Below, one piece after another: positions 1-64,000 of a DNA stretch of 64,000 nucleotides. Position 1 is the first letter of the stretch. Every line of letters starts with the position of its first letter. A program made the position numbers and the translations under genes. The stretch lies in contig OZ243916.1 in assembly GCA_965213675.1 (NCBI GenBank), forward strand, positions 1,952,001-2,016,000, in the 5' to 3' direction. The stretch comes from an uncultured Candidatus Binatia bacterium. Its GTDB lineage: Bacteria; Desulfobacterota; Binatia; UBA9968; JAJDTQ01. The notes beneath the pieces were generated by a model, which did no database searches, was not told where the DNA came from, and saw only the letters and a list, made by a program, of their open reading frames with translations.

Positions 1-1
1 C

Positions 2-136
2 TGCCGCCAGCGCCAGCAACGCCAGGGCCGCCGCCATCCAGCCTATGGCGAAGGCCGCCGCCGCCAGACCCAGAGCCGGAAAAACGAACCGGTAGCCTTC
101 TCGTGCGATTCCGATGGGACGGTCCCCGCGCGGCAC
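2..136 (-). CDS. psd: Phosphatidylserine decarboxylase, N-terminal part (runs off the window edge)
   Basis: Hand translation from GTG at 136: VPRGDRPIGIAREGYRFVFPALGLAAAAF..., matching the IAREGYxF start of short Psd proteins; follows ilvC as in ilvBNC-psd-pssA operons. Confidence 0.7.
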   Translation of the reverse strand, partial: MPRGDRPIGIAREGYRFVFPALGLAAAAFAIGWMAAALALLALAA

Positions 137-150
137 TCGGGAACGCCGGA

Positions 151-1167
151 TCAGTTCCGGCTCTTGTCCACCAGCCGGTTCTCCGCCAGCCAGGGCATCA
201 TGGAACGGAGCTGTTCGCCCACCTTCTCGATGGGATGGGTCCGGGTGGCCTGGCGCAGTTCGTTGAAGTTGGGCGACCCGGCGCGGTGCTCGTTCATCCA
301 CTCGTCGGCAAACTTGCCGGACTGGATGTCCGCCAGGATCTCCTTCATGACCTTGCGCGTGTCGTCGTTGACGATGCGCCTCCCGCGCGTGAGATCGCCG
401 TATTCGGCGGTGTTGCTGACCGAGTAACGCATATTGGCCAGCCCGCCTTCGTAGATCAGGTCGACGATGAGCTTGACCTCGTGGCAGCACTCGAAATAGG
501 CCATCTCGGGCGGATAGCCCGCCTCCACCAGGGTCTCGTAGCCTGCCTGTATGAGCGACGTGAGGCCACCGCACAGGACCGTCTGTTCGCCGAAGAGATC
601 GGTCTCCGTCTCGTCCTTGAAGGTGGTCTCGATGACCGCGGCGCGGGCGCCGCCGATGGCCGCGGCGTAGGCCAGGCCCACGTCGCGGGTGTCGCCGGAC
701 GGGTCCTGTTGAAGCGCCAGCAGACACGGCACCCCGCGGCCGCGCTCGAACTCGCTGCGCACCAGGTGGCCGGGACCCTTGGGCGCCACCATGAAGACGT
801 TCACGTCCGCGGGCGGCACCACGCGCTTGAAGTGGATGTTGAAACCGTGTCCGAATGCCAGGTAGTTTCCGGGCTTGAGATTGGGCTGAATGACTTCCTG
901 ATAGACGCCCCCCTGGAGCTCGTCCGGCAACAGGATCATCACCACGTCCCCGGCCGCCGTCGCTTCCGCCGTCTCCATCACCGCAAGCCCCGCGTCCGCC
1001 GCCTTGGCCCAGGAAGCGCTGTCGCGCCGCAGTCCCACCACCACGTCCACCCCGGAGTCGCGCAGGTTCGTGGCGTGGGCGTGTCCCTGGCTGCCGTAAC
1101 CCAGCACGGTGACCTTGCGGTCGCGGATCCGGCTCAGATCCGCGTCCTGATCATAATACACTTGCAT
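151..1167 (-). CDS. ilvC: Ketol-acid reductoisomerase
   Basis: [34 protein letters not shown] motifs. Confidence 0.98.
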
Positions 1168-1225
1168 GACAAACCTCCCTGGTTCGGGCGGGTCGGGGCA
1201 AGGCGCCCTCGCTGCCCCGCTACGC

Positions 1226-1252
1226 CTGGATTCCCGCCATGGCGGGAATGAC
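1226..1252. repeat. REP/dRS3-like palindrome CTGG-ATTCCC-N8-GGGAAT-GAC
   Basis: ATTCCC GCCATGGC GGGAAT between ilvN and ilvC; related copies at 53028-53147 and 62099-62191. Confidence 0.75.
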
Positions 1253-1314
1253 GGTCACAGGCGCCGACACTGTTTTCGTCTCGATGATACGGAGGACCGC
1301 ACGATCCCGACCCG

Positions 1315-1797
1315 TTACAGGGCGTCGCGCGCGATGGCGATCCGTCCCGTGCGGACGATCTCCTTGATGCCCATGGGCTTCAGGCGATTGATGAGCGCCT
1401 CGATCTTGGCGGCGTCTCCCGACACCTCGAGGGTGTAGGTCTGCGGGGTCGAATCGACGATGTTGGCGCGGAAGATCTCCGCGATCCGGATGGCCTCGTC
1501 CCGCTGGGCTCCCTGCTTGGTGAGGATCTTGATGAGCGCGGTTTCCCGCTCGATGTGATCCTCTTCGGTCAGGTCGACGACCTTGAGAACCTCGATGACC
1601 TTGTTGAGCTGCTTCATGATCTGTTCGATGATGAACTCGTCCCCCGAGGTCACCACCGTGATCATGGATACCGTGGCGTCCGGCGTGGGCGCCACGGAGA
1701 GGCTTTCGATGTTGTAGCCGCGAGCGCTGAACAGTCCCGCCACGCGCGCGAGCACACCCGGATTGTTTTCAACCAGAACCGAAATGACATGTTCCAT
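1315..1797 (-). CDS. ilvN: Acetolactate synthase small subunit
   Basis: ACT domain VLVENNPGVLARVAGLFSARGYNIESL; C-terminal EIVRTG. Confidence 0.97.
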   Translation of the reverse strand: MEHVISVLVENNPGVLARVAGLFSARGYNIESLSVAPTPDATVSMITVVTSGDEFIIEQIMKQLNKVIEVLKVVDLTEEDHIERETALIKILTKQGAQRDEAIRIAEIFRANIVDSTPQTYTLEVSGDAAKIEALINRLKPMGIKEIVRTGRIAIARDAL

Positions 1798-1808
1798 GCA
1801 CGCAACCC

Positions 1809-3584
1809 TTACGCCGGCAGAACGGCGTCGGCATCCTCTTTCTTCTTCCGCGAAGGCTTGCGCGCGGTCTTCAGTTGCGGCGGGTCCTCCAGCATCATCT
1901 CATGCTGCGCGCCGCCGGCGGGAATCATCGGATAACAGTTCTCGAACCGGTCGATGACGAAGTCCATCATCACCGGGCCCTTGTGCTTCAAGCCCTCCTT
2001 CAGCACCGCCTCGACGTCCGCGGGACCCTCGGAGCGGAGCCCCAGGATGCCATAGGCGTCGGCGAGCTTGACGAAGTCGGGGACCGTGCCCAGTTGGCTG
2101 GAGGCGTAACGACCCTCGTAGAAGAGATCCTGCCATTGCCGCACCATCCCGTGGAATCCGTTGTTGAGCAGGATGATCTTCACCGGCAGTTCGTGGATGG
2201 CGGCCACGGCCAGCTCCTGAAGATTCATCTGGAAGCTGCCTTCGCTGGTGATGCACAGCACGGCCTTGTTGGGATAGGCCTTCTGCGCGCCCAGGGCGGC
2301 GGGGAAACCGAAGCCCATGGTGCCGAGCCCGCCCGATGTGAGGAACGTACGCTGGAGGCCGCTCTTGAAGTACTGCGCCGCCCACATCTGGTGCTGACCC
2401 ACGTCGGTGACCACAATGGCCTTGTGCTTCGTAAGCTCGTACGCCTTGTCGATGACATACTGCGGCTTGGTCTCCTTCTTGCCCTCCTGCTGGTACGCCA
2501 GCGGATGCTGCGCCGCCCAGGCGTTCACCTGCTTGAGCCAAGGTGCGCGCTGCGTCTTCACGCTCGCGGGATTGCCGTCCATGGAACTCAGCACCTGGAC
2601 CAGCTCCTTCAGCACCGCCTTGACGTCACCCACGATGGGGATGTGCGCGTGGACGTTCTTCTTGATGGACGTGGGATCGATATCGATGTGGATGACCCGC
2701 GCGCGTGGCGAGAATTCGGACAACTTGCCGGTCACGCGGTCGTCGAAGCGGGCGCCCACGGCGATGAGGAGGTCGGCTTCGTGCATGGCCATGTTGGCGC
2801 AATAGGTGCCGTGCATGCCCAGCATGCCCATGCACAGCGGATGCGTGCCGGGGAAGGAACCGAGCCCCATCACCGTCATGGTCACAGGAACCTGGGTCAG
2901 GTCCGCGAGCTCGCGCACCTCGTTGGACGCACCCGAGAACACCGCGCCGCCGCCCACGTAGATCACCGGCCGCTTGGCCTTGAGAATCTCGCCGGCCGCC
3001 TGCTTGATCTGGAAGCGGTTGCCGGAGACCGTCGGCCGGTAGCCCCGGAGCGAGACCTTGTCCGGGTAATGGAAGTCGGCGGATTCCGTGGTGACGTCCT
3101 TGGGGATATCCACCAGAACCGGGCCGGGGCGGCCGGTGTTGGCGATATAGAAGGCCTCCTTGATGACGGTGGCGAGATCCTTGACGTCCTTCACCAGCAC
3201 GTTGTGCTTGGTGCAGGGACGGCTGATGCCGATGTTGTCCGCCTCCTGGAAGGCATCGTTGCCGATGAGGCTGGTGGGAACCTGCCCGGTGAACGCCACC
3301 AGCGGCACCGAATCCATCATGGCATCCGCCAGGCCGGTGACGATGTTGGTCATGCCCGGTCCCGAGGTTACCAGCGCCACGCCCGCCTTGCCCGTGGCCT
3401 TGGCGTAGCCCTCGGCCATATGGATCGCGCCCTGCTCATGCCGGGTCAGGACAACCTCGACGTCGTTCTGCTGGTGCAGGACGTCAAACAACTTGAGGAC
3501 CACGCCGCCAGGGATGCCGAAAATGGTCTTCACTCCCTCGCGCTTGAGCGCTTCCACAAAGATTTCCGACCCGGTCAACTTCAT
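1809..3584 (-). CDS. ilvB: Acetolactate synthase large subunit
   Basis: RHEQGA, TSGPG, RFDDRVTG, DVGQHQMW, SGGLGTMG, GMVRQWQ. Confidence 0.98.
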   Translation of the reverse strand: MKLTGSEIFVEALKREGVKTIFGIPGGVVLKLFDVLHQQNDVEVVLTRHEQGAIHMAEGYAKATGKAGVALVTSGPGMTNIVTGLADAMMDSVPLVAFTGQVPTSLIGNDAFQEADNIGISRPCTKHNVLVKDVKDLATVIKEAFYIANTGRPGPVLVDIPKDVTTESADFHYPDKVSLRGYRPTVSGNRFQIKQAAGEILKAKRPVIYVGGGAVFSGASNEVRELADLTQVPVTMTVMGLGSFPGTHPLCMGMLGMHGTYCANMAMHEADLLIAVGARFDDRVTGKLSEFSPRARVIHIDIDPTSIKKNVHAHIPIVGDVKAVLKELVQVLSSMDGNPASVKTQRAPWLKQVNAWAAQHPLAYQQEGKKETKPQYVIDKAYELTKHKAIVVTDVGQHQMWAAQYFKSGLQRTFLTSGGLGTMGFGFPAALGAQKAYPNKAVLCITSEGSFQMNLQELAVAAIHELPVKIILLNNGFHGMVRQWQDLFYEGRYASSQLGTVPDFVKLADAYGILGLRSEGPADVEAVLKEGLKHKGPVMMDFVIDRFENCYPMIPAGGAQHEMMLEDPPQLKTARKPSRKKKEDADAVLPA

Positions 3585-3596
3585 CGTTTTCTCCCC

Positions 3597-3824
3597 TCAA
3601 TTCGCCGACTTGTACTTGCCAAGAATCTGCATGATCCTGTCCTTGCCGACGAGCTTCAGTTTCTGGATACGCTTCTTTTCCAACTCCTCTTCGGGCGACA
3701 GGTAACCCTTGTCATTGAGGTCGTCCAGCAGCCTTTCATACCCGAGGTGTTCTTCGTAATATTTTCGCAGTTCAGGGTCTTTGTCCAAGACAGAAGCAAT
3801 CATCTGCTCCTCTCTTTCCTCCAT
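3597..3824 (-). CDS. DUF465/YdcH-like small coiled-coil protein
   Basis: KKRIQKLKLVGKDRIMQIL C-terminus, GGAGG RBS, located just upstream of ilvB. Confidence 0.8.
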   Translation of the reverse strand: MEEREEQMIASVLDKDPELRKYYEEHLGYERLLDDLNDKGYLSPEEELEKKRIQKLKLVGKDRIMQILGKYKSAN

Positions 3825-3863
3825 ATCGAGACCTCCTGATCGAGAGTTCCGGCCAAGTTATAA

Positions 3864-3892
3864 AAACTATCCAACGGTCGCATCTTTGTCAA
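3864..3892 (-). promoter_or_regulatory. Sigma70-type promoter for the DUF465-ilv operon
   Basis: TTGACA-17 bp-TAGTTT on the minus strand. Confidence 0.65.
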
Positions 3893-3926
3893 TGCGAACG
3901 GGTGCGCCAAGGGCCTGTGAGGACCA

Positions 3927-3959
3927 CCGCTGGGAACCTGCGCCGCAGGCTCCCAGCGG
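3927..3959. terminator. GC-rich hairpin downstream of tsaB
   Basis: CCGCTGGGAACCTGC-GCC-GCAGGCTCCCAGCGG; no U tract, so termination is unproven. Confidence 0.4.
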
Positions 3960-4007
3960 CGGTTCATCGCGACCTGGTTGCTTGTCGCGCAGGAGCCGGC
4001 GCCGGAC

Positions 4008-4751
4008 TCATGTGCGGCGCGGGACATTCGCCACGGCGTCCGGTGGGCGGATGTAGTGAGGCGCCAGCGAGGCGGCGGGGGTCTCCGGCGTCGCGCGGTA
4101 CCGGGCCTCGGCGAGGCGGGCGACGGAGGCGGCGACGGAGTGAAACTCGCTGCCGTCGCTGACGCGGGCGCGCGCCGCGCCGCGCCGCGTGAGCGTTTCG
4201 GCGCAGGCTTGGGCGCCGCTTCCCAGGTACAGACACGGACCCGCGGCCGCGGCCTCCACGCGCCCGGCCATTTCCTCGGGCGCCACCAGGGTATCCTCGA
4301 TCAGGCGCTCGAAGGCCGAGGAGGTACGCCGGAAGAGTGCGGCGTAGACCTCCCCCTTGCGCGCATCCATCATGGGGCAGATGAGAGCCGACTCTTCCGC
4401 TGCCGGCACCCGGTGGGCCGAAGCCTCCAGTGTGCGCACTCCGACCACCGGGATGTCCGAGCCGTATACCAGCCCCTTGGCCGTGCTGATGCCGATGCGC
4501 AGCCCGGTAAAGGAGCCGGGACCCACGGCCACGCCCAGGAGCGAAAGCTCCGAAAACAACGTGCCGGCGCGTTGCAGCACGTCTTCGATGAGCGGCAGCA
4601 GACCTTCCGCGTGGTTCGACCGGCCCGCCCGCCGATCGCTCACGGATGCGCGCGCGCACTCGGCCAGCAACGCGCCGCCGTCCATCACGGCGGCGCTCAG
4701 GAGCGCCGTCGAGGTATCGAGTCCCAGCACTCTCATGGCAGCCACACTCAA
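4008..4751 (-). CDS. tsaB: tRNA t6A biosynthesis protein TsaB
   Basis: LGLDTST, GPGSFTGLRIG, DARKGEVY. Confidence 0.95.
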   Translation of the reverse strand: MSVAAMRVLGLDTSTALLSAAVMDGGALLAECARASVSDRRAGRSNHAEGLLPLIEDVLQRAGTLFSELSLLGVAVGPGSFTGLRIGISTAKGLVYGSDIPVVGVRTLEASAHRVPAAEESALICPMMDARKGEVYAALFRRTSSAFERLIEDTLVAPEEMAGRVEAAAAGPCLYLGSGAQACAETLTRRGAARARVSDGSEFHSVAASVARLAEARYRATPETPAASLAPHYIRPPDAVANVPRRT

Positions 4752-5830
4752 CCGAAAATCCGCGCCAGATCGTTGTAGAACGCGTAGATCATGACACCGA
4801 TCAGCAGCACCAGGCCGAATTGTTGCGCGCGTTCCCGTTGCTGCTGCCCCAGGGGTTTGCCGCGCACCGTTTCAATGAGGAAAAACAACAGGTGGCCGCC
4901 GTCCAGCATGGGAATGGGCAGCAGGTTGAGCACGCCGAGGTTGATGCTGAGGAGCGCCACCAGGAACAGGTAGTTGGCGAGTCCTCGCTGGGCTTGCTCG
5001 CCGGCCGCCTGCGCGATCATCAGGGGCCCGCCGATATTCGCGGAGTCCACCCGGCCCACGACCATCTTGGCCAGCACCTCCACCGTGAGCAGCGTCAACT
5101 CCACGGTGCGCGTCACGGCAAGCCATGCCGCGGTGAACGGGTTGAGCCGGTCCACCTCCACGCTGCCGGCGCCCTGGACGCCGATGAGCCACACGTCCTC
5201 CGTCTCGCCCAGGATGTTGGCCGTCTGTCCCCGGGTGGGACGCAGCGACACCACGAATTCCCGTCCGTCCCGCGCTACCCCCAACTCCAGTGCCCGGCCC
5301 TCGCTCTCCCGAACCGCACTGGACAATTCGTCCCAGGAACGGATGTCCTGGTCGCCGATCATGACGATACGGTCGCCGGCCTGGAGCCCGGCCCCGACCG
5401 CGGGCGAGTCCGGCTGAACCCTGCCGATCTCCGCCGTGCGGTAGGGGACGCCGAAGATGAGGAAGACCATCATGAAGACGACCACGGCCAGGACGAGGTT
5501 CGCCGCCGGGCCGGCCACCACAATGGCGCTGCGGGCCGCGAGGCTTTTCTCGGCAAACGACCGGTCCCGATCCGCGTCCAACACCTGTTCGCGCGGATCC
5601 TCGCCCATCATCTGCACGTACCCTCCCAGCGGGAAGGCGCTGATGCAGTACTCCGTTTCGCCGTATCGGCGCACCAGGATCTTGGGGCCGAAGCCGATGG
5701 AGAAAGTCAGCACGCCCACGCCGGCCTTCTTGGCCACGAGGAAGTGCCCCAGCTCGTGAAGGAACACAAGCACGCCGAAGGCCACCACGGCGGCGACGAT
5801 CATGTAAGCGACGTCGATCAATGCGCCCAC
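4748..5830 (-). CDS. rseP: RIP metalloprotease RseP
   Basis: HELGH, PDZ domain, NLLPIPMLDGG. Confidence 0.97.
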   Translation of the reverse strand: MGALIDVAYMIVAAVVAFGVLVFLHELGHFLVAKKAGVGVLTFSIGFGPKILVRRYGETEYCISAFPLGGYVQMMGEDPREQVLDADRDRSFAEKSLAARSAIVVAGPAANLVLAVVVFMMVFLIFGVPYRTAEIGRVQPDSPAVGAGLQAGDRIVMIGDQDIRSWDELSSAVRESEGRALELGVARDGREFVVSLRPTRGQTANILGETEDVWLIGVQGAGSVEVDRLNPFTAAWLAVTRTVELTLLTVEVLAKMVVGRVDSANIGGPLMIAQAAGEQAQRGLANYLFLVALLSINLGVLNLLPIPMLDGGHLLFFLIETVRGKPLGQQQRERAQQFGLVLLIGVMIYAFYNDLARIFG

Positions 5831-6984
5831 CCGTTGCGCTGCACGAGATCCTCGGCGAACGCCCGCGCCCAGCGATCGGCCTCGAGAACCTGCTCCAGGC
5901 CCCGCGGCTGGACCGGTTCGTGGGTTGCGACGGTCTCCCGGCTGATCTCGTGGATGCGGCGAAAATCGATGCGTCCGTCCAGGAAAGCCGACACCGCGAC
6001 CTCGTTGGCGGCGTTGAGGACGGGCGGCACGGTGCCGCCACGGGCGAGCGCGTCATACGCCATGTTCAGGGCGGGATAGCGCGGGCCTTCCACGTCCATG
6101 AACGTGAGCTGGCCGCCGCCGGTGAGGTCGAGGGGCGGCAGCCCGGTGTCGAGCCGTTCGGGATAGGAGAGTGCGTAAGCGATGGGAATGCGCATGTCGG
6201 GAATACCGAACTGCGCCATGACCGCTCCGTCGCGGTAGCGCACCATGGAGTGGACGATGCTCTGGGGATGGATCACCACCTCCACGCGCTCCGCGGGCAG
6301 GTCGAACAGCCAGCGCGCCTCGATGACCTCCAGCCCCTTGTTCATCATCGTGGCGGAATCGATGGTGATCTTGGGACCCATCTTCCACGTGGGATGTTCC
6401 AGCGCCTGGTCCACGGTGACATCCGGCAGTTGCGCGAGCGGGGTGCGCAGAAACGGCCCGCCCGAGGCGGTCAGGATAATCTTGTCCACGTCTTCTCGGC
6501 GGTTCCCTTGGAGGCACTGGAACACCGCGCTGTGCTCGCTGTCCACCGGCAGCAGGCGCACGCCGCGCCTGCGCGCCTCGCGCACGAAGAGTTCCCCGGA
6601 CATCACCAGGGCTTCCTTGTTGGCCAGGCCCACGTCCTTGCCCGCCTGCACCGCGGCGAAGGTGGGCACCAGCCCGGCGGCTCCCACGATGGCCGCGAGC
6701 ACGTAGTCCGAGGAGGGGTCGGTGGCCGCCGCCACCGACCCCTCCTCGCCGTGTACGAACTCCGTACGGCACCTCCCGACGAGCTTGCGCAATGCGTCCA
6801 CGTCCGCGCGTTCCCTGACGCTGACGACGCGCGGGGAAAACTCCGCCACCTGCTGCGCCAGCAACTCCAGGTTGCGTCCGGCCACGAGGCCGGTGACCTT
6901 GAAGCGGCGTTTGAACATACGGATCACGTCAAGGGCGTTGATCCCGATGGTTCCAGTGGAACCCAGGATGACGATGTGTTTCAT
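5818..6984 (-). CDS. dxr: 1-deoxy-D-xylulose-5-phosphate reductoisomerase
   Basis: LGSTGTIG, LANKE, PVDSEHSA, MNKGLEVIEA; ATG at 6984 overlaps the cdsA stop. Confidence 0.97.
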   Translation of the reverse strand: MKHIVILGSTGTIGINALDVIRMFKRRFKVTGLVAGRNLELLAQQVAEFSPRVVSVRERADVDALRKLVGRCRTEFVHGEEGSVAAATDPSSDYVLAAIVGAAGLVPTFAAVQAGKDVGLANKEALVMSGELFVREARRRGVRLLPVDSEHSAVFQCLQGNRREDVDKIILTASGGPFLRTPLAQLPDVTVDQALEHPTWKMGPKITIDSATMMNKGLEVIEARWLFDLPAERVEVVIHPQSIVHSMVRYRDGAVMAQFGIPDMRIPIAYALSYPERLDTGLPPLDLTGGGQLTFMDVEGPRYPALNMAYDALARGGTVPPVLNAANEVAVSAFLDGRIDFRRIHEISRETVATHEPVQPRGLEQVLEADRWARAFAEDLVQRNGWAH

Positions 6985-7757
6985 GCTGAACTCAATTGCA
7001 GACAATAGACCGCCACGACCCCCGGAAAGACCAGACTGTCCAGCCGGTCCATCAGGCCGCCGTGGCCTGGCAGGATGCCGCCCGAGTCCTTGGCGGCGAA
7101 GCCGCGCTTGATGATCGACTCGAACAGGTCGCCGATCTGAGCGATGATGGCGATCACCGGGGAAAACCACAGCAAGTGTGCCAGTGGAAGCGGCAGCAGC
7201 CATACACCCGACACCCATCCGGCCAGCGCTCCCCCCAGGGTGGAGGCGGCCGCACCCTCCACCGTCTTTCCCGGACTGACGGAAGGATACAACTTTCTCC
7301 GGCCCACGGCCACACCGGCGAAGTAGCCGGCGCTGTCACTGCAGAACACGACGATCAACACCCACAACACCCACTCGTAACCGCTCCGGTAGAGAACGAT
7401 GAAGTGTGGGAACAGGTAACCGAGGTACAAGGCGCCGGCGAGGGCCAGACCGAGTTGGCGGTGACGCCCCTCCACGGCGCCGCCGACGAAAACGAACGCG
7501 ACGCACAGGGCCGCCACGATCAGCGGCAACAGGCCTGACAGGCCAGGCGCCGCCAGGGTGAGGGAGAGCAGCATGCCGGCCGCCAGCCCGGTGAAGCGCG
7601 CTCCCCTGTGGGCCGGGAAGACCATGCGGCCATATTCATGAAGCGCGACGAGGACCAGGACTTCGACGAACAGCGTGAACAGCCAGACGCGGTCCGCGAC
7701 AACGATACCGACGAGGAGGGGGATTCCGACCAGTGCGGTCAGGACGCGGGCGCGCAT
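6981..7757 (-). CDS. cdsA: Phosphatidate cytidylyltransferase
   Basis: SPGKTVEG, GDLFESIIKR, KDSGGILPGHGGLMDRLDS. Confidence 0.96.
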   Translation of the reverse strand: MRARVLTALVGIPLLVGIVVADRVWLFTLFVEVLVLVALHEYGRMVFPAHRGARFTGLAAGMLLSLTLAAPGLSGLLPLIVAALCVAFVFVGGAVEGRHRQLGLALAGALYLGYLFPHFIVLYRSGYEWVLWVLIVVFCSDSAGYFAGVAVGRRKLYPSVSPGKTVEGAAASTLGGALAGWVSGVWLLPLPLAHLLWFSPVIAIIAQIGDLFESIIKRGFAAKDSGGILPGHGGLMDRLDSLVFPGVVAVYCLQLSSA

Positions 7758-7785
7758 ATGCGTAAACCGATGCGAGTGCCCCGGG

Positions 7786-8529
7786 TCAGCCCCGCAGGAT
7801 CTGCTCGTCGGTCTTGCCGAATCGGCGTTGGCGCCTTTGAAACTCCAGTAATGCCTCGATGTATTGCCGCTCGGAGAAATCGGGCCACAGCGTCGGGGTG
7901 ATGTAGAGCTCCGTGTAGGGTATCTGCCAAAGGAAGAAGTTGCTGATGCGCATCTCCCCGCTGGTGCGGATCAGGAGGTCCGGGTCGGGTAGGCGGCCGG
8001 TCTCCGTGTGGGCCGCCACCAGGTGTTCGTCGATCTCGGGCAGATCGCACTCCCCCTCCTTGACCTTGCGGGCGATGTCCCGGACGGTCCGGACGATGTC
8101 GTCACGACCGCTGTAACTCAGCGCCAGAATGACGGTGATGCCGGTGTTGTCGCGCGTGAGGTGTATGTTCCGGTCGAGCACCCGGCGCACGGATGCGGGA
8201 AGGCGCTGGCGGTCACCGATGGCCATGAGCCGGATGCCCTCGCGCATCATGCGCTCCCGCTCACACTCCAGGTAGCTCTCCAGCAACGCCATGAGCCCCT
8301 CTACCTCATCGTGCGGGCGGTTCCAGTTTTCCGAGGAGAACGCGTACAGGGAAAGGTATCGGATGCCCAGGTCGCGACTCAATTCCACCGTGGCGCGGAC
8401 CGCGGCCGTACCCTCCCGGTGGCCTTCCAGACGACTCTTGCCGCGCAGCCTGGCCCAGCGCCCATTGCCGTCCATGATGATTGCGACGTGAGTGGGCAGC
8501 CGGCTCTTTTCCAGCCCGTGGAGATTCAT
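7786..8529 (-). CDS. uppS: Undecaprenyl diphosphate synthase
   Basis: IIMDGNGRWA, FSSENWNRP, IRTSGEMRISNF. Confidence 0.97.
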   Translation of the reverse strand: MNLHGLEKSRLPTHVAIIMDGNGRWARLRGKSRLEGHREGTAAVRATVELSRDLGIRYLSLYAFSSENWNRPHDEVEGLMALLESYLECERERMMREGIRLMAIGDRQRLPASVRRVLDRNIHLTRDNTGITVILALSYSGRDDIVRTVRDIARKVKEGECDLPEIDEHLVAAHTETGRLPDPDLLIRTSGEMRISNFFLWQIPYTELYITPTLWPDFSERQYIEALLEFQRRQRRFGKTDEQILRG

Positions 8530-8733
8530 TCCGAAGACCCGAAAGCTGGCAGCGCGCGGGCTGCGCTGCGCCAGGAGCTTGCGCCGCAGGAGCTCACGGC
8601 TGCAAATCCGCTGTCATCCGTCCCTTCGGCCGCTCGATTTCGTCAAATATGACATGATACTCTCCTCAATCGACCAGCCGAAGGGACGGCGATAGCGTAT
8701 TTTCGCTTTCGCGAATTCCTGAGGCGCAAGCTC

Positions 8734-9291
8734 CTAGACCTCCATGATCTCCTCTTCCTTGGCCTTGAGGAATCCGTCCACCTTGCCGACGAAGTCCGCG
8801 GTGATCTTCTGAACGCGTTCCTGGCCCTGCTTGACTTCGTCCTCGGTGATCTCCTTGTCCTTCTGCATCGACTTCAGCTCTTCGATGGCGGCGCGACGAT
8901 GGTTGCGTACGGAGATCCGGTACTCCTCCGCGGTCTTGCGCACCTGCTTCACCAGATCCTTGCGGCGCTCGCCGCTGAGTTCCGGAATGGGCACCCGAAC
9001 AAGCTTGCCGTCATTGGCCGGCATGAGGCCCAGATCCGCCTTCAGAATGGCCTTCTCGATGGCGGCGATGGCGTTCCTGTCATACGCCTGAATCGTCACC
9101 AGCCGAGGTTCGGGGACGGCGATGGTGGCGATCTGGTTCAAGGGTGCCTGGGTGCCGTAGTATTCCACCACCACCCCATCGAAGAGGGAGGCCGAAGCCC
9201 TGCCGGTGCGCACCCGGCCAAACTCCCGGCGCATGGCGACCATGGTCTTGTCCAGGTCGTCCTGAAAGGCTTGGAAGAAGATGTCGTCCAT
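8734..9291 (-). CDS. frr: Ribosome recycling factor
   Basis: RTGRAS, YYG..PLNQIA, KEEEIMEV; synteny. Confidence 0.97.
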   Translation of the reverse strand: MDDIFFQAFQDDLDKTMVAMRREFGRVRTGRASASLFDGVVVEYYGTQAPLNQIATIAVPEPRLVTIQAYDRNAIAAIEKAILKADLGLMPANDGKLVRVPIPELSGERRKDLVKQVRKTAEEYRISVRNHRRAAIEELKSMQKDKEITEDEVKQGQERVQKITADFVGKVDGFLKAKEEEIMEV

Positions 9292-9297
9292 CTGTCG

Positions 9298-10038
9298 CTA
9301 CCTGCCGGCCTGGCCGGTCATGCTCACCAAGGTACCGATGGGTTGGCCGCTGACCACCCTGCGTATGTTGCCCGGCTCCATGACGTTGAAGACGATGATG
9401 GGAAGCCGGTTATCCATGCAAAGGGAAATGGCGGTGGAATCCATCACCTTGAGTTCCTTGCGGAGCACCTCCATGTGGGTCAACTCGCGGAACAGCTTTG
9501 CGTCGTGATTCTTGAGCGGATCGGTGTCGTACACGCCGCGCACCTTGGTGGCCTTCAGGATCACCTCGGCGCCCACTTCCATGGCGCGCAGGCTCGCGGT
9601 CGTATCCGTCGTGAAGAAGGGGTTGCCGGTGCCACCCGCCAGAATTACCACGCGGCCCTTCTCCAGGTGCCGCACGGCGCGCCGGCGAATGTACAGTTCG
9701 GCCACCTGCCGCATCTCGATGGCCGACATCACCCGAGTCGAGACGCCGATCTTTTCGAGCGCGTCCTGCAGCGCGATGCTGTTGATGACCGTGGCGAGCA
9801 TGCCCATGTAGTCGGCGCTCGCCCGGTCGATGCCGTGTTCGCTGGCCTCGGCGCCGCGCAGGATGTTGCCGCCGCCCATGACCAGTGCGATCTCGCAACC
9901 CAGTTCGTGGACCTCCCGAATCTCCTCCACGAACCGCGCGACCGTTGCTGGATCGATGCCGTACTGGCGCTCTCCTGTAAGAACCTCCCCCGTGATCTTC
10001 AGAATGACTCGGTGGTATTTCAACTCCGCGTCCGTCAT
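9298..10038 (-). CDS. pyrH: UMP kinase
   Basis: [24 protein letters not shown]. Confidence 0.98.
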
Positions 10039-10059
10039 TCGATGGCACCCTGGTGAGGA

Positions 10060-10665
10060 CTAGTCCTTCATGCCTTCGCCAACCGAGTAGCGGACGAAGC
10101 GCCGGACACGGATGTTTTCCCCCAAGCGCGCGATGGCGTCCTGAATCAGGTCCTTGACGCGACGGGCGGGCTCCTTGATGAACGCCTGCTCCATAAGACA
10201 GGCATCCTCGTAGAAGCGCTCCATTTTACCGGCGACGATCTTGTCCAACACCGCCGCCGGCTTGTTGAGCTCGGCCGCCTGCTGCCGGTAGATGGATTTC
10301 TCCCGCTCCAACTCTTCGTCGCCGACATCCTCGCGTTGGACGTAACGCGGGTTTGCCGCGGCGACCTGCATCGAGAGGTCCTTCACCAGGGCCTGAAACT
10401 CCTCGGTCCGGGCCACGAAATCGGTCTCGCAGTTGACCTCCAGCAAAACCCCGATCTTGCTGCCGCCGTGGATGTACGCGCCCACCAATCCTTCGCTGGC
10501 CTCGCGCTCGGACTTGCGCGCCGCCAAGGCGAGCCCTTTCGCCCTCAGGTGGTCGACAGATTTTTCGAAGTCACCCTCGCACTCCAGGAGGGCCTTCTTG
10601 CAGTCCATGAAACCCGCGCCGGTCTTGTCCCGCAACTGCTTGACTACATTCGCATCGATGGCCAT
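10060..10665 (-). CDS. tsf: Elongation factor Ts (short form)
   Basis: LRDKTGAGFMDCKKAL, EVNCETDFVA. Confidence 0.97.
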   Translation of the reverse strand: MAIDANVVKQLRDKTGAGFMDCKKALLECEGDFEKSVDHLRAKGLALAARKSEREASEGLVGAYIHGGSKIGVLLEVNCETDFVARTEEFQALVKDLSMQVAAANPRYVQREDVGDEELEREKSIYRQQAAELNKPAAVLDKIVAGKMERFYEDACLMEQAFIKEPARRVKDLIQDAIARLGENIRVRRFVRYSVGEGMKD

Positions 10666-10671
10666 GCTCTC

Positions 10672-11640
10672 TCAACTCCCCGCCACGGCAGGCGCGTCCG
10701 TGGACTTCTCTGCGTCCGCATTCTCCTGAACTTTCTCGACGGGCGCTGCGGCGGGCGGTTCGGCAGTCTGGCCCGAACCCGGCGCCGATCCTGCCACGGG
10801 CGTCTGGGCTCCGGGAGACGCCGCCGGTTCCGGCGCACCTGGCGCCGCAGGCGCTTCCTCCCGTGGCGGTTCCGCGGCCGACTCGCCTTCGGCGGACTCG
10901 CCCCCCTCCGCTTCCTCGGCCCGCGCCGCCTCGGCCTCCATGCGCGCCTGGTCACCGAGAGCCTGGCCGTCCCTCACCGCTTCGGCCATGAGACTGCAGA
11001 ACAGCCGGATCGCGCGTATGGCGTCGTCGTTGCCGGGTATCCTGTAGTCCACCATGTCCGGATCGCAGTCGGTGTCGACAATGGCGATCACCTTGATGCC
11101 GAGCTTGCGCGCTTCGCGGACCGCAATGGCTTCGTGGCCCGGATCGATGATGAACACCGCGTCCGGCAGCTTCTTGATGTCCTTGATGCCGCCCAGCGCC
11201 CGCTCCAGTTTGGCGCGCTCGCGGCTGTGGGAAAGCATCTCCTTCTTGGTGAGGGCCTCGACGATCTTGGGGTCGTTGGCCATCTCCTCGAGTTTCTTGA
11301 GACGTTCGATGCTTTGCCGGACGGTCTGGAAGTTCGTCAACGTGCCTCCCAGCCAACGGTGATGAACGTAGGACATGCCGCATCGTTCGGCTTCTTCCCG
11401 CACCGAGTCCTGCGCCTGCTTCTTGGTGCCCACAAAAAGGACGTGGCCTCCAGACATAATCAGATCGCGAACGTGGGCACACACGTCCTTGACCATCTTC
11501 ACGGTCTGCTGGAGGTCGATGATGTGAATCCCGTTGCGCGCTCCGAAAATGTAGGGCTTCATCTTGGGATTCCAGCGACTGGTCTGGTGCCCGAAATGGA
11601 CCCCCGCCTCCAGAAGCTGCTTCATGGATATATCCATCAT
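10672..11640 (-). CDS. rpsB: 30S ribosomal protein S2 with an acidic Ala/Pro-rich C-terminal tail
   Basis: [28 protein letters not shown]; start placed at MMDISMKQ. Confidence 0.97.
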
Positions 11641-11832
11641 GGCGCCGAAACCTCGAATGATGCGTATGTCAACATACTCGTCTCCCGTGTCTTCTCCCGC
11701 GCATGAATCAGTGGGTTGAGGTGACTGTCCCGGCGGCCACACCCGAACTGCCGGTATGAAGAGAAACTCGAAGGGCTATTAACAAGTTTGGTACGGCCAC
11801 GCAAGGGAAAGCAGGACGCCGCGGCGTCCGGC

Positions 11833-13197
11833 TCATGTGTTCATGGATACCAGGAACTCCTTGTTGTCCTTCGTCCCGTGAAGCTTGTCCACGAGAAACT
11901 CCATGGCCTCCACCACGTTGAGCTGGGACAGCACCTTGCGCAGAATCCAGATGCGATTGAGATCCTCCTTGGGGATCAGCAACTCTTCCTTGCGGGTGCC
12001 GGACTTGTTGATGTCCACGGCCGGGAACACGCGCTTGTCCATCAGCCTGCGGTCGAGGTTGATCTCCATGTTGCCGGTTCCCTTGAACTCCTCGAAGATG
12101 ACCTCGTCCATACGGCTTCCCGTATCGATCAGCGCGGTGGCGATGATGGTGAGGCTGCCGCCGTCCTCGATGTTGCGCGCCGCACCGAAGAACTTCTTCG
12201 GCTTGTGCAGCGCGTTGGAGTCGACGCCGCCGGAGAGGATCTTGCCGCTCGGCGGCACCACCGTGTTGTAGGCCCTGGCCAGGCGCGTGATGCTGTCAAG
12301 GAGGATGATGACGTCCTTGCCGTGCTCCACGAGCCGTTTGGCCTTTTCGATGACCATCTCCGCCACCTGCACGTGGCGCGTCGCGGGCTCGTCGAAGGTG
12401 GAGCTTACCACTTCTCCGACCACGGACCTTTGCATGTCCGTGACCTCCTCGGGACGTTCGTCGATGAGCAGGACGATGAGGACCGCGTCCGGATGGTTGT
12501 GGGCGATGGCCTTGGCGATATTCTGAAGCATCATGGTCTTGCCCGTGCGCGGGGCCGCCACCACCAGACCGCGCTGACCCATTCCGATGGGCGTCAGCAA
12601 GTCGATGAAACGTGTCGTGTACTCTTCCGAGTCGTGCTCCAGGTTGATACGATTTTCGGGATAGAGCGGGGTCAGGTTGTCGAACAGGATCTTGTCCCGC
12701 ACCTTGTCGGGTTCGCCGTTGTTGATGGATTCGACCTTCAACAGGGCGAAATAGCGTTCGCCGTCCTTCGGTGGACGAATCTGGCCGGAAATGATGTCGC
12801 CCGTGCGCAAGCCGAAACGGCGTATCTGGCTCGGCGAGACGTAAATGTCGTCGGGGCCGGGGAGGTAGTTGTAGTCCGGCGCGCGCAGGAAGCCGAAACC
12901 GTCGGGCAGAGTTTCCAGCACGCCCTCGCCGTATACGTAGCCGTTCTTGTCGGTCTGCGCCTGCAGGATTGCGAATATCAGATCCTGCCGCCGCATGTTC
13001 GCCGCGCTCTCGATGCTGAAGCCCTTGCCGATGTTGGCCAACTCGGCGATCTTCTTGGACTTGAGCGAACTCAGGTTCAAGCCGTTCTGCTGCACGGGCT
13101 CGGGCATGGGAGTCGGCCTGTTTCTGCGGTGAGTGGGCGCGGAGTCTGCCTTGGTGTCGCTCTCCGCCGTTGCGGAGCGCGTCCGAACGTTAGCCAT
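11833..13197 (-). CDS. rho: Transcription termination factor Rho
   Basis: [33 protein letters not shown]; ATG at 13197 follows an AAAGGAAG RBS. Confidence 0.98.
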
Positions 13198-13390
13198 AGG
13201 ACTTCCTTTCAATTACGCTGCCGGACAATCCGCCACAGGGGACGGGCATCGCCGGCGGGCGGGCAAACCGACTCTTTACCGTTCAAAACGGGCTTGGGAT
13301 GAAAGCAAACGGTGATAAAACGGATTGGAACGGAAACGGGTCACTTCAGAATGGGAAAACGCCAGGAAAACGCCATTGCCAGACGCTGGG

Positions 13391-14362
13391 TTAGATACTA
13401 GGGGATGCGGCTGGCTTTGTCAAGCAGGGCACGACCGTGCAGTCGGGGCCGGCGCGGCCCAACACCCGGCGGGCCAGGACAACGTCGTCCTCGATCTGCC
13501 GGACCAGTTGGTCCACGGAAGGGAAGTCGCGCTCTTCCCTGAGTCTTTCCACGAAAAACACACGCAGCCTGCGCCCGTACAGATCGCCGTCGAAGCCCAG
13601 GATGTAGGATTCGATGGTTCGGGGTCCCGCACCGAATGTGGGGTTCACCCCCACGCTGGTGACGCTGGGCAACCGCTTTCCGCCCGTCTCGACCACGGTC
13701 GCATAGATCCCGTTGGCCGGCACGATCTCCGTTCTGCTGCGCACGTTGGCGGTGGGAAAGCCGATCTCCCGGCCCCGCTGATGCCCCCGCACCACCGTTC
13801 CCTCGATGAAATGGCTGCGCCCGAGCTGGCGGCGCGCCACCTCGACCCGGCCCTCTTCCAGCAATGCGCGTATCCGACTGCTGCTGATGGCTTGTTCCGA
13901 CTCCGCTACGGGTTCAATGACCTTCACCTCCATCCCCGCCGCCGGACCCCACTTCATGAGATCGCTGACGGTGCCGGCCCTGTCCTTGCCGAAACGAAAA
14001 TCCTCGCCGACCCATAGAACCTCGACTCCCAGCCCGGCCAGATAGTGATTGACGAATTCATGCGCCTGCACCGCGCAGAAACCCGGCGTGAAACGCTGGA
14101 TCACCACGCAATCGATGCCAACGCGCCGCAGCAGCGCCAGCTTGTCCCGGCGCGCCAGGATCAAACGCGGCGCAAACTTGGGGGCGAGGACCCTCAATGG
14201 ATGAGGCTCGAACGTCAGGACGACGGCGGACCCGCGCCGCGCCCGGGCGTCCGCCATCACCCGCCGGAGCAGATCCTGATGCCCGAGATGCACTCCGTCG
14301 AAGTTGCCGATGGTCATGACCGGACGGTGGAGGGGTCCCTTGGCGTGCCGCAGAATCTGCAT
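13391..14362 (-). CDS. ribF: Bifunctional riboflavin kinase/FAD synthetase
   Basis: GNFDGVHLGH, ISSSRIR, GFPTAN, LREERDF. Confidence 0.96.
   Translation of the reverse strand: MQILRHAKGPLHRPVMTIGNFDGVHLGHQDLLRRVMADARARRGSAVVLTFEPHPLRVLAPKFAPRLILARRDKLALLRRVGIDCVVIQRFTPGFCAVQAHEFVNHYLAGLGVEVLWVGEDFRFGKDRAGTVSDLMKWGPAAGMEVKVIEPVAESEQAISSSRIRALLEEGRVEVARRQLGRSHFIEGTVVRGHQRGREIGFPTANVRSRTEIVPANGIYATVVETGGKRLPSVTSVGVNPTFGAGPRTIESYILGFDGDLYGRRLRVFFVERLREERDFPSVDQLVRQIEDDVVLARRVLGRAGPDCTVVPCLTKPAASPSI
13395..13423 (-). promoter_or_regulatory. Sigma70 promoter for rho, inside the ribF 3' end
   Basis: TTGACA-17 bp-TAGTAT, about 190 nt upstream of the rho start. Confidence 0.7.
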
Positions 14363-14450
14363 CGTGCGTGGAGTTTGAATGGACGGCCGGACCCGCGCTG
14401 TACGGAGCCTGCGCGCACCCACAGCCGAAGGGGAATCCCGGCGGCGAGCT

Positions 14451-15347
14451 TCAAGCGCCCAGGGACCGGATCTTCTCTCGCGCCTTTCCCGCTTCCTCGG
14501 AATCGGGATACCGGTTGATGACTTCCTGGAGGATGAGTCTGGCGTCCACGCGATTTCCAAGCTCGGCAAAAGCATAGCCAATCTTGAGCCACGCCGCGGC
14601 CGCCTTGTCCCCATCGGCATACTTCTTGCGCACCACGTCAAACTCCAGGATGGCTTCGTCGAACTCCTGGAGCGCGTAATGGCTCTCACCGATCCAGTAT
14701 TGCGCGTTGTCGGTCAGGGAGCTGTCCGGATGTTTTTCGACGAACTTCTTGAACTGTTCGATGGCGCCGCGAAAGTCCCTTTCCCGCAGCCGTTTCCAGG
14801 CATTTTCGTAGTCCTGTTGAAGCGTGAGCGCGTCGGGGTCGGGGCTCGGAGCCGGGCGCCCCCTCTGCGGCGGCTCTCCGGCGCCCGCCGGCGCCGGAGA
14901 GGCTACCCCACTCGGCTCGGCGTCAGGAACGCGCTTCGGAGCGCCCTGGAGAAGCGCGTCGCGCAACAGCCGAAGCTCGTCTTCGCGCACCTTCAGGAGT
15001 TTCCGCTGCGCCCGCATTTCCGACTCGAGGGCCGCCAGTCTGCGGTCCGTTTCGGCGGCGTTCGCCGATCCCTCCCCGCCTCCGCCTCCATTACGCAGCT
15101 CCAGCAGACTGCCTTCCATCGCGTTCAAGCGGTTCTGCAGGGCGGCGACCTCCGCCCGGGTATCCGCCAGGAGGGTGCGTGTCTGCCCGAGTTCCGCCTT
15201 CAATCCGTTGATCACCGCCCACTCGCCCTCGGTCAATTGTGCCTGAACCGGAGGCGCGGGCGCCGCGTGATAATCGACGGTGCAACCCCAAGCCGACACA
15301 AGCGACAGGATCACCAAACATGTGCGGGCATGAATTCGCATGGGCAT
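14451..15347 (-). CDS. cpoB: Tol-Pal system protein YbgF/CpoB
   Basis: Lipoprotein-like signal, coiled coil, TPR with NAQYWIGESHY; directly downstream of pal. Confidence 0.9.
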   Translation of the reverse strand: MPMRIHARTCLVILSLVSAWGCTVDYHAAPAPPVQAQLTEGEWAVINGLKAELGQTRTLLADTRAEVAALQNRLNAMEGSLLELRNGGGGGEGSANAAETDRRLAALESEMRAQRKLLKVREDELRLLRDALLQGAPKRVPDAEPSGVASPAPAGAGEPPQRGRPAPSPDPDALTLQQDYENAWKRLRERDFRGAIEQFKKFVEKHPDSSLTDNAQYWIGESHYALQEFDEAILEFDVVRKKYADGDKAAAAWLKIGYAFAELGNRVDARLILQEVINRYPDSEEAGKAREKIRSLGA

Positions 15348-15439
15348 TCAGTCTCTGGCAGGACAGGGTTCGCGAAAGATCCTCGTGTGCCGCGTGGCCA
15401 ACGGGCAGGCATCTTTCGTGACGCGGTGCGCGAGCAGGG

Positions 15440-16048
15440 TCAGGAAGAAGGCCTCTGCGTCCGAACGACGAAATGCGCACGCCGGTTCAACTTCCAACAG
15501 GTCTCCGAGTTCTCGCCGCATACGGGGAGTTCCTCGCCGTAGCTGATGGTCGAGAAACGATCCGCGGACACCCCGAGGGTGACCATGTAGTCCCTGACCG
15601 CCTGTGCGCGTCTGGAGCCCAAGGCAAGATTGTATTCGTTGGTTCCGCGGTTGTCCGCATGCCCTTCGATCTCGACCTGAACCCCCGGATTCCCCTGGAT
15701 CCAGTCGGCGTTGCGCTGCAGGGTCTCACGCGCTTCCGCAGCCAGTTCGGCGCGGTCATACTCGAAATAGACATCGGCAAGGACACCGGTTTGCGGCGTC
15801 GTGCCCTGCTTGAGGGCTTCGAGGCTGCCTTGGCCGGTCACCTCCAGACCCTGTTGCGCGAGACTGCCTTCCTTGATCGCGCCGGGGTCGCTTTGGGCAG
15901 GCGCGCCAGCAGCGGGCACGGGTGTCGCCGGCTCTTCCGTTTCGACGGTTGGCGCGGAGCAGGCGGCGAGAACCAGGAGAGTGATGGAGCAGAACAGCAC
16001 TGAGGTTGCTCTTCTAGTCATCGGCTCGGTCTCTCTTGTCTTCCCCAT
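15440..16048 (-). CDS. pal: Peptidoglycan-associated lipoprotein
   Basis: LAAC lipobox, EGHADNRGTNEYNLALGSRRA, ISYGEE. Confidence 0.96.
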   Translation of the reverse strand: MGKTRETEPMTRRATSVLFCSITLLVLAACSAPTVETEEPATPVPAAGAPAQSDPGAIKEGSLAQQGLEVTGQGSLEALKQGTTPQTGVLADVYFEYDRAELAAEARETLQRNADWIQGNPGVQVEIEGHADNRGTNEYNLALGSRRAQAVRDYMVTLGVSADRFSTISYGEELPVCGENSETCWKLNRRAHFVVRTQRPSS

Positions 16049-16089
16049 GTCGGGGTTTGAACGGAATTGCGATTAGGTGCTGCACGGGA

Positions 16090-17457
16090 TCATTGCAGCC
16101 GGGGTGACCAGGACGGGTTTGTATCACCCGCGGCGGAGCCTGTCAATCTACGTTGGCTCTCTCCGTCCCGGCGCATGGTGTAGATGCGGCGGGACCCTGA
16201 CCGGTCGGATGTGAATGCCAGAAATCGTCCGTCCGGAGCCCACGAAGGGTCCTCGTCATTGGAACGGTTGGCGGTGAGCATCCGCAGGCCGCTGCCATCC
16301 GGCCGTATGGTGAAGATGTTCATGACGCCGTTCGTTCTTCCCGTGAACGCAATCAACTCGCCGGTGGGCGACCAGTCGGGCGACGTATTGTAAGATCCCT
16401 TGAACGTGATCCGTCGGATGGCGCCCGTAGCGACCTCCAGAACGTAGAGTTGCAGCGAACCTTGCCGATCCGACGAGAAGGCGATGCGGTCTCCCTTGGG
16501 GGACCACGTGGGCGACGTATCGATTCCAGGGTGATGGGTCAGCCGCTCCACGATGTGCCCCGAACGATTCAGCCGGTAGATGTCGTGGTTCCCGCTCCGC
16601 TCCAGCGGCGTGGCCAGATGCCGTCCATCTGGCGACCACTGGCCGCGGCCGTCACCCCGGGCGATGGCCTCTTCACGATTCTTCAGAAGATCGTAGCCGA
16701 AGACCTGCCACTTGCCGGTCTTGACCGAGAGGTAGACCAAACCCTCGCCGTTGCGTTCCCACCACGGGAACATGTTGATCGTCCGGTTGTAAGTCAGCTT
16801 CTTCTTCTCCGTGCCGTCCAGGTGCGAGACATGAATCTCCTTGAAGCGGTCTCTGCCGGTGGACACGTAGGCAATCCGGGTATCGAACACACCACGGGTC
16901 CCGGTCAGCTTCAGGATGATTTCGTCCACGAAACGGTGCGCCATGCGCCGCGCATCCCGGACTTCTCCGGTGTAGGCCTTGCCGACCATCTGACTCCGCC
17001 GGAACGTATCGTAAAGCCACAACTCGAACCGGATCTTTCCGTCGTCCAGGGTCTCGAAGCCGCCCTTGACGAGGACCTCCGCGCCAATGGTGGTCCAGTC
17101 ACGGAAATCGAAACCACCAAGCCGGATCCCGGTTTTCTGCGCATCTTCGATGTAGGCGGATCGGTCGACGACCTCGAACCAACCGGAGCGGTCGAGATCG
17201 TCCGCCATGACGTCCGCGATCCGTTCCGAGAACCCCTCGGCGTCGGGCCGGCTCCCCAGGTTCTTGAGCGGCGAGACCGCCAGCCGGAAACGCTCGGACC
17301 CCGGTCCGACGATCATGCCTGTCACCTGCGCCCGTGCCGCGCCGGCCGACAGCCCGCACAGTATCAGGCCCGCGACCATCCACCCCGTCACCCGGACCCA
17401 TGATCGGGCCCGGTTCGGGGTTCGTGGTCGTGACGGCGGTATGGTGGTGGCTGCCAT
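16090..17457 (-). CDS. tolB: Tol-Pal beta-propeller protein TolB
   Basis: AHRFVDEI, TRIAYV, repeated PxWSPxG PD40 units; start inferred from RBS. Confidence 0.93.
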   Translation of the reverse strand: MAATTIPPSRPRTPNRARSWVRVTGWMVAGLILCGLSAGAARAQVTGMIVGPGSERFRLAVSPLKNLGSRPDAEGFSERIADVMADDLDRSGWFEVVDRSAYIEDAQKTGIRLGGFDFRDWTTIGAEVLVKGGFETLDDGKIRFELWLYDTFRRSQMVGKAYTGEVRDARRMAHRFVDEIILKLTGTRGVFDTRIAYVSTGRDRFKEIHVSHLDGTEKKKLTYNRTINMFPWWERNGEGLVYLSVKTGKWQVFGYDLLKNREEAIARGDGRGQWSPDGRHLATPLERSGNHDIYRLNRSGHIVERLTHHPGIDTSPTWSPKGDRIAFSSDRQGSLQLYVLEVATGAIRRITFKGSYNTSPDWSPTGELIAFTGRTNGVMNIFTIRPDGSGLRMLTANRSNDEDPSWAPDGRFLAFTSDRSGSRRIYTMRRDGESQRRLTGSAAGDTNPSWSPRLQ

Positions 17458-17625
17458 GGTCGGAGCGTCCTTTTTCCCTTGCATGAAATCAAACGGAACA
17501 GGAGTTTGTCGGATTTGGTTCAACGCCCTTCGACGCCGCCACGCTCCGGACCGGAGCCGGCGCCGCAAAAATTGAAGCCTGCGCCGGGAGCCCGCGCCAC
17601 AAGAACTGTGACCGGACGACATCCC

Positions 17626-17652
17626 GTAGGGACGACCGGCCGGTTACCCTAC
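17626..17652. repeat. GTAG-type REP-like palindrome
   Basis: GTAGGGACGACCGGCCGGTTACCCTAC; relatives at 32746-32765, 34837-34868 and 47885-47911. Confidence 0.55.
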
Positions 17653-18659
17653 CCTGGACCCAATCCGACAGGCCCCTGGCCATCAAGGTCGTCGGGACGG
17701 ACAGTGATCGTGACCTGCCTGAACTTCTGCACAAGATCCGGCGGCGGCGGCAACAAGCTGACCCGGCGCACCGCGCGAACCACCGATTCGTCAAAGGAAG
17801 CATCCCCCGATGTCTTGAGCAATTTGAGCCCGAAAATCTCTCCCTCGACGCTGACACCAAACCGAACCGTGACCTCGAGCTCGCCGTGCTTGCCGATCCA
17901 CGTCCATCGCTCCTTGATGCTTTCGAACAGTTGGCCACGGTAAGCCAGGAACTCCACGCTTCTGACGACCCCGCCGTTGCCCGACGCCTCGGTCCGGGGA
18001 GCCTCCGCGCCGCCGCCCTCCCGGCGCGCGGCCCGCTGCAAACGGCCACGCTCCGCCCTCTCCGCCACCACCTCTTCTATGCGCCGTTGCCGAAGCCGCT
18101 TGCTCAGCCGCGAGTCCCGAAGCGCGGCGCTCTTGGCCTCTGTCTTCTTCCTTGCGACCTTCGGCGTCTTCTTCGCGGGCCGTTTGGTGGTCACCTGCTT
18201 CCTGGTCACCTTCGTGGCAACGGACTTCTTGGGCGCAGGCTTTTTGCGCTTCACCACCTTGGGCTTGGGCTTCGGCGTCGGCTTCTCTTGCGGTTTGGCG
18301 ACCTTCCTGGTTGGCGCGGGCTTCTCGGGGGCCACGACCTTCTTCCTGGGCTTTTCCGGAGGCGCGGGAGCGGAAACCTTCGGCGCCGGCGTGTCCTCCC
18401 TTGGAGGCTCCGGCGCCGCCACGCCTGCTGCAGGAGGCGCCTTCGCCACCGGCGCCGGACCGGGCGCCACGAGATCCACCGTGTACACGGGCGGCAGCGC
18501 GGCGCGCCGGGCCGTGCTCGGCGGCACCCACAGCAGCAAGCCCAGCAGAACGAGATGGAGGACACCGGAGAAACAGACCCCCCACCACTTCAAACGGTGG
18601 GACTCCGGGCCGCCGCTCACCCGTCGGTTGTTGCGTCTACGGAACACGCCTTGCCCCAT
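17649..18659 (-). CDS. tolA: TolA/TonB-family energy transducer
   Basis: TM helix with SxxxH, Lys/Pro-rich linker, C-terminal TSGDASFDESVVRAV; lies between tolR and tolB. Confidence 0.88.
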   Translation of the reverse strand: MGQGVFRRRNNRRVSGGPESHRLKWWGVCFSGVLHLVLLGLLLWVPPSTARRAALPPVYTVDLVAPGPAPVAKAPPAAGVAAPEPPREDTPAPKVSAPAPPEKPRKKVVAPEKPAPTRKVAKPQEKPTPKPKPKVVKRKKPAPKKSVATKVTRKQVTTKRPAKKTPKVARKKTEAKSAALRDSRLSKRLRQRRIEEVVAERAERGRLQRAARREGGGAEAPRTEASGNGGVVRSVEFLAYRGQLFESIKERWTWIGKHGELEVTVRFGVSVEGEIFGLKLLKTSGDASFDESVVRAVRRVSLLPPPPDLVQKFRQVTITVRPDDLDGQGPVGLGPG

Positions 18660-18689
18660 CCTTCGCCGACCATCCTTCGGAATCGGCTG

Positions 18690-19109
18690 TCACGGGCCGT
18701 CCACGGGCGCCGCCATCATGCCGAGCGTTTCGATGCCGGCGCTCTTGATCTCGCCTATAGCAGCGATCACCGAGCCATAGCGCACGTCCCGGTCCGCCCT
18801 CAGGTAGACGGCCTTGGTGGCGTCCCGACTCCTGATCGCCTCCAGTTTCGTCCGCAACTCCAACGGGCTGACCTCGTTGTCGTTCAGATAGACGCGACCG
18901 TCCTGCGCAATGGTGACGATCAGAGGATCCTCCGGCCCCTCCACCGGAACGGCCTTGGCCTGGGGCAGATTCACCTCCACTCCCTGCTGGATGATCGGCG
19001 CCGTCACCATGAAGATCACCAGCAGCACCAACATGACGTCCACGAAGGGAGTCACGTTGATGTTGGACATCGGCATCTTGTCCCGCGCCTGGGTGACCTC
19101 GGCCGCCAT
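18690..19109 (-). CDS. tolR: TolR
   Basis: INVTPFVDVMLVLLVIFMVTAP, LRADRDVRYG. Confidence 0.95.
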   Translation of the reverse strand: MAAEVTQARDKMPMSNINVTPFVDVMLVLLVIFMVTAPIIQQGVEVNLPQAKAVPVEGPEDPLIVTIAQDGRVYLNDNEVSPLELRTKLEAIRSRDATKAVYLRADRDVRYGSVIAAIGEIKSAGIETLGMMAAPVDGP

Positions 19110-19150
19110 GGCTCAATCTTCCTTCATCATTCCTTCGTGAAATGCCGCGT

Positions 19151-19891
19151 CTACGCCTTCTTCGTGAAATGCCGCTCCGCGATGTTGAGGAACTCCTGCG
19201 TGAAGTTTTCCATGTCCGCCGTGAGCACCCGGATTTCCTGAACGAAGTGGTTGTAGGCCATGAGTGCGGGAATCGCCGCCAGGAGACCCGCGGCGGTGGC
19301 AATCAATGCTTCGGCGATGCCCGGGGCCACCGCCTGGATGGTGGACGACCGGCTCACGCTCAGGCCGCGGAACGCGTTCATGATGCCCCACACGGTGCCG
19401 AAGAGACCGATGAACGGCGTCGTGCCGGAGGTCGTCGCGAGAAAGGTCAGCGACTGCTCCAGCTTCGTCAACTCCACCGTAGTGGCGCGCTTCATGGCCC
19501 GAGCCACGTTGTCCACGCCACTCAGGTCGGTGGTCAGGTTTTCCGATTCCGCCGCGTTGCGGCGCGATACCCGAAGCAATTCCTCGTATCCGGCGATGAA
19601 CACCTGCGCCACCGGGCTGTCCGCCAAGTCCCGGCTCGCCTCGTGGATTGACGCCAGGTTGCGGCTTTCCCAGAAGATTTCGATGAAACTGGCCGACTGC
19701 CGTTTGGCGGCGCGTACGCGCCTGAATTTGTAGAGAATGATTCCCCAGCTCCCCACCGAGAAAAGAATCAGCAGGTAGAGAACCGCCTGAACCACCGGCC
19801 CGGACCCGGCCACCAGGTCGAGGATGCCCTGTTGCTGCATTCCCAGAGCGTGCGGCTGAACCGCAAGCTGGTAGATCGAGAGGTACGGCAT
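19151..19891 (-). CDS. tolQ: TolQ
   Basis: PFIGLFGTVWGIM, APGIAEALIATAAGL. Confidence 0.96.
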   Translation of the reverse strand: MPYLSIYQLAVQPHALGMQQQGILDLVAGSGPVVQAVLYLLILFSVGSWGIILYKFRRVRAAKRQSASFIEIFWESRNLASIHEASRDLADSPVAQVFIAGYEELLRVSRRNAAESENLTTDLSGVDNVARAMKRATTVELTKLEQSLTFLATTSGTTPFIGLFGTVWGIMNAFRGLSVSRSSTIQAVAPGIAEALIATAAGLLAAIPALMAYNHFVQEIRVLTADMENFTQEFLNIAERHFTKKA

Positions 19892-19940
19892 CAATACGGC
19901 ATCAGGCGCGGCAACAAGTACGGCATCAGGCGCGGCAACA
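19884..19940. repeat. 24-bp-period tandem repeat at the tolQ start
   Basis: TACGGCATCAGGCGCGGCAACA at 19895-19916 and 19919-19940, plus partial TACGGCATCA at 19884-19893. Confidence 0.9.
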
Positions 19941-19996
19941 GCATCCTATTGTCTTGAAAAGTTATTATAATCGCAGTACCTAGTCAAATTCTGCCC

Positions 19997-21184
19997 ATGC
20001 TCCGGAGCGTTTCACAACTGGATGTGGCCGGGAAGACGGTGTTTCTCCGTGCGGACTTCAATGTGCCCCTTGCGGGCGGGATCATCACCGAAACACATCG
20101 CATCGACGGCACGCTGCCCACCATCGAGCTCCTGCTGGAACGAGGCGCGCAGGTGCTGGTCGCGTCGCACCTGGGGCGTCCCGGTGGCGCCGCGGACCCC
20201 CGGTGGAGTCTTGCCCCGGTGGCGCGCTACCTGCAGGACAGACTCGGCCGTGCGGCGCCGCTCGCGCCCGACTGTGTGGGAGGCGCGGTGAAGCAGTCCT
20301 TGGCGGAACCGGGCGCGTCCGGGCTCGTGCTGCTGGAAAACCTCCGTTTTCACGCCGGCGAAGAGGCCAACGCCCCGGCCTTTGCCGCAGCCCTCGCCAG
20401 CTTGGCCGATGTCTATGTCAACGACGCCTTCGGCGCGGCGCACCGGGCGCACGCCTCCACTGCGGGGATGGCGGCATACTTCCGGGAAAAAGGGGCGGGA
20501 TTGCTCTTCGAGAGGGAGGTCGACTACCTGTCGCGGGTCCTGGAAGCGCCCGAGCGTCCGGTGGCGGCCATCCTCGGCGGGGCCAAGGTTTCCGACAAGA
20601 TCGGCATTCTCAAGAACCTGATCCCGCGGGTGGACATGATCCTGGTGGGCGGGGCCATGGCCTACACGTTCCTCGCCGCCCGCGGCATCGCGGTGGGACG
20701 TTCTCTGCTGGAGAAGGACTTCCTCCACGTCGCGCGGGAGATCCTGGACGCGGCCGCGGCCTCCGGCGTGCCGTTCCTCCTCCCCGTGGACCATGTGGTG
20801 GCCGAGGATGCCGCGGTGGAGGAGCCGGCCGTGACCGGCGACGAGCGCATTCCCGACGGGCGCATGGGGCTCGACATCGGACCGAGGACCGCGGCGCTCT
20901 TTGCCGGGCGCCTCAAGGACGCGGCCGTGACCCTGTGGAACGGCCCCCTCGGCCTCTTCGAACGGGAGCCGTACCGCCACGGGACCGTGGCCGTGGCACA
21001 GGCCCTGGCGGCCTCCGAAGCCACCACCGTCATCGCTGGCGGCGACACCGTGGCCGCGGTGGGGCTCGCCGGAACCGCCGGCGCCATGACCCACCTGTCC
21101 ACCGGAGGAGGCGCCGCACTGGAATTTCTCGAAGGGAGAATATTGCCCGGGGTCCAGGCACTGGAAGTCCCCGAGCCCGAGTGA
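19997..21184 (+). CDS. pgk: Phosphoglycerate kinase
   Basis: [38 protein letters not shown]. Confidence 0.98.
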
Positions 21185-21191
21185 TTCCGCA

Positions 21192-21980
21192 ATGCTCATG
21201 GCACAGTGCACGGTCATCGCCAACTGGAAGATGCACGGGACCCGGGACCAGGCCCGGGACCTCGCCCGCGCCGTCCGGCAACTCGTGGAAAACCGTTTTC
21301 GCGCGGTCGAAGTCGTCCTGGCGCCGCCCTTCACCTCCCTTGAGGCGGTGCAGAGATCCCTGGAGGGAAGCCGGTTGCGCCTGGCCGCCCAGAACCTCCA
21401 CTGGCAGCCGAGTGGGGCGTTCACCGGAGAAGTGTCCGCCGGCATGCTGCGGGACGCAGGCTGCAGCCACGTCCTTGTCGGCCACTCCGAAAGGCGCCGG
21501 TTGTTCGGCGAGACCAACCGTGAGGTCGGCCGCAAGCTCGCCGCGGCACTGGAGGCCTCTCTCAAACCGGTTCTCTGCATCGGCGAGACGCTGGCGGAGC
21601 GTCGCCGGGGCGACACGCACCGCACCCTCTCGGCTCAGCTCTCGGGCGCATTGAAGGATGTTCCGAAAAGTGTTATTGAACCGCTGACGATAGCGTATGA
21701 GCCGGTCTGGGCCATCGGCACCGGCCGGCACGCGACACCCACGCAGGTGGCCGAGGCCCAGGGCTGGATACGACGCGCCCTTGCGCGCCGCTTCGGGACG
21801 GCTCCGGCGCGAGCGATACCCATTCTCTACGGCGGTAGCGTCAACCCCGACAGCGCTGCGGCACTGGCCGGGGTTGCGGAAGTGGACGGCGCGCTGGTGG
21901 GTGGGGCGAGCCTGGACCATCAGAGCTTCGGCGCCATTGTCAAGATATTCTCGGCGGAGACGCGAAAGGCTCGGACATGA
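21192..21980 (+). CDS. tpiA: Triosephosphate isomerase
   Basis: NWKM, GHSERR, AYEPVWAIGTG, YGGSV. Confidence 0.98.
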   Translation: MLMAQCTVIANWKMHGTRDQARDLARAVRQLVENRFRAVEVVLAPPFTSLEAVQRSLEGSRLRLAAQNLHWQPSGAFTGEVSAGMLRDAGCSHVLVGHSERRRLFGETNREVGRKLAAALEASLKPVLCIGETLAERRRGDTHRTLSAQLSGALKDVPKSVIEPLTIAYEPVWAIGTGRHATPTQVAEAQGWIRRALARRFGTAPARAIPILYGGSVNPDSAAALAGVAEVDGALVGGASLDHQSFGAIVKIFSAETRKART

Positions 21981-22327
21981 CCATCCTGGTGACCACCGTT
22001 CATATTCTGGTTTGTCTGGGGCTCATCGTGGTGGTGCTGCTGCAGACCGGCAAGGGCACCGACATGGGCGCCGCCTTCGGCGGCGGCTCCAGCACGACTG
22101 TCTTTGGCAGCAGCGGCGCGGGCAACTTCCTCACGCGGATGACCACGGGCATGGCCGTGGTATTCATGGTCACATCCCTGACGCTGGGTTACTTCTCCCA
22201 ACCGGGCACCGGATCGAGCGTCTTCGACAGCGTCGCGCCGCAGCCCGCCCCCGCGGCGGCGCCAGCCGAGCCGACAACGGCCGAGCAGGGCACGGAAACG
22301 CCCGCCGAGGCGCCCGCCGCTCCCTGA
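21977..22327 (+). CDS. secG: Preprotein translocase subunit SecG
   Basis: VLLQTGKGTDMGAAFGGG, NFLTRMT. Confidence 0.96.
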   Translation: MTILVTTVHILVCLGLIVVVLLQTGKGTDMGAAFGGGSSTTVFGSSGAGNFLTRMTTGMAVVFMVTSLTLGYFSQPGTGSSVFDSVAPQPAPAAAPAEPTTAEQGTETPAEAPAAP

Positions 22328-22349
22328 GAAAACAGATTCACGCGAATAT

Positions 22350-22436
22350 GCGAGGATGGCGGAATAGGCAGACGCGCTAGCTTGAGGGGCTAGTGCCAGC
22401 AATGGCGTGGGGGTTCAAGTCCCCCTCCTCGCACCA
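22350..22436 (+). tRNA. tRNA-Leu(GAG)
   Basis: GCGAGGA/TCCTCGC acceptor stem, anticodon arm CTAGC-TTGAGGG-GCTAG, long variable arm, GGTTCAAGTCC, encoded CCA; secG-tRNA-Leu synteny. Confidence 0.97.
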
Positions 22437-22566
22437 CCTTCCCCATCTTCCTGGCGTTCGCCAGGGAATATCTGCGGCGCGCAGACCCGGATTGCCATAC
22501 GGGAACTACACCCTGCGCAGGTGTATTTCTCTCCCGCCCGGAGCCATGACACAACCGGCGGTTGGT

Positions 22567-23133
22567 TTAATTGACAGCGACCTTGGTCGTTGGGACGCCT
22601 ACGTGGCTCCTTACGGTCTGGTTGCCGAGCAGAGGCGGCGAGTGCAGTTCATTAAATTCGGCGTCGGACTGCAATTCCAGCCACACTTCACCAACATAGC
22701 GATCCTGTCTGGCTCCGACCTGATACGTCGGGGTGAAGTCCTCGTTGTGTGAGCAGTCATTGTCGGATGCCGTACAGTCCCACTCCATAGAGATCTCATA
22801 CACCGTACTGCTGACCTTCTTGATTTCTTCAGTAACTGTTCCCAGGCCGTACCTGCGGTTGGTGTAGCCTGGGACCAGGTTGGTCGTATCGTCTGTCATA
22901 AAGTCGTGCCAACTGACTCCGCCCACCGGTTCGGAGAAAGTCACCTGCCACGTCACTTTCTGCGTGTTCCCGCCTGCCGGTTGGTTCACGCCGCAGATGT
23001 AAGGCTCAAACAATGTCCGATCCGCTGCAGCCAGAGGGCAACTACCTTGAGCTCTTGCTTCACCGGCAAGGCCAAGTAGGGCTACCCCCGCCCAGAAGAC
23101 GGCAATCGTCAGGTATCGTATAATGTTGTTCAT
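22567..23133 (-). CDS. Hypothetical secreted protein, possibly Ig-like beta-sandwich
   Basis: Signal peptide ending ARA-Q, GGGAG RBS, four Cys, VTFSEPV strand motif; lower GC than flanks. Confidence 0.6.
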   Translation of the reverse strand: MNNIIRYLTIAVFWAGVALLGLAGEARAQGSCPLAAADRTLFEPYICGVNQPAGGNTQKVTWQVTFSEPVGGVSWHDFMTDDTTNLVPGYTNRRYGLGTVTEEIKKVSSTVYEISMEWDCTASDNDCSHNEDFTPTYQVGARQDRYVGEVWLELQSDAEFNELHSPPLLGNQTVRSHVGVPTTKVAVN

Positions 23134-23496
23134 GATCTCGCTCCCACTCCCGGTGTGTTAACTGTCCCGAGTATAGCGTAACCAAAAGGTAACTACCCAA
23201 GTAGAGGGCCTCGGCGATTTCGGCGTCGCGCTCGGAAGTCACGCCTTTGTCAAGCTCCATGGCGAATTCCGTCAGCATCTGGCCCGGAAATTCCTTGGAA
23301 CCAATTGTCTCATACCACGGCGGCAAGTCCAGGAACAATTCCGGCTCGCGCTGAGGGCTTGTGATGAGTGAGGTGAGGTGGCCTTGCTACAGGTGGTTTC
23401 GCGGGTCCCCAAATCCACCGTCCGGCGGCTGCATCATGGACCGTCGAGGCGGATCAAACGTTCGCCACTCCTCAGTATCCGCGCCACTCCCGCCCC

Positions 23497-23796
23497 CTAC
23501 TGCATGGCTCGGGCGATGTCGTAAAGGGACTGCACAAGAAAGGCGCGCAGGAACCACAGGATCAACAAGGCCGCCACTGGCGACATGTCGATGCCGCCGA
23601 ACGCCAACGGAAGGGTTTGTCTCAGCCGGTTCAGGACCGGATCGGTGAGATTGCAGAGCATGCGCACGATGGGATTGTAAGGATCCGCGTTGACCCAGGA
23701 GATCACCGCGCGACCGATGATCACCCACACGTAAAGGGTGATCACCATGTTCAAGAGACCCGCCAAGGCCTCGATAAAGTTACTCGCGACGAACAT
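23497..23796 (-). CDS. yggT: YggT family membrane protein
   Basis: ISWVNADPYNPIV, LTDPVL, GGIDMSP. Confidence 0.93.
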   Translation of the reverse strand: MFVASNFIEALAGLLNMVITLYVWVIIGRAVISWVNADPYNPIVRMLCNLTDPVLNRLRQTLPLAFGGIDMSPVAALLILWFLRAFLVQSLYDIARAMQ

Positions 23797-23834
23797 CTTC
23801 CTCCAGCCTTGATCGTTGTTGCCGGCTCAGTCGC

Positions 23835-24530
23835 TCAGGGCCGGTTCCGAGGTCCGAACAGCGCAGTCCCTACCCGTACCAGCGTCGACCCTTCCGCCAC
23901 CGCCACTTCGTAGTCGTGGGTCATCCCCATGGAAAGCTCGTCCAGCATCACATGGGGCAGGCCCAGATCCATAACCGTGTCGCGCAGCTCCCGCAGCCGC
24001 CGAAAATACCGCCGGCTCGCCTCCGGATTCTCCGCCAGAGGCGGCACCGTCATCAGTCCCTTGACGCGAACGCGATCAAGACACGACACCTCGCGGAGCA
24101 AGGGAACCAGGCCATCCTGGGAAACCCCCGACTTGGTGGCCTCCGAGGCAAGATTCACCTCCACCATCACGCCGATGTCCCGGTCCTGTGCGCGCCCCTC
24201 CCGATCAACCGCGTGCGCGAGCCGAACGTTGTCCAGCGTTTGAATCACCGCGAACAACCCCACGGCCACGCGCGCCTTGTTGCGCTGAAGATGTCCGATC
24301 AGGTGCCACTCGGCGGCGTCGCCAAGCATCGCCTTCTTGGCTTGGGCTTCCTGCACATAGTTCTCTCCCACCAAGTGCACGCCCGCGTCCAACGCGGTGC
24401 GCACCGCGGCTGCACTCTGGGTCTTGGTGGCCGCCAGGAGCCGGACTCCGCGGGGGTCCCGGCCGCTTCGTTCCGCCGCGGCCGCGATGCCATCCATGAC
24501 CCGCTTGCAGTTGCCGGCGATGTCCACCAT
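23835..24530 (-). CDS. yggS: PLP homeostasis protein YggS
   Basis: GENYVQE, WHLIGHLQRNK, LSMGMTHDY, VRVGTALFG. Confidence 0.96.
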   Translation of the reverse strand: MVDIAGNCKRVMDGIAAAAERSGRDPRGVRLLAATKTQSAAAVRTALDAGVHLVGENYVQEAQAKKAMLGDAAEWHLIGHLQRNKARVAVGLFAVIQTLDNVRLAHAVDREGRAQDRDIGVMVEVNLASEATKSGVSQDGLVPLLREVSCLDRVRVKGLMTVPPLAENPEASRRYFRRLRELRDTVMDLGLPHVMLDELSMGMTHDYEVAVAEGSTLVRVGTALFGPRNRP

Positions 24531-24721
24531 GTGCCCGAAGCGCGCTCCTCGGCGCCGTTCCCGAAGAAACAACTGTCTTTTGGCCATCTGTCTACTGGCC
24601 CGCGTTTCGCTGGAGTATACCACAGTGCCGACCCGAGTGAATCGACGCTCGCCGGGTCTGTGCCGCACCGCGCGCTTACGCGAGCGCGCCGGTATTGCTA
24701 CAATTCGCGAATCGTTTCGCC

Positions 24722-26809
24722 ATGAAGAGGAAAATGCGTACCCGCGCCGCCGGCTGGTTCCTGCTGTTAAGCCTGTGGGCTTCCCTTGCGCACGCCCGGG
24801 CCGGAGCCGAAGCGGAGTTCGCCCGTGCCTATGGGCACTTCTCGGCCGGTGAGCACGCCGTGGCGGAGCCGCTTTTCCGGCAAGCGTTGTCCGACGGCGC
24901 GTTCGTGCTGAAGGACTACTCCCTTTACTACCTCGGCCGCATTGCCGGCGCCGCGAACCGGCACGACGAGGCCCGCGGCCACTTCACCCGTTTGCGGCGG
25001 GCGTTTCCCCGCAGCGTCTGGGCGGCCGAAGCGTCTTTCGAGTTGGTCGAGCTCGACCTGGCCCAGGGACGGCACCAGGCAGCCGCGCGCCGCGCCGCCG
25101 AGATCAGGAAGACCACGCGCGGGAAGGAGAGTCGGGCCAGGGCCGCGTACCTGCTCGGTCGGGCGCGCGAGGGCGCGGGCAAGGACCGGGCGGCCTATTC
25201 CCTTTACCAGGAGGCGCGCCGGCGCGCCCCGCGTTCCACATGGAGCAGCCGCGCCCGGCAAAAGGTGCGGGAACTTCGGCGGAAACACCCCGGACAACTC
25301 GGACTCCGCAACGGCCAGGAGATGCTCCGGGAAGCCCGGCAGCTTCGGCGGGAGCGCGACTATCGCGCGGCGGCCGACCTCTACCAACGCATTCTGCGCG
25401 AAACCAACTTCCGGCGACTATCCCTGGAGGGACTCGCCGCAGTGTACCGGAAGATGCGGCTTCGGGACGAGGAGGAAGCGGTCCTGCGCCGCTACGTCCG
25501 GCACTATCCAAAACGCGCCCGCGCCGGCGACGCATTGACCCGCATCGCCACCATCCAGTGGAATCGCGACGACAACGCCGCGGCGCTGGAGACCCTGCGT
25601 GAGTTCAGGAAGAAGTATCCCGGCCATCGCCGCCGGCGCTACGCCATCTACGTCATCGGCCGCATCCACGAATCCATGGGCCGGTGGCAGACGGCGACCC
25701 GGACCTACCGCCAGCTCTTCGCGAAAGAGCACCGGTACAGTCCATTCCGCCACGAGGCGGCATGGCGCCTGGCGTGGATTCACTACCTCAAGTCCGACTA
25801 CCCGAAGGCCCGGGGAGTCTTCCGCGACATCGCCAGCCGGCCCGGCAACTTCAGGCTGGCCGCGGTCTTCTGGGAGGCGCGCATCGCGGAGAGGCTCGAG
25901 GACTCCCCCACCGCCAAGCGGTTATACCGGCGCGTGATACGGAAGGACCCCGAATCCTACTACGCGATCCTGGCCTCACGGCGGCTCGCGGGGCTAGGCG
26001 TCACCCTGCCGGAGCCTTCGTCGCCCAAGCGCGCTGTTCCAACGGCGCGCGCCCCGCGCCTGGGCGAACGGGCAAGGTTTCACCTCACGCGCGCCCGCGC
26101 GCTGGGCGGGCTCGGCCTGGACCGGCTCGCGCATACCGAACTCGACCGGGTCCGCCGGCATTCGAAGCGCACGAAGGGCCTCCGGCTTCTGCTCATGCGT
26201 GAGTACGCGCGTACCCACGCTCATCATCGCAGCCTCTCGCTGGCGGTGCAGTCGCCGTCGTCCCCCGAGGTGCTGCGGCTCCGGTACCCGCTGGCGCACT
26301 GGGACGCGGTGCGGCGGCATGCGGCCGAGAACGGTCTCGACCCTTACCTGATATTGTCGCTGATGCGGCAGGAGAGCCTATTCAAGGCGCGGGCCTTGTC
26401 CCCCGCCAACGCGTTGGGGCTCATGCAGATGCTTCACGAAACCGCGCGCGCCGAGGCGTCGAAGATGGGGCTTGCGGAACCCGACGCCCGCGACCTTTTC
26501 GATCCGGAACTGAACATCCGGCTCGGCGCCCATCACCTCAAGGGGTTGCTGGCAGACTACGACCAGAGCCACGCCAAGGCGCTGGCGGCCTACAACGCCG
26601 GCCAGGAGGCGGTGGAACGCTGGACCCGCGACCTGGGGTCCGCCGACGACCTGGAGTTCACCGAGCGGATCTCGTACCGGGAAACGCGCCGCTACGTAAA
26701 GGCCGTGCTGCGCAACTACCACGCCTACCAAACCCTCTACGGCGCCGTTGCGCGGGAACAACCTCTCGACCCCGCGAGTTGCCGGCCGTGCGACGAAGCG
26801 AGTCCGTAG
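24722..26809 (+). CDS. slt: Soluble lytic transglycosylase with TPR-like repeats
   Basis: RQES, ALGLMQ, AAYNAG, ETRRYVK; signal peptide. Confidence 0.92.
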   Translation: MKRKMRTRAAGWFLLLSLWASLAHARAGAEAEFARAYGHFSAGEHAVAEPLFRQALSDGAFVLKDYSLYYLGRIAGAANRHDEARGHFTRLRRAFPRSVWAAEASFELVELDLAQGRHQAAARRAAEIRKTTRGKESRARAAYLLGRAREGAGKDRAAYSLYQEARRRAPRSTWSSRARQKVRELRRKHPGQLGLRNGQEMLREARQLRRERDYRAAADLYQRILRETNFRRLSLEGLAAVYRKMRLRDEEEAVLRRYVRHYPKRARAGDALTRIATIQWNRDDNAAALETLREFRKKYPGHRRRRYAIYVIGRIHESMGRWQTATRTYRQLFAKEHRYSPFRHEAAWRLAWIHYLKSDYPKARGVFRDIASRPGNFRLAAVFWEARIAERLEDSPTAKRLYRRVIRKDPESYYAILASRRLAGLGVTLPEPSSPKRAVPTARAPRLGERARFHLTRARALGGLGLDRLAHTELDRVRRHSKRTKGLRLLLMREYARTHAHHRSLSLAVQSPSSPEVLRLRYPLAHWDAVRRHAAENGLDPYLILSLMRQESLFKARALSPANALGLMQMLHETARAEASKMGLAEPDARDLFDPELNIRLGAHHLKGLLADYDQSHAKALAAYNAGQEAVERWTRDLGSADDLEFTERISYRETRRYVKAVLRNYHAYQTLYGAVAREQPLDPASCRPCDEASP

Positions 26810-27056
26810 ACCCTCCCTGTGCTGTCACCCAGGATCACCTCTTGCGGAGCTGGTCGCTGTTGCAAGACTGCGTCATGACTTGCCTGAGTTCCCTGCCTTG
26901 TCCACACCGGACATTGCCTGATCGCCGCCGTCGCCATCCGCGCCGACACGCCCTTACTTCACCAGGATGTCGACTTCGACGTCCTGGCTCGTCACACGGA
27001 CCTGCAAACCGAAGCATGAGGAGAGAGGGTTCAGGACCCATCCGGGTGTTCTGAGC

Positions 27057-27221
27057 CTGGCGTCGTGTCCCGCAAATTCCTGCGATAATTCGCGGGTCTT
27101 TCTCGCCGCCGGCTGCGTGGCTCTTGCTCGCGTGGCAACCGCCACTGCTCGTCATCGCGCTTTGCCGACAACAAGAAATCCTGCGCAACTTGTCGCAGGA
27201 ATTTGCGGGACACGACACCAG
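27057..27221. mobile_element. 165-bp MITE-like palindromic element, copy A
   Basis: Terminal inverted repeats CTGGCGTCGTGTCCCGCAAATTCCTGCGA / TCGCAGGAATTTGCGGGACACGACACCAG; core very similar to 35741-35905. Confidence 0.8.
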
Positions 27222-27331
27222 GACCAGGCTCAGGACAGACGAAGCGAAGTCGACGGGCGTCGTCACATTGGAGCGGAGGCCCCCAAATGCGCTTCGTTGG
27301 ACAATTGCCCGCGGTTCTCTATAGTGACCCG

Positions 27332-28378
27332 ATGAGCCACGGACACAAGGAGATCATCTCGGCCGGGGACCGCACCACCTGGGCCGTCACCGCGCCAGCG
27401 ATCCTGACGCCGCGGGAGCGCGGGTCGGACCACGCCGCCGCCAGCATGGTGCGCACCCTGTTCGACCGCCCCCGCTGGCTGGAACCCTGCCACCTGTACG
27501 ACGAACGGGGTTCGCTGCTGTTCGAGGACATCTGCGAGTTGCCGGAGTACTACCCCACCCGCACCGAAGCGGCGATCCTGGAACGCGAGGCCGGCGCGCT
27601 CATGAGCCTGGCGCCGGTGGAGTGCATCGTGGAGCTTGGCGCCGGCTTCTCGAAGAAGACCGTCCATCTGCTGAAGGCGCTCACCCATGCGCGTGGCGGC
27701 GGCGCCTTCGCCGCGGTGGACGTGAGCAACACCGCGCTCATGGCGTCCAGGCGCATGGCCGAGGAGCTTTTCCCCGAGCTGGCCTTCACCGGGCTCGAAG
27801 CCCGCTTCGAGGACGCCATCACCAGCATCACCCGGGAGATCCCCAAGCTCGTGGTGTTCCTGGGCAGCACCATCGGCAACTTCTCTCCCACCGACATGCT
27901 GCACTTTTTCAGCCACCTGACCGAGAACATGGGGCCTGAGGACTACCTTCTGCTGGGGGTGGACCGGATCAAGGACCCGGCCATTATCGAACCGGCCTAC
28001 GACGACTCCCGCGGCGCCACCGCCGCCTTCATCCTCAATGGTTTCCGCAACGTCAACCGCGTCACCGGCGCCAGCTTCCAGCCGGACAAGATCGCCTACC
28101 GGAGCGGCTACAACCGCGAGCGCGCCCAGGTGGAGATGCGCGGCGTCGCCCGGGAGACCCACCGGGTGGAGTTCCCGCGCCAGTCCGCGTCATTCCTGTG
28201 GGAGCAGGACGAGCCGATCCTGGTGGAGACCAGCCGCAAGTTCGACCCCGACGACCTGCAGGTGCAACTCCGCTGCTTCGGACTCGAGACCCTGGGCCAC
28301 TGGACCGACCCGGAACAATGGTTCTCGCTGCTCCTGTTTCGCCGGAGCAAGCCCTCACACTCATCGGAGCCGCAATGA
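27332..28378 (+). CDS. egtD: L-histidine N-alpha-trimethyltransferase (hercynine synthesis)
   Basis: YDERGSLLFEDICELPEYYPTRTE, VELGAG, FLGSTIGNF, AYDDSRG, ETSRKF. Confidence 0.88.
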   Translation: MSHGHKEIISAGDRTTWAVTAPAILTPRERGSDHAAASMVRTLFDRPRWLEPCHLYDERGSLLFEDICELPEYYPTRTEAAILEREAGALMSLAPVECIVELGAGFSKKTVHLLKALTHARGGGAFAAVDVSNTALMASRRMAEELFPELAFTGLEARFEDAITSITREIPKLVVFLGSTIGNFSPTDMLHFFSHLTENMGPEDYLLLGVDRIKDPAIIEPAYDDSRGATAAFILNGFRNVNRVTGASFQPDKIAYRSGYNRERAQVEMRGVARETHRVEFPRQSASFLWEQDEPILVETSRKFDPDDLQVQLRCFGLETLGHWTDPEQWFSLLLFRRSKPSHSSEPQ

Positions 28379-29685
28379 AGAAAGTCCCGGACAAGACACC
28401 CGCCTACGATCTCACCGACGCCCGCTTCTGGGACGAGCAGGACCTGCGCTCGGAGGTGGAGCGGGTCTTCCACCTGTGCGCCGAGTGCCGCCTGTGCGTG
28501 AAGTTCTGCGGCAGCTTCCCCAAGCTCTTCGACGCCATCGACTCCTATTGCACCGAGGAAGAGTTCGCGGAGGTGGACTCCACCAAGCTCAAGGCCGACG
28601 ACGTGGACGAGGTGGTGGATCTGTGCTTCCAGTGCAAGCTGTGCAACATCAACTGCCCCTACACCCCAAGCGACCACGACTGGGCCATCGACTTCCCGCG
28701 GCTCATGGCCCGGGCCAAGGCCCAGCACGTGAAGAAGCATGGGGTTCCCTTCACGGACCGCATGCTGGCGAAGCCGGACCTTGTGGGCAAACTGGGCTCC
28801 GCCACCGCGCCCATGGCCAACTGGGCCAACGAGAACCGCGTGCACCGGCTGTTCATGCAGGGCGCCCTGGGCGTGCACAAGGACAAGAAACTGCCCTCGT
28901 TCGCATGGAAGACCTTCGCCTCCCGATACCGCGACGCGTACCAGGCCCCCGCGGGGGAGCCCGTGGCCAAGGCAGCCTATTTCTCCACCTGCTTCGTCAA
29001 CTACAACGAACCCGGCATCGGCACAGACCTGCTGGAGGTCATGGCGCGGAACGGCGTGGACGTGGTGCTGGCCTATCGGGAATGCTGCGGCATGCCGTCG
29101 TGGCACAACGGCGATATGGAAACGGCCAAGGCCCAGGCCCAGCGGAACGTTGAGATGCTGGCGCCCTACGTGGCCGAGGGACGGACCATCATCGCCACCA
29201 ACCCCACCTGTTCGCTCACCATAAGCGACGAGTACCCGCGCATGCTGGACACTCAGGCGGCGCGGGACGTGGCCGCGCACACCACCGACCCCACGGCGTT
29301 TCTGGCCTCGCTCCACGCCGACGGCAAGCTCAACCGCGACTTCAAGACCGGCCCGGGCAAGGTCGCCTACCACATGCCCTGCCACCTGCGGGCGCAACGG
29401 CTGGGGAACCGGACGAGCACCGTGCTGTCCCTGCTGCCCGACACCGAGGTCCAGACCGTGCAGGCCTGCTCGGGACACGACGGCACCTGGGCGATGAAGC
29501 GGGAGAACTTCGAAGCCTCCATGCGCTGGGGGCGGCAGGCATTTCGCGGCATCGAGGGCGCGGGCGCCCCGGTGGCGTGCTCCGACTGTCCCTTGGCCGC
29601 CATCCAGATCGAGCAGGCCACCGGCAAGCAGCCGCTCAACCCCATACAGATCCTGGCCAAGAGTTATCGCGGGGAGGACTTCTGA
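28375..29685 (+). CDS. Fe-S oxidoreductase with 4Fe-4S dicluster and CCG domains (GlpC/Hdr-related)
   Basis: CAECRLCVKFC, CFQCKLCNINCP, ECCGMP, HMPCHLR, CSGHDG, SDCPLA; ATGA overlap with egtD. Confidence 0.88.
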   Translation: MKKVPDKTPAYDLTDARFWDEQDLRSEVERVFHLCAECRLCVKFCGSFPKLFDAIDSYCTEEEFAEVDSTKLKADDVDEVVDLCFQCKLCNINCPYTPSDHDWAIDFPRLMARAKAQHVKKHGVPFTDRMLAKPDLVGKLGSATAPMANWANENRVHRLFMQGALGVHKDKKLPSFAWKTFASRYRDAYQAPAGEPVAKAAYFSTCFVNYNEPGIGTDLLEVMARNGVDVVLAYRECCGMPSWHNGDMETAKAQAQRNVEMLAPYVAEGRTIIATNPTCSLTISDEYPRMLDTQAARDVAAHTTDPTAFLASLHADGKLNRDFKTGPGKVAYHMPCHLRAQRLGNRTSTVLSLLPDTEVQTVQACSGHDGTWAMKRENFEASMRWGRQAFRGIEGAGAPVACSDCPLAAIQIEQATGKQPLNPIQILAKSYRGEDF

Positions 29686-29778
29686 AACCCCGGAGAGCCG
29701 GCCCTCGGTCCCTTGACAGTTCTCCCGAATGTGTACTACTCGCAGACTTCCGTTGGACGGACCAAGAAAGGAACTGAC

Positions 29779-30819
29779 ATGACGCGCACACGGATCCTAT
29801 GCACCATGGCGGCCCTGTGTCTCACGATGGCCGGCGGCCACGCCATGGCCGCCGACTCGGCCGAGCTCAAGGCGCTCCACGAGGCGGCCAAGAAGGAAGG
29901 CAAGGTATTGATGGCGGCGGGCATGCCGCCCAAGGCGCTGAAGGCCCTGCAAAAGGCCTTCAACAAGCGCTTTCCGGGGGTGAAGGCCAAGGTCATCGCC
30001 TCCACCGGTTCCAACGCGGCGAGCCGCATTCTCACTGAATCCAAGGTCGGCAATGCCACCATCGAGGTGGCGCAGACCACCACCGCTTCCGGTCAGCCGC
30101 TGCTCGACGCGGGGCTGGTGCAGCAGGTGGACTACGCCAAGACCTTTGGCGTGCCCGGTAAGGGCATCCTGTTCGACAACCGTTTCGTGCCCTGGTTCGA
30201 CCTGGTGTACGTCATGGCCTACAACTCCAAGAAGGTCTCCCGCGAGGAGGTCCCCACCACTTGGGAGGGGATGCTGGCGCCCAAGTGGAAGGGACGGAAG
30301 CTGGTGCTGATCTCCCGTGGCCACCCGTTCCAGTATCTGCCCAAGGTGTGGGGTGAGGAGAAGGTCCTGGATATGGCGAAGAAGCTGAAGGCCCAGGATC
30401 CCGTCATGACGCCGCGCGGCGGCGCTCAGGTCATTGAGGCCATCGTGTCGGGCCAGGCGTTGATGGGTCCCATCCATCTGAACCGCGTACTGACCGCCAA
30501 GGTGCTGAAGAAGGCGCCCATCGACTACGTGTGGCTGAACGTCACCCCGGTGCTCAACTTCTACTCCTACGCGGTCGCCAAGGTGGCCAACCCCAACGCG
30601 GCCAAGCTCATGGCGGGCTGGCTGGCCACGCCGGAAGCGGGCAAGATCATGGAGAAACACTCGTTCCGGGCGCTCACCACCCTGGAGTCCCAGAGCGAGA
30701 CCGGCAAGCTCCTGGCGGCCTCCAATACGAAGACCGTGGCCACCGCCGTCACCGTGAAGATGGCCCGGCAAGAGAAGGTGTGGCAGAACAAGATCCGCGA
30801 CATCTTCGTGGGCAAGTAG
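29779..30819 (+). CDS. ABC transporter substrate-binding protein (Fe3+/thiamine-like family)
   Basis: Signal peptide AMA-A, LHEAAKKEGKV, PTTWEGMLAPKWKG, NPNAAKL. Confidence 0.88.
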   Translation: MTRTRILCTMAALCLTMAGGHAMAADSAELKALHEAAKKEGKVLMAAGMPPKALKALQKAFNKRFPGVKAKVIASTGSNAASRILTESKVGNATIEVAQTTTASGQPLLDAGLVQQVDYAKTFGVPGKGILFDNRFVPWFDLVYVMAYNSKKVSREEVPTTWEGMLAPKWKGRKLVLISRGHPFQYLPKVWGEEKVLDMAKKLKAQDPVMTPRGGAQVIEAIVSGQALMGPIHLNRVLTAKVLKKAPIDYVWLNVTPVLNFYSYAVAKVANPNAAKLMAGWLATPEAGKIMEKHSFRALTTLESQSETGKLLAASNTKTVATAVTVKMARQEKVWQNKIRDIFVGK

Positions 30820-30899
30820 AACACGGGAACGGCCCGCGCGAGCCGCATGCTCGCGCGGGGTCGCACCCACGGGCAACCGCGCGCGGCGTCCCTGCCTGA

Positions 30900-32672
30900 A
30901 TGAAGCGCCCGTCCGCCATGCACACCGACAAAGCCATCGATGCCACGCCGTGGTCGTGGGAGACCATCGCGCCGCGCTTCAACGAGCGCTCGATCCTGTC
31001 CTGGACCACCCTGATCGTGGTCATGTGGCTGGTGCTGGCGCCGTTGGTGATGGTGGCGGTGACTTCCTTCCAGGTCGAGCCCCTGGCCCACGTCGCCACG
31101 TACACCCTCGACAACTACCTGGAAGTCTACCTCGACTCCCACACCTACGAGCTTCTCTCCAACACGCTGCTGTTCGGCGCCGGCGCCATCGCCGTGGGGT
31201 TCTTCTTCGCGTTTCCGCTGGCGTGGCTGGTGGAGCGCACCAACACGCCCGGGCGGAACCTCACGTATGGCTTGATCCTGATTCCCATGGCGATTCCGCC
31301 CATGATCTCCGCGCTGGGCTGGGAACGACTGCTGGACCCCAAGATCGGTCTCATCAACATCGTGCTGCGAAGCCTTTTGGGCATGGAAGGCGAGGACGGA
31401 CCCCTCAACATCTTCACGCTGTTCGGCATGTCCTTCGTCATGGGCCTTTCCATGGTGCCCACCGTGTTCCTGATCCTCGCCCCCTCCATCCGTAACCTCG
31501 ACCCGTCCTTCGAGGACGCCAGCCTCGTATCCGGCGCCACCTGGTACACCACGTTCCGCCGAGTGACGCTGCCGCTGGTCTACCCGGCCTTCTTCGCGGC
31601 GCTGATCTGGTTCTTCATCATCGCCATCGAGGCCTTCGAGATACCCGGTGTCATCGGGCTCCAGGCCGGCATCCTGGTGTTCAGCACCAAGATATTCTGG
31701 GCCGTCCATCCACCCACCGGCGATCTGCCCGACTACGGCATGGCCAGCGCGCTGGCCGCGCTCGTACTGGTGCTGAGCGGCATCCTCGTCTACTTCTACC
31801 TCAAGGTGCTGGGCAGCGGGGAGAAGTACACCACCATCACGGGCCGGGGCTACCGCCCGTCCATCGTCGATCTGGGGATCTGGCGCTGGGCCGGTACGGC
31901 GTTCTTCAGCGGATACATGATCCTTGCCATCGTGCTGCCTGTCATCGTGCTCGCCTGGGGCAGCCTGCTGCACTACTACCAGCCGCCTTCCTGGGATCTG
32001 GTGGATCAGTTGTCGCTGGCCAACTACCAAACCACCTTCGAGGACGAGGACTTCCTCGGAGTCTTCTGGAACACCGGGGTCGTGGTGTTCACCGCCGCCA
32101 CGGTCACCGCGCTGATCTGCACGGTGGCCGCCTGGATCGTCGTGCGTTTCCCGGGAAAGCTGAGCACCGTCCTAAACCTGACCACGTTCATGCCCATCGC
32201 GGTACCGTCGGTCATCATCGGACTGGCGCTCATCCTGGTCTACCTGTCCATCCCCATAGGCCTGTACGGCACCATCTGGATCATCGCCATCGCCCATATC
32301 ACGCGCTACCTGTCCTACGGCTCCCGCACCATGATCGCGTCCCAGGTACAGATCCACAAGGAGCTGGAGGAAGCGTCCTACACCTGCGGCGCCTCCTTCC
32401 GCATGACCCTGCGCAAGGTCATCATGCCGATTCTGCTGCCAGCGCTGGTGAGCCTGTGGTTGTGGGTGGCGCTGCACAGCATCCGGGAGCTGTCGTCCGC
32501 GGTGCTGCTGGCGTCGTCAGAGAACACGGTTATCAGCACGCTGATCTGGACCCAGTACCACGAGGGCGAGGTGGGGGTCGCGTACGCGCTGTCGGTCATC
32601 CTCATCGCGGTGTCGTTCGTCATCGCGTTCCTGGGACGGCGTCTGTTGAGCTGGCACGACCACCTGCGCTGA
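30900..32672 (+). CDS. ABC transporter permease with two TM domains (FbpB-like)
   Basis: Two EAA loops, FEDASLVSGA and LEEASYTCGA; WLVERTNTPG. Confidence 0.92.
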   Translation: MKRPSAMHTDKAIDATPWSWETIAPRFNERSILSWTTLIVVMWLVLAPLVMVAVTSFQVEPLAHVATYTLDNYLEVYLDSHTYELLSNTLLFGAGAIAVGFFFAFPLAWLVERTNTPGRNLTYGLILIPMAIPPMISALGWERLLDPKIGLINIVLRSLLGMEGEDGPLNIFTLFGMSFVMGLSMVPTVFLILAPSIRNLDPSFEDASLVSGATWYTTFRRVTLPLVYPAFFAALIWFFIIAIEAFEIPGVIGLQAGILVFSTKIFWAVHPPTGDLPDYGMASALAALVLVLSGILVYFYLKVLGSGEKYTTITGRGYRPSIVDLGIWRWAGTAFFSGYMILAIVLPVIVLAWGSLLHYYQPPSWDLVDQLSLANYQTTFEDEDFLGVFWNTGVVVFTAATVTALICTVAAWIVVRFPGKLSTVLNLTTFMPIAVPSVIIGLALILVYLSIPIGLYGTIWIIAIAHITRYLSYGSRTMIASQVQIHKELEEASYTCGASFRMTLRKVIMPILLPALVSLWLWVALHSIRELSSAVLLASSENTVISTLIWTQYHEGEVGVAYALSVILIAVSFVIAFLGRRLLSWHDHLR

Positions 32673-32847
32673 GTAGAAGCGCGGTTGGTTGTTTCCATGT
32701 CCTTGGCTGGATCGATCCGTTGTCATGCGGCATCTTGTTGCATGCGGGGCGACCGGCCGGTCGCCACTGCATGGTTCCACTGGCCGGTTCCAATTCGTCC
32801 GGGCACTCACGGGCGGGCAGACGAACCGTTGACCGCGAGGCATACCC

Positions 32848-34830
32848 ATGAGCATCACCCTTGAGATCGAGGAACGCGCGCCATTCGCTGAAGGAACCGG
32901 CTTTGGCGACGCCGGCGCCTATGAACGGGTCCACGGACGCGCGCGCTTCGCCATCGATCCACGCCTGCCCGCCAACCGCGGTATCGTGGACCTGGCGCTC
33001 GCTCCGGCGGACGCGCACGGCCTGGTGGAGTACTCGACGGAGTTCTTCATCCTCAAGCCCGTGGACATGAGCCGCGGCAACCGCCGGCTGCTCTATGACG
33101 TGAACAATCGCGGCAACAAACGCGCGTTGCAGTTCTTCAACGACGCCCCGCCCAGCAACGACCCGCGCACCGCCGAGGACGCCGGCCACGGGTTTCTGAT
33201 GCGCCAAGGCTACACCGTGGCCTGGTGCGGCTGGCAGGGCGACCTGCTGCCCGGGGACGGCCGCCTGACCATGGATCTGCCCGTGGCCGCCGGCCCCGAC
33301 GGCCCGGTCACCGGACCCTTCCGGGCGGAGTTCATCATCGAGCAGCCTGGAGTGACCACCGTGTCGCTGGGCGGACACGACTACATCCGGCCCTGCCCCG
33401 CCGCGGATCTCGACACGGAGGGCGCCACCCTGACCCGCCGGCGGCTGGAGGCGGACCCGCGCGAGCCCCTCCCGCCCGGCGCCTGGCGCTTCGCCGCCCC
33501 GGATGCTGCCGGCAGACTCCAACCGTCGGCCACGCATTGTCATGTCCCGGAAGGCTTCCGGCCCGGCTGGATCTACGAGCTCATCCACACCGCCAGGGAC
33601 CCGCTGGTGCTGGGGCTCGGGTTTGCCGCCGTGCGCGACCTCCTCGATTTCCTGCGTCATGCCCGCGAGGACGCGGCCGGACAGGCCAATCCCCTGCGCG
33701 ACGGCGCGGCGGGGGTCGAGAAAGCCTACGCCTGGGGGCGCTCCCAGAGCGGACGTTTCCTGCGCGCGTTCGTCTACGGCGGGTTCAACGTGTCGGACAG
33801 CGGACGGCGCATCTTCGACGGGATCTTCTCTCATGTGGCCGGAGGCGGGCGCTTGCAGCTCAACTACCGCTTCGCGCAGCCTGACCGCTACCCGCGCCAG
33901 CACGAGGACCACCTCTACCCCTCGGAGGAATTCCCCTTCGCCTACGGCCAGACCGAAGACCCGTTCACCGGCAGGCAGGATGCCATTCTGAAAAGGCCGG
34001 ACACGGACCCCGTGGTGATCCACACCCAGACCGCCACCGAGTACTGGCAGCGGCGCGGCTCCTTGGTGCACACCGATCCTCGCGGCGGTGATCTCCCGGA
34101 GCACGACAACGTCCGGGTCTACTTGCTGTCGTCGTTGCAACACAACGACGCGGCCGCCGCCCTCGAAGGCGGCGTACCGCGATACCCGCAGAACCCGCTG
34201 CCGGCCAATCCAGTGCTGCGCGCCCTGTTGACCGCCCTGGACGAATGGTCCACTGCGGGGGTCCCGCCTCCGGACAGCCGTGTCCCGACGCGGTCCGGCG
34301 GCGACCTCATCACCGGCGCCGAGTTCCGCAACGGGTTCCCCGCCATCCCCGGAAGCGCTTGTCCCCAACCGCATTCGCTGTACCACCTGGACCGCGGGGC
34401 GGAATTCGCCGGCGGCATCATTTCCCGGGAGCCGCCCGTGGAGGACAACACCCGCGAATATCCGGTGCGGGTGCCCTCGGTGGACGCCGACGGCAACGAA
34501 CTCGCCGGCGTCCGTATCCCGGAAGTGGCGGCGCCCTTGGCGACCTACCTGGGATGGAACCTGCGCAAGGACTCGGACGTGATGGCGGGCATCGTGGGCA
34601 GCGCCATTCCCTTCGCCGTCACCGAGCAAGCGCGCACCGAGCGGGCAGACCCACGCCCATCCATCAAGGCACGCTATCCTGCACGGCAAGCCTATCTCGC
34701 CGCGGTGCGCGCGGCCGCCGAGGAACTCGTGGCGCAGCGGCTGCTGTTGGCCGAAGACGTGGAGCGGTGCGTGGCGCTGGCCCGCAAACGCTGGGACGCG
34801 CGGCTGGGAAACGGGTCCGGGAGGCGCTAG
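32848..34830 (+). CDS. Large alpha/beta-hydrolase-domain protein
   Basis: Nucleophile elbow GRSQSGRFLR, NRGNK, GWQGD, DADGNELAGVR, TYLGWN. Confidence 0.8.
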   Translation: MSITLEIEERAPFAEGTGFGDAGAYERVHGRARFAIDPRLPANRGIVDLALAPADAHGLVEYSTEFFILKPVDMSRGNRRLLYDVNNRGNKRALQFFNDAPPSNDPRTAEDAGHGFLMRQGYTVAWCGWQGDLLPGDGRLTMDLPVAAGPDGPVTGPFRAEFIIEQPGVTTVSLGGHDYIRPCPAADLDTEGATLTRRRLEADPREPLPPGAWRFAAPDAAGRLQPSATHCHVPEGFRPGWIYELIHTARDPLVLGLGFAAVRDLLDFLRHAREDAAGQANPLRDGAAGVEKAYAWGRSQSGRFLRAFVYGGFNVSDSGRRIFDGIFSHVAGGGRLQLNYRFAQPDRYPRQHEDHLYPSEEFPFAYGQTEDPFTGRQDAILKRPDTDPVVIHTQTATEYWQRRGSLVHTDPRGGDLPEHDNVRVYLLSSLQHNDAAAALEGGVPRYPQNPLPANPVLRALLTALDEWSTAGVPPPDSRVPTRSGGDLITGAEFRNGFPAIPGSACPQPHSLYHLDRGAEFAGGIISREPPVEDNTREYPVRVPSVDADGNELAGVRIPEVAAPLATYLGWNLRKDSDVMAGIVGSAIPFAVTEQARTERADPRPSIKARYPARQAYLAAVRAAAEELVAQRLLLAEDVERCVALARKRWDARLGNGSGRR

Positions 34831-34879
34831 TGTGGTGTGCCGCGGCGACCGGCCGGCCGCCGCGGCACCGCATCCGGGC

Positions 34880-35662
34880 CTATGCCATCAAGCCGTGGTC
34901 CCGCAGGAACTCGATGACGAAGGCGTCAAATCCCGCCGGGTCTTCGATGCAACACGCGTGACCGGTTCCGGGCAGCACCCTGTGCACCGCTCCCGGGGTC
35001 AGGGCCGCGGTTTTCCGACCGCCCTCCAGGGACATGTCGTGCTCGCCGTTGATGACCAGGGTGGGCACTTTCATCTCGGAAAGACGCGGCGTCATGTCGG
35101 TGCCGCGGCGGGCGCGGAAAATCTGGGCAATGGACCGGCCCGAAAGCCACGGATTCCGCTCCAGGAAGACATCCAACAGGTACTTGCCCAGCGGGGTGCT
35201 CTCGAAACCCGGCGCCACCAGCTCCTTGATGTGCTTCTCGTGGTAGGTCGCGACGTCGTCCGTATAGCCCTGTATGCGGTCGTCGATGCGCCCGCCCCCG
35301 CCACTGCTTCCGCCCACCAGGATCACCGCGCGGAACATCTCCGGATGATCGAGGCCCAGCAGCAGTGCGATGCCCGACCCCACGCTGACGCCCCCGATGA
35401 CCGCCTCGGTGACGCCTTCCGCCCGGCACACCGCCAGCACGTCGCCGGCCATGTCGCCCAGCGTGAACGGCGTCTCGGGCTTGTCCGAGCGGCCATAGCC
35501 CCGGATATCCAGCGAAATCATCCGGAACCAGGTGGAAAAATGCGCCACCTGGTACATCAGCAGATTGTGATCGAAGGGGTTCGCGTGCACCCAGATGAAG
35601 GGCGGCCCCTCCCCGGAAACCTCGTAGTAGATGCGGACCCCATCGGAATCCGTGTACGGCAT
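34880..35662 (-). CDS. Alpha/beta fold hydrolase
   Basis: DIRGYGRS, GVSVG nucleophile elbow, GEHD, GTGH. Confidence 0.9.
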   Translation of the reverse strand: MPYTDSDGVRIYYEVSGEGPPFIWVHANPFDHNLLMYQVAHFSTWFRMISLDIRGYGRSDKPETPFTLGDMAGDVLAVCRAEGVTEAVIGGVSVGSGIALLLGLDHPEMFRAVILVGGSSGGGGRIDDRIQGYTDDVATYHEKHIKELVAPGFESTPLGKYLLDVFLERNPWLSGRSIAQIFRARRGTDMTPRLSEMKVPTLVINGEHDMSLEGGRKTAALTPGAVHRVLPGTGHACCIEDPAGFDAFVIEFLRDHGLMA

Positions 35663-35740
35663 GGAGCACCTCGAACGGCGTTGTAGAGCGGTTTCAAACT
35701 TGGCCGTGTAGGAGTTTGTCCTACCGCCCGCTGTCCCTAA

Positions 35741-35905
35741 CTAGTGTGGTGTCTGGTTAATTCGCGTCATAATCTGCGGGTCTTTTTCGCCGTCGGCTGC
35801 GTTGCTCTTCCTCGCGTGGTACACGCCACTGCTCGTCATCGCGCCTTGCCGACAATAAAAAATCCTCCGCAGATTATGACCCGAATTAACCAGACACCAC
35901 ACTAG
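35741..35905. mobile_element. 165-bp MITE-like palindromic element, copy B
   Basis: 39-bp terminal inverted repeats with one mismatch (CTAGTGTGGTGTCTGGTTAATTCGCGTCATAATCTGCGG), CTAG at both ends. Confidence 0.85.
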
Positions 35906-36124
35906 CTGAAAACAAGCAAGTAATACTATCCGCTTGAAGGACCGGATGGCTCGCGTCGGAACAATCAACACATGGTCAACACGACGCAACTGTCCTACGA
36001 AGTGGAAGCACCTCAGGGGACCACCTCAGTTTGCTGCTTCCAGCTTAACACAGGTGAGCTCTTCAGGTCCTCCCTCGTTCGTATTTCTATGGGACACGAG
36101 TGACAATTCCCCTATAATGTTCCC

Positions 36125-36514
36125 ATGACGACTACCGAAAGCGTCCGGCTCGACAAGTGGCTGTGGGCGGCGCGGTTCTTCAAGACACGCGCGCTCGCGG
36201 CCGAAGCGGCCCAGGGCGGCAAGGTCCATGTCCGCGGCGACCGCGCCAAACCGGCCCGCCCGGTTCGCATCGGCGACCGGTTGGAGATCCGGCGCGGCCC
36301 CCTTGAATGGGTGGTCACGGTCAAGGGCCTGTCAGCGAGACGCGGCCCGGCCGAGGAGGCCATGCGGCTCTACGAAGAGACCGAGGAGAGCGTCCGCAAT
36401 CGCGACACAGCGCGTGCTCAGGTTCGGGCCCAGGCCGCCCCTTTTCGGGAGCACGGCGGCCGGCCCACCAAGAAGGACCGCCGGGACCGGGTGCGTTTCG
36501 CGGGCAAGGATTGA
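36125..36514 (+). CDS. hslR: Ribosome-associated heat shock protein Hsp15
   Basis: RLDKWLWAARFFKTR, LYEET, GRPTKKDRR. Confidence 0.95.
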   Translation: MTTTESVRLDKWLWAARFFKTRALAAEAAQGGKVHVRGDRAKPARPVRIGDRLEIRRGPLEWVVTVKGLSARRGPAEEAMRLYEETEESVRNRDTARAQVRAQAAPFREHGGRPTKKDRRDRVRFAGKD

Positions 36515-37239
36515 CCCGGTCCCCCTACCGAACACGCTTCTCTGCCGAGCCGGATCAGGCCGTACGGGCGCAAGACCTCCGGGCTTACGTGGACGCCTAC
36601 TTGCGCGAAGAGATCCAGGCGGAGGCGCTGGTCCGCAATCTCGGAGGATATACCCGGTTGCTGGATCTCACGGCCGCGGCTTCGGGCACCATTCTGAACC
36701 TGAATGCCCTGAGCCACGACGCCGGCATCGCCTTTGAGACGGCGCGGCGTTATATGGAGGTTCTCGAAGACACGCTCATCGTGTTCCGTATCCCGGCCTG
36801 GAGCGGGTCGGACCGGGCGAGTCTGCTGAGCCACCCCAAGATCTACTTCTTTGACCTCGGGATACGGAATGCGTTGTTGCGACGACCTCTGGACCGGTGC
36901 CTCGAAGACGAACGCGGGCTCCTGCTGGAACATTTCATCGCGCAGGAACTTTACCGCCGGACGGGAACGCTCTGGCCCGAGCTCGCCTTGTCGCATTACC
37001 GCACCCGCCACGGGGCGGAGGTGGACTTCGTGATGGAGGTGGGCCGAGAGCTGTGGGCCGTCGAGGTCAAGTCGTCACGACGGGTGTCCCGGACGGCTTT
37101 GCGAGGGCTGCGGTCTTTTGCCGAGAGGGCCGGCCGTGTCCACCGGTCCATCGTGGTGTTTCCTGGACCGCGCCGACAACAATTGGGGGAGGTCGAGGTC
37201 CTGCCGGTGGTGGATTTCCTGGATGAGTTGCCGTCCTGA
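36511..37239 (+). pseudogene. 5'-truncated AAA ATPase-DUF4143 gene (C-terminal half only)
   Basis: YLREEIQAEALVRN, HPKIYFFDLG, YRTRHGAEVDFV, AVEVK; no Walker A/B; only candidate start is a TTG overlapping the hslR stop. Confidence 0.7.
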
Positions 37240-37264
37240 CCGAACGCGGGCGCGCGGGTGACCC

Positions 37265-38512
37265 CTATATCCCTTCCAACAGCACCGTGCGGATCAACGA
37301 GATGGCGTTGAGGCTCATGCGGGTCCGGTCGGGGCCGCCGCGGCCGCCGAGGTTGTAGGTGCGGGTGTGGAACCGGGCGCCGTCGGTGACGGAGATGTAC
37401 GTCTGACCGCGAGCGAGGTTGACCGCGGTATCGCCCGGGTTCTCCACCGCGTGCAGTGCCAGACCCAGGTCGCTGCCGGCCTGCTGCCGGATGGTCCAGG
37501 CCAGTTCCTCGGTGAGCGCCTCCGGCTGCGCCAGCAGCGCCTCCGCCTCGTCGGGCCGGCGTGAATGCGCCAGCAGCCGGCGTGTGCCGCGCGCGCCCGG
37601 CGCCACCATGCCCTCCACGAAGTGGTCCTTGCTGGCCCGCTGCAGGCGGTCGGCCACGAGGCCAGCGGTCATGTCCTCGAACACGGCCACGCTCTGATCC
37701 TTCTCCCGGAGCAACCCGCCCACCGCATCCTCCATGGTCTCGTCGTCCACGGCGAAGATGTGCGTCGTGAGGAGTTCACGCACCTGCGTCTCTATCGGCG
37801 CGATGAGTTCCATGGCCTGCTCGCGGCTCGCCGCCTTGGCGGTGATGCGCACGTCCACCTGTCCCGGGTGGGCCAGGACCCCCACCGTGGGGTTGCTGGA
37901 GTTGGCGATGAGGTGGCCGATCTCGTGGTCCACCGAGCTTTCGCCCATGTCGGTCACCTTGAGCACACGGTAGGTGATGGTCTCCGACAGGTTCCACTTG
38001 CGCCGCGCGTAGGGCGTCAGTTCGTTCTCGAACAGCCACTTCATCTCGTGGGGCACCCCCGGAAGCGCGAAGACGGCGCCCTTCTCGTGCTCGACGATGA
38101 ACGACGGCGCAGTGCCGTTTGGGTTCTCCACCGGAATGGCGCCCTCGGGGATGTCCGCCTGGCGCTCGTTGTTGGGGGTCATGATCATGCCCCGGCGACG
38201 GAAACGCCGGTCGATCTGGTCCAGCAGGCCCGGGTCCCGCACGAGCCTCCGGCCGCACACCTCCGCGATGATTTCCCGGGTGATATCGTCCTGGGTCGGC
38301 CCAAGGCCGCCGCTGGTGATGACGAAGTCCGCCCGGTCCAGGGCCCGGCCGATGACGTCCTTCATGCGCCCGGGGTTGTCGCCCACGATGGTCTTGAAGA
38401 AGAGATTGACGCCCATATCCGACAGGCGCCGGGCCATCCACGCGGAGTTGGTGTCCACGATCTGGCCCAGCAGCAGTTCCGATCCGATGGCAACGATTTC
38501 AGCGTTGGGCAC
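37265..38512 (-). CDS. cinA: CinA family protein with a degenerate PncC domain
   Basis: IGSELLLGQIVDTN, SGGLGPTQDDIT, LPGVPHEM; GTG start after AGGAGG. Confidence 0.9.
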   Translation of the reverse strand: MPNAEIVAIGSELLLGQIVDTNSAWMARRLSDMGVNLFFKTIVGDNPGRMKDVIGRALDRADFVITSGGLGPTQDDITREIIAEVCGRRLVRDPGLLDQIDRRFRRRGMIMTPNNERQADIPEGAIPVENPNGTAPSFIVEHEKGAVFALPGVPHEMKWLFENELTPYARRKWNLSETITYRVLKVTDMGESSVDHEIGHLIANSSNPTVGVLAHPGQVDVRITAKAASREQAMELIAPIETQVRELLTTHIFAVDDETMEDAVGGLLREKDQSVAVFEDMTAGLVADRLQRASKDHFVEGMVAPGARGTRRLLAHSRRPDEAEALLAQPEALTEELAWTIRQQAGSDLGLALHAVENPGDTAVNLARGQTYISVTDGARFHTRTYNLGGRGGPDRTRMSLNAISLIRTVLLEGI

Positions 38513-38646
38513 GACGCCCTCCTGTTCCGTGTGGGTCTGGTGAATCCGCGTTCGCTGGTGACTTACGTGCCAGAAGCCGGCACGGGTTGGCAAGGGGCGC
38601 CGGCGCCAGTCCCGTCCGGTTCACGGTTCCCTTGCTCCGGTGGGCT

Positions 38647-41600
38647 CTACTCCACACCGGGCGCGGGCACGGCCTCGGCGGGGGTATCGGCAGGCGCCCG
38701 GCGCCGGACCTTCGCAAGCACGTCCAGCCACAGGGAATAGAGCGTGGGCGTGAGAACCAGGGTGAACAGGGTGGAGACGGCGAGGCCTCCCAGCACCGCG
38801 GAGCCCAGGCCGCGGTAGAGTTCGGAGCCGGCGCCGCGGGAGAGCACCAGCGGCAACATGCCGAATACCGTGGTGGCCGTGGTCATGAAGATGGGGCGGA
38901 TGCGCGTGCGCACGCTGGCCAGAAGCGCATCCTGGGGCGTTTCCCCGGCGCGGATGAAGTTGAGGGTCTGGTGCACGATGAGGATGGCGTTGTTCACCAC
39001 GATGCCGGTGAGGATGATGAACCCCAGCATGGTGACCGTATCCATCTTGATGGTGGGCTCGGTGGCGTGGCCCAGGCTCACGGCCAGGACACCGCCGGTG
39101 GCCGCCAGCGGCACGCTGAACATGATGATCAGCGGGTAGCTCCAGGACTCGAACAGCGAACACATCACCAGGTACACCACCACCACGGCCAGCAGGAACG
39201 TCCACTTGAAGGCGTCCCACGTTTCCGCGAGCTTCTGCGCCTGGCCACTGACCTGGATGGAGTAACCCAGCGGCAGGTTGCGCCGCACCTCCTGGACCGC
39301 GCCTTCCTCCACCGCCCGCACGGCCTCCTCCAGCGGCATGGCGTGGTGCATGTTCGCGTTCAGCTTGATGGCGCGGTCGAGGTCCACGTGCTCCACCTTG
39401 GTGGGACCGTCCCCGGGCCGGATGACGGCGATGTCCGAGAGCTGCACCAACCGGCCCGCGCCGCCGGAGAGCATGAGCGTCCCCAGATCCTGGGTGTGCG
39501 CCATCTCCCCCCGCGGCCCCTTGAGGATGATGTCGATTTCCCTGCCGCGCTCCCGGAAACGCCCGGCGCGGGTGCCTTCCACCGCGGTCTCGATGACGTC
39601 GCCCACCTCGGAAGCGCGCAGGCCCAGGGCCGCGACGCGGTCGCGGTCCAGGTGAACGCGGATCTCGGGGTTGCCCCACTCGAACGACGAGTTGACGAAG
39701 TTCACCCCCTCCACCTGACGGATGCCGCCTTCGAGGCCCCGGGCGATGTTCCGGATGGCCTGCAGGTCGTCTCCCTTGACATCCAGGGCCACGTTGTTGC
39801 CGCCGATGAAGCCGCCCCGCTGGCGGAAAAGGGACGCCTGGGTGATGAACACCGCCTGGGTCCCGGGAATGCCGCCCACGGCGCGGCGCAGGGTCCCCAC
39901 CACCCGGCGCATGTCTTCGAGGCCGGTGTACGGTTCCTTCACGATGGCGCCCATGATGGGGCTGTCCAGGCGGATGACGGCGAACATGCGCTCTACCTCG
40001 GGAACGGCCCGGACGCGCGCCTCGATCTCCTTGATGATGGCTTCCTTCTGGTCGGTGTTGAAGCCCGGAGGCATCTTCACCACGCCGAAGATGAAGTTGC
40101 GGTTCCCCCGCGGCAGATAGTCCAACGGCGGTGCGAACCACCATGCCAGGGCCACCGAACCACCCACGATGAAGAGCACCACCGCCAGCCGCCGGACGGC
40201 GCCGCGCTGAAGCCACGCCAGCAGTCCGAGCACCACCCCGGAAAATCCGGCGCCGGCCCGGTCCAGCACGGACATGGCCGCGCGCAGGCGCGGGAACCGC
40301 TGCCGCGCCCGTTCCGGAAGGACGTGGGCCGCGAGCATGGGCACCACGGTGAGAGCCACCACCAGAGACAGGGCCACCGCCACGGACACGGCCAGGGCGA
40401 TGTCCCGAAAGAGCTGCCCGGCCTCCTGCCGCACGAACAGCACAGGCACGAACACGGCTACGGTGGTGAGCGTGGACGCCAGGATCGCGCCCCCCACCTC
40501 GCGCGCCCCGTCCAGCGCCGCGCGCACGCGCCCCTTGCCCATGTCGCGGTGGCGGAACACGTTCTCCAGCACCACCACGGCGTTGTCCACCACCATGCCG
40601 GTGGCAAAGGCCAGCCCGGCGAGCATGATGACGTTCAGGGAGGAACCGGCGATATTGAGGACCACGAAGGTGGTGACGATGGAGACCGGGATGGCCACCG
40701 CCACGATGACGATGCTGGCGGGGCTGCGCAGGAACAGCAGCAGTACCAGCACCGCCAGGGCCACGGCGAAATAGACGTTGCGCGTCACCAGGTCGATGGA
40801 GTCGTGGATGTAGTCGGTCTCGTCGTAGGCCATCTCCAGGCGGATGCCCTTGTCGCGGTAGCGCTGATCCAGCCGGCTCAGGGTCTCCCGGACGCCGTCC
40901 ATGACCGCCATGGTGTTGGCCCCGGAACGGCGCAGCACGCCTATGCCAAGGGCGGGCTTGCCGTCGATGCGCACGGCGAAATCCCGGTCCTCGCGGCCGA
41001 AAGACACCGCGGCCAGGTCGCGCACGTAAACCGGCCCCTGGCCGTCGTGCCGCACCACCACGTCGGCGATGTGCCGGAGTTCCTCGAACTGGCCCAGGGT
41101 GCGCACCACGTGCCGGCGCTTGCCCTCGCTCAGGTCGCCGCCCTTGACGTTGCGGTTCTCACGGGTGATGGCCTGCCGGACATCGGCCACCGTGATGCCC
41201 CGCGCCGCCATGGCGCGGGGATCCAGCGTCACGTGCACCTGACGGTCGCGGCCGCCGAAGCGCCACACCGCGCCCACGCCGGGAACCCGTTCCAACTGCG
41301 GCACGATGACGTCCTTCAGTTCCTCCCACACCTCATGGATATCCCGCTCCGTGTCCACCATGATCCACGAAATCGGGCTCTCCTCGTCGGTGTTGACCGC
41401 GCGGATGCGGGACTCGCCCACGTCCGGCGGAAGGCCTCGGACGGTGTCGAGCTTCTCGGAAACGCCCAGGCGCGCGATATCCTTGTTGGTGCCCCAGTCA
41501 AAACTGAGGACCACGCGGGAACGGCCCTCGATGGAGCTGGACGCCACCTGCTTGAGCCGCTCCACCGCATTGAGCCGCTCCTCCAGCCGGTCGGTGACCT

Positions 41601-41784
41601 CGCGCTCCACCTCCAGCGGCCCGGCGCCGCTGTACTCCGTCTCCACCGTGATCTCGGGCCGGTCCACGGTGGGGATCATCTGCACCGGCAGGCGGAACAG
41701 CGCGATGGTCCCGAACAGCACCGCCAGGAGGATGCCGACGGTCACCGAGACCGGATTGCGCACGCAGAAGTCAACGATTCCCAT
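38647..41784 (-). CDS. RND efflux permease (AcrB/AcrD/AcrF family)
   Basis: GMVVDNAVVVLEN, STLTTVAVFVP, RIRPIFMTT; about 1045 aa. Confidence 0.95.
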   Translation of the reverse strand: MGIVDFCVRNPVSVTVGILLAVLFGTIALFRLPVQMIPTVDRPEITVETEYSGAGPLEVEREVTDRLEERLNAVERLKQVASSSIEGRSRVVLSFDWGTNKDIARLGVSEKLDTVRGLPPDVGESRIRAVNTDEESPISWIMVDTERDIHEVWEELKDVIVPQLERVPGVGAVWRFGGRDRQVHVTLDPRAMAARGITVADVRQAITRENRNVKGGDLSEGKRRHVVRTLGQFEELRHIADVVVRHDGQGPVYVRDLAAVSFGREDRDFAVRIDGKPALGIGVLRRSGANTMAVMDGVRETLSRLDQRYRDKGIRLEMAYDETDYIHDSIDLVTRNVYFAVALAVLVLLLFLRSPASIVIVAVAIPVSIVTTFVVLNIAGSSLNVIMLAGLAFATGMVVDNAVVVLENVFRHRDMGKGRVRAALDGAREVGGAILASTLTTVAVFVPVLFVRQEAGQLFRDIALAVSVAVALSLVVALTVVPMLAAHVLPERARQRFPRLRAAMSVLDRAGAGFSGVVLGLLAWLQRGAVRRLAVVLFIVGGSVALAWWFAPPLDYLPRGNRNFIFGVVKMPPGFNTDQKEAIIKEIEARVRAVPEVERMFAVIRLDSPIMGAIVKEPYTGLEDMRRVVGTLRRAVGGIPGTQAVFITQASLFRQRGGFIGGNNVALDVKGDDLQAIRNIARGLEGGIRQVEGVNFVNSSFEWGNPEIRVHLDRDRVAALGLRASEVGDVIETAVEGTRAGRFRERGREIDIILKGPRGEMAHTQDLGTLMLSGGAGRLVQLSDIAVIRPGDGPTKVEHVDLDRAIKLNANMHHAMPLEEAVRAVEEGAVQEVRRNLPLGYSIQVSGQAQKLAETWDAFKWTFLLAVVVVYLVMCSLFESWSYPLIIMFSVPLAATGGVLAVSLGHATEPTIKMDTVTMLGFIILTGIVVNNAILIVHQTLNFIRAGETPQDALLASVRTRIRPIFMTTATTVFGMLPLVLSRGAGSELYRGLGSAVLGGLAVSTLFTLVLTPTLYSLWLDVLAKVRRRAPADTPAEAVPAPGVE

Positions 41785-43210
41785 CACGCCTCGACTCGCG
41801 GCCGGCGGCCACGCCAGACGGTCTGGCGCCCGCGCCCAAGGCCCCGCCCGGCCGCGCCGCGCGCCTGCCGGGGGCTGGCCCGGAACCACCCGAGCGCGCC
41901 TCGGGCCTCCGTCCGGGCGCGCCTCCCCGTGGTCCTGTTCCAGACGCCGCCCGGTTGCCGAGTTGCACCTTGGCCCCGTCCCGCAGCGTCTCGTTGCCCA
42001 AGGTCACCACTTGCTGGCCGGGCCAGAGCGCGCCGTCGGAAATTTCCCGCAGCGCGCGGTAACCGCGCCCGGTGCTGACCCTCACCGCCTTCGCCTGCCC
42101 ATTGGACACGACGAAGACTATCTCGTCCGGGCCGCGCCGCACCACCGCGTCCTTGGGCACCAGCACGCTCGGCTCGCCGCTGGAAACGACCACCGCGACC
42201 CGCGCCAGCATGCCGGCCTTGAGGCGTCCGCGAGCGTTGGCAAGCCGGACCTTCACCGGAAAGGTGCGGCTGCGCGTGTCGGCCTGGGGAACGATGTGCG
42301 CGACCTCACCGGAGAACACCTCGCCGGGAAAGGCGTCCAGCGTCACCCTGGCCGGCAGACCCGTGCGCAGCCGCGCGATCTTGCGCTCGCCCACCGGGCC
42401 GGCGGCGAACACCGGATCCAGGTCCACCAGGTCGGCCACTGGCTCGCCCGCGTTGACCCAGTCGCCCACGTCCACGTGCTTTCGGACGATGACGCCGGAG
42501 ATGGGCGCCCGCAGCGTGCTGTGGTCGATCTCGTAGGCCACCGCGTCCAGACGCGCCCGGGCCTCCTCGTGCTCGGCCTCGGCCATGGCGATGTCCTCGG
42601 CCCGGGCGCCGGCGCGGGTGAGCTTCAAGGCGGCGCGGGCGCTGCCGTACTTCTCACGGGCGGCGAGGTAGTCGCTTTCCGCCTGCTGCAACGCCGCCAG
42701 GCTCACAAGGCGGTCCTCATAGAGTTGTTTGGCGCGATCAAAGTCGCGACGGGCGCGCTCCAGCAGCGCCTCCTGCTCCTTGGCCGCGGCCAGCCGCTGC
42801 GCCACCTCCTCGGAGCGGGACCCCTCCAGCACCTTCTCCCACTGCTTCTTCGCCCGCGCCACCGCGGCCGCGCGCTCGCGCAGGGCGATCTCACGCCGTC
42901 CCCGGTCCACCTGGAGCAAAACGGTCTTGCCCGCCGTCACCGCGTCGCCTTCCCGGAAGCCAGCCACGGCCACGCTGCCCGTCACCACCGCGGAAACGGT
43001 GGTGGCGACGTTGGGCTCGATGGTGCCGATGAAGGAGATCTCTTCGGGGATCGCCCGCGACTGCACCGGAGCCGTCTTGACGGCCACCGGCCGCGCGCCC
43101 CAAGGCTGCGCCCGAGCCTCACCGCCGGCGAAGACGAAAGCCGCCAGCAGGCAGCCGGCCACGAGAACCGGCCCCGGCGCGGCAACGAAGGACAGTGAAC
43201 GGGACAACAT
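41771..43210 (-). CDS. RND periplasmic adaptor subunit
   Basis: Lipoyl halves (REGDAVTAG, LRAPISGVI), long hairpin, TRTFPVK-like SRTFPVK, LKAGM; start uncertain. Confidence 0.9.
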   Translation of the reverse strand: MLSRSLSFVAAPGPVLVAGCLLAAFVFAGGEARAQPWGARPVAVKTAPVQSRAIPEEISFIGTIEPNVATTVSAVVTGSVAVAGFREGDAVTAGKTVLLQVDRGRREIALRERAAAVARAKKQWEKVLEGSRSEEVAQRLAAAKEQEALLERARRDFDRAKQLYEDRLVSLAALQQAESDYLAAREKYGSARAALKLTRAGARAEDIAMAEAEHEEARARLDAVAYEIDHSTLRAPISGVIVRKHVDVGDWVNAGEPVADLVDLDPVFAAGPVGERKIARLRTGLPARVTLDAFPGEVFSGEVAHIVPQADTRSRTFPVKVRLANARGRLKAGMLARVAVVVSSGEPSVLVPKDAVVRRGPDEIVFVVSNGQAKAVRVSTGRGYRALREISDGALWPGQQVVTLGNETLRDGAKVQLGNRAASGTGPRGGAPGRRPEARSGGSGPAPGRRAARPGGALGAGARPSGVAAGRESRRDGNR

Positions 43211-43624
43211 GATTTTTTCCAAACGGTCCTTTTGCGAATCCACAAGCCCGCCCTGGAAGCACGGTGACCTCGACGAACTCCTGGCCCCGAACCCACAGGC
43301 GCGTGGACAACATCGCGACATCGCAAGTTCGACGATGCCAAGTTCGTTCCGTCGATACGCGTCGATACGATACGGCGCGTCGATGCGGCGCGGGCAACAC
43401 GCCACAAGTTGAGGATAGGGCTTTTGCGGGACGTGGGCAACCGTCGCCCTCTGGACTTCGCCACACCGAATCAGTACCTTTCTCAACTTTCAATCATGTG
43501 CCCCAGCGTCATCGAGCCCCAGCTTCCCTTGCCGTGAATCCGCCACAGCCATGAAGCGAGGCGACGACCGCGGACGGGGCCACAGGACGGGATGTCGCGC
43601 CGGATCCAGGCAGGTCGAGAGCCA

Positions 43625-44899
43625 ATGAATGCGGCAGAAGAACACTTCGACGTAATCGTGGCCGGCGGCGGCAGCGCAGGGGTCGCCGCGGCGGTGGGCA
43701 GCGCGAGAAGCGGCGCGCGAACGTTGCTGATCGAGCGGTACTACTGCCTCGGCGGGGCGTCGACCATGCGCAACATCCTGACGTACTGCGGCCTGTACAC
43801 GCTGGACGAGCATCCGAAGATGGTGGTGGGCGGTGTCGGCGCCGAGATCGTCGACCGTCTCCGGCGGCGCCATGCCCTCACCGGACCGTTTCGATTCCGC
43901 GGCGTCTTCGTGGTGTTCGATCCCGAGGCGGTGAAGGTCGTCCTGGACGATATCTGCCAGGACGCGGGGGTGACCGTCCTGCTTGGCGCCATGGTGGTGG
44001 GCGCGGAGCGCGCGGGCGGCGCCGTCACCACCGTAACCCTCGCCGACCATGCCGGCCTGCGCCAGGTCGGCGCCAAGGCGTTCGTCGATTGCACCGGGGA
44101 GGGGAACCTGGCGGCCCGGGCCGGCGCGGGCACCCGTTACGGCAATCCCGACGGCGTCAATCTGGGTAGCCTCGGCACGCGGTTCGGCGGCATACCCGCG
44201 GACCTCACGGTGACGGCTGACGACATCGCCGCCGCGGTGGCGCGGCTCGGACCCGAGCGCCGGCTCGTCACCAAGGAGCGCGGCGTGGTCGCCCGCCTGC
44301 CCCATTCGGGCGATCTGGCCTGTTACCTGGTCTCGGCGGACTTCGACCCGCGGGACGCGCGTTCCCTGTCCGACGCGGAACGGGACGGCCGGCGGCAGGC
44401 ATGGACGTACCTCAAGGCCATTCGCACCATACCCGGTTGCCAGGGCGCCTACCTCGTGGCCACGGGCCACGAATTCGGCACCCGCGAATCGCGGCACATC
44501 GAGTCGGTGCGTCCGTTCCAGTGGCGCGACGTGGAAGAGAGCCGCGGTTTCGACGACTGCATCGCGCTGGGCGCCTGGGGCGCGGAGTGGCACGACCGCA
44601 AGACCTACGGCAGCAGCTACGACTATCCCCCGGAGCGGACGTCCTACGAGATTCCGCTTTCCTGTCTCACCAGCCGGGACACGTCGAACCTGTTCGCGGC
44701 CGGCCGCGTCGCCGACGGCGACCGGCTCGCGGGCGCCGCCATCCGAGTCATGGGTACAGCGTTCGCCACCGGCCACGCGGCCGGTGTGGCCGCCGCGCAA
44801 GTCGCCAACGGCGGTCCCCTGCAATCCGCTTGCGTCCGGCGGGCGCTGGCCCGTCAGGGCGCCATCCTCGACCGTTCGGCGGTTTCCCCATCCCCATGA
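43625..44899 (+). CDS. FAD-dependent oxidoreductase
   Basis: VAGGGSAG, DCTGEG, RESRHI, YEIPLSCL, RVMGTAFATGHAAG. Confidence 0.9.
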   Translation: MNAAEEHFDVIVAGGGSAGVAAAVGSARSGARTLLIERYYCLGGASTMRNILTYCGLYTLDEHPKMVVGGVGAEIVDRLRRRHALTGPFRFRGVFVVFDPEAVKVVLDDICQDAGVTVLLGAMVVGAERAGGAVTTVTLADHAGLRQVGAKAFVDCTGEGNLAARAGAGTRYGNPDGVNLGSLGTRFGGIPADLTVTADDIAAAVARLGPERRLVTKERGVVARLPHSGDLACYLVSADFDPRDARSLSDAERDGRRQAWTYLKAIRTIPGCQGAYLVATGHEFGTRESRHIESVRPFQWRDVEESRGFDDCIALGAWGAEWHDRKTYGSSYDYPPERTSYEIPLSCLTSRDTSNLFAAGRVADGDRLAGAAIRVMGTAFATGHAAGVAAAQVANGGPLQSACVRRALARQGAILDRSAVSPSP

Positions 44900-44994
44900 T
44901 ATGACGGTTTCTTGACGGCCGTGCGCTGCTAACCCCTTGTTCGAGGGAAGGGCAGCGGCAACAATCGATTTCTGTCCCAGCAAAGGAGGATCGG

Positions 44995-46029
44995 ATGTTC
45001 AACAGAACCAATCGGAAGAGTTGGCGATGGTCCGCGGGCAGTCTCGCCGGCATCGCAATGCTCGGCCTGGCCACCCTGTGGACGAGCGAGGCCGCCGCGG
45101 AAAAGATCACCATCGGCGCGCTGCGTTTCACGTCGCATTCGCCGACGTTCATCGCCAAGGAACGGGGCTACTTCAAGAAGGAGGGCCTCGACGTGGAGCT
45201 CAAGTTCTTCCAGGCGGCCCAGCCCATCGCCGTGGCCATCGCTTCGGGAGACATCGACTTCGGCGTCACCGCCCTCACCGGCGGCTTCTACAACCTTGCG
45301 GGCAAGGGCGCCCTCAAGGTCATCGGCGGCCTCTACACCGAGGACCCCAAACACAACGGCATGGCGATCATGGCCTCCAACAAGGCCCACACTGCCGGTC
45401 TCACTACGCCCGAGGCCATCAAGGGGCGGAGCTGGGCCATGACCCAGCAGGGATCGTCCTTCCACTACATCATCGGCATGATCGGCGCGAAGCACGGCTT
45501 CGGCATCGCCGACGTCGATGTCAAGCCCCTTCAGAAAGTCCCCGCCATGATCGGAGCGGTGAAGTCGGGCCAGGTGGACGCCATGGCCATGGTGCCCCAC
45601 GTGGCGATTCCCCTCGACAAGGCCGGCGCGGCCAAAATCATCGGCTGGGTCCGCGACCTGGGCGACTATCAGGTGACGACGATCTTCACCTCAACGGACA
45701 ACGTCCAGAATCATCGTGGCAAGGTCGAGCGCTTCCTGCGCGCCTACCGCAAGGGCATCGCCGACTACCGCACCGTCATGCTCGACCAGAACAAGGACCT
45801 CGACGCCACCGAAGCCATGGTGGCCCTGATCCACAAGTACGTCTACACATCCCGGCCGCGCGAGAAGGCGGCGCCGTCCATCAAGGCGGGCGCGGTCTAC
45901 ATGACCGAGGACGCGGCCCTGGACATCGCCGACCTGAAGCGGCAGTTGGTGTGGTTCCAGGCCCAGGGCTTCGCTCCAAAGTCCTTGACCACCGAGACCT
46001 ACGTCGAGACCAGCTTCGTGAAGCCATAG
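44995..46029 (+). CDS. NitT/TauT-family ABC substrate-binding protein
   Basis: Signal peptide, FIAKERGYFKKEGLDVEL, GSSFHY; adjacent ATPase and permease. Confidence 0.9.
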   Translation: MFNRTNRKSWRWSAGSLAGIAMLGLATLWTSEAAAEKITIGALRFTSHSPTFIAKERGYFKKEGLDVELKFFQAAQPIAVAIASGDIDFGVTALTGGFYNLAGKGALKVIGGLYTEDPKHNGMAIMASNKAHTAGLTTPEAIKGRSWAMTQQGSSFHYIIGMIGAKHGFGIADVDVKPLQKVPAMIGAVKSGQVDAMAMVPHVAIPLDKAGAAKIIGWVRDLGDYQVTTIFTSTDNVQNHRGKVERFLRAYRKGIADYRTVMLDQNKDLDATEAMVALIHKYVYTSRPREKAAPSIKAGAVYMTEDAALDIADLKRQLVWFQAQGFAPKSLTTETYVETSFVKP

Positions 46030-46042
46030 CGGTGAGAACCCC

Positions 46043-46080
46043 AGGCGGATGGAAGCGTCCCGGCGCGCCTCCATCCGCTT
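46043..46080 (+). other. Intercistronic hairpin after the binding-protein gene
   Basis: AGGCGGATGGAAGCG...CGCCTCCATCCGCTT. Confidence 0.5.
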
Positions 46081-46279
46081 GGGAGCTTGCGCCGCCGGTA
46101 TTCGCGAAAGCGGATTTGCAGCCGTGAATTCCTACGGCGCATGCTCCTGGGAGCCCGTCTCGCGAACAGGGTCTTGAAGATGCGAGGGCGATCTTGTTGC
46201 CGGCAGGGCGCGATGGCGAGCGGTGGCGGGCAGGGACTCGCAGATTCATGCCAGGCAAGACACTGGGCCGCACAAGCGG

Positions 46280-47047
46280 ATGGACATCCACGTCGATCAC
46301 ATCAGCCACTGGTACGGGCAGACGGAAGTCCTGCGGGACATCGACCTGCGCATCGGCTCGGGACAGATCGTCTGCATCATCGGACCGTCCGGCTGCGGCA
46401 AGTCGACGCTGCTGCGGTTTCTGGGCGGGCTGGAGCGTCCGACCCGGGGGACCGTCCGGCAGATGGGCCCGCCGCCGCCCGACAGTCTCAATCCGCTGAC
46501 CTATATCTTTCAGGATTTCGCCCTGCTGCCGTGGCGCTCCGCCGCCGGCAACATTTCCCTGGTGCTGGAACGGCACGGCCTGTCGCGCGGCGAGGCCAAC
46601 GCCATCGTCGACGACGTGCTCGCCCGGACCAAGCTCACGGACTTCCGCGACGCCCTGCCGAAGCAGCTCTCCGGCGGCATGAAGCAGCGGGTGGCCATCG
46701 CCCGGGCGCTGGCGGTGCGGCCCGCCTGTCTGTTGATGGATGAGCCGCTGTCGTCACTGGACGGGCAGACACGGGAGCTGCTCCTCGACGACCTCCTGGA
46801 CCTGTGGCTGCGCGAACGCTTCACCGCCTGCTACGTGACCCACAATCTCGAAGAGGCCGTGCGGCTCGGTCACAAGATCGTGGTGTTGTCACGGCGGCCC
46901 GGCTGCATCCGCGAGGTCGTGGAACTGGACACGCCGCTGGAAGAGCGCAAGGGGCAGTCCGGCATGTTGTGGGAGCGCCAGCGCCACCTCTGGGAGCTGA
47001 TGCGGGAGGAAGCGCTGGCCGCGGATCAGGAGATCGTCCATGTCTGA
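46280..47047 (+). CDS. NitT/TauT-family ABC ATP-binding protein
   Basis: GPSGCGKST, LSGGMKQR, LLMDEP. Confidence 0.95.
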   Translation: MDIHVDHISHWYGQTEVLRDIDLRIGSGQIVCIIGPSGCGKSTLLRFLGGLERPTRGTVRQMGPPPPDSLNPLTYIFQDFALLPWRSAAGNISLVLERHGLSRGEANAIVDDVLARTKLTDFRDALPKQLSGGMKQRVAIARALAVRPACLLMDEPLSSLDGQTRELLLDDLLDLWLRERFTACYVTHNLEEAVRLGHKIVVLSRRPGCIREVVELDTPLEERKGQSGMLWERQRHLWELMREEALAADQEIVHV

Positions 47048-47837
47048 ACCTGCGGGCGGCGCGCCGGTTCCCTATCGCGGCGGCGGCTTCCAGCCCCGGC
47101 CCGTGGGCGTGGTGGGCCCGCTGGTCTTCGCCGGGCTCATCGGCCTGTGGGAGATCGCCTCCCGCGCGGGTTGGATCAGCGACCTCATGGCCCCCGCGCC
47201 CAGCCAGGCCATGGCCGCCCTCGTCCATCTGGTGAAGACCGGCGAGATCTGGTTGCATCTCGTGGCTTCGCTCCAGCGGCTACTGCTGGGCTGGACGCTG
47301 GGCACGGTGGCCGGGCTCCTGGTGGGCTTCTCCGCCGGACTGTTCTCGCTGGCCCGGGCGGGCATCGTCCCGTTCGTGGCCGCCATCTTTCCCATTCCCA
47401 AGATCGCGCTGTTGCCCCTGTTCATCATCTGGTTCGGCATCGGCGAGGAATCCAAGGTGGCGACCATCTTCTTCGGCACGTTCTTCCCCACCGTCATCTC
47501 GGTCTACGGCGGCGTCGACAACGTGGACCGCACGCTGATCCGCATGGGGCAGTCCTTCGACCTCACCTGGTTCTCCATCGTGCGCAAGATCATCCTGCCC
47601 GGCGCCATGCCCGCGATCCTTTCCGGCTTCCGCATATCCACGTCCATCGCCATCATCCTGCTGGTGGCCGCCGAGATGATCGGCGCCGAGTTCGGCGTGG
47701 GCGCCTACATCCTGCTGGCCGGCAACCTCATGGCCACCGACCAGCTCATCGCTGGCGCCGCCCTGCTGTCCCTCATGGGCCTCACCGTGAGCTGGCTCAT
47801 CGGCAAGGCCGAGAAGAGCATCCTGCGGTGGCGCTAG
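47040..47837 (+). CDS. NitT/TauT-family ABC permease
   Basis: PIPKIALLPLFIIWFGIGE, LVAAEMIGA. Confidence 0.95.
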   Translation: MSEPAGGAPVPYRGGGFQPRPVGVVGPLVFAGLIGLWEIASRAGWISDLMAPAPSQAMAALVHLVKTGEIWLHLVASLQRLLLGWTLGTVAGLLVGFSAGLFSLARAGIVPFVAAIFPIPKIALLPLFIIWFGIGEESKVATIFFGTFFPTVISVYGGVDNVDRTLIRMGQSFDLTWFSIVRKIILPGAMPAILSGFRISTSIAIILLVAAEMIGAEFGVGAYILLAGNLMATDQLIAGAALLSLMGLTVSWLIGKAEKSILRWR

Positions 47838-47857
47838 TGTGGTGTCTGGTTAATTCG
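47834..47857. repeat. Isolated end of the 165-bp element at the permease stop codon
   Basis: CTAGTGTGGTGTCTGGTTAATTCG identical to 35741-35764. Confidence 0.85.
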
Positions 47858-47912
47858 AGGATGTAACCCAAGGCAGGGAACTGCGTAGGGGCCACGCGCC
47901 GGTCCCCCCACG

Positions 47913-47954
47913 GGAAATCGTCCGGTCACGGTCGGAAATCATCCGGTCACGGTC
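47913..47954. repeat. 21-bp tandem duplication
   Basis: GGAAATCRTCCGGTCACGGTC twice, one mismatch. Confidence 0.8.
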
Positions 47955-48133
47955 TTTGCGGCGGCGGCCGGTGGCCGGGCCGGATGCCGCTGCCGTCGAC
48001 GCATTCCGGCGTCCCGAATGAACCGCTGGGCTGCTTGACAGCCTTTCGGCGACGGCCTACGATTCCGACATTCCAGCACGGTGCGCCACCCAGCCCCCGG
48101 GTATCCCATTTCACGTTCGTGGAGGAAGCACAC

Positions 48134-49258
48134 ATGGCCAAGCAAGGCTTCAAGGCAATGGATTCCGATATGCATGTGTTCGAACCCCACGACCTGTGGG
48201 ATCGTTACATCGATTCGGAGTTCAAGGACCGCGCCCCCAAGGGTTTGCAACGCGATTTTCGCGACTTGGGCGTGGAGGTGGACGGGAAGATCCTGCCGGT
48301 GCCGAGGCGGCCGGAAAACCCCAACCTGCGCGAATACCGTCTGGCCACCCTGAAGGAGAAGTACAGCGACGTGGCGGCGCGCAACTTCGACGGCGTGAGC
48401 CAGGTCATGGCCATGGACAAGGAAGGCTTGGACATGGCGTTCCTGTTCCCCACCCGCGGGCTGTTCGTCCTGGGCATCGACGGGCTCGATCCGGACCTGG
48501 CGGCGGCCATCTCCCGCGCCTACAACGACTGGCTTTACGATTTCGCCGAGGCCGACCGTGATCGCATGGTGTGCGTCGCCATGGTGCCGCCGCACAACGT
48601 CGAGGCGGCGGTGGCCGAGACCCGGCGGACGGTAACCGAAATGGGTTTCCGGGGCGTCTTCATGCGCCCCAACCAGACCAACGGCAAGTGCTGGAGCGAC
48701 CCCTGCTACGACCCCCTGTGGGAGGTGTGCCAGAGCCTGAACGTGCCCGTGGGCTTTCACGAGGCCGGGCGCGTGTACCAGCCCCAGCCCGCCATCTCCC
48801 AGTTCATCCCGTCCTTCTCCATGTTCAACACCCTGAGCTTTCCGCTGGCCAACATGTTCGCGTGCGCGGACATGATCTACGGCGGCGTCATGGAGCGTTT
48901 TCCCAAGCTGCGCGTGGCCTTCCTGGAAGGCAACTGCTCGTGGCTGCCGTGGCTCCTGTACCGCATGGGCGACTACATGGAATCGGTGGGCAAGGCCGAG
49001 TACCCGGACTTGAAGCTCGAGCCGCTGGAGTACTTCCAGCGCCAATGCTTCGGCGCCGTGGAATGCGACGAGATCACCGCCCGGCACATCCCGGATTTCG
49101 GCCTGGAGGACAACGTGGTGTTCTCCACCGACTACCCGCACCTGGACGTCAAGTATCCCCACTCACTGGATACGTTCCTGGGAATGCCATTCTCCGACGA
49201 GTCCAAACGGAAGTACCTCTGGGACAACTGCGCCCGCCTTTACAACATGGAGCCATGA
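48134..49258 (+). CDS. Amidohydrolase family 2 protein
   Basis: DSDMH, AYNDWL, FHE, RFPKLRVAFLE, FSTDYPH, NCARLY; GGAGG RBS. Confidence 0.92.
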   Translation: MAKQGFKAMDSDMHVFEPHDLWDRYIDSEFKDRAPKGLQRDFRDLGVEVDGKILPVPRRPENPNLREYRLATLKEKYSDVAARNFDGVSQVMAMDKEGLDMAFLFPTRGLFVLGIDGLDPDLAAAISRAYNDWLYDFAEADRDRMVCVAMVPPHNVEAAVAETRRTVTEMGFRGVFMRPNQTNGKCWSDPCYDPLWEVCQSLNVPVGFHEAGRVYQPQPAISQFIPSFSMFNTLSFPLANMFACADMIYGGVMERFPKLRVAFLEGNCSWLPWLLYRMGDYMESVGKAEYPDLKLEPLEYFQRQCFGAVECDEITARHIPDFGLEDNVVFSTDYPHLDVKYPHSLDTFLGMPFSDESKRKYLWDNCARLYNMEP

Positions 49259-49418
49259 CACTCCCCGTGTCCTGTCCGGCGGATTCGCGCATGACAAGGT
49301 GCGGAGAAGTGTCTGCGGAGAACTGTCATCGCCGGCCAAACGCGATGACTTGCAGGAGCGACCGGCGGTCGCTTTCGCGGGCGCCGCGCGAGGAAATGCC
49401 ACGCAGCCGGCGGCGAAA

Positions 49419-50582
49419 ATGACCCGCGGACCCGCATGTGAACCCGCCGGACGGGACGCCGACTCCAAGGCGACATTCGCGCGCCGTGGGATCGTGGAAG
49501 GTTTCTTCGGCCCCCCGTGGAGCATGGCCCACCGTACGGCGATGTTCGCATTCGGCGCCGCCCGCGGCATGAACACCTACCTCTACGCACCCAAGGACGA
49601 CCCCTACCACCGGGAGCACTGGCAACTGCCCTACCCCGAGCCGGAATGGCGCGAGTTGTGCGCGCTCATCGCCGCCGCCCAGACCCACGGCATCGACTTC
49701 GTCTACGGCTTTCACCCCGGCAAGGACCTGCGCTTTGCGGATTCGGAACCGGTGGGCATTCTGCTGGACAAGGCGGCGCGCCTGTACGACCAAGGCGTGC
49801 GCACCTTCGCGGTGTTGTTCGACGACATTCCGTCTCGCCTTGCGGACGCCGGCGACGTGCAGCGGTTCGACGGCAGCCTGGCCAAGGCCGAATCCCTCTG
49901 GCTCGAAGCGGTGCTGGAGCGGCAAGCCGCGGCCTGGCAGGTGGAGTGGTGGTTCTGTCCCTCGTACTACACACCGGACCCGTTCCTGGCCAGGGTGTTC
50001 GGCGAGTTCGAGCCCGGCTTTATCGAGACCGTGGCGCGGCACCTGCCGGCAGCGGTGGCGTGCTTCTGGACCGGCCCCAAGGTGGTTTCCCGTGACATCC
50101 CGCTGGCACACGTCGACGACATCGCCCGGAGGCTGGGACACCGGCTGCTGCTGTGGGACAACTATCCCGTGAACGATCTCTACATGAAGGACGAGTTGCA
50201 CATCGGTCCCCTCACCGGACGCCATCCGCGGCTGCCGGAGCAGGCGCACGGGCACCTCGCCAACCCGCTGTTGCAGGAGGCGCTGAGCTTCGTTCCCCTT
50301 GCCACCTGCTTCGACTACGCGCGCGACCCCGGGGCCTACGATCCGGAGAAGAGTTGGGAGGCGGTCGTGGCGGAACGGTTCGGCGCCGCCAACCTGGAGC
50401 CCTGGCGGGCGCTCCGACTGTTTTGTGAACGGGACGCGGCCAGCGCCGGCGCGGCAACGTTTTCGGAGCCGGAGCGCGGCGCCCTCGCAGCCGCCCACGC
50501 CTACCTTTCGACTCACCGGAGCGAAGCGTGGCGCCGCGAGTTCGAACCGTGGCGGGAGCGGCTGGAGCGCGCGCTACACTAG
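49419..50582 (+). CDS. GH84 beta-N-acetylglucosaminidase (O-GlcNAcase) catalytic domain, no signal peptide
   Basis: GIVEGFFGPPWS, YLYAPKDDPYHR, catalytic FDDI, WTGPKV, WDNYPVND; start uncertain. Confidence 0.9.
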   Translation: MTRGPACEPAGRDADSKATFARRGIVEGFFGPPWSMAHRTAMFAFGAARGMNTYLYAPKDDPYHREHWQLPYPEPEWRELCALIAAAQTHGIDFVYGFHPGKDLRFADSEPVGILLDKAARLYDQGVRTFAVLFDDIPSRLADAGDVQRFDGSLAKAESLWLEAVLERQAAAWQVEWWFCPSYYTPDPFLARVFGEFEPGFIETVARHLPAAVACFWTGPKVVSRDIPLAHVDDIARRLGHRLLLWDNYPVNDLYMKDELHIGPLTGRHPRLPEQAHGHLANPLLQEALSFVPLATCFDYARDPGAYDPEKSWEAVVAERFGAANLEPWRALRLFCERDAASAGAATFSEPERGALAAAHAYLSTHRSEAWRREFEPWRERLERALH

Positions 50583-50608
50583 TGTGGTGTCTGGTTGATT
50601 CGCGTCAT
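50579..50608. repeat. Isolated end of the 165-bp element forming the whole GH84-senA spacer
   Basis: CTAGTGTGGTGTCTGGTTGATTCGCGTCAT, one mismatch to 35741-35770. Confidence 0.85.
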
Positions 50609-51911
50609 GGAAGACAAAACCGCATCCACCCGTGAAGTCCTGGGCACCCTGGAAGAGGTGCGCTCCCGGACCTTGGGCTTCGTTGAGGACCTGTCCGGGG
50701 AGCAACTCACGGTTCCCTTGCTGAACATCGTCAACCCCCCGCTCTGGGAGATCGGGCATGTATCCTGGTTTCACGAGCGCTGGGCGTTGCGGCATCTGCG
50801 CGGCCGCGATCCCATCATTGCCAACGGCGACGCGCTCTACGATTCCGCGGCCGTCCATCACGACACCCGCTGGGTGCTGGCGCTGCCGCCGCTTGAAGCG
50901 ACCCTCGCCTACAAGGCACGGGTCCTGCAACAGATCATCGAAGAGCTGCCCGCCCAGCGTTTGAGCCCGAAGGAAACCTACTTCCACAGGCTCGTGATCT
51001 TCCACGAGGACATGCACGCGGAGGCCATGACCTACACGCGCCAGACTCTGGGATATCCGCGGCCTCCATTCATGCGCCAACGCCAGGGCGCGGCCGGCGG
51101 TCCCTGCCCGGGCGACGTGGAGTTGCCGGGCGGCGAATTCATTCTCGGCGGCACGCCGGACCTGCCCTTCGTCTTCGACAACGAAAAATGGGGCCATCCG
51201 GTGACCGTGGCGCCCTATCGCATCGCCCGCGCTCCAGTGACGAACCTGGAGTTCGCCGCCTTCGTGGACGACAACGGCTACGGTGACTCGCGCTGGTGGA
51301 GCGACGCGGGCTGGCGCTGGCGGCAGGGCGAGGGGAGCGCCCATCCCGTCTATTGGAAACGCGAGTCTCCGGGACGGTGGCTGGAGCGGGTGTTCGATCA
51401 ATGGGGGCCGCTTCAAGCGGAGATCCCGGTGATCCACGTCAACTGGTACGAGGCCGAGGCGTATTGCCGCTGGGCCGGAAGGCGGCTGGCCACGGAGGCG
51501 GAGTGGGAGATGGCCGCGGCGGTGGACCCCGCCGGCGGCACAGATCCGGATGCCGCCAAGCGCCGCTACCCCTGGGGCGAGGTGCCGCCCGACCCCATCC
51601 ACGGCAACCTCGATTGGGCCGCTGGAGGCCGCCTGCCAGTGGACGCGCTTTCGGCGGGCGACAGCGCCGCCGGCTGCCGGCAGATGATCGGCAACGTGTG
51701 GGAGTGGACGGCCCACGCCTTCCACCCCTACCCCGGCTTCGTCCGGGACCCCTACAAGGAATACTCGGAGCCCTGGTTCGGCGACCGCAAGGTGCTGCGC
51801 GGCGGCTGCTGGGCCACCCGCTCCCACCTGATCCGCAACACCTGGCGGAACTTCTTCACCCCGGACCGCCGCGACGTGTTGGCGGGCTTCCGGACCTGCG
51901 CACGACACTAA
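50607..51911 (+). CDS. senA: Selenoneine synthase SenA-like non-heme iron enzyme (EgtB family)
   Basis: DinB-like NPPLWEIGH and HEDMHAEA, FGE-sulfatase domain (FDNEKW, GNVWEW, WRNFFTPDRRD); immediately upstream of senB. Confidence 0.85.
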   Translation: MEDKTASTREVLGTLEEVRSRTLGFVEDLSGEQLTVPLLNIVNPPLWEIGHVSWFHERWALRHLRGRDPIIANGDALYDSAAVHHDTRWVLALPPLEATLAYKARVLQQIIEELPAQRLSPKETYFHRLVIFHEDMHAEAMTYTRQTLGYPRPPFMRQRQGAAGGPCPGDVELPGGEFILGGTPDLPFVFDNEKWGHPVTVAPYRIARAPVTNLEFAAFVDDNGYGDSRWWSDAGWRWRQGEGSAHPVYWKRESPGRWLERVFDQWGPLQAEIPVIHVNWYEAEAYCRWAGRRLATEAEWEMAAAVDPAGGTDPDAAKRRYPWGEVPPDPIHGNLDWAAGGRLPVDALSAGDSAAGCRQMIGNVWEWTAHAFHPYPGFVRDPYKEYSEPWFGDRKVLRGGCWATRSHLIRNTWRNFFTPDRRDVLAGFRTCARH

Positions 51912-52050
51912 TGGCGTGGCACACGATGACGCGTGACAGGCCACGAATGTCTCGTCCTGTTCGACAACCCGGATGACAACACTTCGAACGAATTGGCCAG
52001 GACATCGGCCCATTGGATTGGACAACGAGTTGACACGAACAAGCACCGCG

Positions 52051-53007
52051 GTGGCCAGAATCGCGCTCGTGACTCCCGCTGGTCCCACCCGGCGCACCGG
52101 CAACCGGATTTCCGGGGGCCGGTGGGCGCGCATCCTGCGGGCGTCGGGATACAAGGTCACGGCCCTGGACCGCTACGAACGTGAACGCTGTGATCTGCTG
52201 ATCGCGTTGCATGCCCGGCGCAGTCATCCGTCCATCCGCCAGTTTCATGAGCGCCAGCCCGACAAGCCCATCATTGTCGTGCTGACCGGAACCGACCTGT
52301 ACCGCGACATTCACGTGGACGACGACTCCCGGGAGTCGCTGCGCTTGGCGACCCGCCTGGTGGTGCTCCAACGCAAGGGACTGGACGAACTCCAGCCGGG
52401 GCTGCACGAGAAGACCCGGGTCATCTACCAGTCCGCGCCAGCCCGTCCGGGCCATCGCCGCGACCGAAACCTGCAGTTCACGGTTACGGTGGTGGGCCAC
52501 ATGCGCCCCGAGAAAGACCCGTTCCGCACCGCCATGGCGGTGCGCTCGCTGCCCCGCACGTCCCGGATCCAGGTCACGCACATCGGCGACGCCTTCGGCG
52601 ACAGCTTCCTGCGCCGCGCCGAACGGGAAGTCGAGCACAACCCGCGCTACCGCTGGCTGGGCGACCTGCCCCACTGGAAGACGCGGCAACTCCTGGCCAA
52701 CAGCCACCTCACGTCCATCACCTCGCGCATGGAAGGCAGCTCCAATGTCCTGTGTGAAGCGCTGGCCTCCGGCGTGCCCGTGGCCGCGTCCAGGATCTCC
52801 GGTTTGATGGGAACCCTGGGCGACGACTATCCCGGCTACTACGAGATGGGCGACACCGCCGGGCTCAAGCGTCTCCTGCTGCGGGCCGAGAACGATCCGG
52901 CGTTCTATGAGAACCTGGCACGGCACTGCGCCAAGGTCGCCCCCCTGGTGAACCCGGACCGGGAGATCCTGACTTGGCAGGGGTTGGTCCGTGAAGTGAC
53001 GCGTTGA
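52051..53007 (+). CDS. senB: Selenosugar synthase SenB-like glycosyltransferase (TIGR04348 family)
   Basis: GNRISGGRW, IALHARRS, LTGTDLYRD, GHMRPEKDP, SRMEGSSNV. Confidence 0.9.
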   Translation: MARIALVTPAGPTRRTGNRISGGRWARILRASGYKVTALDRYERERCDLLIALHARRSHPSIRQFHERQPDKPIIVVLTGTDLYRDIHVDDDSRESLRLATRLVVLQRKGLDELQPGLHEKTRVIYQSAPARPGHRRDRNLQFTVTVVGHMRPEKDPFRTAMAVRSLPRTSRIQVTHIGDAFGDSFLRRAEREVEHNPRYRWLGDLPHWKTRQLLANSHLTSITSRMEGSSNVLCEALASGVPVAASRISGLMGTLGDDYPGYYEMGDTAGLKRLLLRAENDPAFYENLARHCAKVAPLVNPDREILTWQGLVREVTR

Positions 53008-53027
53008 TCACGCCTCAAACCTCTCTA

Positions 53028-53147
53028 TCATTCCCGCGAAAGCTTGCCCTCGACCCCGATCGGGGGCGGGAAACCAAGGCAGGGCCGCACCTCTCCCCAC
53101 CCCTGGATTCCGCTTTCGCGGGAAGGCCGGATAGGGCCAGGGATGAC
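53028..53147. repeat. Degenerate REP/dRS3-like inverted pair between convergent senB and lysJ
   Basis: TCATTCCCGCGAAAGC...CTGGATTCCGCTTTCGCGGGA...GATGAC. Confidence 0.7.
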
Positions 53148-53210
53148 GTTGCGGGTATTTCGCGGAAATGGTGTGTCGGGCACCTGGCGGAATGTCGGAG
53201 CGGCAAGGTA

Positions 53211-54370
<1,160 letters not shown>

Positions 54371-54374
<4 letters not shown>

Positions 54375-55162
54375 TGGATCACCGTTCCTTTCCCCGCCAA
54401 CGCGTCTCGCACCGGGTGTTCCGTGCGGCCGTCGCTCATGATGACCTTTTCCGCGCCGTCCTCGAAGAGCTTGCGCAGCGCCAGCATCTTGCGCTTCATG
54501 CGCCCCTCCACCTGCCCCTCCCGCTGTTCCAGTTCACCCGCCCGGATGTGCGGCACCACGGTGCCCTCGTCGTCCTTGTCGGCGAGGAAGCCCGGCGCCT
54601 CGATGAGCTGCAGCACCACCTCGGCATGGAAGGCAGCCTGGAGCACGTTGATGATGTCGTCGTTCTCCGAGTTGATGGCGTTGTGGCGCTCGTCGATGAT
54701 GGGGATGGACAGCACCGGGGCGTAACCGCCGTCGAGCAGCAACTGGAACAGTTCCCTGTTGGCGCTCCGGGGCTTGCCCGAGAAGTCGCGTACGATGAGG
54801 GTCTTGCCGTTCTTGCGCACCCGGATGCCCTTGTTGCGCTGGCCCTGAATGGCGCGGCCATCGATGCCCGAAAGGCCCACGGCATTGACCCCATTCTGTT
54901 GCAGCAACTCCACGATGCGCTTGTTCTGAACCCCGGCGTAGCCCATCAGGATGGCGTCGAGCGCGTCTTTGTCCGACAGCACGCTGGTGTAGCCCGACAC
55001 CGACGTGACCACCTGGGTGGGGGTCCCGAGCCTGGCCGCGATGGCGTCGCGCACCGCGTTGGCGCCGTGCACCACGATGAACCGGTCGGACACGGCCGCC
55101 AGATCCCCGGCGATGCCCGGAAGGTTGATGTCGCTGCCGCCGCCGATCTTCACCAGTATCAT
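54371..55162 (-). CDS. lysZ: [LysW]-aminoadipate/glutamate kinase
   Basis: MILVKIGG, VVHGA, TSVSGYTS, GRMKRK; basic GQRNKGIRVRKNGK segment as in LysW-binding kinases. Confidence 0.9.
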
Positions 55163-55797
55163 CGAAGGTGCTCCACCGTGTCGTTGGGGATGACGCGCCA
55201 GTCGCCGCCCTCCGGCACGGTTTCCGAGCTGACGGTGAAGCCGCCCTCGTTCTCGCGGGCGCGCAGCCTGAAGTAGTCGGGTTGTTCATTGAAGAACGAC
55301 CCGACGTAGACATTCTCACCATCGGCAATGATCATGTTCATGGCGCGCACGTAGCGAGTCCTGCGGACGATGATGTCCATCCCCTTGCGCATGGCCGCGG
55401 CCATGTCGCCCTTGTCGAAGCGCTTGACGAAGTTGAACACTTTTTCCGCGCCGATGCGGCCTTCCGCGTTGATGCGAACGCCGCGCAGTTCGCCGTTGAA
55501 GGCGAACACGTAGCGATCATCGGAGAACGGCATGTTGTTTGCCACCACGATGTTCTCGTCCCGGAACGCGCTGCGGGCGTGTCCCACCAGCAGCGTGGTG
55601 GCGCCGAACTGCGTCAGGTCGTCCTCCCAGATGGGCTTGATGTTGTGATAGAACCGCCACGCGCCGTCAACCGTGTAGGCGCATCCCCAGCCGTGGCCCT
55701 GGTACTCGGGACTGTTCCGGGCGATGCCGGCCAGATGGGACAAGCGCTCGCCGATGTCGAACGGCTCCCGGCTCTTGACGCACAACAGGCGACACAT
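55159..55797 (-). CDS. Class II glutamine-amidotransferase-like Ntn hydrolase (EgtC/YafJ/Dug3-related)
   Basis: MCRLL N-terminal Cys, GHGWG, GHARSA, NMPF, FNG; ATGA overlap with lysZ. Confidence 0.85.
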   Translation of the reverse strand: MCRLLCVKSREPFDIGERLSHLAGIARNSPEYQGHGWGCAYTVDGAWRFYHNIKPIWEDDLTQFGATTLLVGHARSAFRDENIVVANNMPFSDDRYVFAFNGELRGVRINAEGRIGAEKVFNFVKRFDKGDMAAAMRKGMDIIVRRTRYVRAMNMIIADGENVYVGSFFNEQPDYFRLRARENEGGFTVSSETVPEGGDWRVIPNDTVEHLR

Positions 55798-55809
55798 GGC
55801 GTTGGACCG

Positions 55810-56856
55810 CTAGGGGTGGAGGCCCGGGAACTCGAGGCCCTCGGTTTCCTCGAAGCCGTTCATGATGTTGAAGGCCTGGACCGCCTGCCCGGCGGCGCCC
55901 TTCATGAGGTTGTCGAGGGCGCTCAGCACCACCAGCCGGTCCGACCCCTTCTCCTTCTGGAAGCCGATGTCGCAGTAGTTGGTGCCGCTCAGCAACTTGG
56001 GCTCGGGATAGCGGTAGATGCCGTCGGCTTCCTTGACGATGCGGATGAAGGGCTCCTTGCCGTAGGCCTCGCGGTAGGTCTTCCACACGTCCTTCTCTTC
56101 CAGCGGTTCGCGCAGGAACAAATGGCACGTCGCCAGGACGCCGCGCACCATTTCGATGGAGGTGGCGGAGAAGTACACCCGGACCGGCTCGCCGAACGCC
56201 AGTTCCTGGTAGATCTCCGCGCTGTGCCGGTGCAGGGTGGGCATGAACGAACGCACGGCGCCGCTCCGTTCCGGGTGGTGGGACGCGTCGCTGGCGGCGT
56301 TGCCGCCCTCGCTGGACCCCACCTTGACCTCCACCACCGTGCGCTCGGTGTCCACCAGCCCCTTCCTGAAGAACGGATAGACGCCAAGGATCGTGGCGGT
56401 GGCGTTGCAACCGGCGCCGGTGACGAAGCTCGCCTCCCGGATCTCCTCGCGGTGCAGCTCAGGAACCCCGTAGACGAACTCCTTCAAGAGCTCCGGGCGC
56501 TGGTGCGGCTTGCCGTACCAGCGCTGGTATTCGTCCACGTCGTTGAGCCGGAAGTCCGCGCTCAGATCCACCAGCTTCGGGGCGAGATCCCGGAACGACT
56601 CGATGCGTTCCTGGGCCTGGCCGTGGGGCAGGCAGAGGAACAGCAGGTCGCACGGCTTGAGCTCGTCCATCCTGCAGAAGCGGAGCTGCGTCCGCTTGCG
56701 CAGATTGGGATGGGCCTTGAACACGAACTTGCCCGCGAAGCGCTCCGAGGTGACCTCGCACACCTCCACCCGGGGGTGCCCCAGGAGCAGCCGCAGGAGC
56801 TCGCCGCCCGTGTAGCCGGACGCCCCCACGATAGAGACCTTCAGCTTCTCGATCAC
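55810..56856 (-). CDS. lysY: [LysW]-acyl-phosphate reductase (LysY/ArgC)
   Basis: GASGYTGGELLRLL, HPNLR, DLSADFRL, GCNATA, HHPERSG, LDNLMKGAAGQA. Confidence 0.9.
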   Translation of the reverse strand: MIEKLKVSIVGASGYTGGELLRLLLGHPRVEVCEVTSERFAGKFVFKAHPNLRKRTQLRFCRMDELKPCDLLFLCLPHGQAQERIESFRDLAPKLVDLSADFRLNDVDEYQRWYGKPHQRPELLKEFVYGVPELHREEIREASFVTGAGCNATATILGVYPFFRKGLVDTERTVVEVKVGSSEGGNAASDASHHPERSGAVRSFMPTLHRHSAEIYQELAFGEPVRVYFSATSIEMVRGVLATCHLFLREPLEEKDVWKTYREAYGKEPFIRIVKEADGIYRYPEPKLLSGTNYCDIGFQKEKGSDRLVVLSALDNLMKGAAGQAVQAFNIMNGFEETEGLEFPGLHP

Positions 56857-57005
56857 TGCTCTTGCATCTCTTTCCCGTTCTTCCGGTTCCCGTCAACCCA
56901 GACAGTCTATCCCTGTCGGGCGCCCCCTAGACCGACTGCTGTTGCGGGCGGTTGCACTTGCCATTCGACAGCCTCTGTCCTCGTTCGGAACCGTGTAACG
57001 CACGG

Positions 57006-58013
57006 CTACGGCGCGGGAGCCCGCAGCTTCACAGCAGCGTTGTCGAGGAACCGCCGCAGGTTCTCGGACATTGACCTCAGAAGGACCACCGGGAACTGCG
57101 GGTAGTCGTCCGCGTGCGCAGCGGCGGTAATCAGTTGACAGGCGATCCGCAAGGTCACGATCAGACCAAACGACCAGCGCACGCACGCATCGTCGATCGG
57201 ATTTGACGGTCGATTCAAGACCGCGACCAGCGATACATCGTCGCCGATGCACTCCGCACCAAGAGCCTCGGCCAAGGCCTTCGCTGTCCTCGGAAGCCTG
57301 TCGGGGGTCGTTCGGTTCGCGTGGGCCCACAGCCTGCCGACGACCGTCGGGTTCTTCGAAGAACTCGGCCGATAACTAGTCGGATTCTTGATCGCCTCCA
57401 AAGTCCTTGCAATCCGATCCAACTCCTCGTCGATGCCTCCACCTGTCTTACTTCCGGAGAGAACTGAATCCCAAAGGCTCTGTATCCGCCGCCCGTCGAG
57501 TTGTCGCGACGCGCGCAACCGGAGCAACAGCGCCTCATCGACCTCGTAGAGAATCCGCCGCAAATCGTCGAGCCCCGACGCCGCGTGGGAGAGCATCACG
57601 GCCGCCGATCGCGAGAGATCCTCAACGTGAACCGTCGCAGCTTGTCCGGGCTTCACGGGGAACCACTCTGGCAACACGATCGGCGATGACGTGTCAGCCA
57701 AACTCAACTCCTTGCGGCTGACAATCACCAGGTCGACTCCATGCCGCTCCCGGGCGACTTCATTCTGCACTTGAATATCGTCCTTTGTGCGGCGCAGAAC
57801 CTCTGACACGTCGTTCATCACAGAGTTCGGATCGACGAAACCGCCCGTACGCAGCACATGCGGAACGATGGCAAGCTCTCCACGTAGTTGCTTCAACTCT
57901 CGCGCGACATAGTCACGATCGGTGGAGGCCCAAACCCAGAACACGTTCAACGGTCGCGATTCCCGCCGTCGCGAGACACGAATCGCCTGGACTATGGTAT
58001 CCGGTTCCAACAC
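57006..58013 (-). CDS. Hypothetical protein, partner of the STAND NTPase
   Basis: 335-aa ORF starting 15 bp after the NTPase stop, same strand and composition; no family recognised. Confidence 0.75.
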   Translation of the reverse strand: MLEPDTIVQAIRVSRRRESRPLNVFWVWASTDRDYVARELKQLRGELAIVPHVLRTGGFVDPNSVMNDVSEVLRRTKDDIQVQNEVARERHGVDLVIVSRKELSLADTSSPIVLPEWFPVKPGQAATVHVEDLSRSAAVMLSHAASGLDDLRRILYEVDEALLLRLRASRQLDGRRIQSLWDSVLSGSKTGGGIDEELDRIARTLEAIKNPTSYRPSSSKNPTVVGRLWAHANRTTPDRLPRTAKALAEALGAECIGDDVSLVAVLNRPSNPIDDACVRWSFGLIVTLRIACQLITAAAHADDYPQFPVVLLRSMSENLRRFLDNAAVKLRAPAP

Positions 58014-58028
58014 TTGTTTACCCCGCCG

Positions 58029-60449
58029 TCACGTCACCTTGGGTCGGACTGCTGCAGCGATCCGCCCGAGCGTCGGAATCCCAACACGAACCCAGTCGTC
58101 ATCGTACGACAGAAAGTTTGCCTGGGACGCCGAGCGCAGTATTTCGTTGTCGTCCGGTGGTGGCTCGCCCTGTGGAACGGGAATCCGACGCATTAGTTCC
58201 GGGAAACACGCGCGTTCCACCTTGAACCCCGTGGACCCATTGTTCGCCAATTCGCGAAGCACCCAGTACGCCGTGAACAGCCATGGGTTGTCCCGGTATC
58301 CTTGCGCCGACATCGCCTCCGCAGCCGCATACCTGAAAAAGTCATAGTCAGGACTCAGCAGAATCCTGTCAGCGTTCAGTTTGTTGTCGGCGAAGTCCGT
58401 AAAATCGCCATCCTGCACCCGCAGGCCGATTTGCGGCCGTCGTTTTTCGATGAGCCACTCCACGAACTCCCCTAGGACGTTCGCCGTTAAATACGGGTGT
58501 CCTGCCGTCTCCTCGAACAGCGCGTCTAGGAACCGTGCGGTAACTTCGATCCGGTCGGCTAGTATCTTGCGCACCAACTCCGAGAACTCACCGGTGGTCG
58601 TCTGTGGCGAGTGCTCAAACAATGGGAACGGATCCTGCTGGACATAGGGAGCGAGTTGGTTCTGATCCATGAGAATAAAATGGGCGTCCGGTTGCTGGCC
58701 CAGAAACACCAACACATTGTCGTAGGAAAACGTCATCAGTTGGTTGAGGATCGGTTGCACTACAGTGTGCCGAATACTTGGTTCCCGCTCGACAGCCGTC
58801 TTAAGTCTCCCGAATAGTGTTTCGTACTCATCGATCACTAGTACCATCCGCTTGTCTTCATCGTGGATGGGTGGTGCACACGTTGTGACCGCGTTCTCAA
58901 CGAACTTTTCGGAAATCATCTGGCCATCCGCCAGAGCCTCACACACGAGATGGTAGAACTTCATGTCGTCTGAAGATTGCGACACTCCACACGTCTGACT
59001 GACAACATTCGCATCTCCACTCGTTGAGTCCATATCAAGACAGGCCGTCGTTTTACCACTCCTTCGCACGCTACACCACAATCGTACGCCAGGCCGCCGT
59101 TCGAAGGTCCGAAGAAGGTCACGTACGCTCGTGCGGGCTACGTGAAAAACCGTGGCTCGGTTCCGAATCTGATCCTGAAGCGGGAACTGGCGTGCGAAAT
59201 TGAACGTGATCGGCGTAGTCGTGCTCCAAGTGCTACGAAGCGCCATAACCGCGGCATCCCAAACTCTGAACGCTCGGTCGGCCGATTCTTCCCGCATCTC
59301 GCCTGCGGGCACGACGATCTCCGCTAGTCCACTCTGTTCGGAGGCAATTTTCCGCACGTCCGGCTTCAACGGCGCGATCACCAGCGTCACCTGCCGGCGG
59401 ACCGCGTCATCCAGCTCTGCCGGCGAGACGAAACTGTCGTCTAGGAACGCGTTGACTTCGACAAGCCGCTGCGATGCGGCATCGCGGGGGGGCCGCACGG
59501 CCACGTCGAGCCGCCGTTCGTGCCACCTATATTGTCCGGCGACCGGAACGGGATGATAATCGTCATCCGGTCGATCATGGAACCGTTGTAGTGCGTCGAG
59601 GAGGGGAAGGACGGTCGTTCTCAGGCCGTCAACGAGAGGGCCGGGCGCCAAGCGATCGACGAGGCGGTCGGCGTGACGAGGAAGCAGAAATGCTATGTAG
59701 TGCATCCATGAACGCTGGAACCTAGGAAGAACGGCGTTCCCTGTCTGCTGTTCAAACGACACCGACGAGTAACCTTCAAGAATACCGCTCAATGCGGCCG
59801 AAACCAGCAAACGCAGCGCCGAGGTAAATCCGTGATCGGACGTGGCCGATGACCGAACGGAATAGAAGTCCAACGGCAATGCTAGAAACCGCGACAGACC
59901 GTTTAGCGACTTCCTGAGTGCTTCGTCGTGATCATGTTTAGCACGTGTGAATCTGTACCCTTGTGAGAACACATCGCGGGTATGATCGGCGAGCGGACCT
60001 GAGAGGGAACGGCCGTCGTCGTCGGACGACAGGTGACGCATCTCATCAAGGAACTGACCGAGAAATTCTGTAAGGCAATCCCGATAGAACGTGGACCACT
60101 GGAAAATGTGCTGTTCACGGAGGGCATTGAGCGCTCTCCGAAAATCCGCTGCGAGTTCCAAGAGATTCCGGGTGGAGTCCCTTGGAGCAGACCCAGCAAT
60201 CGGTATTTCAATGACCTGCGCCGTCTCAGAGTCAGAGCTTCTGGTCTTCCCCCCGAGGATTCTCAACAGGTTATTGCGGCGCTTCGGCCGAAACCGTTGA
60301 AGCAAGTTTTCGATTTCCAGGCGCCATTCGGAGAGCTCGATGTCATCCATCTGGCGAACAAGCGCCTCCAGCGCTCGCTCCGGGCGTTCAGCTTCAAGCT
60401 TGTCTAACCAACGCCTGATCTCGGTAAGACGTTCTTCAATCGTCGACAT
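58029..60449 (-). CDS. STAND-class P-loop NTPase with an unknown N-terminal region
   Basis: Walker A-like SVRRSGKTT, Walker B VLVIDEYE, GxP motif in EETAGHPY, probable C-terminal winged helix. Confidence 0.78.
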   Translation of the reverse strand: MSTIEERLTEIRRWLDKLEAERPERALEALVRQMDDIELSEWRLEIENLLQRFRPKRRNNLLRILGGKTRSSDSETAQVIEIPIAGSAPRDSTRNLLELAADFRRALNALREQHIFQWSTFYRDCLTEFLGQFLDEMRHLSSDDDGRSLSGPLADHTRDVFSQGYRFTRAKHDHDEALRKSLNGLSRFLALPLDFYSVRSSATSDHGFTSALRLLVSAALSGILEGYSSVSFEQQTGNAVLPRFQRSWMHYIAFLLPRHADRLVDRLAPGPLVDGLRTTVLPLLDALQRFHDRPDDDYHPVPVAGQYRWHERRLDVAVRPPRDAASQRLVEVNAFLDDSFVSPAELDDAVRRQVTLVIAPLKPDVRKIASEQSGLAEIVVPAGEMREESADRAFRVWDAAVMALRSTWSTTTPITFNFARQFPLQDQIRNRATVFHVARTSVRDLLRTFERRPGVRLWCSVRRSGKTTACLDMDSTSGDANVVSQTCGVSQSSDDMKFYHLVCEALADGQMISEKFVENAVTTCAPPIHDEDKRMVLVIDEYETLFGRLKTAVEREPSIRHTVVQPILNQLMTFSYDNVLVFLGQQPDAHFILMDQNQLAPYVQQDPFPLFEHSPQTTTGEFSELVRKILADRIEVTARFLDALFEETAGHPYLTANVLGEFVEWLIEKRRPQIGLRVQDGDFTDFADNKLNADRILLSPDYDFFRYAAAEAMSAQGYRDNPWLFTAYWVLRELANNGSTGFKVERACFPELMRRIPVPQGEPPPDDNEILRSASQANFLSYDDDWVRVGIPTLGRIAAAVRPKVT

Positions 60450-60929
60450 TGTTTCAAACTACCAAACTGCAAGGCCGTCACTTCCAGGCTGTCCTACACA
60501 ACCAATCCTGTCCACGTCACAGACTTACGCATCTATCGCGCAACAGGCAGGAGCGCAAAAACACATGCTCGGCAACAACTCGTGCCCTTGAATGGCCGTG
60601 ATCGACAAAAAAGTAATTACTTTGGTGCGGGTTCACTCTAGGCAATCGTACGTCGTATCGCAAGCTGACGTTCTTGCCGCCGCCGCCAACTCGCGCTCAG
60701 ACAACGTCCCGGTGCATGTCCTGATCACCCTCAATACGCGGGGCACGGACCCCTCCGGTCTCTAGGATTCTGTGCTCATTCCCACATGGGGATGACCGAT
60801 TCGTTCGGGGCGCTGAAGGTACAAACCGTTCCTTCACCACGCCACCAAGATTGGGAATGCTTGGAACGCAGCCGACGGAGCGCGCACAATGACTACATCA
60901 CAGGTAGGCATAGGCCCCGAGCCGCCGAA

Positions 60930-61805
60930 TCAGGACGCGCCCCTGCGCCCCTGTTCCTCACGGCCCGCCTTGAGCACGTGCTCCACGACCAAGCCGGGAA
61001 TGTTGACGCCGGTGGTGTCGATGCTGTTGCGGAACTCCATGGTGTAGTTGACCTCGTTGACCAGCAGGCCGCCGGGAGTTTCAAACAGGTCCACGGCGAC
61101 GATGCCGCCGCCCACGGCCCGGCCCGCGCGCACCGAAAGGTCTCGCAGTTCGTCCGTCAGCGGACAGTTCTCGGCGCGCCCGCCCCGCGCCGTGTTGGTG
61201 ATCCAGTGATCGCTGTAGCGGTAGATGGCGGCCACGCACTCGTCACCGATGACGAAGCTGCGGATGTCGCGCCCGGCTTTTTTTTCGACGTACTGCTGGA
61301 TGTAGAAGATGGAGTGATGGTAGCTGCCCAGGATCGCCTTGTGCTCCAGGATCGTCTCCGCCGCGTCGCGGTCGTTGACCTTGGCCAGCAGCCGGCCCCA
61401 GGAGCCCACCGCGGGCTTCAGCACCACCGGGTAGCCCATTTCCTCGATGGCCTGCAGAGTGGATTCCTCGGTGAAGGCGATGCGCACCTCGGGCTGCGGC
61501 ACGCCGTGCTCTTGCAGGTGCACCGAGGTGAGGATCTTGTCGCCGCACACCGTCGCCACCGACGACGCGTTCACGCAGCGCACGCCGGCGCTCTCGAACA
61601 GCCGCAGGCCGTGCAGCGCCCGTGAGTGGTTGATGCAGCGCTCCAGCAGCACGTCCAGGTCGAACTCGTCCCTGCCCAGGTTGAACGAGAGCTTCCGGTC
61701 GTCGATCATCTGAAGCTCCACGTCGGGATGCTTCCGGAACTCCTTGATGAGAAGCTTCTCCTCGGGCCGGACCAATGAGTGCAGCAGACCGATCTTCAAG
61801 CTCAT
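60930..61805 (-). CDS. lysX: Alpha-aminoadipate-LysW ligase (ATP-grasp)
   Basis: [43 protein letters not shown]; ATGA overlap with lysW. Confidence 0.93.
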
Positions 61806-61966
61806 TCCCCCCAGTCTTCCTCTTCCGAGGGCGCTTCTTCCACCGCCGGAGGATCGAGGCTCGTGACCTCCAGCTCGGTGCCGCAGTCGGCGCAGGCGAT
61901 CAACTCGCCCTCCACCGCGTCGTCCTCCAATTTGAACTCCGCTCCGCAAACCGGACACTCAACCAT
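61802..61966 (-). CDS. lysW: Amino-group carrier protein LysW (54 aa, absent from the ORF track)
   Basis: Hand translation [54 protein letters not shown]: two CxxC and the EDWGE C-terminus; GGAGG RBS. Confidence 0.97.
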
Positions 61967-62098
61967 CAGCGGATACCTCCCTCGTCAAGAACTGATCCAA
62001 TGAAGCACATCCTTCGATTTCACCTCGTTCGTCATTTCTGGCGGCGGCCACCCCCGTCAATCCTGGCCTCCCCTTCCGTCACTCCCTTCCTCCCTCCT

Positions 62099-62191
62099 GT
62101 CATTTCCGCGAAAGCGGGAATCCAGGCGGGGTGGTGGAAAGTGCTGCCCAACCCCGATCCGCTCCCGGATTCCCGCTTTCGCGGAAATGAC
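62099..62191. repeat. REP/dRS3-like inverted pair upstream of lysW
   Basis: Perfect 25-bp inverted repeat GTCATTTCCGCGAAAGCGGGAATCC at 62099-62123 and 62167-62191, with degenerate arms out to about 62030-62232. Confidence 0.85.
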
Positions 62192-62261
62192 GGGGGGAGG
62201 CGGGATTGACAGGAGGAGAGGCGGGAATGACGATACGGACGTCGGCGGATCGCTGGTGTCG

Positions 62262-63650
62262 TTACGACGGCACGGCCTTTGCAACCGTGATGATGGCGTT
62301 TCGCAAGATCCCAACGATATCGTCGATCTGCTCATTCGTGACCACCAGCGGCGGACACACCGCCAAGGCGTGAGTGCCGCATACCCTCAGCAGCAGCCCG
62401 TTGGCGAGGCACTCGTCGCAGACCTGCCGGGGCACCTGTTGCTCCGCCGCAAAGGGCTCCCTGGTCGCCTTGTCCTTGACCAGCTCCACCGCGGCGATGA
62501 GGCCCTTGCCACGCACCTGGCCCACCATGGGCAGTTCCGCCAGCGCCGCCAGTCGTTCCTGCATGTACGCGCCCACCTCCGCCGCCCGCTCCACCAGCCG
62601 CTCCCGCTCGATAATGTCCAGATTGGCCAGCGCCGCCGCGCATGCCACCGGATGTCCGGTGTAGGTAAAGCCGTGGTAGAACGCGTCGTCGGCCGTACCC
62701 AGCAATGTCTGGAAGATCTCTTCCCGGAACAGCATGGCGCCCAGCGGCAGGTAGCCGCTGGTGAGGCCTTTGGCCGTCACCAGCACGTCCGGGGTGACGC
62801 CCTCGCCCGCGCACGCAAACAGGCTCCCGGTGCGCCCGAATCCGGTGATCACCTCGTCGCAGACCATCAGGATGCCATGCCGGTGGCAAATCTCCCGGAT
62901 GCGCGCCAGCCAGCCTTGGGGCGGCACGATGACCCCGCCCACCCCCTGCACCGGCTCGGCGACGAAGGCGGCGATGCTGTCCGGGCCGTACCGCTCCACA
63001 AGCCGTTCCAGCTCGCCGGCGCAGGCGAGCTCGCAGTCCGGCCAGGTCTTGCCCAGCTCGCACCGGTAGCAGTGGGGCCGTGCCATGTGATGCACATCCG
63101 GCAGGCCCGGTTCCATCTGCCGGTTGAAGAGCGGGATGCCGGTCAACATGGCGGCGCCGCTCGACGAGCCATGATAGCCCTGGTTGAGGGTGACGAAACG
63201 CGTCCGCCCCGGTTGGCCCTGGGCCTTCCAGTAGGCCCGCACCAGCCGGATCATGCTCTCGTTGGTCTCCGAGCCGCCCGAGGTGAACATCACGCGGGTG
63301 AGCCCTTCCGGCGCCATCTCCGCAAGCCTCGAAGCCAACCGGATGGTGGGTTCCGAGGTAGGGCCGATGAGCGTGGGCGCGTAGGCGAGACGGTCCATCT
63401 GGTGCGCCACCGCGCGGGTGATCTCTTTGCGGCCATGGCCCACGTGGACGTTCCACAGGGTGGAGAGACCGTCGATGTAGCGCTTGCCGAGGGCGTCCAG
63501 GAAATAGACGCCTTCCGCGCGCACGAACACCGGCACGCCCTCCGCCTGGTGCCGCGAGAGCGGCACGAAGCCGTGGACGAGATGGTCCCGATCGGCCCGG
63601 CTCATGGCCGCGGCGCGTTCGAGATCGACGGGGTCCTGGAAGTCCATCAT
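62262..63650 (-). CDS. Class III PLP aminotransferase (omega-amine/putrescine type)
   Basis: SGGSETNE, GYHG, AEPVQGVGG, DEVITGFGRTG, AKGLTSGYLPLG, HGFTYTGHP. Confidence 0.92.
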   Translation of the reverse strand: MMDFQDPVDLERAAAMSRADRDHLVHGFVPLSRHQAEGVPVFVRAEGVYFLDALGKRYIDGLSTLWNVHVGHGRKEITRAVAHQMDRLAYAPTLIGPTSEPTIRLASRLAEMAPEGLTRVMFTSGGSETNESMIRLVRAYWKAQGQPGRTRFVTLNQGYHGSSSGAAMLTGIPLFNRQMEPGLPDVHHMARPHCYRCELGKTWPDCELACAGELERLVERYGPDSIAAFVAEPVQGVGGVIVPPQGWLARIREICHRHGILMVCDEVITGFGRTGSLFACAGEGVTPDVLVTAKGLTSGYLPLGAMLFREEIFQTLLGTADDAFYHGFTYTGHPVACAAALANLDIIERERLVERAAEVGAYMQERLAALAELPMVGQVRGKGLIAAVELVKDKATREPFAAEQQVPRQVCDECLANGLLLRVCGTHALAVCPPLVVTNEQIDDIVGILRNAIITVAKAVPS

Positions 63651-63742
63651 CCGCTCCGAAGTGTCACGTTCAATGAATCCAGCGGGCTGGAAGGACACCG
63701 CTCTCCCGATCCGTCATTCCCGCTTCCCCCACGGCCGTGGCC

Positions 63743-64000
63743 TCAAAGCCCATAGTAGCGCTTGGGGTTGTCGCACAGGATCTTCTTGCGCAACTCCGGC
63801 TTCACGTCCTCGCGGGCGAAGAAGTCCGGCAGATCGTGGAAGAACTCCGAACGGGCGCGCTCGTGGGGATAGTCCGAGGCCCACAGCACCTGATCGCCGC
63901 CGAGCCTCTCCAGCACGTAGGGAAGCGCCTTTTCGTCGATTTCGCAGGTAAAGAAGATGTTGCCTCCGCGAATGATGTCGCTGGGGCGCTGCTTCACCGT
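63743..64000 (-). CDS. Amidohydrolase family 2 protein, C-terminal part
   Basis: WASDYPH, KILCDNPKRYYGL; the 5' part lies beyond the window. Confidence 0.85.
   Translation of the reverse strand, partial: TVKQRPSDIIRGGNIFFTCEIDEKALPYVLERLGGDQVLWASDYPHERARSEFFHDLPDFFAREDVKPELRKKILCDNPKRYYGL

Follow-up and report, generated by a model that had tools for sequence, protein, structure and literature searches.

A GH84 glycosidase gene conserved with senA and senB in one order of Binatia-like bacteria: a candidate step in selenoneine biosynthesis

Introduction

Selenoneine biosynthesis, as described in 2022, reportedly takes three enzymes, after which the sugar is lost spontaneously. What, then, is a glycosidase gene doing at the head of a selenoneine-type gene cluster? 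This question is raised by a 64-kb stretch of DNA from a Binatia genome (C1:1952001-2016000; hereafter the window, with positions counted from its first nucleotide), in which a GH84 gene is followed by senA and senB. A sequence-only reading of the window had proposed a glycosidase-dependent branch of the pathway as something not yet described, and none was found in literature searches or in the NHISS-neighbour gene-family table of PMC13674229. We conclude that one order of Binatia-like bacteria has GH84-senA-senB as its standard selenoneine operon, and that the glycosidase of this operon probably acts on some GlcNAc species derived from SenB or SenA.

Results

The GH84 protein

The GH84 gene (49419..50582, + strand) encodes a putative β-N-acetylglucosaminidase of 387 amino acids, predicted to be cytoplasmic. 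In a profile search, PF07555 matched the open reading frame 49299-50582 (+) with an E-value of 8.2e-82 (275 bits, cut-off 25); the start was set at the ATG at 49419, where homology to the relatives begins. The closest solved structure found by sequence search is 5diy (E 2.6e-59). The predicted fold (model pLDDT 92) is a (β/α)8 barrel followed by a helical bundle at the C-terminus, and Foldseek aligned the model to 5diy with E 5e-32 and TMq 0.86. The presumed catalytic pair D135-D136 aligns with the DD of Clostridium perfringens NagJ and is invariant in 28/28 aligned GH84s. G28, K59, Y184, W246, N248, D253 and N282, which we take from the CpOGA/hOGA literature to be the GlcNAc (-1 subsite) residues of GH84, are at least 90% conserved both inside and outside the sen-linked clade described below. 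In the model, residues 1-16 are disordered, and no hydrophobic signal segment is present, so the description of a signal-less GH84 with an intact catalytic DD is borne out.

The protein thus resembles the O-GlcNAcases of Thermobaculum terrenum (5diy) and Oceanicola granulosus (2xsa) as well as C. perfringens NagJ in fold, catalytic DD and GlcNAc-binding columns, and it shares with the first two its shortness and the lack of a signal peptide. However, it is at most 42% identical to these proteins and falls in a clade of its own, marked by some 40 signature positions; for example, Phe replaces the conserved Tyr of GFYG, and several Trp and Glu residues are added. We considered whether the Tyr-to-Phe exchange points to a non-protein substrate and dropped this idea, since human OGA Y69F retains activity (PMC3476531).

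SenA and SenB

The second gene (50607..51911, + strand) is senA, coding for a putative selenoneine (selenoxide) synthase, a non-haem iron enzyme of the DinB_2 plus FGE-sulfatase type. It scores 507.1 bits on NF041186 (NCBI curated cut-off 420) and 336.4 bits on the EgtB model TIGR03440, under the cut-off of 360, and is the sole NHISS found in the window's genome. The closest solved relative is OvsA of the ovoselenol cluster ovsA-ovsM-senB-senC (PMC11030361), and overall the protein is nearer to OvsA (330 bits) than to Variovorax paradoxus SenA (256 bits). Nevertheless, alignments to 8ux5 and 8u41 place Y/N/F, i.e., the hercynine-accepting type, at OvsA positions M401/Q430/A431, where OvsA has the histidine-type M/Q/A, and the OvsA-YNF variant (8ux5) gives a higher score than the wild type. 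The catalytic Tyr is kept in the same alignments; the roles of these residues are as given in PMC11030361. All three selenosugar-binding residues N63/E68/R120 (V. paradoxus numbering; roles according to PMC11237966) are retained in an alignment to 8ryz.

The third gene (51973..53007, + strand) is senB, encoding a predicted selenosugar synthase (Se-glycosyltransferase) that scores 382.7 bits on TIGR04348 (curated cut-off 300) and is matched by solved SenB structures at E 1e-56. Both sen genes thus exceed their NCBI curated cut-offs, and the gene identities given in the sequence-only reading were correct. According to PMC10891094, SenB favours UDP-GlcNAc as donor, with K158 being catalytic and N20/T23/E231 governing donor selectivity; the equivalents of K158, N20 and E231 are retained, and T23 is replaced by Ser. 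The sugar-donor motif, published as EGGAHV, is EGSSNV in the window, as it is in 14 Binatia-type loci; three Burkholderiales MAGs that also possess this GH84 clade have EGGANV in their SenB. The altered His touches C4' of the sugar, and its mutation leaves partial activity (PMC10891094).

Compared with the canonical senABC clusters of V. paradoxus and Amycolatopsis (Kayrouz et al. 2022, preprint 10.1101/2022.04.13.486033), the window has the same SenA and SenB families with catalytic and substrate residues retained, and hercynine would likewise come from an EgtD encoded elsewhere in the genome. It differs in the GH84 gene heading the operon, in the SenB motif and in the lack of senC.

Selenophosphate and hercynine supply

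The statement that the cluster has no selenophosphate synthetase holds for the 64-kb window but not for the genome. A search of the whole genome found a single selD match over the cut-off, C1:2717463-2718389, about 0.7 Mb from the window. It is a housekeeping gene of the Sec type (Sec-containing) that forms part of a selA-selB-selD operon, and a tRNA-Sec is encoded elsewhere in the same genome. All 19 genomes carrying this GH84 clade possess selD, with an in-frame TGA in 17 of them, and a selenium-free or special-donor pathway for lack of selD was therefore rejected. SelD matches were found in the flanks of 0/80 GH84 loci, and no senC adjoins or overlaps senB there. The finding also shows that a sen cluster can do without its own selD where the genome has a housekeeping one. 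Complementarity of senC-type and GH84-type clusters within the class was also considered and was not seen: selD lies on the senB contig in only 1/9 SenB-positive genomes of other orders.

Hercynine would be supplied by an EgtD-like histidine N-α-methyltransferase (27203..28378, + strand), whose gene stands alone 21 kb upstream. Its score on TIGR03438 (280-281 bits) is below the cut-off of 290.9, and the genome has no second match of this kind. As the family match sets in only at residue 80 (about 27440), the true start codon is uncertain. The egtD gene lies at most 2.6 kb from the GH84 gene in relatives L019, L020 and L094.

The spacer and the upstream flank

The GH84 stop codon (TAG, 50580-50582) and the senA ATG (50607) are separated by 24 bp, as the sequence-only reading had stated. 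This spacer (50583..50606) is a solo terminal inverted repeat of a 157-bp MITE, i.e., the footprint of an insertion. With up to 4 mismatches, the genome has 73 occurrences of the 24-bp motif on its + strand and 76 on its - strand, mostly in pairs 157 bp apart; on contig C1, 60 copies are complete and 18 are solo ends. The caution that the spacer is a mobile-element end was thus justified. The suspicion that the adjacency is therefore accidental was rejected: relatives L006-L008 have the same gene order with GH84/senA spacers of 4-14 bp and without the repeat, which makes the insertion younger than the gene order.

Upstream of GH84 lies a genus-specific neighbour, an Amidohydro_2 protein gene (47984..49258, + strand; PF04909, E 2.9e-33), the closest solved relative of its product being PtmU3 (6omp, E 1e-34). 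It adjoins GH84 in L006-L008 and L102-L105; in same-genus genomes the two genes touch or overlap at the start of GH84. A fusion of the two, suggested by open frames of 750-786 amino acids, was rejected, since they are in different reading frames. In the window they are separated by 160 bp (49259..49418) containing pieces that resemble repeated DNA, including the MITE interior; this gap has no counterpart in same-genus relatives. Within the operon, a promoter and terminator scan gave nothing over shuffled expectation.

Distribution of the gene cluster

GH84 is found upstream of senB on the same strand in 73/89 SenB-positive genomes of the window's order, with 0.3-4.5 kb between the family matches. 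Such recurrence is far above chance, and it disposes of both an accidental adjacency and the possibility that GH84 never neighbours senB in other genomes. Where the identity of a GH84 to that of the window is 52% or more, senA (with or without senB) follows directly downstream in 14/19 loci, whereas sen genes are nearby in 0/61 loci with a GH84 of at most 42% identity. The sen-linked GH84s form a single clade (22 rows, SH-aLRT 99), all sen-linked, and every genome with this clade also has SenB (19/19). In five genomes the GH84 of this clade does not adjoin sen genes, and SenB is encoded elsewhere in all five; in two Binatia genomes GH84 stands apart from senA-senB. The upstream neighbours vary by lineage (amidohydrolase, LysE/desaturase, tRNA-modification genes, α/β hydrolase). 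The synteny across the order, the dedicated clade and the presence of SenB in every genome of this clade tie GH84 functionally to senA and senB. Of the order's six SenB-negative genomes, five were examined, and their gaps resemble contig ends or fragmented assemblies, which makes co-loss of GH84 with SenB uninformative.

GH84 is not general to sen clusters. In Burkholderiales, SenB is present in 105/301 genomes and any GH84 in just 2/105 of the SenB-positive ones. The three Burkholderiales MAGs with this GH84 clade and SenB provide a weak independent test, because SenB is so common there. The contigs concerned could be mis-binned.

Discussion

The proposed role of GH84

We tentatively propose, at somewhat less than an even chance, that the main substrate of GH84 is the reduced hercynyl-Se-GlcNAc selenoether, from which it would free selenoneine. 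SelD would supply selenophosphate, SenB would convert UDP-GlcNAc to 1-seleno-β-GlcNAc, and SenA would join the latter to hercynine with O2, giving the hercynyl-Se-GlcNAc selenoxide. Part of the selenoxide would eliminate spontaneously to selenoneine and 2-acetamidoglucal, and part would be reduced in a thiol-rich cytoplasm to the selenoether, which is unable to eliminate. GH84 would then split the β-Se-GlcNAc bond by substrate-assisted catalysis, yielding selenoneine and GlcNAc, so that scarce selenium would not be held in a dead end. Macauley et al. (2005) are said to have found that human O-GlcNAcase cleaves aryl thioglycosides having good leaving groups. Formation of the selenoether in vitro by reduction of the selenoxide is recorded in 10.1101/2022.04.13.486033.

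Several observations count against this proposal. GH84 is lacking in 103/105 sampled SenB-positive Burkholderiales, and V. paradoxus makes selenoneine with senABC alone (same source). Since most sen clusters work without it, the GH84 step is accessory at most. The published view (PMC11030361) is that the selenoxide eliminates rapidly. Furthermore, cysteine S-GlcNAc resists human OGA (PMC8451060), and chalcogen glycosides are therefore not automatically GH84 substrates. The synteny within one order may also descend from a single ancestral arrangement, and the two Binatia genomes whose GH84 stands apart from senA-senB speak against the proposal as well.

Alternative substrates

Hexosaminidases bind N-acetyl-glycals tightly and some of them hydrate these compounds. 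GH84 might hydrate the by-product 2-acetamidoglucal, of which selenoxide elimination sets free one molecule per selenoxide, to GlcNAc, either recycling the sugar or removing a potential inhibitor of GlcNAc-processing enzymes; we regard this as unlikely. In its favour, the window's genome yielded no GlcNAc-hydrolase family other than GH84 (no GH20 or GH3 was found). However, N-acetyl-glycals are mainly inhibitors rather than substrates of substrate-assisted enzymes, the carbon saved would be trivial because the selenometabolite flux is small, and the NagZ-like GH3 of 31/33 family f2 genomes could do the same job. The glucal itself was seen in the OvsA reaction and is named, by analogy with SenA, as the leaving form of the sugar (PMC11030361); the ovoselenol and selenoneine pathways both use the SenB selenosugar and shed it as this compound.

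Action on the free selenosugar or on imported Se-GlcNAc, releasing selenide or a selenol for selenium homeostasis or scavenging, is decidedly unlikely. GH84 does remain beside senB where senA has been relocated (four genomes of three genera), and for these genomes a SenB product fits as a substrate at least as well as a SenA product. In addition, an AmpG-family MFS gene follows senB in 10 loci; in family f2 it is encoded convergently, and GH84 may pair with this permease. Nevertheless, co-transcription of SenB with a destroyer of its product would be a futile cycle at the cost of ATP and UDP-GlcNAc. The AmpG-like gene, being the only AmpG-family gene in the five genomes checked, may be a mere housekeeping permease, and in the window's genome it is 20 kb away.

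We consider it improbable, slightly more so, that GH84 works independently of selenium, either by removing GlcNAc from AmpG-imported muropeptides as NagZ does or as a hydrolase of GlcNAc-glycans or O-GlcNAc, and stands beside senAB by inherited order. Such a role would suit the finding of no GH3 in the window's genome, in same-genus genomes (0/24) or in family f100 (0/3), an AmpG nevertheless being present; the sugar-binding site does not differ from that of ordinary GH84s, and synteny can last by descent inside one order. However, the family f2 genomes with NagZ-like GH3 still retain GH84-senA-senB, SenB accompanies the clade in all 19 genomes that have it, and the trio has stayed intact while the flanking genes were reshuffled. 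An O-GlcNAc cycling pair (OGT/OGA) is also not apparent, as GT41 OGT (PF13844) has 0 matches in the window's genome (97.7% complete) and the genomic partners of this GH84 are selenium enzymes.

A sulfur branch, in which ergothioneine would be made through a thiosugar and GH84 would be needed since the sulfoxide does not eliminate, is highly improbable: senA being the only NHISS and EgtD being present would permit it, but we know of no biological source of 1-thio-GlcNAc or of a thiophosphate donor, the clade genomes all have selD, mostly with the in-frame TGA, and the SeGlcNAc-binding residues are of the SenA and not the EgtB type. Beyond the chemistry, namely the accumulation of a stable sulfoxide and no ergothioneine by SenA with thioglucose (10.1101/2022.04.13.486033), nothing favours this branch, which the sequence-only reading had also raised.

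Implications

Retention of a glycosidase throughout the order suggests that some organisms use an enzyme to manage the loss of the sugar, its fate or that of trapped selenium. Under the selenoether proposal, this GH84 clade could be a natural selenoglycosidase. The SenA product would then have a second way out that is reductive and depends on an enzyme, with the selenoxide reduced to the selenoether and the latter split into selenoneine and GlcNAc; we hold this broader claim with a little less confidence than the choice of substrate. If it is correct, the three-enzyme selenoneine pathway is incomplete as drawn, at least in these bacteria. To our knowledge, no enzyme has yet been shown to be dedicated to a selenoglycoside, and a GH84 cleaving Se-GlcNAc would be the first. 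Such an enzyme could also improve the yield when selenoneine is produced in engineered systems, for which the reduced selenoether is a known shunt.

The loci of family f2 recall AmpG-NagZ muropeptide recycling, as both have an exo-β-GlcNAc hydrolase, predicted to be cytoplasmic, near an AmpG-family permease. They differ in that the hydrolase is GH84 rather than GH3 and that selenium genes lie between hydrolase and permease. In this family, a GlcNAc-selenoneine conjugate may be a real, transported metabolite that is handled by the permease encoded after senB.

The GH84-senA-senB gene cluster

The glycosidase gene (ORF 49299-50582, forward strand) encodes a GH84 catalytic domain (PF07555, E 8.2e-82). 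Its start is the ATG at 49419, where homology to relatives sets in, and the resulting 387-aa product lacks a hydrophobic N-terminal segment. The catalytic pair D135-D136 is retained, and the alignment columns that we take to form the GlcNAc site are at least 90% conserved both within and beyond the clade of GH84 proteins resembling this one. The AlphaFold model (pLDDT 92) fits the O-GlcNAcase of Thermobaculum terrenum (5diy) with a TM score of 0.86. The stop codon TAG, ending at 50582, is separated by 24 bp from the ATG at 50607 of senA (50607-51911, forward strand; NCBI SenA model, 507.1 bits, cut-off 420), which stays under the EgtB cut-off (336.4 vs 360). The third gene is senB (51973-53007, forward strand; TIGR04348/SenB, 382.7 bits, cut-off 300). 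The gene order and identities assigned in the sequence-only reading are confirmed.

The closest solved relative of this SenA is the ovoselenol enzyme OvsA (330 bits; Variovorax paradoxus SenA, 256 bits), and the top score belongs to the engineered variant OvsA-YNF. The protein aligns Tyr, Asn and Phe with OvsA positions 401/430/431, residues reported to turn OvsA into a hercynine-accepting, SenA-like enzyme (PMC11030361). The equivalents of N63, E68 and R120, described as SeGlcNAc-binding in V. paradoxus SenA (PMC11237966), are all retained. In SenB, K158, N20 and E231 are conserved and T23 is replaced by Ser (residue set from PMC10891094), while the motif EGGAHV reads EGSSNV. The His altered here is reported to touch the sugar C4', and its mutants are partly active (PMC10891094). 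We tentatively read EGSSNV as a clade signature rather than a loss of function.

The absence of a selenophosphate synthetase, noted earlier for this cluster, holds for the window and not for the genome. A single selD over the cut-off (C1:2717463-2718389; C1 is the contig of the window) lies ~0.7 Mb away, contains an in-frame TGA and is part of a selA-selB-selD operon (C1:2713736-2718494). Two tRNA-Sec genes were detected with aragorn (C1:323213-323307 and one on a second contig), one of which may be foreign, because the assembly has 8% estimated contamination. An EgtD-like methyltransferase gene is present inside the window (~27440-28378; 281 bits, cut-off 291); therefore, hercynine and selenophosphate should both be available. 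SenA is encoded by the sole NHISS-type gene (the non-haem iron enzyme type including SenA and OvsA) of this genome.

Conservation of the gene order

The spacer between the GH84 gene and senA had been recognized as a mobile-element end, and the adjacency was suspected to be accidental. The former is correct: the 24 bp are a terminal inverted repeat standing alone, one of the two 24-bp ends of a 157-bp MITE. This element is present on the contig in 60 complete copies, along with 18 solo ends (in the window, a complete copy at 35745-35901 and solo ends at 47838 and 50583). Furthermore, the 160-bp gap upstream of the GH84 gene, absent in same-genus genomes, holds pieces resembling the MITE interior. 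The suspicion itself does not stand, as the genes are arranged identically in three close relatives (L006-L008), whose spacers measure 4-14 bp and lack the repeat. The two insertions in the amidohydrolase-GH84-senA region are found in this genome only; they thus arose after the gene order was established and did not cause it.

In a GH84-centred scan (one genome per species, 80 loci), 19 loci encode a GH84 sharing 52% or more identity with that of the window. Their hosts are Binatia or "delta-proteobacterial" MAGs and three Burkholderiales MAGs. In 14 of these 19 loci, the next gene downstream, on the same strand, is senA (with or without senB), and in 2 further ones the contig stops at the GH84 gene; sen genes are found at none of the 61 loci with GH84 identity of 42% or lower. 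SelD is absent from the flanks of all 80 loci, and all 19 genomes with this GH84 clade possess selD (with TGA in 17). SenB is also present in all five genomes where this GH84 stands apart from sen genes. In the GH84 tree (83 sequences; L022 and L026, whose best aligned pieces are shorter than 250 residues, were omitted), 22 rows form one clade (SH-aLRT 99), consisting of 18 sen-adjacent genes and 4 from genomes with SenB elsewhere, and nothing else.

Of 401 genomes sampled in the window's class, 98 have SenB, nearly all of them from the window's order (25/27, 60/63 and 3/4 in families f1, f2 and f100, respectively); in a phylum-wide sample, SenB exceeded the cut-off in only 2 of 301 genomes. 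The order has 89 genomes with SenB (the window's genome counted in). In 73 of them, GH84 lies upstream of senB on the same contig and strand, with 0.3-4.5 kb between the family matches; in 8 it is on a different contig, and in 8, all fragmented assemblies, it was not found. In the class's other orders, GH84 adjoins senB in none of the 9 SenB-positive genomes, and 6 of these lack any GH84. The genes upstream of the trio vary by lineage (amidohydrolase; LysE/desaturase/FGE-only; tRNA-modification genes; or alpha/beta hydrolase). Some genomes carry restricted permission (G005, G013 and G015 in the 19 loci; G651, G661 and G703 in the 89; G736, G915 and G1004 in the Burkholderiales sample used below); all conclusions stand without them.

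The GH84 proteins of the Burkholderiales MAG records (L011, L014, L015) are 62-66% identical to that of the window and nest inside the Binatia clade, which reflects either horizontal transfer or mis-binned contigs. The SenB motif of these MAGs reads EGGANV. A GlnS neighbour is common to L014 and the Binatia loci L016 and L018.

Possible function of the glycosidase

Thiols reduce selenoxides quickly, and part of the cytoplasmic flux should therefore end as selenoether, from which no elimination would be possible. A beta-GlcNAc-specific hydrolase with substrate-assisted catalysis could convert this selenoether to selenoneine (a good leaving group) and GlcNAc. We tentatively propose that GH84 hydrolyzes the hercynyl-Se-GlcNAc selenoether, freeing selenoneine. 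SenB is reported to favour UDP-GlcNAc and to yield a 1-seleno sugar (PMC10891094; 10.1101/2022.04.13.486033). As described for the SenA reaction, the selenoxide was unseen and selenoneine was formed, and the reduced hercynyl-Se-GlcNAc selenoether also arose, which was ascribed to DTT; with thioglucose as substrate, a stable sulfoxide built up (10.1101/2022.04.13.486033). Against hydrolysis of the selenoether counts that most sen clusters have no GH84 (in a sample of 301 Burkholderiales genomes, SenB exceeds the cut-off in 105, of which only 2 have any GH84) and that human OGA is reported not to cleave cysteine S-GlcNAc (PMC8451060).

As the sugar departs as 2-acetamidoglucal (PMC11030361), GH84 could instead hydrate this product, which we consider unlikely. 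It is doubtful that GH84 serves to turn over or scavenge the selenosugar itself, although GH84 and senB adjoin in 4 genomes of 3 genera with senA more than 1 Mb off or on another contig, and an AmpG-family permease gene is convergent after senB in 10 loci. A selenium-independent role, e.g. NagZ-like muropeptide recycling, is quite improbable. In its favour, neither GH3 nor GH20 was found in the window's genome, and GH3 was also missing from 24 genomes of the same genus and from 3 of f100, while an AmpG is present. Against it, 31 of 33 f2 genomes have a NagZ-like GH3 elsewhere and yet keep GH84-senA-senB, and no GT41 OGT was found in the window's genome. A sulfur (ergothioneine) branch is highly improbable. 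The original interpretation, with release of selenoneine or ergothioneine from hercynyl-Se/S-GlcNAc or recycling of the selenosugar, is supported in part.

With a true SenA and SenB, the system should work in the same way as the senABC pathway, but the adjacent senC that defines the senABC cluster is missing and a GH84 is added. In the literature searched, no sen or ovs cluster is described as containing a glycosidase, although cluster drawings in supplements could show one. Binatia are not mentioned in the papers found on selenoneine and ergothioneine, and the table of NHISS co-encoded gene families in PMC13674229 contains no glycosidase. GH84-senA-senB thus appears to be an undescribed variant of the known selenoneine pathway.

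Neighbouring genes

In the window, an Amidohydro_2 protein (47984-49258; best solved relative, the diiron monooxygenase PtmU3, E 1e-34) is encoded before the trio. In seven loci of the same genus, its gene runs up to or into the start of GH84, which points to an operon of four genes in this genus. Convergent to senB lies a LysW-type lysine (aminoadipate) block (53211-56856, reverse strand) with genes for a LysJ-like transaminase, [LysW]-aminoadipate kinase and ArgC/LysY-like reductase; between the latter two is a 212-aa class-II glutamine-amidotransferase-like gene with a weak EgtC match (44 bits vs 219 cut-off).

A 267-aa FGE-sulfatase-only protein without DinB domain is encoded divergently from GH84 in L012, L019, L020, L022 and L091-L093, often near genes for a LysE-type exporter, a fatty-acid-desaturase-like protein and EgtD; family f2 may make something more elaborate than selenoneine. 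The best FGE-only homologue in the window's genome (C1:3817685-3818476) is 47% identical. The AmpG-family MFS permease gene right after senB occurs in L009, L012, L013, L016, L018, L019, L021, L023, L026 and L094 (511 bits in L094; 252-264 bits, under the cut-off of 350, in L009, L012 and L016), and each of 5 genomes checked has only one such gene. That of the window's genome (C1:2024539-2026002) lies beyond the window, ~20 kb downstream of senB. Just past the permease, L012 (8449-10299) and L023 (12999-14185) carry arsenic-resistance-like genes, i.e., an SBF/ACR3-type carrier or MIP channel and an ArsC-type low-molecular-weight phosphatase.

Follow-up and report, generated by a model that had tools for sequence, protein, structure and literature searches.

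An operon for the LysW carrier-protein route, read on the minus strand, lies within the window (the whole stretch of 64,000 nucleotides that was analysed, from an uncultured Candidatus Binatia bacterium), and a gene for a standalone Ntn protein is embedded between two of its members:

61802..61966, minus strand: lysW, 54-aa carrier protein with CxxC...CxxC and C-terminal EDWGE (taken from the ORF list)
60930..61805, minus strand: lysX, ATP-grasp ligase charging LysW with the substrate (TIGR02144, 343 bits against a cut-off of 275.6)
57006..60449, minus strand: two-gene insert that is no part of the pathway (proteins of 806 aa, containing the Walker-A-like RRSGKTT, and of 335 aa)
55810..56856, minus strand: lysY, [LysW]-aminoadipyl-phosphate reductase of the ArgC family (TIGR01850, 394 bits against 233.6; Pfam Semialdhyde_dh and Semialdhyde_dhC_1)
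55159..55797, minus strand: candidate LysW gamma-amide hydrolase, Ntn (212 aa, ATG start, begins MCRLL; standalone, Cys2, class-II glutaminase fold)
54371..55162, minus strand: lysZ, [LysW]-aminoadipate kinase (NF010659, 242.9 bits against a cut-off of 223)
53211..54374, minus strand: lysJ, [LysW]-aminoadipate-semialdehyde aminotransferase, class III (TIGR00707, 440.8 against 410; NF042418, 466.5 bits, under its cut-off of 700)

The lysX ATG overlaps the lysW stop codon, and the lysJ start overlaps the lysZ stop codon. Between them, 12 bp separate the end of lysY from the downstream ATG of the Ntn gene, whose TGA overlaps the lysZ ATG as ATGA (tcat on the plus strand at 55159-55162). An initial annotation, made from the letters of the window, had described this 212-aa Cys-nucleophile ORF with the same spacing and overlap, and that observation is confirmed. 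When aligned with 24 LysW proteins from related loci, the carrier shows invariant cysteine and tail residues (C4, C7, C25, C28, E50, D51, W52 and G53). LysX matches the PDB LysX chain 3vpd_A with 303.6 bits, and its specificity signature, mapped on that chain, reads F-I-T-NS (positions 182, 192, 203 and 258/259); this signature was compared with Table 1 of PMC12998189.

The two-gene insert between lysX and lysY is foreign, of lower GC content (0.52-0.61 against 0.64-0.69 in the flanks), and splits the operon. Its genes returned no Pfam or NCBIfam match and none in a PADLOC search for defence systems, and tblastn found no match to them in any of 47 related loci. No M20 gene is present inside the LysW cluster. 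The initial annotation had seen a LysW operon without LysK, and lysW, lysX, lysY, lysZ and lysJ are indeed present and lysK absent, but the operon is not contiguous, the insert at 57006..60449 having been missed.

The AF2 model of the Ntn protein (pLDDT 91.9, pTM 0.90) adopts the four-layer alpha-beta-beta-alpha Ntn fold and superposes on solved members. At E<=0.001 Foldseek returned 75 PDB chains, with EgtC, 3mdn, 1te5, GFAT-1, GlmS and PurF at the top; the closest match was EgtC 4zfl/4zfj (TM 0.80, E 5e-13, 17-20% identity), followed by standalone and fused class-II glutaminase domains. The protein scores under gathering for both GATase_4 (PF13230, 20 against 23) and GATase_6 (PF13522, 20.9 against 27), its sole NCBIfam match is TIGR03442 (EgtC) at 43.7 bits against a cut-off of 218.65, and no M20 family appears among its Pfam and NCBIfam matches. 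The sources name it just 'class II glutamine amidotransferase'.

The catalytic residues are conserved. M1-C2 is invariant in 24/24 aligned members, and among the 47 Ntn loci the protein starts with MC in 41 and with VC, from a GTG start, in four; in two the match begins at query residue 16 or 27 and the N-terminus was not recovered. The motifs HGWG, NMPF and FNG singled out in the initial annotation are present as H35-G36-W37-G38, N88-M89-P90-F91 and F100-N101-G102, each invariant in all 24 aligned members. PDB sequence searches with the protein or its profile reached residues 30-107 only (EgtC, 3mdn), and because these matches stop short of the G-A-E-K region, a profile-profile alignment to the glutaminase domains of GlmS was used. 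In this alignment R75 falls on GlmS R73 and N101-G102 on N98-G99; both elements are invariant in the Ntn family, which thus has a carboxylate-binding Arg and an oxyanion hole. In PurF, Arg73 contacts the substrate carboxylate and the Gly102 nitrogen contacts the carbonyl (Table 3, PMC7953260).

The invariant G116 aligns with GlmS D123, at an hhalign probability of only 3% and an E of 0.015, and the start of a helix at residue 116 of the model is consistent with it. By this alignment, the Asp of the glutaminase motif TD[ST]E is replaced by Gly in an invariant G-A-E-K motif of the Ntn family. We take Asp123 of GlmS, like Asp127 of PurF, to bind the free alpha-amino group of glutamine; the change to Gly116 then fits a glutamyl substrate whose amino group sits in a peptide bond, as it would at a protein C-terminus. 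An EgtC/YafJ-like protein of one Ntn genome (G031, L154), set beside the family, keeps TDSE and is without Cys2. The median pI of the Ntn family is 7.7 (range 5.25-9.23), and charge complementarity is uninformative.

Two known groups share this architecture. EgtC (PDB 4zfj, 4zfk and 4zfl; TIGR03442) is likewise a standalone single-domain Ntn hydrolase, some 210-235 residues long and with Cys2 as its nucleophile, and as the gamma-glutamyl-hercynylcysteine sulfoxide amidohydrolase of ergothioneine biosynthesis it cleaves a gamma-glutamyl amide, as we propose for the Ntn protein. The latter, however, is only 17-20% identical, lies in a LysW operon without egt genes, and would act on a protein C-terminus, whereas EgtC acts on a small molecule. 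The glutaminase domains of class-II amidotransferases (GlmS/GFAT, PurF) and the standalone proteins 3mdn and 1te5 share the fold (Foldseek E 1e-7 to 1e-10), and the glutaminase domains share the N-terminal Cys, the carboxylate-binding Arg and the Asn-Gly oxyanion hole; the Ntn protein differs in having no acceptor or synthase domain, in its scores below the GATase_4 and GATase_6 gathering values, and in the invariant Gly where those domains carry Asp.

Gene order around the Ntn gene is strongly conserved. All 47 related genome loci, which were matches in one-genome-per-species contigs and span several phyla, have the arrangement lysY-Ntn-lysZ; lysZ follows directly downstream in 47/47, and lysW lies upstream in 45/47, in some cases separated from lysX by a gene for homocitrate synthase. 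The loci are labelled Binatia, Melioribacteraceae, Calditrichia, Rhodothermaceae, Gemmatimonadota, KSB1, Arenicellales and Bdellovibrionota, with one MAG labelled Woesearchaeota, and in none of the 47 was the Ntn gene seen away from lysY and lysZ. A metagenome scan seeded with LysW alone placed the Ntn gene between lysY and lysZ in 30 of the 36 loci showing both. Co-location with lysW, lysX, lysY, lysZ and lysJ extends across distant lineages (47/47 genome loci and 31 metagenome loci). Fused forms also occur, all of them singletons, joining Ntn to a LysZ kinase domain in four proteins and to LysY domains in two. In LysK-type operons, lysK follows lysJ (L065, L108, L125) or lysX (L089, L097). 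The suggestion in the initial annotation that the Ntn gene occupies the place of LysK therefore stands as to function and falls as to position, the lysK of these operons not lying at the lysY-lysZ junction.

Across the genomes sampled, the Ntn gene and LysK are mutually exclusive. LysK was called with TIGR01902 at its cut-off of 163.1 bits, a search that passes in Thermus, Deinococcus, Haloferax and Sulfolobus. The initial annotation had proposed looking for lysK in the source genome and for anticorrelation with it elsewhere, and both searches came out in its favor. No match in the source genome exceeds the curated cut-off (best 56.2 bits), none does in the 47 Ntn genomes (best 106 bits), and the count over 70 Ntn-bearing genomes is likewise zero. 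Among 151 Gemmatimonadota genomes, 11 are LysX-positive, and these divide into nine with Ntn and no LysK and two with LysK and no Ntn, leaving none with both and none with neither; the 140 without LysX over cut-off have neither Ntn nor LysK. In Bacteroidota (401 genomes), all 16 LysX-positive genomes carry Ntn and 0/16 carry LysK, so that Ntn occurs without LysK in 25/27 LysX-positive genomes of the two phyla. Metagenome LysW loci show the same division, with LysK in four and Ntn in 31, never together. These genome counts are not independent trials, because the Ntn type forms a single lineage: in a LysZ tree built by a quick method, a long branch (SH-aLRT 99) separates all 55 Ntn-type rows from the eight non-Ntn rows, with rows >83% identical to the LysZ of the window, exact duplicates and matches shorter than 220 residues left out. 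The anticorrelation may accordingly go back to a single ancestral event that then travelled with a mobile operon.

We also surveyed the other lysine genes of these organisms. Besides lysA (528.8 bits), the source genome has ArgJ and a separate ArgB; its candidates for the aminoadipate route comprise one leuCD-like pair, two or three isopropylmalate-dehydrogenase-like genes, and two isopropylmalate-synthase-like genes that are 29-31% identical to the homocitrate synthases of the operons; this genome gave no homocitrate synthase match exceeding 31% identity. As lysA is over cut-off in 41 of 49 genomes tested, the LysW route is not evidently the sole lysine route in most carriers, the source organism among them. 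In seven Ntn genomes, on the other hand, no lysA was found at E<=1e-40. They include G031, recorded as a complete chromosome of 4.05 Mb, in which the space between lysW and lysX is about as large as that taken up by homocitrate synthase in other operons. Judged from gene content, the lysA-less genomes would have a real pathway gap at the LysK step, and we counted this for the main reading. The best LysK-like match is weak in some carriers (E 3.9e-6 in G031, 7e-8 in G028 and 1e-6 in G047). The source genome itself encodes at least seven M20 paralogues of the ArgE/DapE family, none of them over any curated cut-off and the best scoring 80 bits against 363 for the [LysW]-lysine hydrolase model NF003367; some M20 paralogue of this genome could still hydrolyse LysW-lysine.

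We then considered the carrier itself. LysW ends in EDWGQ in 11/45 Ntn-type genome loci and 3/31 Ntn-type metagenome loci, compared with 0/10 non-Ntn loci, and Gln-ended LysW occurs in 15 of 80 metagenome LysW loci overall; the association of the Gln cap with the Ntn type (14/76 versus 0/10, p about 0.15, one-sided) is not significant by itself. Most Ntn-type operons, including the source operon and all Binatia loci, encode Glu-ended LysW and always keep the Ntn gene. Co-folding of the Ntn protein with LysW, another check put forward in the initial annotation, gave an ipSAE of 0.57 (0.57, 0.57 and 0.55 in three runs) against 0.04 for the best of three controls, with at least 93% of contacts shared between runs and a partner pLDDT of at least 82. 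The co-fold mark is reached by 58/80 solved complexes and 2/110 mismatched pairs, seven of the 80 solved complexes and both passing mismatches reaching it at an ipSAE <=0.60, and these benchmark counts hold only roughly here (the alignments were custom-made). The predicted complex thus weakly supports contact between the Ntn protein and LysW.

From the modelled fold, the conservation of the catalytic residues, the place in the operon and the exclusion of LysK, we infer a substrate and a reaction: the Ntn protein is a LysW gamma-amide hydrolase and a candidate non-orthologous replacement of LysK, a reading to which we assign a probability of about 0.7. The initial annotation had proposed such a replacement, and the lack of LysK in Ntn genomes together with the nine-to-two split in Gemmatimonadota supports it for the candidate enzyme. 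After removal of the initiator Met, the exposed Cys2 would attack the carbonyl of the gamma-amide that joins the last glutamyl residue of LysW to the alpha-amino group of the finished lysine (or ornithine). The amino acid would depart, leaving a LysW gamma-glutamyl thioester; Asn101-Gly102 would hold the oxyanion and Arg75 the free alpha-carboxylate of the terminal residue, and water would restore LysW-Glu for the next round. The same reaction on a LysW encoded with a C-terminal Gln would yield the active Glu form.

LysK, the hydrolase of the last step according to PMC12998189, would thereby have its counterpart in reaction and role, in that both enzymes would perform the final LysW step and regenerate the carrier. 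The LysK proteins of Thermus, Deinococcus, Sulfolobus and Thermococcus ([LysW]-lysine/ornithine hydrolase, an ArgE homologue; TIGR01902, NF003367) have a metal-dependent M20 fold without homology to the Ntn cysteine fold, and their gene follows lysJ or lysX, whereas the Ntn gene sits between lysY and lysZ. The replacement would be non-orthologous because the work of LysK would be done by chemistry unrelated to that of an M20 metallopeptidase. In the literature searched we found no account of such an Ntn enzyme in the LysW pathway, no paper dealing with both LysW and EgtC, and no mention of an EDWGQ tail.

Other explanations account for parts of this evidence. The Gln-ended carriers (11/45 genome and 15/80 metagenome loci) would also be expected if the Ntn enzyme only matured the carrier by deamidating its terminal Gln to Glu, or proofread misloaded amino acids, while lysine were released by an unrecognised hydrolase elsewhere, for instance one of the M20 paralogues, of which the source genome has at least seven. 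Against this, the Ntn gene is always retained although most Ntn-type operons encode Glu-ended LysW, and M20-like matches are near-absent in G031, G028 and G047; we consider this explanation unlikely. Moreover, LysW-Gln deamidation and LysW-gamma-Lys cleavage are the same reaction at the same carbonyl, which makes maturation a subset of the main reading. Slightly less probable still is a glutaminase or gamma-glutamyl amidase unrelated to LysW, supplying ammonia or glutamate or acting on a small gamma-glutamyl metabolite, and kept in the operon by co-regulation only. In fold and catalytic residues the protein matches class-II glutaminase domains, and the generic name given by the sources agrees with such a role, but the protein has no synthase or acceptor domain partner, the amino group is already supplied by LysJ, and an invariant Gly stands at the position aligned with the Asp that we take to bind the alpha-amino group of glutamine. 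The gene is, in addition, never found away from lysY/lysZ in the 47 genome loci and is absent exactly where LysK is present.

The alternative named in the initial annotation, that the protein is an EgtC serving a neighbouring EgtB-family enzyme in ergothioneine-type biosynthesis, did not survive inspection of the neighbourhood. EgtC is the best structural match and TIGR03442 the sole NCBIfam match, yet the latter reaches only 43.7 of the 218.65 bits required, and what lies next door is SenA (507 bits, cut-off 420) with SenB after it, both transcribed convergently from the other strand. Selenoneine biosynthesis draws on a selenosugar and is not known to pass through a gamma-glutamyl intermediate, and with SenA as the neighbour in place of an ergothioneine EgtB the alternative fails. 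Outside Binatia, the Ntn gene stays in lys operons that have no SenA or SenB in their flanks, and no EgtC (TIGR03442) over cut-off was found in the source genome or in four other Ntn carriers. We regard an EgtC role as extremely improbable.

The LysW route is a textbook example of amino-acid synthesis on a carrier protein, with its last step ascribed to LysK, an M20 enzyme. Among the samples searched, bacterial LysW operons from beyond the model organisms mostly carry the Ntn gene and no LysK. With LysK missing and the Ntn protein named as a generic amidotransferase, automatic annotation makes lysine synthesis look incomplete in several phyla. We put at roughly even odds a wider reading, in which the Ntn family is the first protein-C-terminal gamma-glutamyl amidase, freeing lysine from LysW and activating Gln-capped carriers, and its operon represents the predominant version of the carrier-protein aminoadipate pathway in bacteria other than Deinococcota, with LysK dispensable. 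In lineages such as Binatia, where lysA is present and a dedicated homocitrate synthase is not, the operon would then constitute a second, differently fed lysine route. If the proposed hydrolase activity is correct, it would close the annotation gap in lysine synthesis, provide a clean case of non-orthologous replacement in which thiol chemistry stands in for metal chemistry, explain the Gln-ended LysW carriers, and extend the glutaminase fold to an activity directed at a protein.

A gene between lysY and lysZ of the LysW operon, real and conserved, encodes a divergent EgtC-like Ntn hydrolase that belongs to neither EgtC nor LysK. The operon and its neighbors in the window are arranged as follows.

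61802-61966, minus: lysW, 54 aa, with two CxxC pairs and a C-terminal EDWGE
60930-61805, minus: lysX, whose ATG start overlaps the lysW stop
58029-60449 and 57006-58013, minus: two unrelated genes
55810-56856, minus: lysY
55159-55797, minus: Ntn open reading frame, 212 aa
54371-55162, minus: lysZ
53211-54374, minus: lysJ
50595-53007, plus: SenA and SenB, converging on lysJ

The Ntn frame starts 12 bp past lysY and its end shares an ATGA with the lysZ start; the position, spacing, overlap and motifs described in the initial annotation were all confirmed in the window sequence. Its product begins Met-Cys and stays under the gathering thresholds of both Pfam models, GATase_4 and GATase_6; with the EgtC model it scores 43.7 bits, where the cut-off is 218.65. 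Directly upstream of lysW, a 478-aa class-III (omega) aminotransferase is encoded at 62262-63698 (minus), a placement retained in Binatia-like loci.

Approximately 2,780 database clusters match the Ntn protein, nearly all of 210-216 aa and named at source at most 'class II glutamine amidotransferase'. Across a one-genome-per-species collection, 47 Ntn loci share the order lysW-(homocitrate synthase)-lysX-lysY-Ntn-lysZ-lysJ, with lysZ directly downstream in 47/47 and lysW upstream in 45. Going by their record titles, they belong to Binatia, Melioribacteraceae, Calditrichia, Rhodothermaceae, Gemmatimonadota, KSB1, Arenicellales and Bdellovibrionota, plus one MAG labelled Woesearchaeota; the loci closest to the window come from MAGs labelled Candidatus Binatia. 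A metagenome contig scan seeded with the LysW alignment only yielded 80 loci, and among the 36 showing both lysY and lysZ the Ntn gene lay between them in 30 and not in 6. LysK was seen in four metagenome loci, never alongside Ntn.

Several loci depart from this arrangement. A Binatia MAG (L023, 2631-12168) has two consecutive copies of lysY-Ntn-lysZ-lysJ following lysW-lysX, and its second lysZ gives a shorter match. Some Ntn-type operons carry two LysX paralogues (L035 1449-4327, L036 7254-8926, L079 3498-6423), with 55-62% and 68-75% identity to the window LysX, and such pairs may combine a LysX with an ArgX to handle two cargoes. The Ntn domain is also fused to other domains in seven database proteins of 404-488 aa (P0121-P0127): an amino-acid-kinase domain (LysZ) in four, LysY domains in two and PF05679 in one; most represent one member sequence and one represents three, and these fusions may be real or may be frameshift or gene-calling artefacts. 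In the window itself, an insert at 57006-60449 (minus), absent from the initial annotation's account, separates lysX from lysY and encodes two proteins, one of 806 aa with a Walker-A-like RRSGKTT and one of 335 aa, neither matched by Pfam, NCBIfam or PADLOC. Its GC content is 0.52-0.61, versus 0.64-0.69 in the surroundings. Because it was not found in any of the 47 related loci, the insert was probably acquired recently, and it may uncouple lysW-lysX from the remaining operon.

Could the Ntn protein instead be the EgtC of the EgtB-family neighbor, as the initial annotation had offered as an alternative? The best structural match of its confident AlphaFold model (pLDDT 91.9) is indeed EgtC (TM 0.80, 17-20% identity); standalone glutaminase-like proteins rank second, ahead of the GFAT, GlmS and PurF glutaminase domains. 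However, the neighbor is SenA, the selenoneine synthase (507 bits, cut-off 420), followed by SenB, the selenosugar synthase (383 bits), both convergent on the plus strand, and the genome holds no EgtC over cut-off; the EgtC alternative is therefore without foundation. Binatia-like loci L010-L029 and L045 likewise have the SenA-SenB pair after their lys operon.

We then compared the distributions of Ntn and LysK, using a curated LysK model that, as a positive control, recovered Thermus, Deinococcus, Haloferax and Sulfolobus above its cut-off. LysK passed the cut-off neither in the window's own genome nor in any of the 47 Ntn genomes. Among 401 sampled Bacteroidota, all 16 LysX-positive genomes carried the Ntn gene approximately 2 kb from lysX, and none carried LysK. 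Eleven of 151 Gemmatimonadota had LysX, nine with Ntn and no LysK and two with LysK and no Ntn; the remaining 140 had neither (the unpublished genome G104 is counted among the 151 solely as LysX-negative). With each genome counted once, 70 Ntn genomes and the window's own all lacked LysK over cut-off; the anticipated anticorrelation held, and the two genes never met in one sampled genome. In G086, a LysK-type genome, the genes run lysW-lysX-lysY-lysZ-lysJ-lysK. For the LysK-type lineage, a non-Ntn metagenome locus (L100, 680-4769) offers a useful reference: its full order is lysW, homocitrate synthase, lysT, lysU, homoisocitrate dehydrogenase, lysX, lysY, then a small gene of 117 aa and lysZ. 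A quick tree of LysZ placed a long, well-supported branch between 55 Ntn-type and eight non-Ntn rows; because all Ntn-type rows fall on one side, the Ntn-type operon is a single lineage spread across phyla. The profile cases are thus not very independent: they represent one lineage that, whatever the genomic background sampled, has never turned up together with LysK, and they do not demonstrate many separate LysK replacements.

Active-site comparison bears on the possible substrate. Among the positions invariant across the Ntn family are C2, R75, the N101-G102 pair and a G116-A117-E118-K119 motif. When the family profile is aligned with GlmS N-domains from five of the related genomes, at a weak alignment statistic, R75 pairs with GlmS R73, N101-G102 with N98-G99, and G116 with D123, the Asp that holds the free alpha-amino group in GlmS and PurF. 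The helix start in the Ntn model agrees with the G116-D123 placement. In PurF, Arg73 contacts the substrate carboxylate and Gly102 the carbonyl, according to Table 3 of PMC7953260. A carboxylate clamp kept and an amino-group clamp lost would be expected if the substrate is a glutamyl residue at a C-terminus, with its amino group in a peptide bond, and LysW presents its cargo on just such a residue. Co-folding with LysW, as the initial annotation had proposed, gave weak support: ipSAE was 0.57, whereas none of three controls exceeded 0.04; the runs shared at least 93% of their contacts, and partner pLDDT was at least 82. In the benchmark, 58/80 solved complexes and 2/110 mismatches passed the same mark, although only seven of the 80 solved complexes, and both passing mismatches, did so at 0.60 or under; since the Ntn-LysW co-fold used alignments built for this analysis, the benchmark counts apply to it only approximately.

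LysW ends in EDWGQ in 11/45 Ntn-type genome loci (L030, L040, L043, L046-L048, L050-L054), from Melioribacteraceae and several Arenicellales-like genomes, and in 15/80 metagenome loci (L069, L091-L093, L098, L101, L105, L115, L122-L124, L131, L132, L134, L146), of which all three with visible context are Ntn-type. The C-terminus is Glu in 10/10 non-Ntn loci; by numbers alone the association is not significant (p about 0.15). The ATP-grasp ligase requires a carboxylate, and Gln-ended LysW therefore needs deamidation, which would occur at the same carbonyl as the proposed Ntn attack.

Seven Ntn genomes lack lysA at E≤1e-40, including G031, listed as a complete chromosome, whose best LysK-like match has E 3.9e-6. 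Where homocitrate synthase lies in the operon and lysA is missing from the genome, lysine is expected to be made by the LysW route, and in lysA-less Ntn genomes the Ntn enzyme would be the sole candidate at hand for the last step. The case is weaker for the window's own Binatia genome, which carries lysA, ArgJ, a separate ArgB and at least seven unassigned ArgE/DapE-family paralogues, and no homocitrate synthase over 31% identity. Mapped on PDB chain 3vpd_A numbering, the window LysX signature is F-I-T-NS, the aminoadipate-specific type in Table 1 of PMC12998189; despite this signature, the genome showed no recognisable branch dedicated to aminoadipate. Its best counterparts of the homocitrate synthase, homoaconitase and homoisocitrate dehydrogenase encoded in LysW operons lie just upstream of the window in a leu-type cluster (G000:C1:1940911-1950572) of isopropylmalate synthase-like, dehydrogenase-like and leuCD-like genes, and they reach only 30-40% identity.

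In a full-text collection with few subscription journals, papers that combine LysW with an amidotransferase, an Ntn protein or EgtC, or that mention EDWGQ, contained nothing about this Ntn enzyme, and PMC12998189 (2025) still names LysK as the last-step hydrolase. Collectively, the Ntn-type operon is a variant of the known LysW pathway, and its Ntn protein is very probably, at a confidence of roughly 0.7, the enzyme that hydrolyses the LysW gamma-amide in this type of operon without LysK.

Follow-up and report, generated by a model that had tools for sequence, protein, structure and literature searches.

A horizontally acquired gene pair encoding an ORC/STAND-like ATPase and its dedicated partner, a candidate undescribed conflict module

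The window analysed here is a 64,000-nucleotide stretch of the genome of an uncultured Candidatus Binatia bacterium (GCA_965213675.1, OZ243916.1:1952001-2016000). Between two genes of its lysine-biosynthesis operon lies a pair of genes, here called A and B, which are encoded on the minus strand in the same orientation as the operon. Gene A (58029-60449, ATG start) codes for 806 aa and gene B (57006-58013, GTG start) for 335 aa; both were confirmed as real genes at these coordinates, in agreement with a first-pass annotation that had described an 806-aa and a 335-aa reading frame 15 bp apart. The database gene call for the source genome gives B a length of 314 aa (P0154); we favour the GTG start, and hence 335 aa, because the first 21 residues are kept in homologues. 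A 90% cluster database yielded 355 relatives of A and 119 of B, and a search of 1.84 billion cluster representatives recovered 431 for B at E<=0.001. The source stretch is wholly present in four sequencing runs of one study, and no RNA run is among those listed. The features of the locus are as follows.

55810..56856, minus strand: downstream flank, lysY/argC-type semialdehyde dehydrogenase gene of the host operon
56885..60916, no strand assigned: inserted segment with A and B, 4,032 bp, in the lysX-lysY intergenic spacer
56885..57005, minus strand: insert tail downstream of B, 121 bp
57006..58013, minus strand: gene B, dedicated partner
57009..57599, minus strand: B residues 139-335, helical bundle
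57600..58013, minus strand: B residues 1-138, five-stranded alpha/beta domain
58014-58028, minus strand: A/B spacer, 15 nt, with a GGCGGGG Shine-Dalgarno-like (ribosome-binding-like) run
58029..60449, minus strand: gene A, ORC/Cdc6-STAND-like ATPase with a family-specific N-terminal half
58032..58622, minus strand: A residues 610-806, helical lid with GHP, then a winged-helix-like end
58494-58502, minus strand: GHP motif, A residues 650-652
58623..59141, minus strand: A residues about 437-609, P-loop nucleotide-binding domain, the best-conserved part of A
58821..58844, minus strand: Walker B VLVIDEYE, A residues 536-543
59046..59072, minus strand: Walker A SVRRSGKTT, A residues 460-468, Ser replacing the first Gly
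59235..59564, minus strand: A residues 296-405, small alpha/beta domain with a confident model and little conservation in the family
59565..60449, minus strand: A residues 1-295, all-helical N-terminal domain in the predicted structure
60450..60916, minus strand: leader upstream of A, inside the insert, 467 bp, non-coding
60930..61958, minus strand: upstream flank, lysX-type RimK/ATP-grasp gene of the host operon

Homology to five genomes of the same genus ends at 56884 and restarts at 60917, and in these five the lysX-lysY gap is just a short spacer. The insert was not found in any of the 40 related genomes searched (24 congeneric, the other 16 from the same order), and its GC content, like that of the pair, is 0.56-0.61, as against 0.65-0.69 in the flanks. 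The cassette, present in one copy in the source genome, is of foreign origin: the anomalous composition remarked on at first reading is matched by low GC, by the failure to find the insert in the 40 relatives searched and by the cleanness of the insertion. The insert ends showed neither terminal inverted or direct repeats nor a target duplication, no sigma-70 consensus promoter or terminator was found on its coding (minus) strand, and an Rfam search of the region returned no family. The leader is unlike that of the closest locus (L001), with no conservation between them. We rejected an autonomous transposon, given the single copy and the lack of conservation at the ends and, even in comparison with L001, in the flanks.

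The first-pass annotation had read A as a STAND-like NTPase with an unrecognised N-terminal region and without C-terminal sensor repeats, and each part of that description holds. The motifs that it quoted, SVRRSGKTT, IDEYE and GHP, are present at residues 460-468, 539-543 and 650-652, and are invariant or nearly so among 48 family members of 26-72% identity. In these 48 sequences S460, R463, S464, G465, K466 and T467 of Walker A are invariant, as are D540, E541, Y542 and E543 of Walker B. The best Foldseek matches of A were the archaeal AAA+ structures 2fna and 2qen (probability 0.99-1.00, E 1.8e-3 to 3.1e-3), with low TM scores for a query that was the whole chain and a model in which pLDDT falls below 50 at residues 407-478 and 585-609, including the P-loop region. 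Other fold matches were ORC/Cdc6, plant NLRs, CED-4, DnaA, clamp-loader proteins and TnsC. By its motifs and fold A is ORC/STAND-like. The protein stops after the winged-helix-like region, and neither sensor repeats nor Pfam repeat-family matches were found there. The N-terminal half, about 405 aa, is confidently modelled and has no match; pLDDT is mostly 85-97 over residues 1-295, with a disordered linker at 71-90, and W118, Y122, H156 and S217 of this domain are invariant family-wide.

The alpha/beta domain of B resembles P-loop/Rossmann-like nucleotide-binding folds and lacks Walker A, the consensus at the equivalent loop being G-D-R-D. It carries the motif SSPxxLPxWFP at residues 109-119. 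Invariant polar residues of B include S110, R215 and H300, the last two lying in the helical bundle, where R268 and Q293 are conserved; R215, R33 and R268 are its invariant or near-invariant arginines. HEPN nucleases are marked by an Rx4-6H motif on a four-helix bundle, and this combination was not found in the C-terminal bundle of B. As a structural class, B may be of the inactive STAND (iSTAND) type, which is marked by an alpha/beta/alpha core of STAND/AAA+ kind devoid of Walker motifs. Paralogy of A and B was rejected at the profile level (hhalign probability 0.13%); the sole aligned stretch comprised two conserved aromatic-Pro motifs and was not significant. Complex prediction for A residues 296-806 with B gave a score of 0.00, which speaks neither for nor against binding.

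The pair is absent from the family libraries searched: neither protein matched a named family or system in Pfam 2025, NCBIfam 2026, PADLOC-DB 2023 or PHROGs, so that the early impression of a pair without a named system stands for these collections. The only Pfam hit for A was AAA_22 (E 0.058, below significance), and Pfam searches of 24 diverse family members gave nothing usable. PADLOC-DB 2.0.0 (2023), which covers systems described to 2023, gave 0 families at E<=1 for A and B. No NB-ARC, NACHT or other curated STAND HMM matched A of the window at E<=1, and no curated STAND HMM matched 13 diverse A-family members at E<=0.05. The family libraries revealed no effector domain in A or B. the PDB, searched by sequence with the profile of each protein and the C-terminal 377 aa, returned noise only; the ESM Atlas held no usable match for B or for A residues 1-410; and Foldseek against BFVD viral structures produced nothing informative (best E 2.5e-3). 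Homologues were not found in a phage collection or in IMG/VR viral contigs. No paper was found for the accessions of the Klebsiella proteins of the family, and a keyword search of the literature on two-gene STAND defence systems returned nothing identifiable as the A-B family.

We found that A and B are strictly paired. B lies directly downstream of A in 67 of the 68 testable loci, with spacers of 2-65 nt in those 67 loci (measured between HMM envelopes), which bears out the proposal that B is a dedicated partner. B is a stand-alone protein of 254-389 aa in all of the best 150 of its 431 representatives. A and B are the only families common across loci, with no third gene shared; three lineages have a conserved gene for an NYN nuclease after B. 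Named genome records place homologues in at least four phyla (Acidobacteriota, Gemmatimonadota, Pseudomonadota and Actinomycetota). Two conjugative Klebsiella plasmids carry the pair between IS6 and IS110 elements, and one MAG has two copies, with 71% and 57% identity to the query. Many copies stand alone in housekeeping operons: lys here, ileS|lspA in five genomes, tolB-pal and tkt-pyk. In the five Vicinamibacterales that share the ileS|lspA site, ileS is 88.5-92.7% identical, A 71-98% and B 63-95%, and the coding sequences of A and B occupy the entire gap. Several copies in the family are decayed or interrupted by insertions.

PADLOC matches (E<=1e-8, a threshold that is not specific, since generic kinase and ABC ATPase matches occurred; one ABC-transporter false positive was left out) lay within 6 kb of the pair in 10 of 30 non-redundant loci with flanks, and complete or specific named systems stood beside it in five of these ten. 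Lamassu LmuABC (L064), Gabija GajAB with PD-T7-1 (L073) and a type IIG restriction-modification system (L030) were found near the pair, as were GajB, AbiU and PDC-S14 on a ParA/ArdC-primase element (L061). GmrSD, an NB-ARC-TPR protein and an integrase lie alongside another copy (L021). Further copies are associated with a Tn7-like element (L072), with integrases and a PLD nuclease (L004), and with PIN genes (L017 and L035). Assuming a background of 2.6% for a defence-system neighbourhood, five of 30 gives P of about 1e-3 by a rough binomial calculation, on loci that are related and were chosen for length. The association with defence islands envisaged at first reading is seen in part of the family; the remaining 20 loci (about two thirds) have no PADLOC neighbour. 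In the clade closest to the window copy, which comprises sponge- and coral-associated MAGs, plausible defence neighbours occur in two of 14 loci.

SSO1545 (2fna) and PAB2304 (2qen), archaeal 'Walker-type' AAA+ proteins which we take to be of the Pfam ATPase_2/Arch_ATPase type, are about 350 aa long and have neither the 405-residue N-terminal region nor a dedicated partner, and no profile or PDB sequence match links A to AAA+ proteins of that type. The STAND class, in the definition attributed to Leipe et al. in 2004, is said to comprise a P-loop core with Walker A and B, a GxP lid, a winged helix and a C-terminal repeat sensor. A has the P-loop core with both Walker motifs and a GxP helical lid followed by the winged helix; it has no C-terminal repeat sensor and no match to a curated STAND HMM. 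With Avs, bNACHT and NLR/Apaf-1/CED-4 proteins it shares the P-loop, the GxP lid, the winged-helix switch and horizontal mobility, but a C-terminal sensor of TPR, WD40 or LRR type and a recognised N-terminal effector are missing from A, the HMMs for NB-ARC, NACHT and Avs gave no match, and the system is divided between two genes.

The combination of an active ATPase and an inactive, nucleotide-binding-like partner has been described before, for BrxC-BrxB and nSTAND2, neither of which was named in the first reading. In BREX, BrxB is an inactive STAND-like protein that binds the AAA+ domain of BrxC, an ATPase of the ORC/Cdc6 clade, taking a protomer position on the ATPase and donating an arginine (R182) to its ATP site (PMC13326643; PMC12839542). 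In both pairs an active ATPase of the ORC/STAND type, equipped with a winged helix, has as its genetic neighbour a small partner that evolves quickly; BrxB and B both have an alpha/beta nucleotide-binding-like domain without Walker motifs, and the invariant or near-invariant arginines of B extend the parallel. BrxC, however, is 1200-1300 aa long with C-terminal domains and a coiled coil, whereas the extension of A is N-terminal, and the helical bundle of ~200 residues in B is absent from BrxB. PF08747 and DUF499 were not matched in A or B by Pfam or PADLOC. B was rejected as a BrxB homologue, hhalign against an alignment of five BrxB sequences giving a probability of 0.15%. None of PglZ, PglX, BrxA and BrxL, and no methyltransferase gene, occurs near the pair in the window, where the neighbours are lysine-biosynthesis genes. 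As the BrxB profile tests were negative, we treat the resemblance to BrxC-BrxB as analogy and not as membership.

Kaur, Iyer, Burroughs and Aravind (2021) describe nSTAND2 as a predicted mobile two-gene counter-invader operon of one active and one eroded STAND protein, the inactive partner being about 300-320 aa with a C-terminal module that is often HEPN (PMC8195603). On that description A-B is alike in being a mobile two-gene operon with an active STAND-type NTPase and a motif-eroded partner. The nSTAND2 proteins are, as described there, recognisable paralogues, in contrast to B and A with their negligible profile similarity, and the motifs in the nSTAND2.aln alignment, compared by eye only, are unlike those of A or B (PMC8195603). 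Neither GT4 nor HEPN was detected in B with Pfam.

We consider that the pair is probably a conflict module, complete in itself and moved by horizontal transfer, and that it most likely represents an undescribed family for defence against phages or plasmids; we put a rough probability of 0.55 on this reading. The foreign insertion into a lysine-synthesis operon here, together with the frequent position of the pair beside known anti-phage systems elsewhere, makes it a good candidate immune module. We infer a defence role, physical binding of A and B, and a division between sensing and acting parts. In the working model, for which BrxB-BrxC and predicted pairs of active and inactive STAND proteins serve as analogies, A would be an ATP-dependent switch of the ORC/Cdc6-STAND type behind its 405-residue family-specific region, and B its obligate partner, combining a P-loop-less nucleotide-binding-like alpha/beta domain with a helical bundle. 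B may dock on the ATPase domain of A and so limit or direct the ATP-dependent assembly of A. A cue from the invader would be recognised by the fast-evolving parts, namely B and A residues 296-405, and the output may come from a conserved, unrecognised surface or active site in the N-terminal domain of A or the bundle of B. In one clade the appended NYN nuclease might supplement that output.

The same observations can be read in other ways. The strict two-gene operon with its short spacer, the patchy and mobile distribution that extends to plasmids, the single copies in housekeeping operons with no other mobile genes and the PIN toxin genes that adjoin two loci would all fit a selfish addiction module resembling a toxin-antitoxin system, in which a latent toxin and its neutraliser are kept because their loss is harmful and no dedicated anti-phage role is involved. 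We regard this as unlikely. A and B are far larger than typical toxin-antitoxin pairs, the invariant ATPase switch is foreign to the features of such pairs, and no toxin or antitoxin family was matched in Pfam or PADLOC; moreover, host genomes persist with many of the copies decayed or interrupted, an argument against strong addiction.

Slightly less likely still, in our judgement, is a DNA-transaction factor of mobile elements, that is, an initiator or loader ATPase of the ORC/DnaA/TnsC kind with a helper, which would help a plasmid, ICE or transposon to replicate, partition or find its target, the chromosomal copies being remnants. The ORC/Cdc6, DnaA, clamp-loader and TnsC folds among the matches of A point this way, as do its C-terminal winged helix, which suggests DNA binding, the weak AAA_22 match (the sole sequence-level hint) and the carriage of the pair by conjugative plasmids, a ParA/ArdC-primase element and a Tn7-like element. 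Against it, the insert consists of the two genes alone, with no repeats, iterons or terminal repeats, just as A and B leave no room for anything else at the ileS|lspA site. The source genome has one copy, and the two copies of a single MAG are distant relatives of each other, so that nothing points to proliferation; on the plasmid the pair appears as cargo between IS elements at a distance from repA. The orientation of the pair, which is that of the lys operon here and of ileS-lspA elsewhere, might instead suggest a host ATPase of regulatory or chaperone type that, together with an adaptor, serves the neighbouring metabolic operon, such as that of lysine biosynthesis. This we find barely credible: the pair was not found in any of the 40 relatives that keep the same lys operon, the neighbours vary between loci and the composition is foreign, and the distribution of the pair largely refutes such a role.

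Within the preferred reading of a mobile conflict module we propose, tentatively and at somewhat less than even odds, a more specific version. The pair would be a new two-component immune family in which an ORC/STAND-like ATPase is controlled by a sequence-unrelated, pseudo-nucleotide-binding partner, the logic of BrxC-BrxB having been reinvented independently; a new effector fold would provide the output, whether in the N-terminal domain of A with W118, Y122, H156 and S217 or at a Ser-Arg-His site of B, and the whole would be compact enough to work alone in housekeeping operons.

If the pair is protective, it would be a compact defence system of 3.4 kb whose clusters at 50% identity number in the hundreds and span at least four phyla, with members in sponge and coral symbionts, soil actinomycetes and clinical Klebsiella plasmids. 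If the proposal is true, the coupling of an active ATPase of the ORC/STAND type to a partner that is nucleotide-binding-like but degenerate, so far known from BREX and predicted for nSTAND2, would be a recurrent design. The clean insertion of single cassettes into operons provides natural pairs of strains with and without the system, and the unmatched N-terminal domain of A and the partner B could reveal new sensing or effector chemistry.

Both open reading frames that the first-pass annotation had read as a two-gene STAND NTPase module, a candidate undescribed defence or conflict system, are present in the window: the large ATPase-like protein, A, starts with ATG, and its small partner, B, with GTG. 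The 15-bp gap claimed between them is borne out as a 15-nt spacer, which contains a ribosome-binding-like run (GGCGGGG), and the motifs reported in A are all seen in its sequence (SVRRSGKTT at residues 460-468, IDEYE at 539-543 and GHP at 650-652). The composition is foreign, as had been proposed, with GC content of 0.56-0.61 across the pair versus 0.65-0.69 in both flanks. The cassette formed by the two genes sits within a co-oriented LysW-type aminoadipate pathway operon.

Genes of the cassette and of the surrounding operon (window coordinates)
54371-55162, amino-acid kinase gene of the lys operon
55159-55797, (-), class II glutamine-amidotransferase-like ORF, 212 aa, between the lysY-type and lysZ-type genes
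55810-56856, semialdehyde dehydrogenase gene, lysY type
57006-58013, (-), B, 335 aa
58029-60449, (-), A, 806 aa
60930-61958, ATP-grasp gene, lysX type
62262-63698, class III aminotransferase gene

In five same-genus genomes nothing but a short spacer lies between lysX and lysY, and homology to these genomes stops at 56884 and restarts at 60917; a 4,032-bp insert therefore brought in the pair. Its ends show neither inverted nor direct terminal repeats, and no Rfam family matches the region. A occurs once in its own genome and was not found in any of the 40 related genomes searched (24 congeneric and 16 from the same order). The closest locus elsewhere (73.6% nucleotide identity) is similar only in the two coding sequences. 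The 212-aa amidotransferase-like ORF is kept in same-genus genomes. Between lysX and the aminotransferase gene, about 200 bp (62045-62256) match the relatives' loci in both orientations, and so form an inverted-repeat element conserved in the genus. Elsewhere in the window, 50595-51911 (+) encodes a DinB_2 and FGE-sulfatase protein of EgtB-like architecture, adjoining genes for a beta-N-acetylglucosaminidase (49299-50582) and a GT4 glycosyltransferase (51973-53007).

Judged by sequence, A and B are both real genes. Of the candidates scored, 355 are relatives of A at E<=0.001. The 120 listed share 49-81% identity with it, run in most cases to full length (about 800 aa) and lack any precomputed Pfam domain. 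The same database holds 119 relatives of B. Searched exhaustively with HMMER, 1.84 billion representatives of 50%-identity clusters gave 431 at E<=0.001, and 321 of these also pass E<=1e-30; the best 150 of the 431 are all 254-389 aa and include no fused forms. That the pair belongs to no named family agrees with the lack of a match in Pfam (2025), NCBIfam (2026), PADLOC-DB (2023, which predates recent discoveries) and PHROGs, and accession-number and keyword searches of the literature (the latter at the level of result listings) found no description of it.

Scans of genomes and metagenomes added 22 and 55 loci, respectively. Using profile HMMs of both families, we tested pairing at the 68 loci that contain the 3' end of A and at least 300 bp downstream. 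B begins 2-65 nt past A in 67 of these, as expected of the dedicated partner originally proposed; the one exception is L010, in which A carries an internal deletion. When all flanking ORFs were clustered, A and B were the only families common across loci. Full-length copies in named genome records span four phyla: Acidobacteriota (Vicinamibacterales), Gemmatimonadota (Longimicrobiales, Palauibacter), Pseudomonadota (Gamma- and Alphaproteobacteria) and Actinomycetota (Streptomyces, Spirillospora); a spirochaete MAG has a fragment. A pair with 29% identity (801 + 334 aa, annotated as hypothetical) lies between IS6 and IS110 elements on two conjugative IncFII/IncR Klebsiella plasmids, and searches of the phage collection and IMG/VR gave no homologue. 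Several copies are decayed or interrupted: L010 by its deletion, L012 by frameshift and L011 by an rve-integrase IS that interrupts B, while at L007 and L009 A is split by ORFs of 378 and 600 aa (L007:9598-10731; L009:10347-12146), which have no Pfam match and may be uncharacterised insertion elements.

In five Vicinamibacterales genomes (L005, L006, L008, L012 and L016, at about 8001-11410 in each) the cassette occupies a single shared site, where it takes up the whole interval from ileS to lspA-lgt-rluD. Between-species identity there is 88.5-92.7% for IleS, 71-98% for A and 63-95% for B. Divergence or exchange is thus quicker in the cassette than in its flanks, and in B than in A. In three lineages (L040/41, L053 and L054/55), a gene for an NYN-domain nuclease (437-505 aa, 47-67% mutually identical) is conserved directly 3' of B; at those loci with upstream sequence, positions 2-89 of the A profile (the first ~80-90) hit a second, separate stretch as well, immediately 5' of the main A match.

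NYN-domain genes
L040:2922-4232
L041:4286-5752
L053:4953-6428
L054:13570-15084

We assessed association with defence islands, a check suggested by the first-pass annotation, in 30 non-redundant loci with flanks (14 genome and 16 metagenome), one genome locus standing for the five syntenic Vicinamibacterales. Left out were near-duplicates (L005, L008, L012, L016, L031, L032, L041, L055, L065, L068, L070, L071), broken copies (L010, L014, L019, L022), L039, L053, L079, the plasmid locus L024 and short contigs. PADLOC matches at E<=1e-8 within 6 kb were found at 8 of 16 metagenome and 3 of 14 genome loci; one of the latter, an ABC-transporter false positive, was excluded. A PADLOC neighbour thus remains at 10 of 30 loci, and 20 have none. 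Five of the 10 (L064, L073, L030, L061 and L021) have complete or specific named defence systems; a rough binomial for 5/30 at a background of 2.6%, a rate we assume, gives P about 1e-3, for loci that are neither independent nor randomly chosen.

Neighbours of the cassette at individual loci
L064, Lamassu LmuA/B/C
L073, Gabija GajA/B and PD-T7-1
L030, Type IIG restriction-modification enzyme
L061, GajB, AbiU and PDC-S14, on an element with ParA and ArdC-primase
L021, GmrSD-type restriction enzyme, adjoining an NB-ARC-TPR protein and an integrase
L072, Tn7-like TnsA/TnsB element with an SMC-like ATPase
L004, two integrases, PLD nuclease and AAA_16
L045, caspase-TPR and CorA-like proteins, both PADLOC-matching (L045:6547-9297, L045:13565-15064), and an IS110 transposase, flanking the cassette
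L017 and L035, PIN genes

In several cases the cassette sits by itself within a housekeeping operon: the lys operon of the window, the ileS/lspA-lgt-rluD site of the five Vicinamibacterales, beside tolB-pal (L050) and beside tkt-pyk (L078).

The AlphaFold model of A (mean pLDDT 76.9) is confident over residues 1-405 (a helical domain up to about 295, interrupted by a disordered linker at 71-90, and a small alpha/beta domain at 296-405) and over residues 610-806. Residues 407-478 and 585-609 (window 58623-59228) fall below pLDDT 50. These stretches hold the family's most conserved residues (N417, A419, F422, P423; Walker A S460 and R463-T467; Q596, N597; F608-F611), whereas the variable N-terminal half is confidently modelled; they may need nucleotide or a partner for ordering. 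Foldseek gives its best scores for two archaeal AAA+ proteins, 2fna and 2qen (prob 0.99-1.00, E 1.8e-3 to 3.1e-3), and for ORC/Cdc6, plant NLRs and CED-4, and VIA-align places residues 610-806 on several targets, among them AAA+ lids from DnaA and from clamp loaders. The sole sequence-level match, AAA_22, is below cut-off (E 0.058 here, 3.6e-4 in one relative). B is modelled with very high confidence (pLDDT 93.8, pTM 0.88); residues 1-138 form a five-stranded alpha/beta domain whose best matches, all weak, are nucleotide-binding folds including DEAH helicase domains. The loop at its P-loop position reads G-D-R-D in consensus, so B is without a Walker A. Only S110, P115, W117, R215 and H300 are invariant among 57 sequences (23-70% identity).

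The architecture of the pair has precedents in BREX BrxC-BrxB and a predicted nSTAND2 operon. According to two reports, BrxB, an inactive STAND-like protein, sits on the BrxC AAA+ domain in the place of the neighbouring protomer, gives arginine R182 to the bound ATP and stops further BrxC assembly (PMC13326643; PMC12839542). Kaur and colleagues predict nSTAND2, a mobile operon of two genes; one encodes an active STAND protein and the other an eroded one that is fused to GT4 or HEPN effectors (PMC8195603). In hhalign, B scores a probability of 0.15% against a BrxB alignment and 0.13% against A, and the part of the nSTAND2 alignment compared by eye looks unrelated. At most, then, the pair functions in a similar way to these systems; it belongs to neither.

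The pair might instead be an addiction or toxin-antitoxin-like module, to which we give a small chance, or, with slightly less probability, a DNA-transaction factor of mobile elements; a host regulatory function is very improbable. Which part of the pair senses and which acts we can only infer. An anti-phage or anti-plasmid module fits best, with a probability of roughly 0.55, given the foreign origin, obligate pairing and conserved ORC/STAND-type ATP switch, taken together with the presence of the cassette on plasmids, transposons and integrative elements, its frequent siting beside known defence systems, and its rapid divergence and frequent decay.
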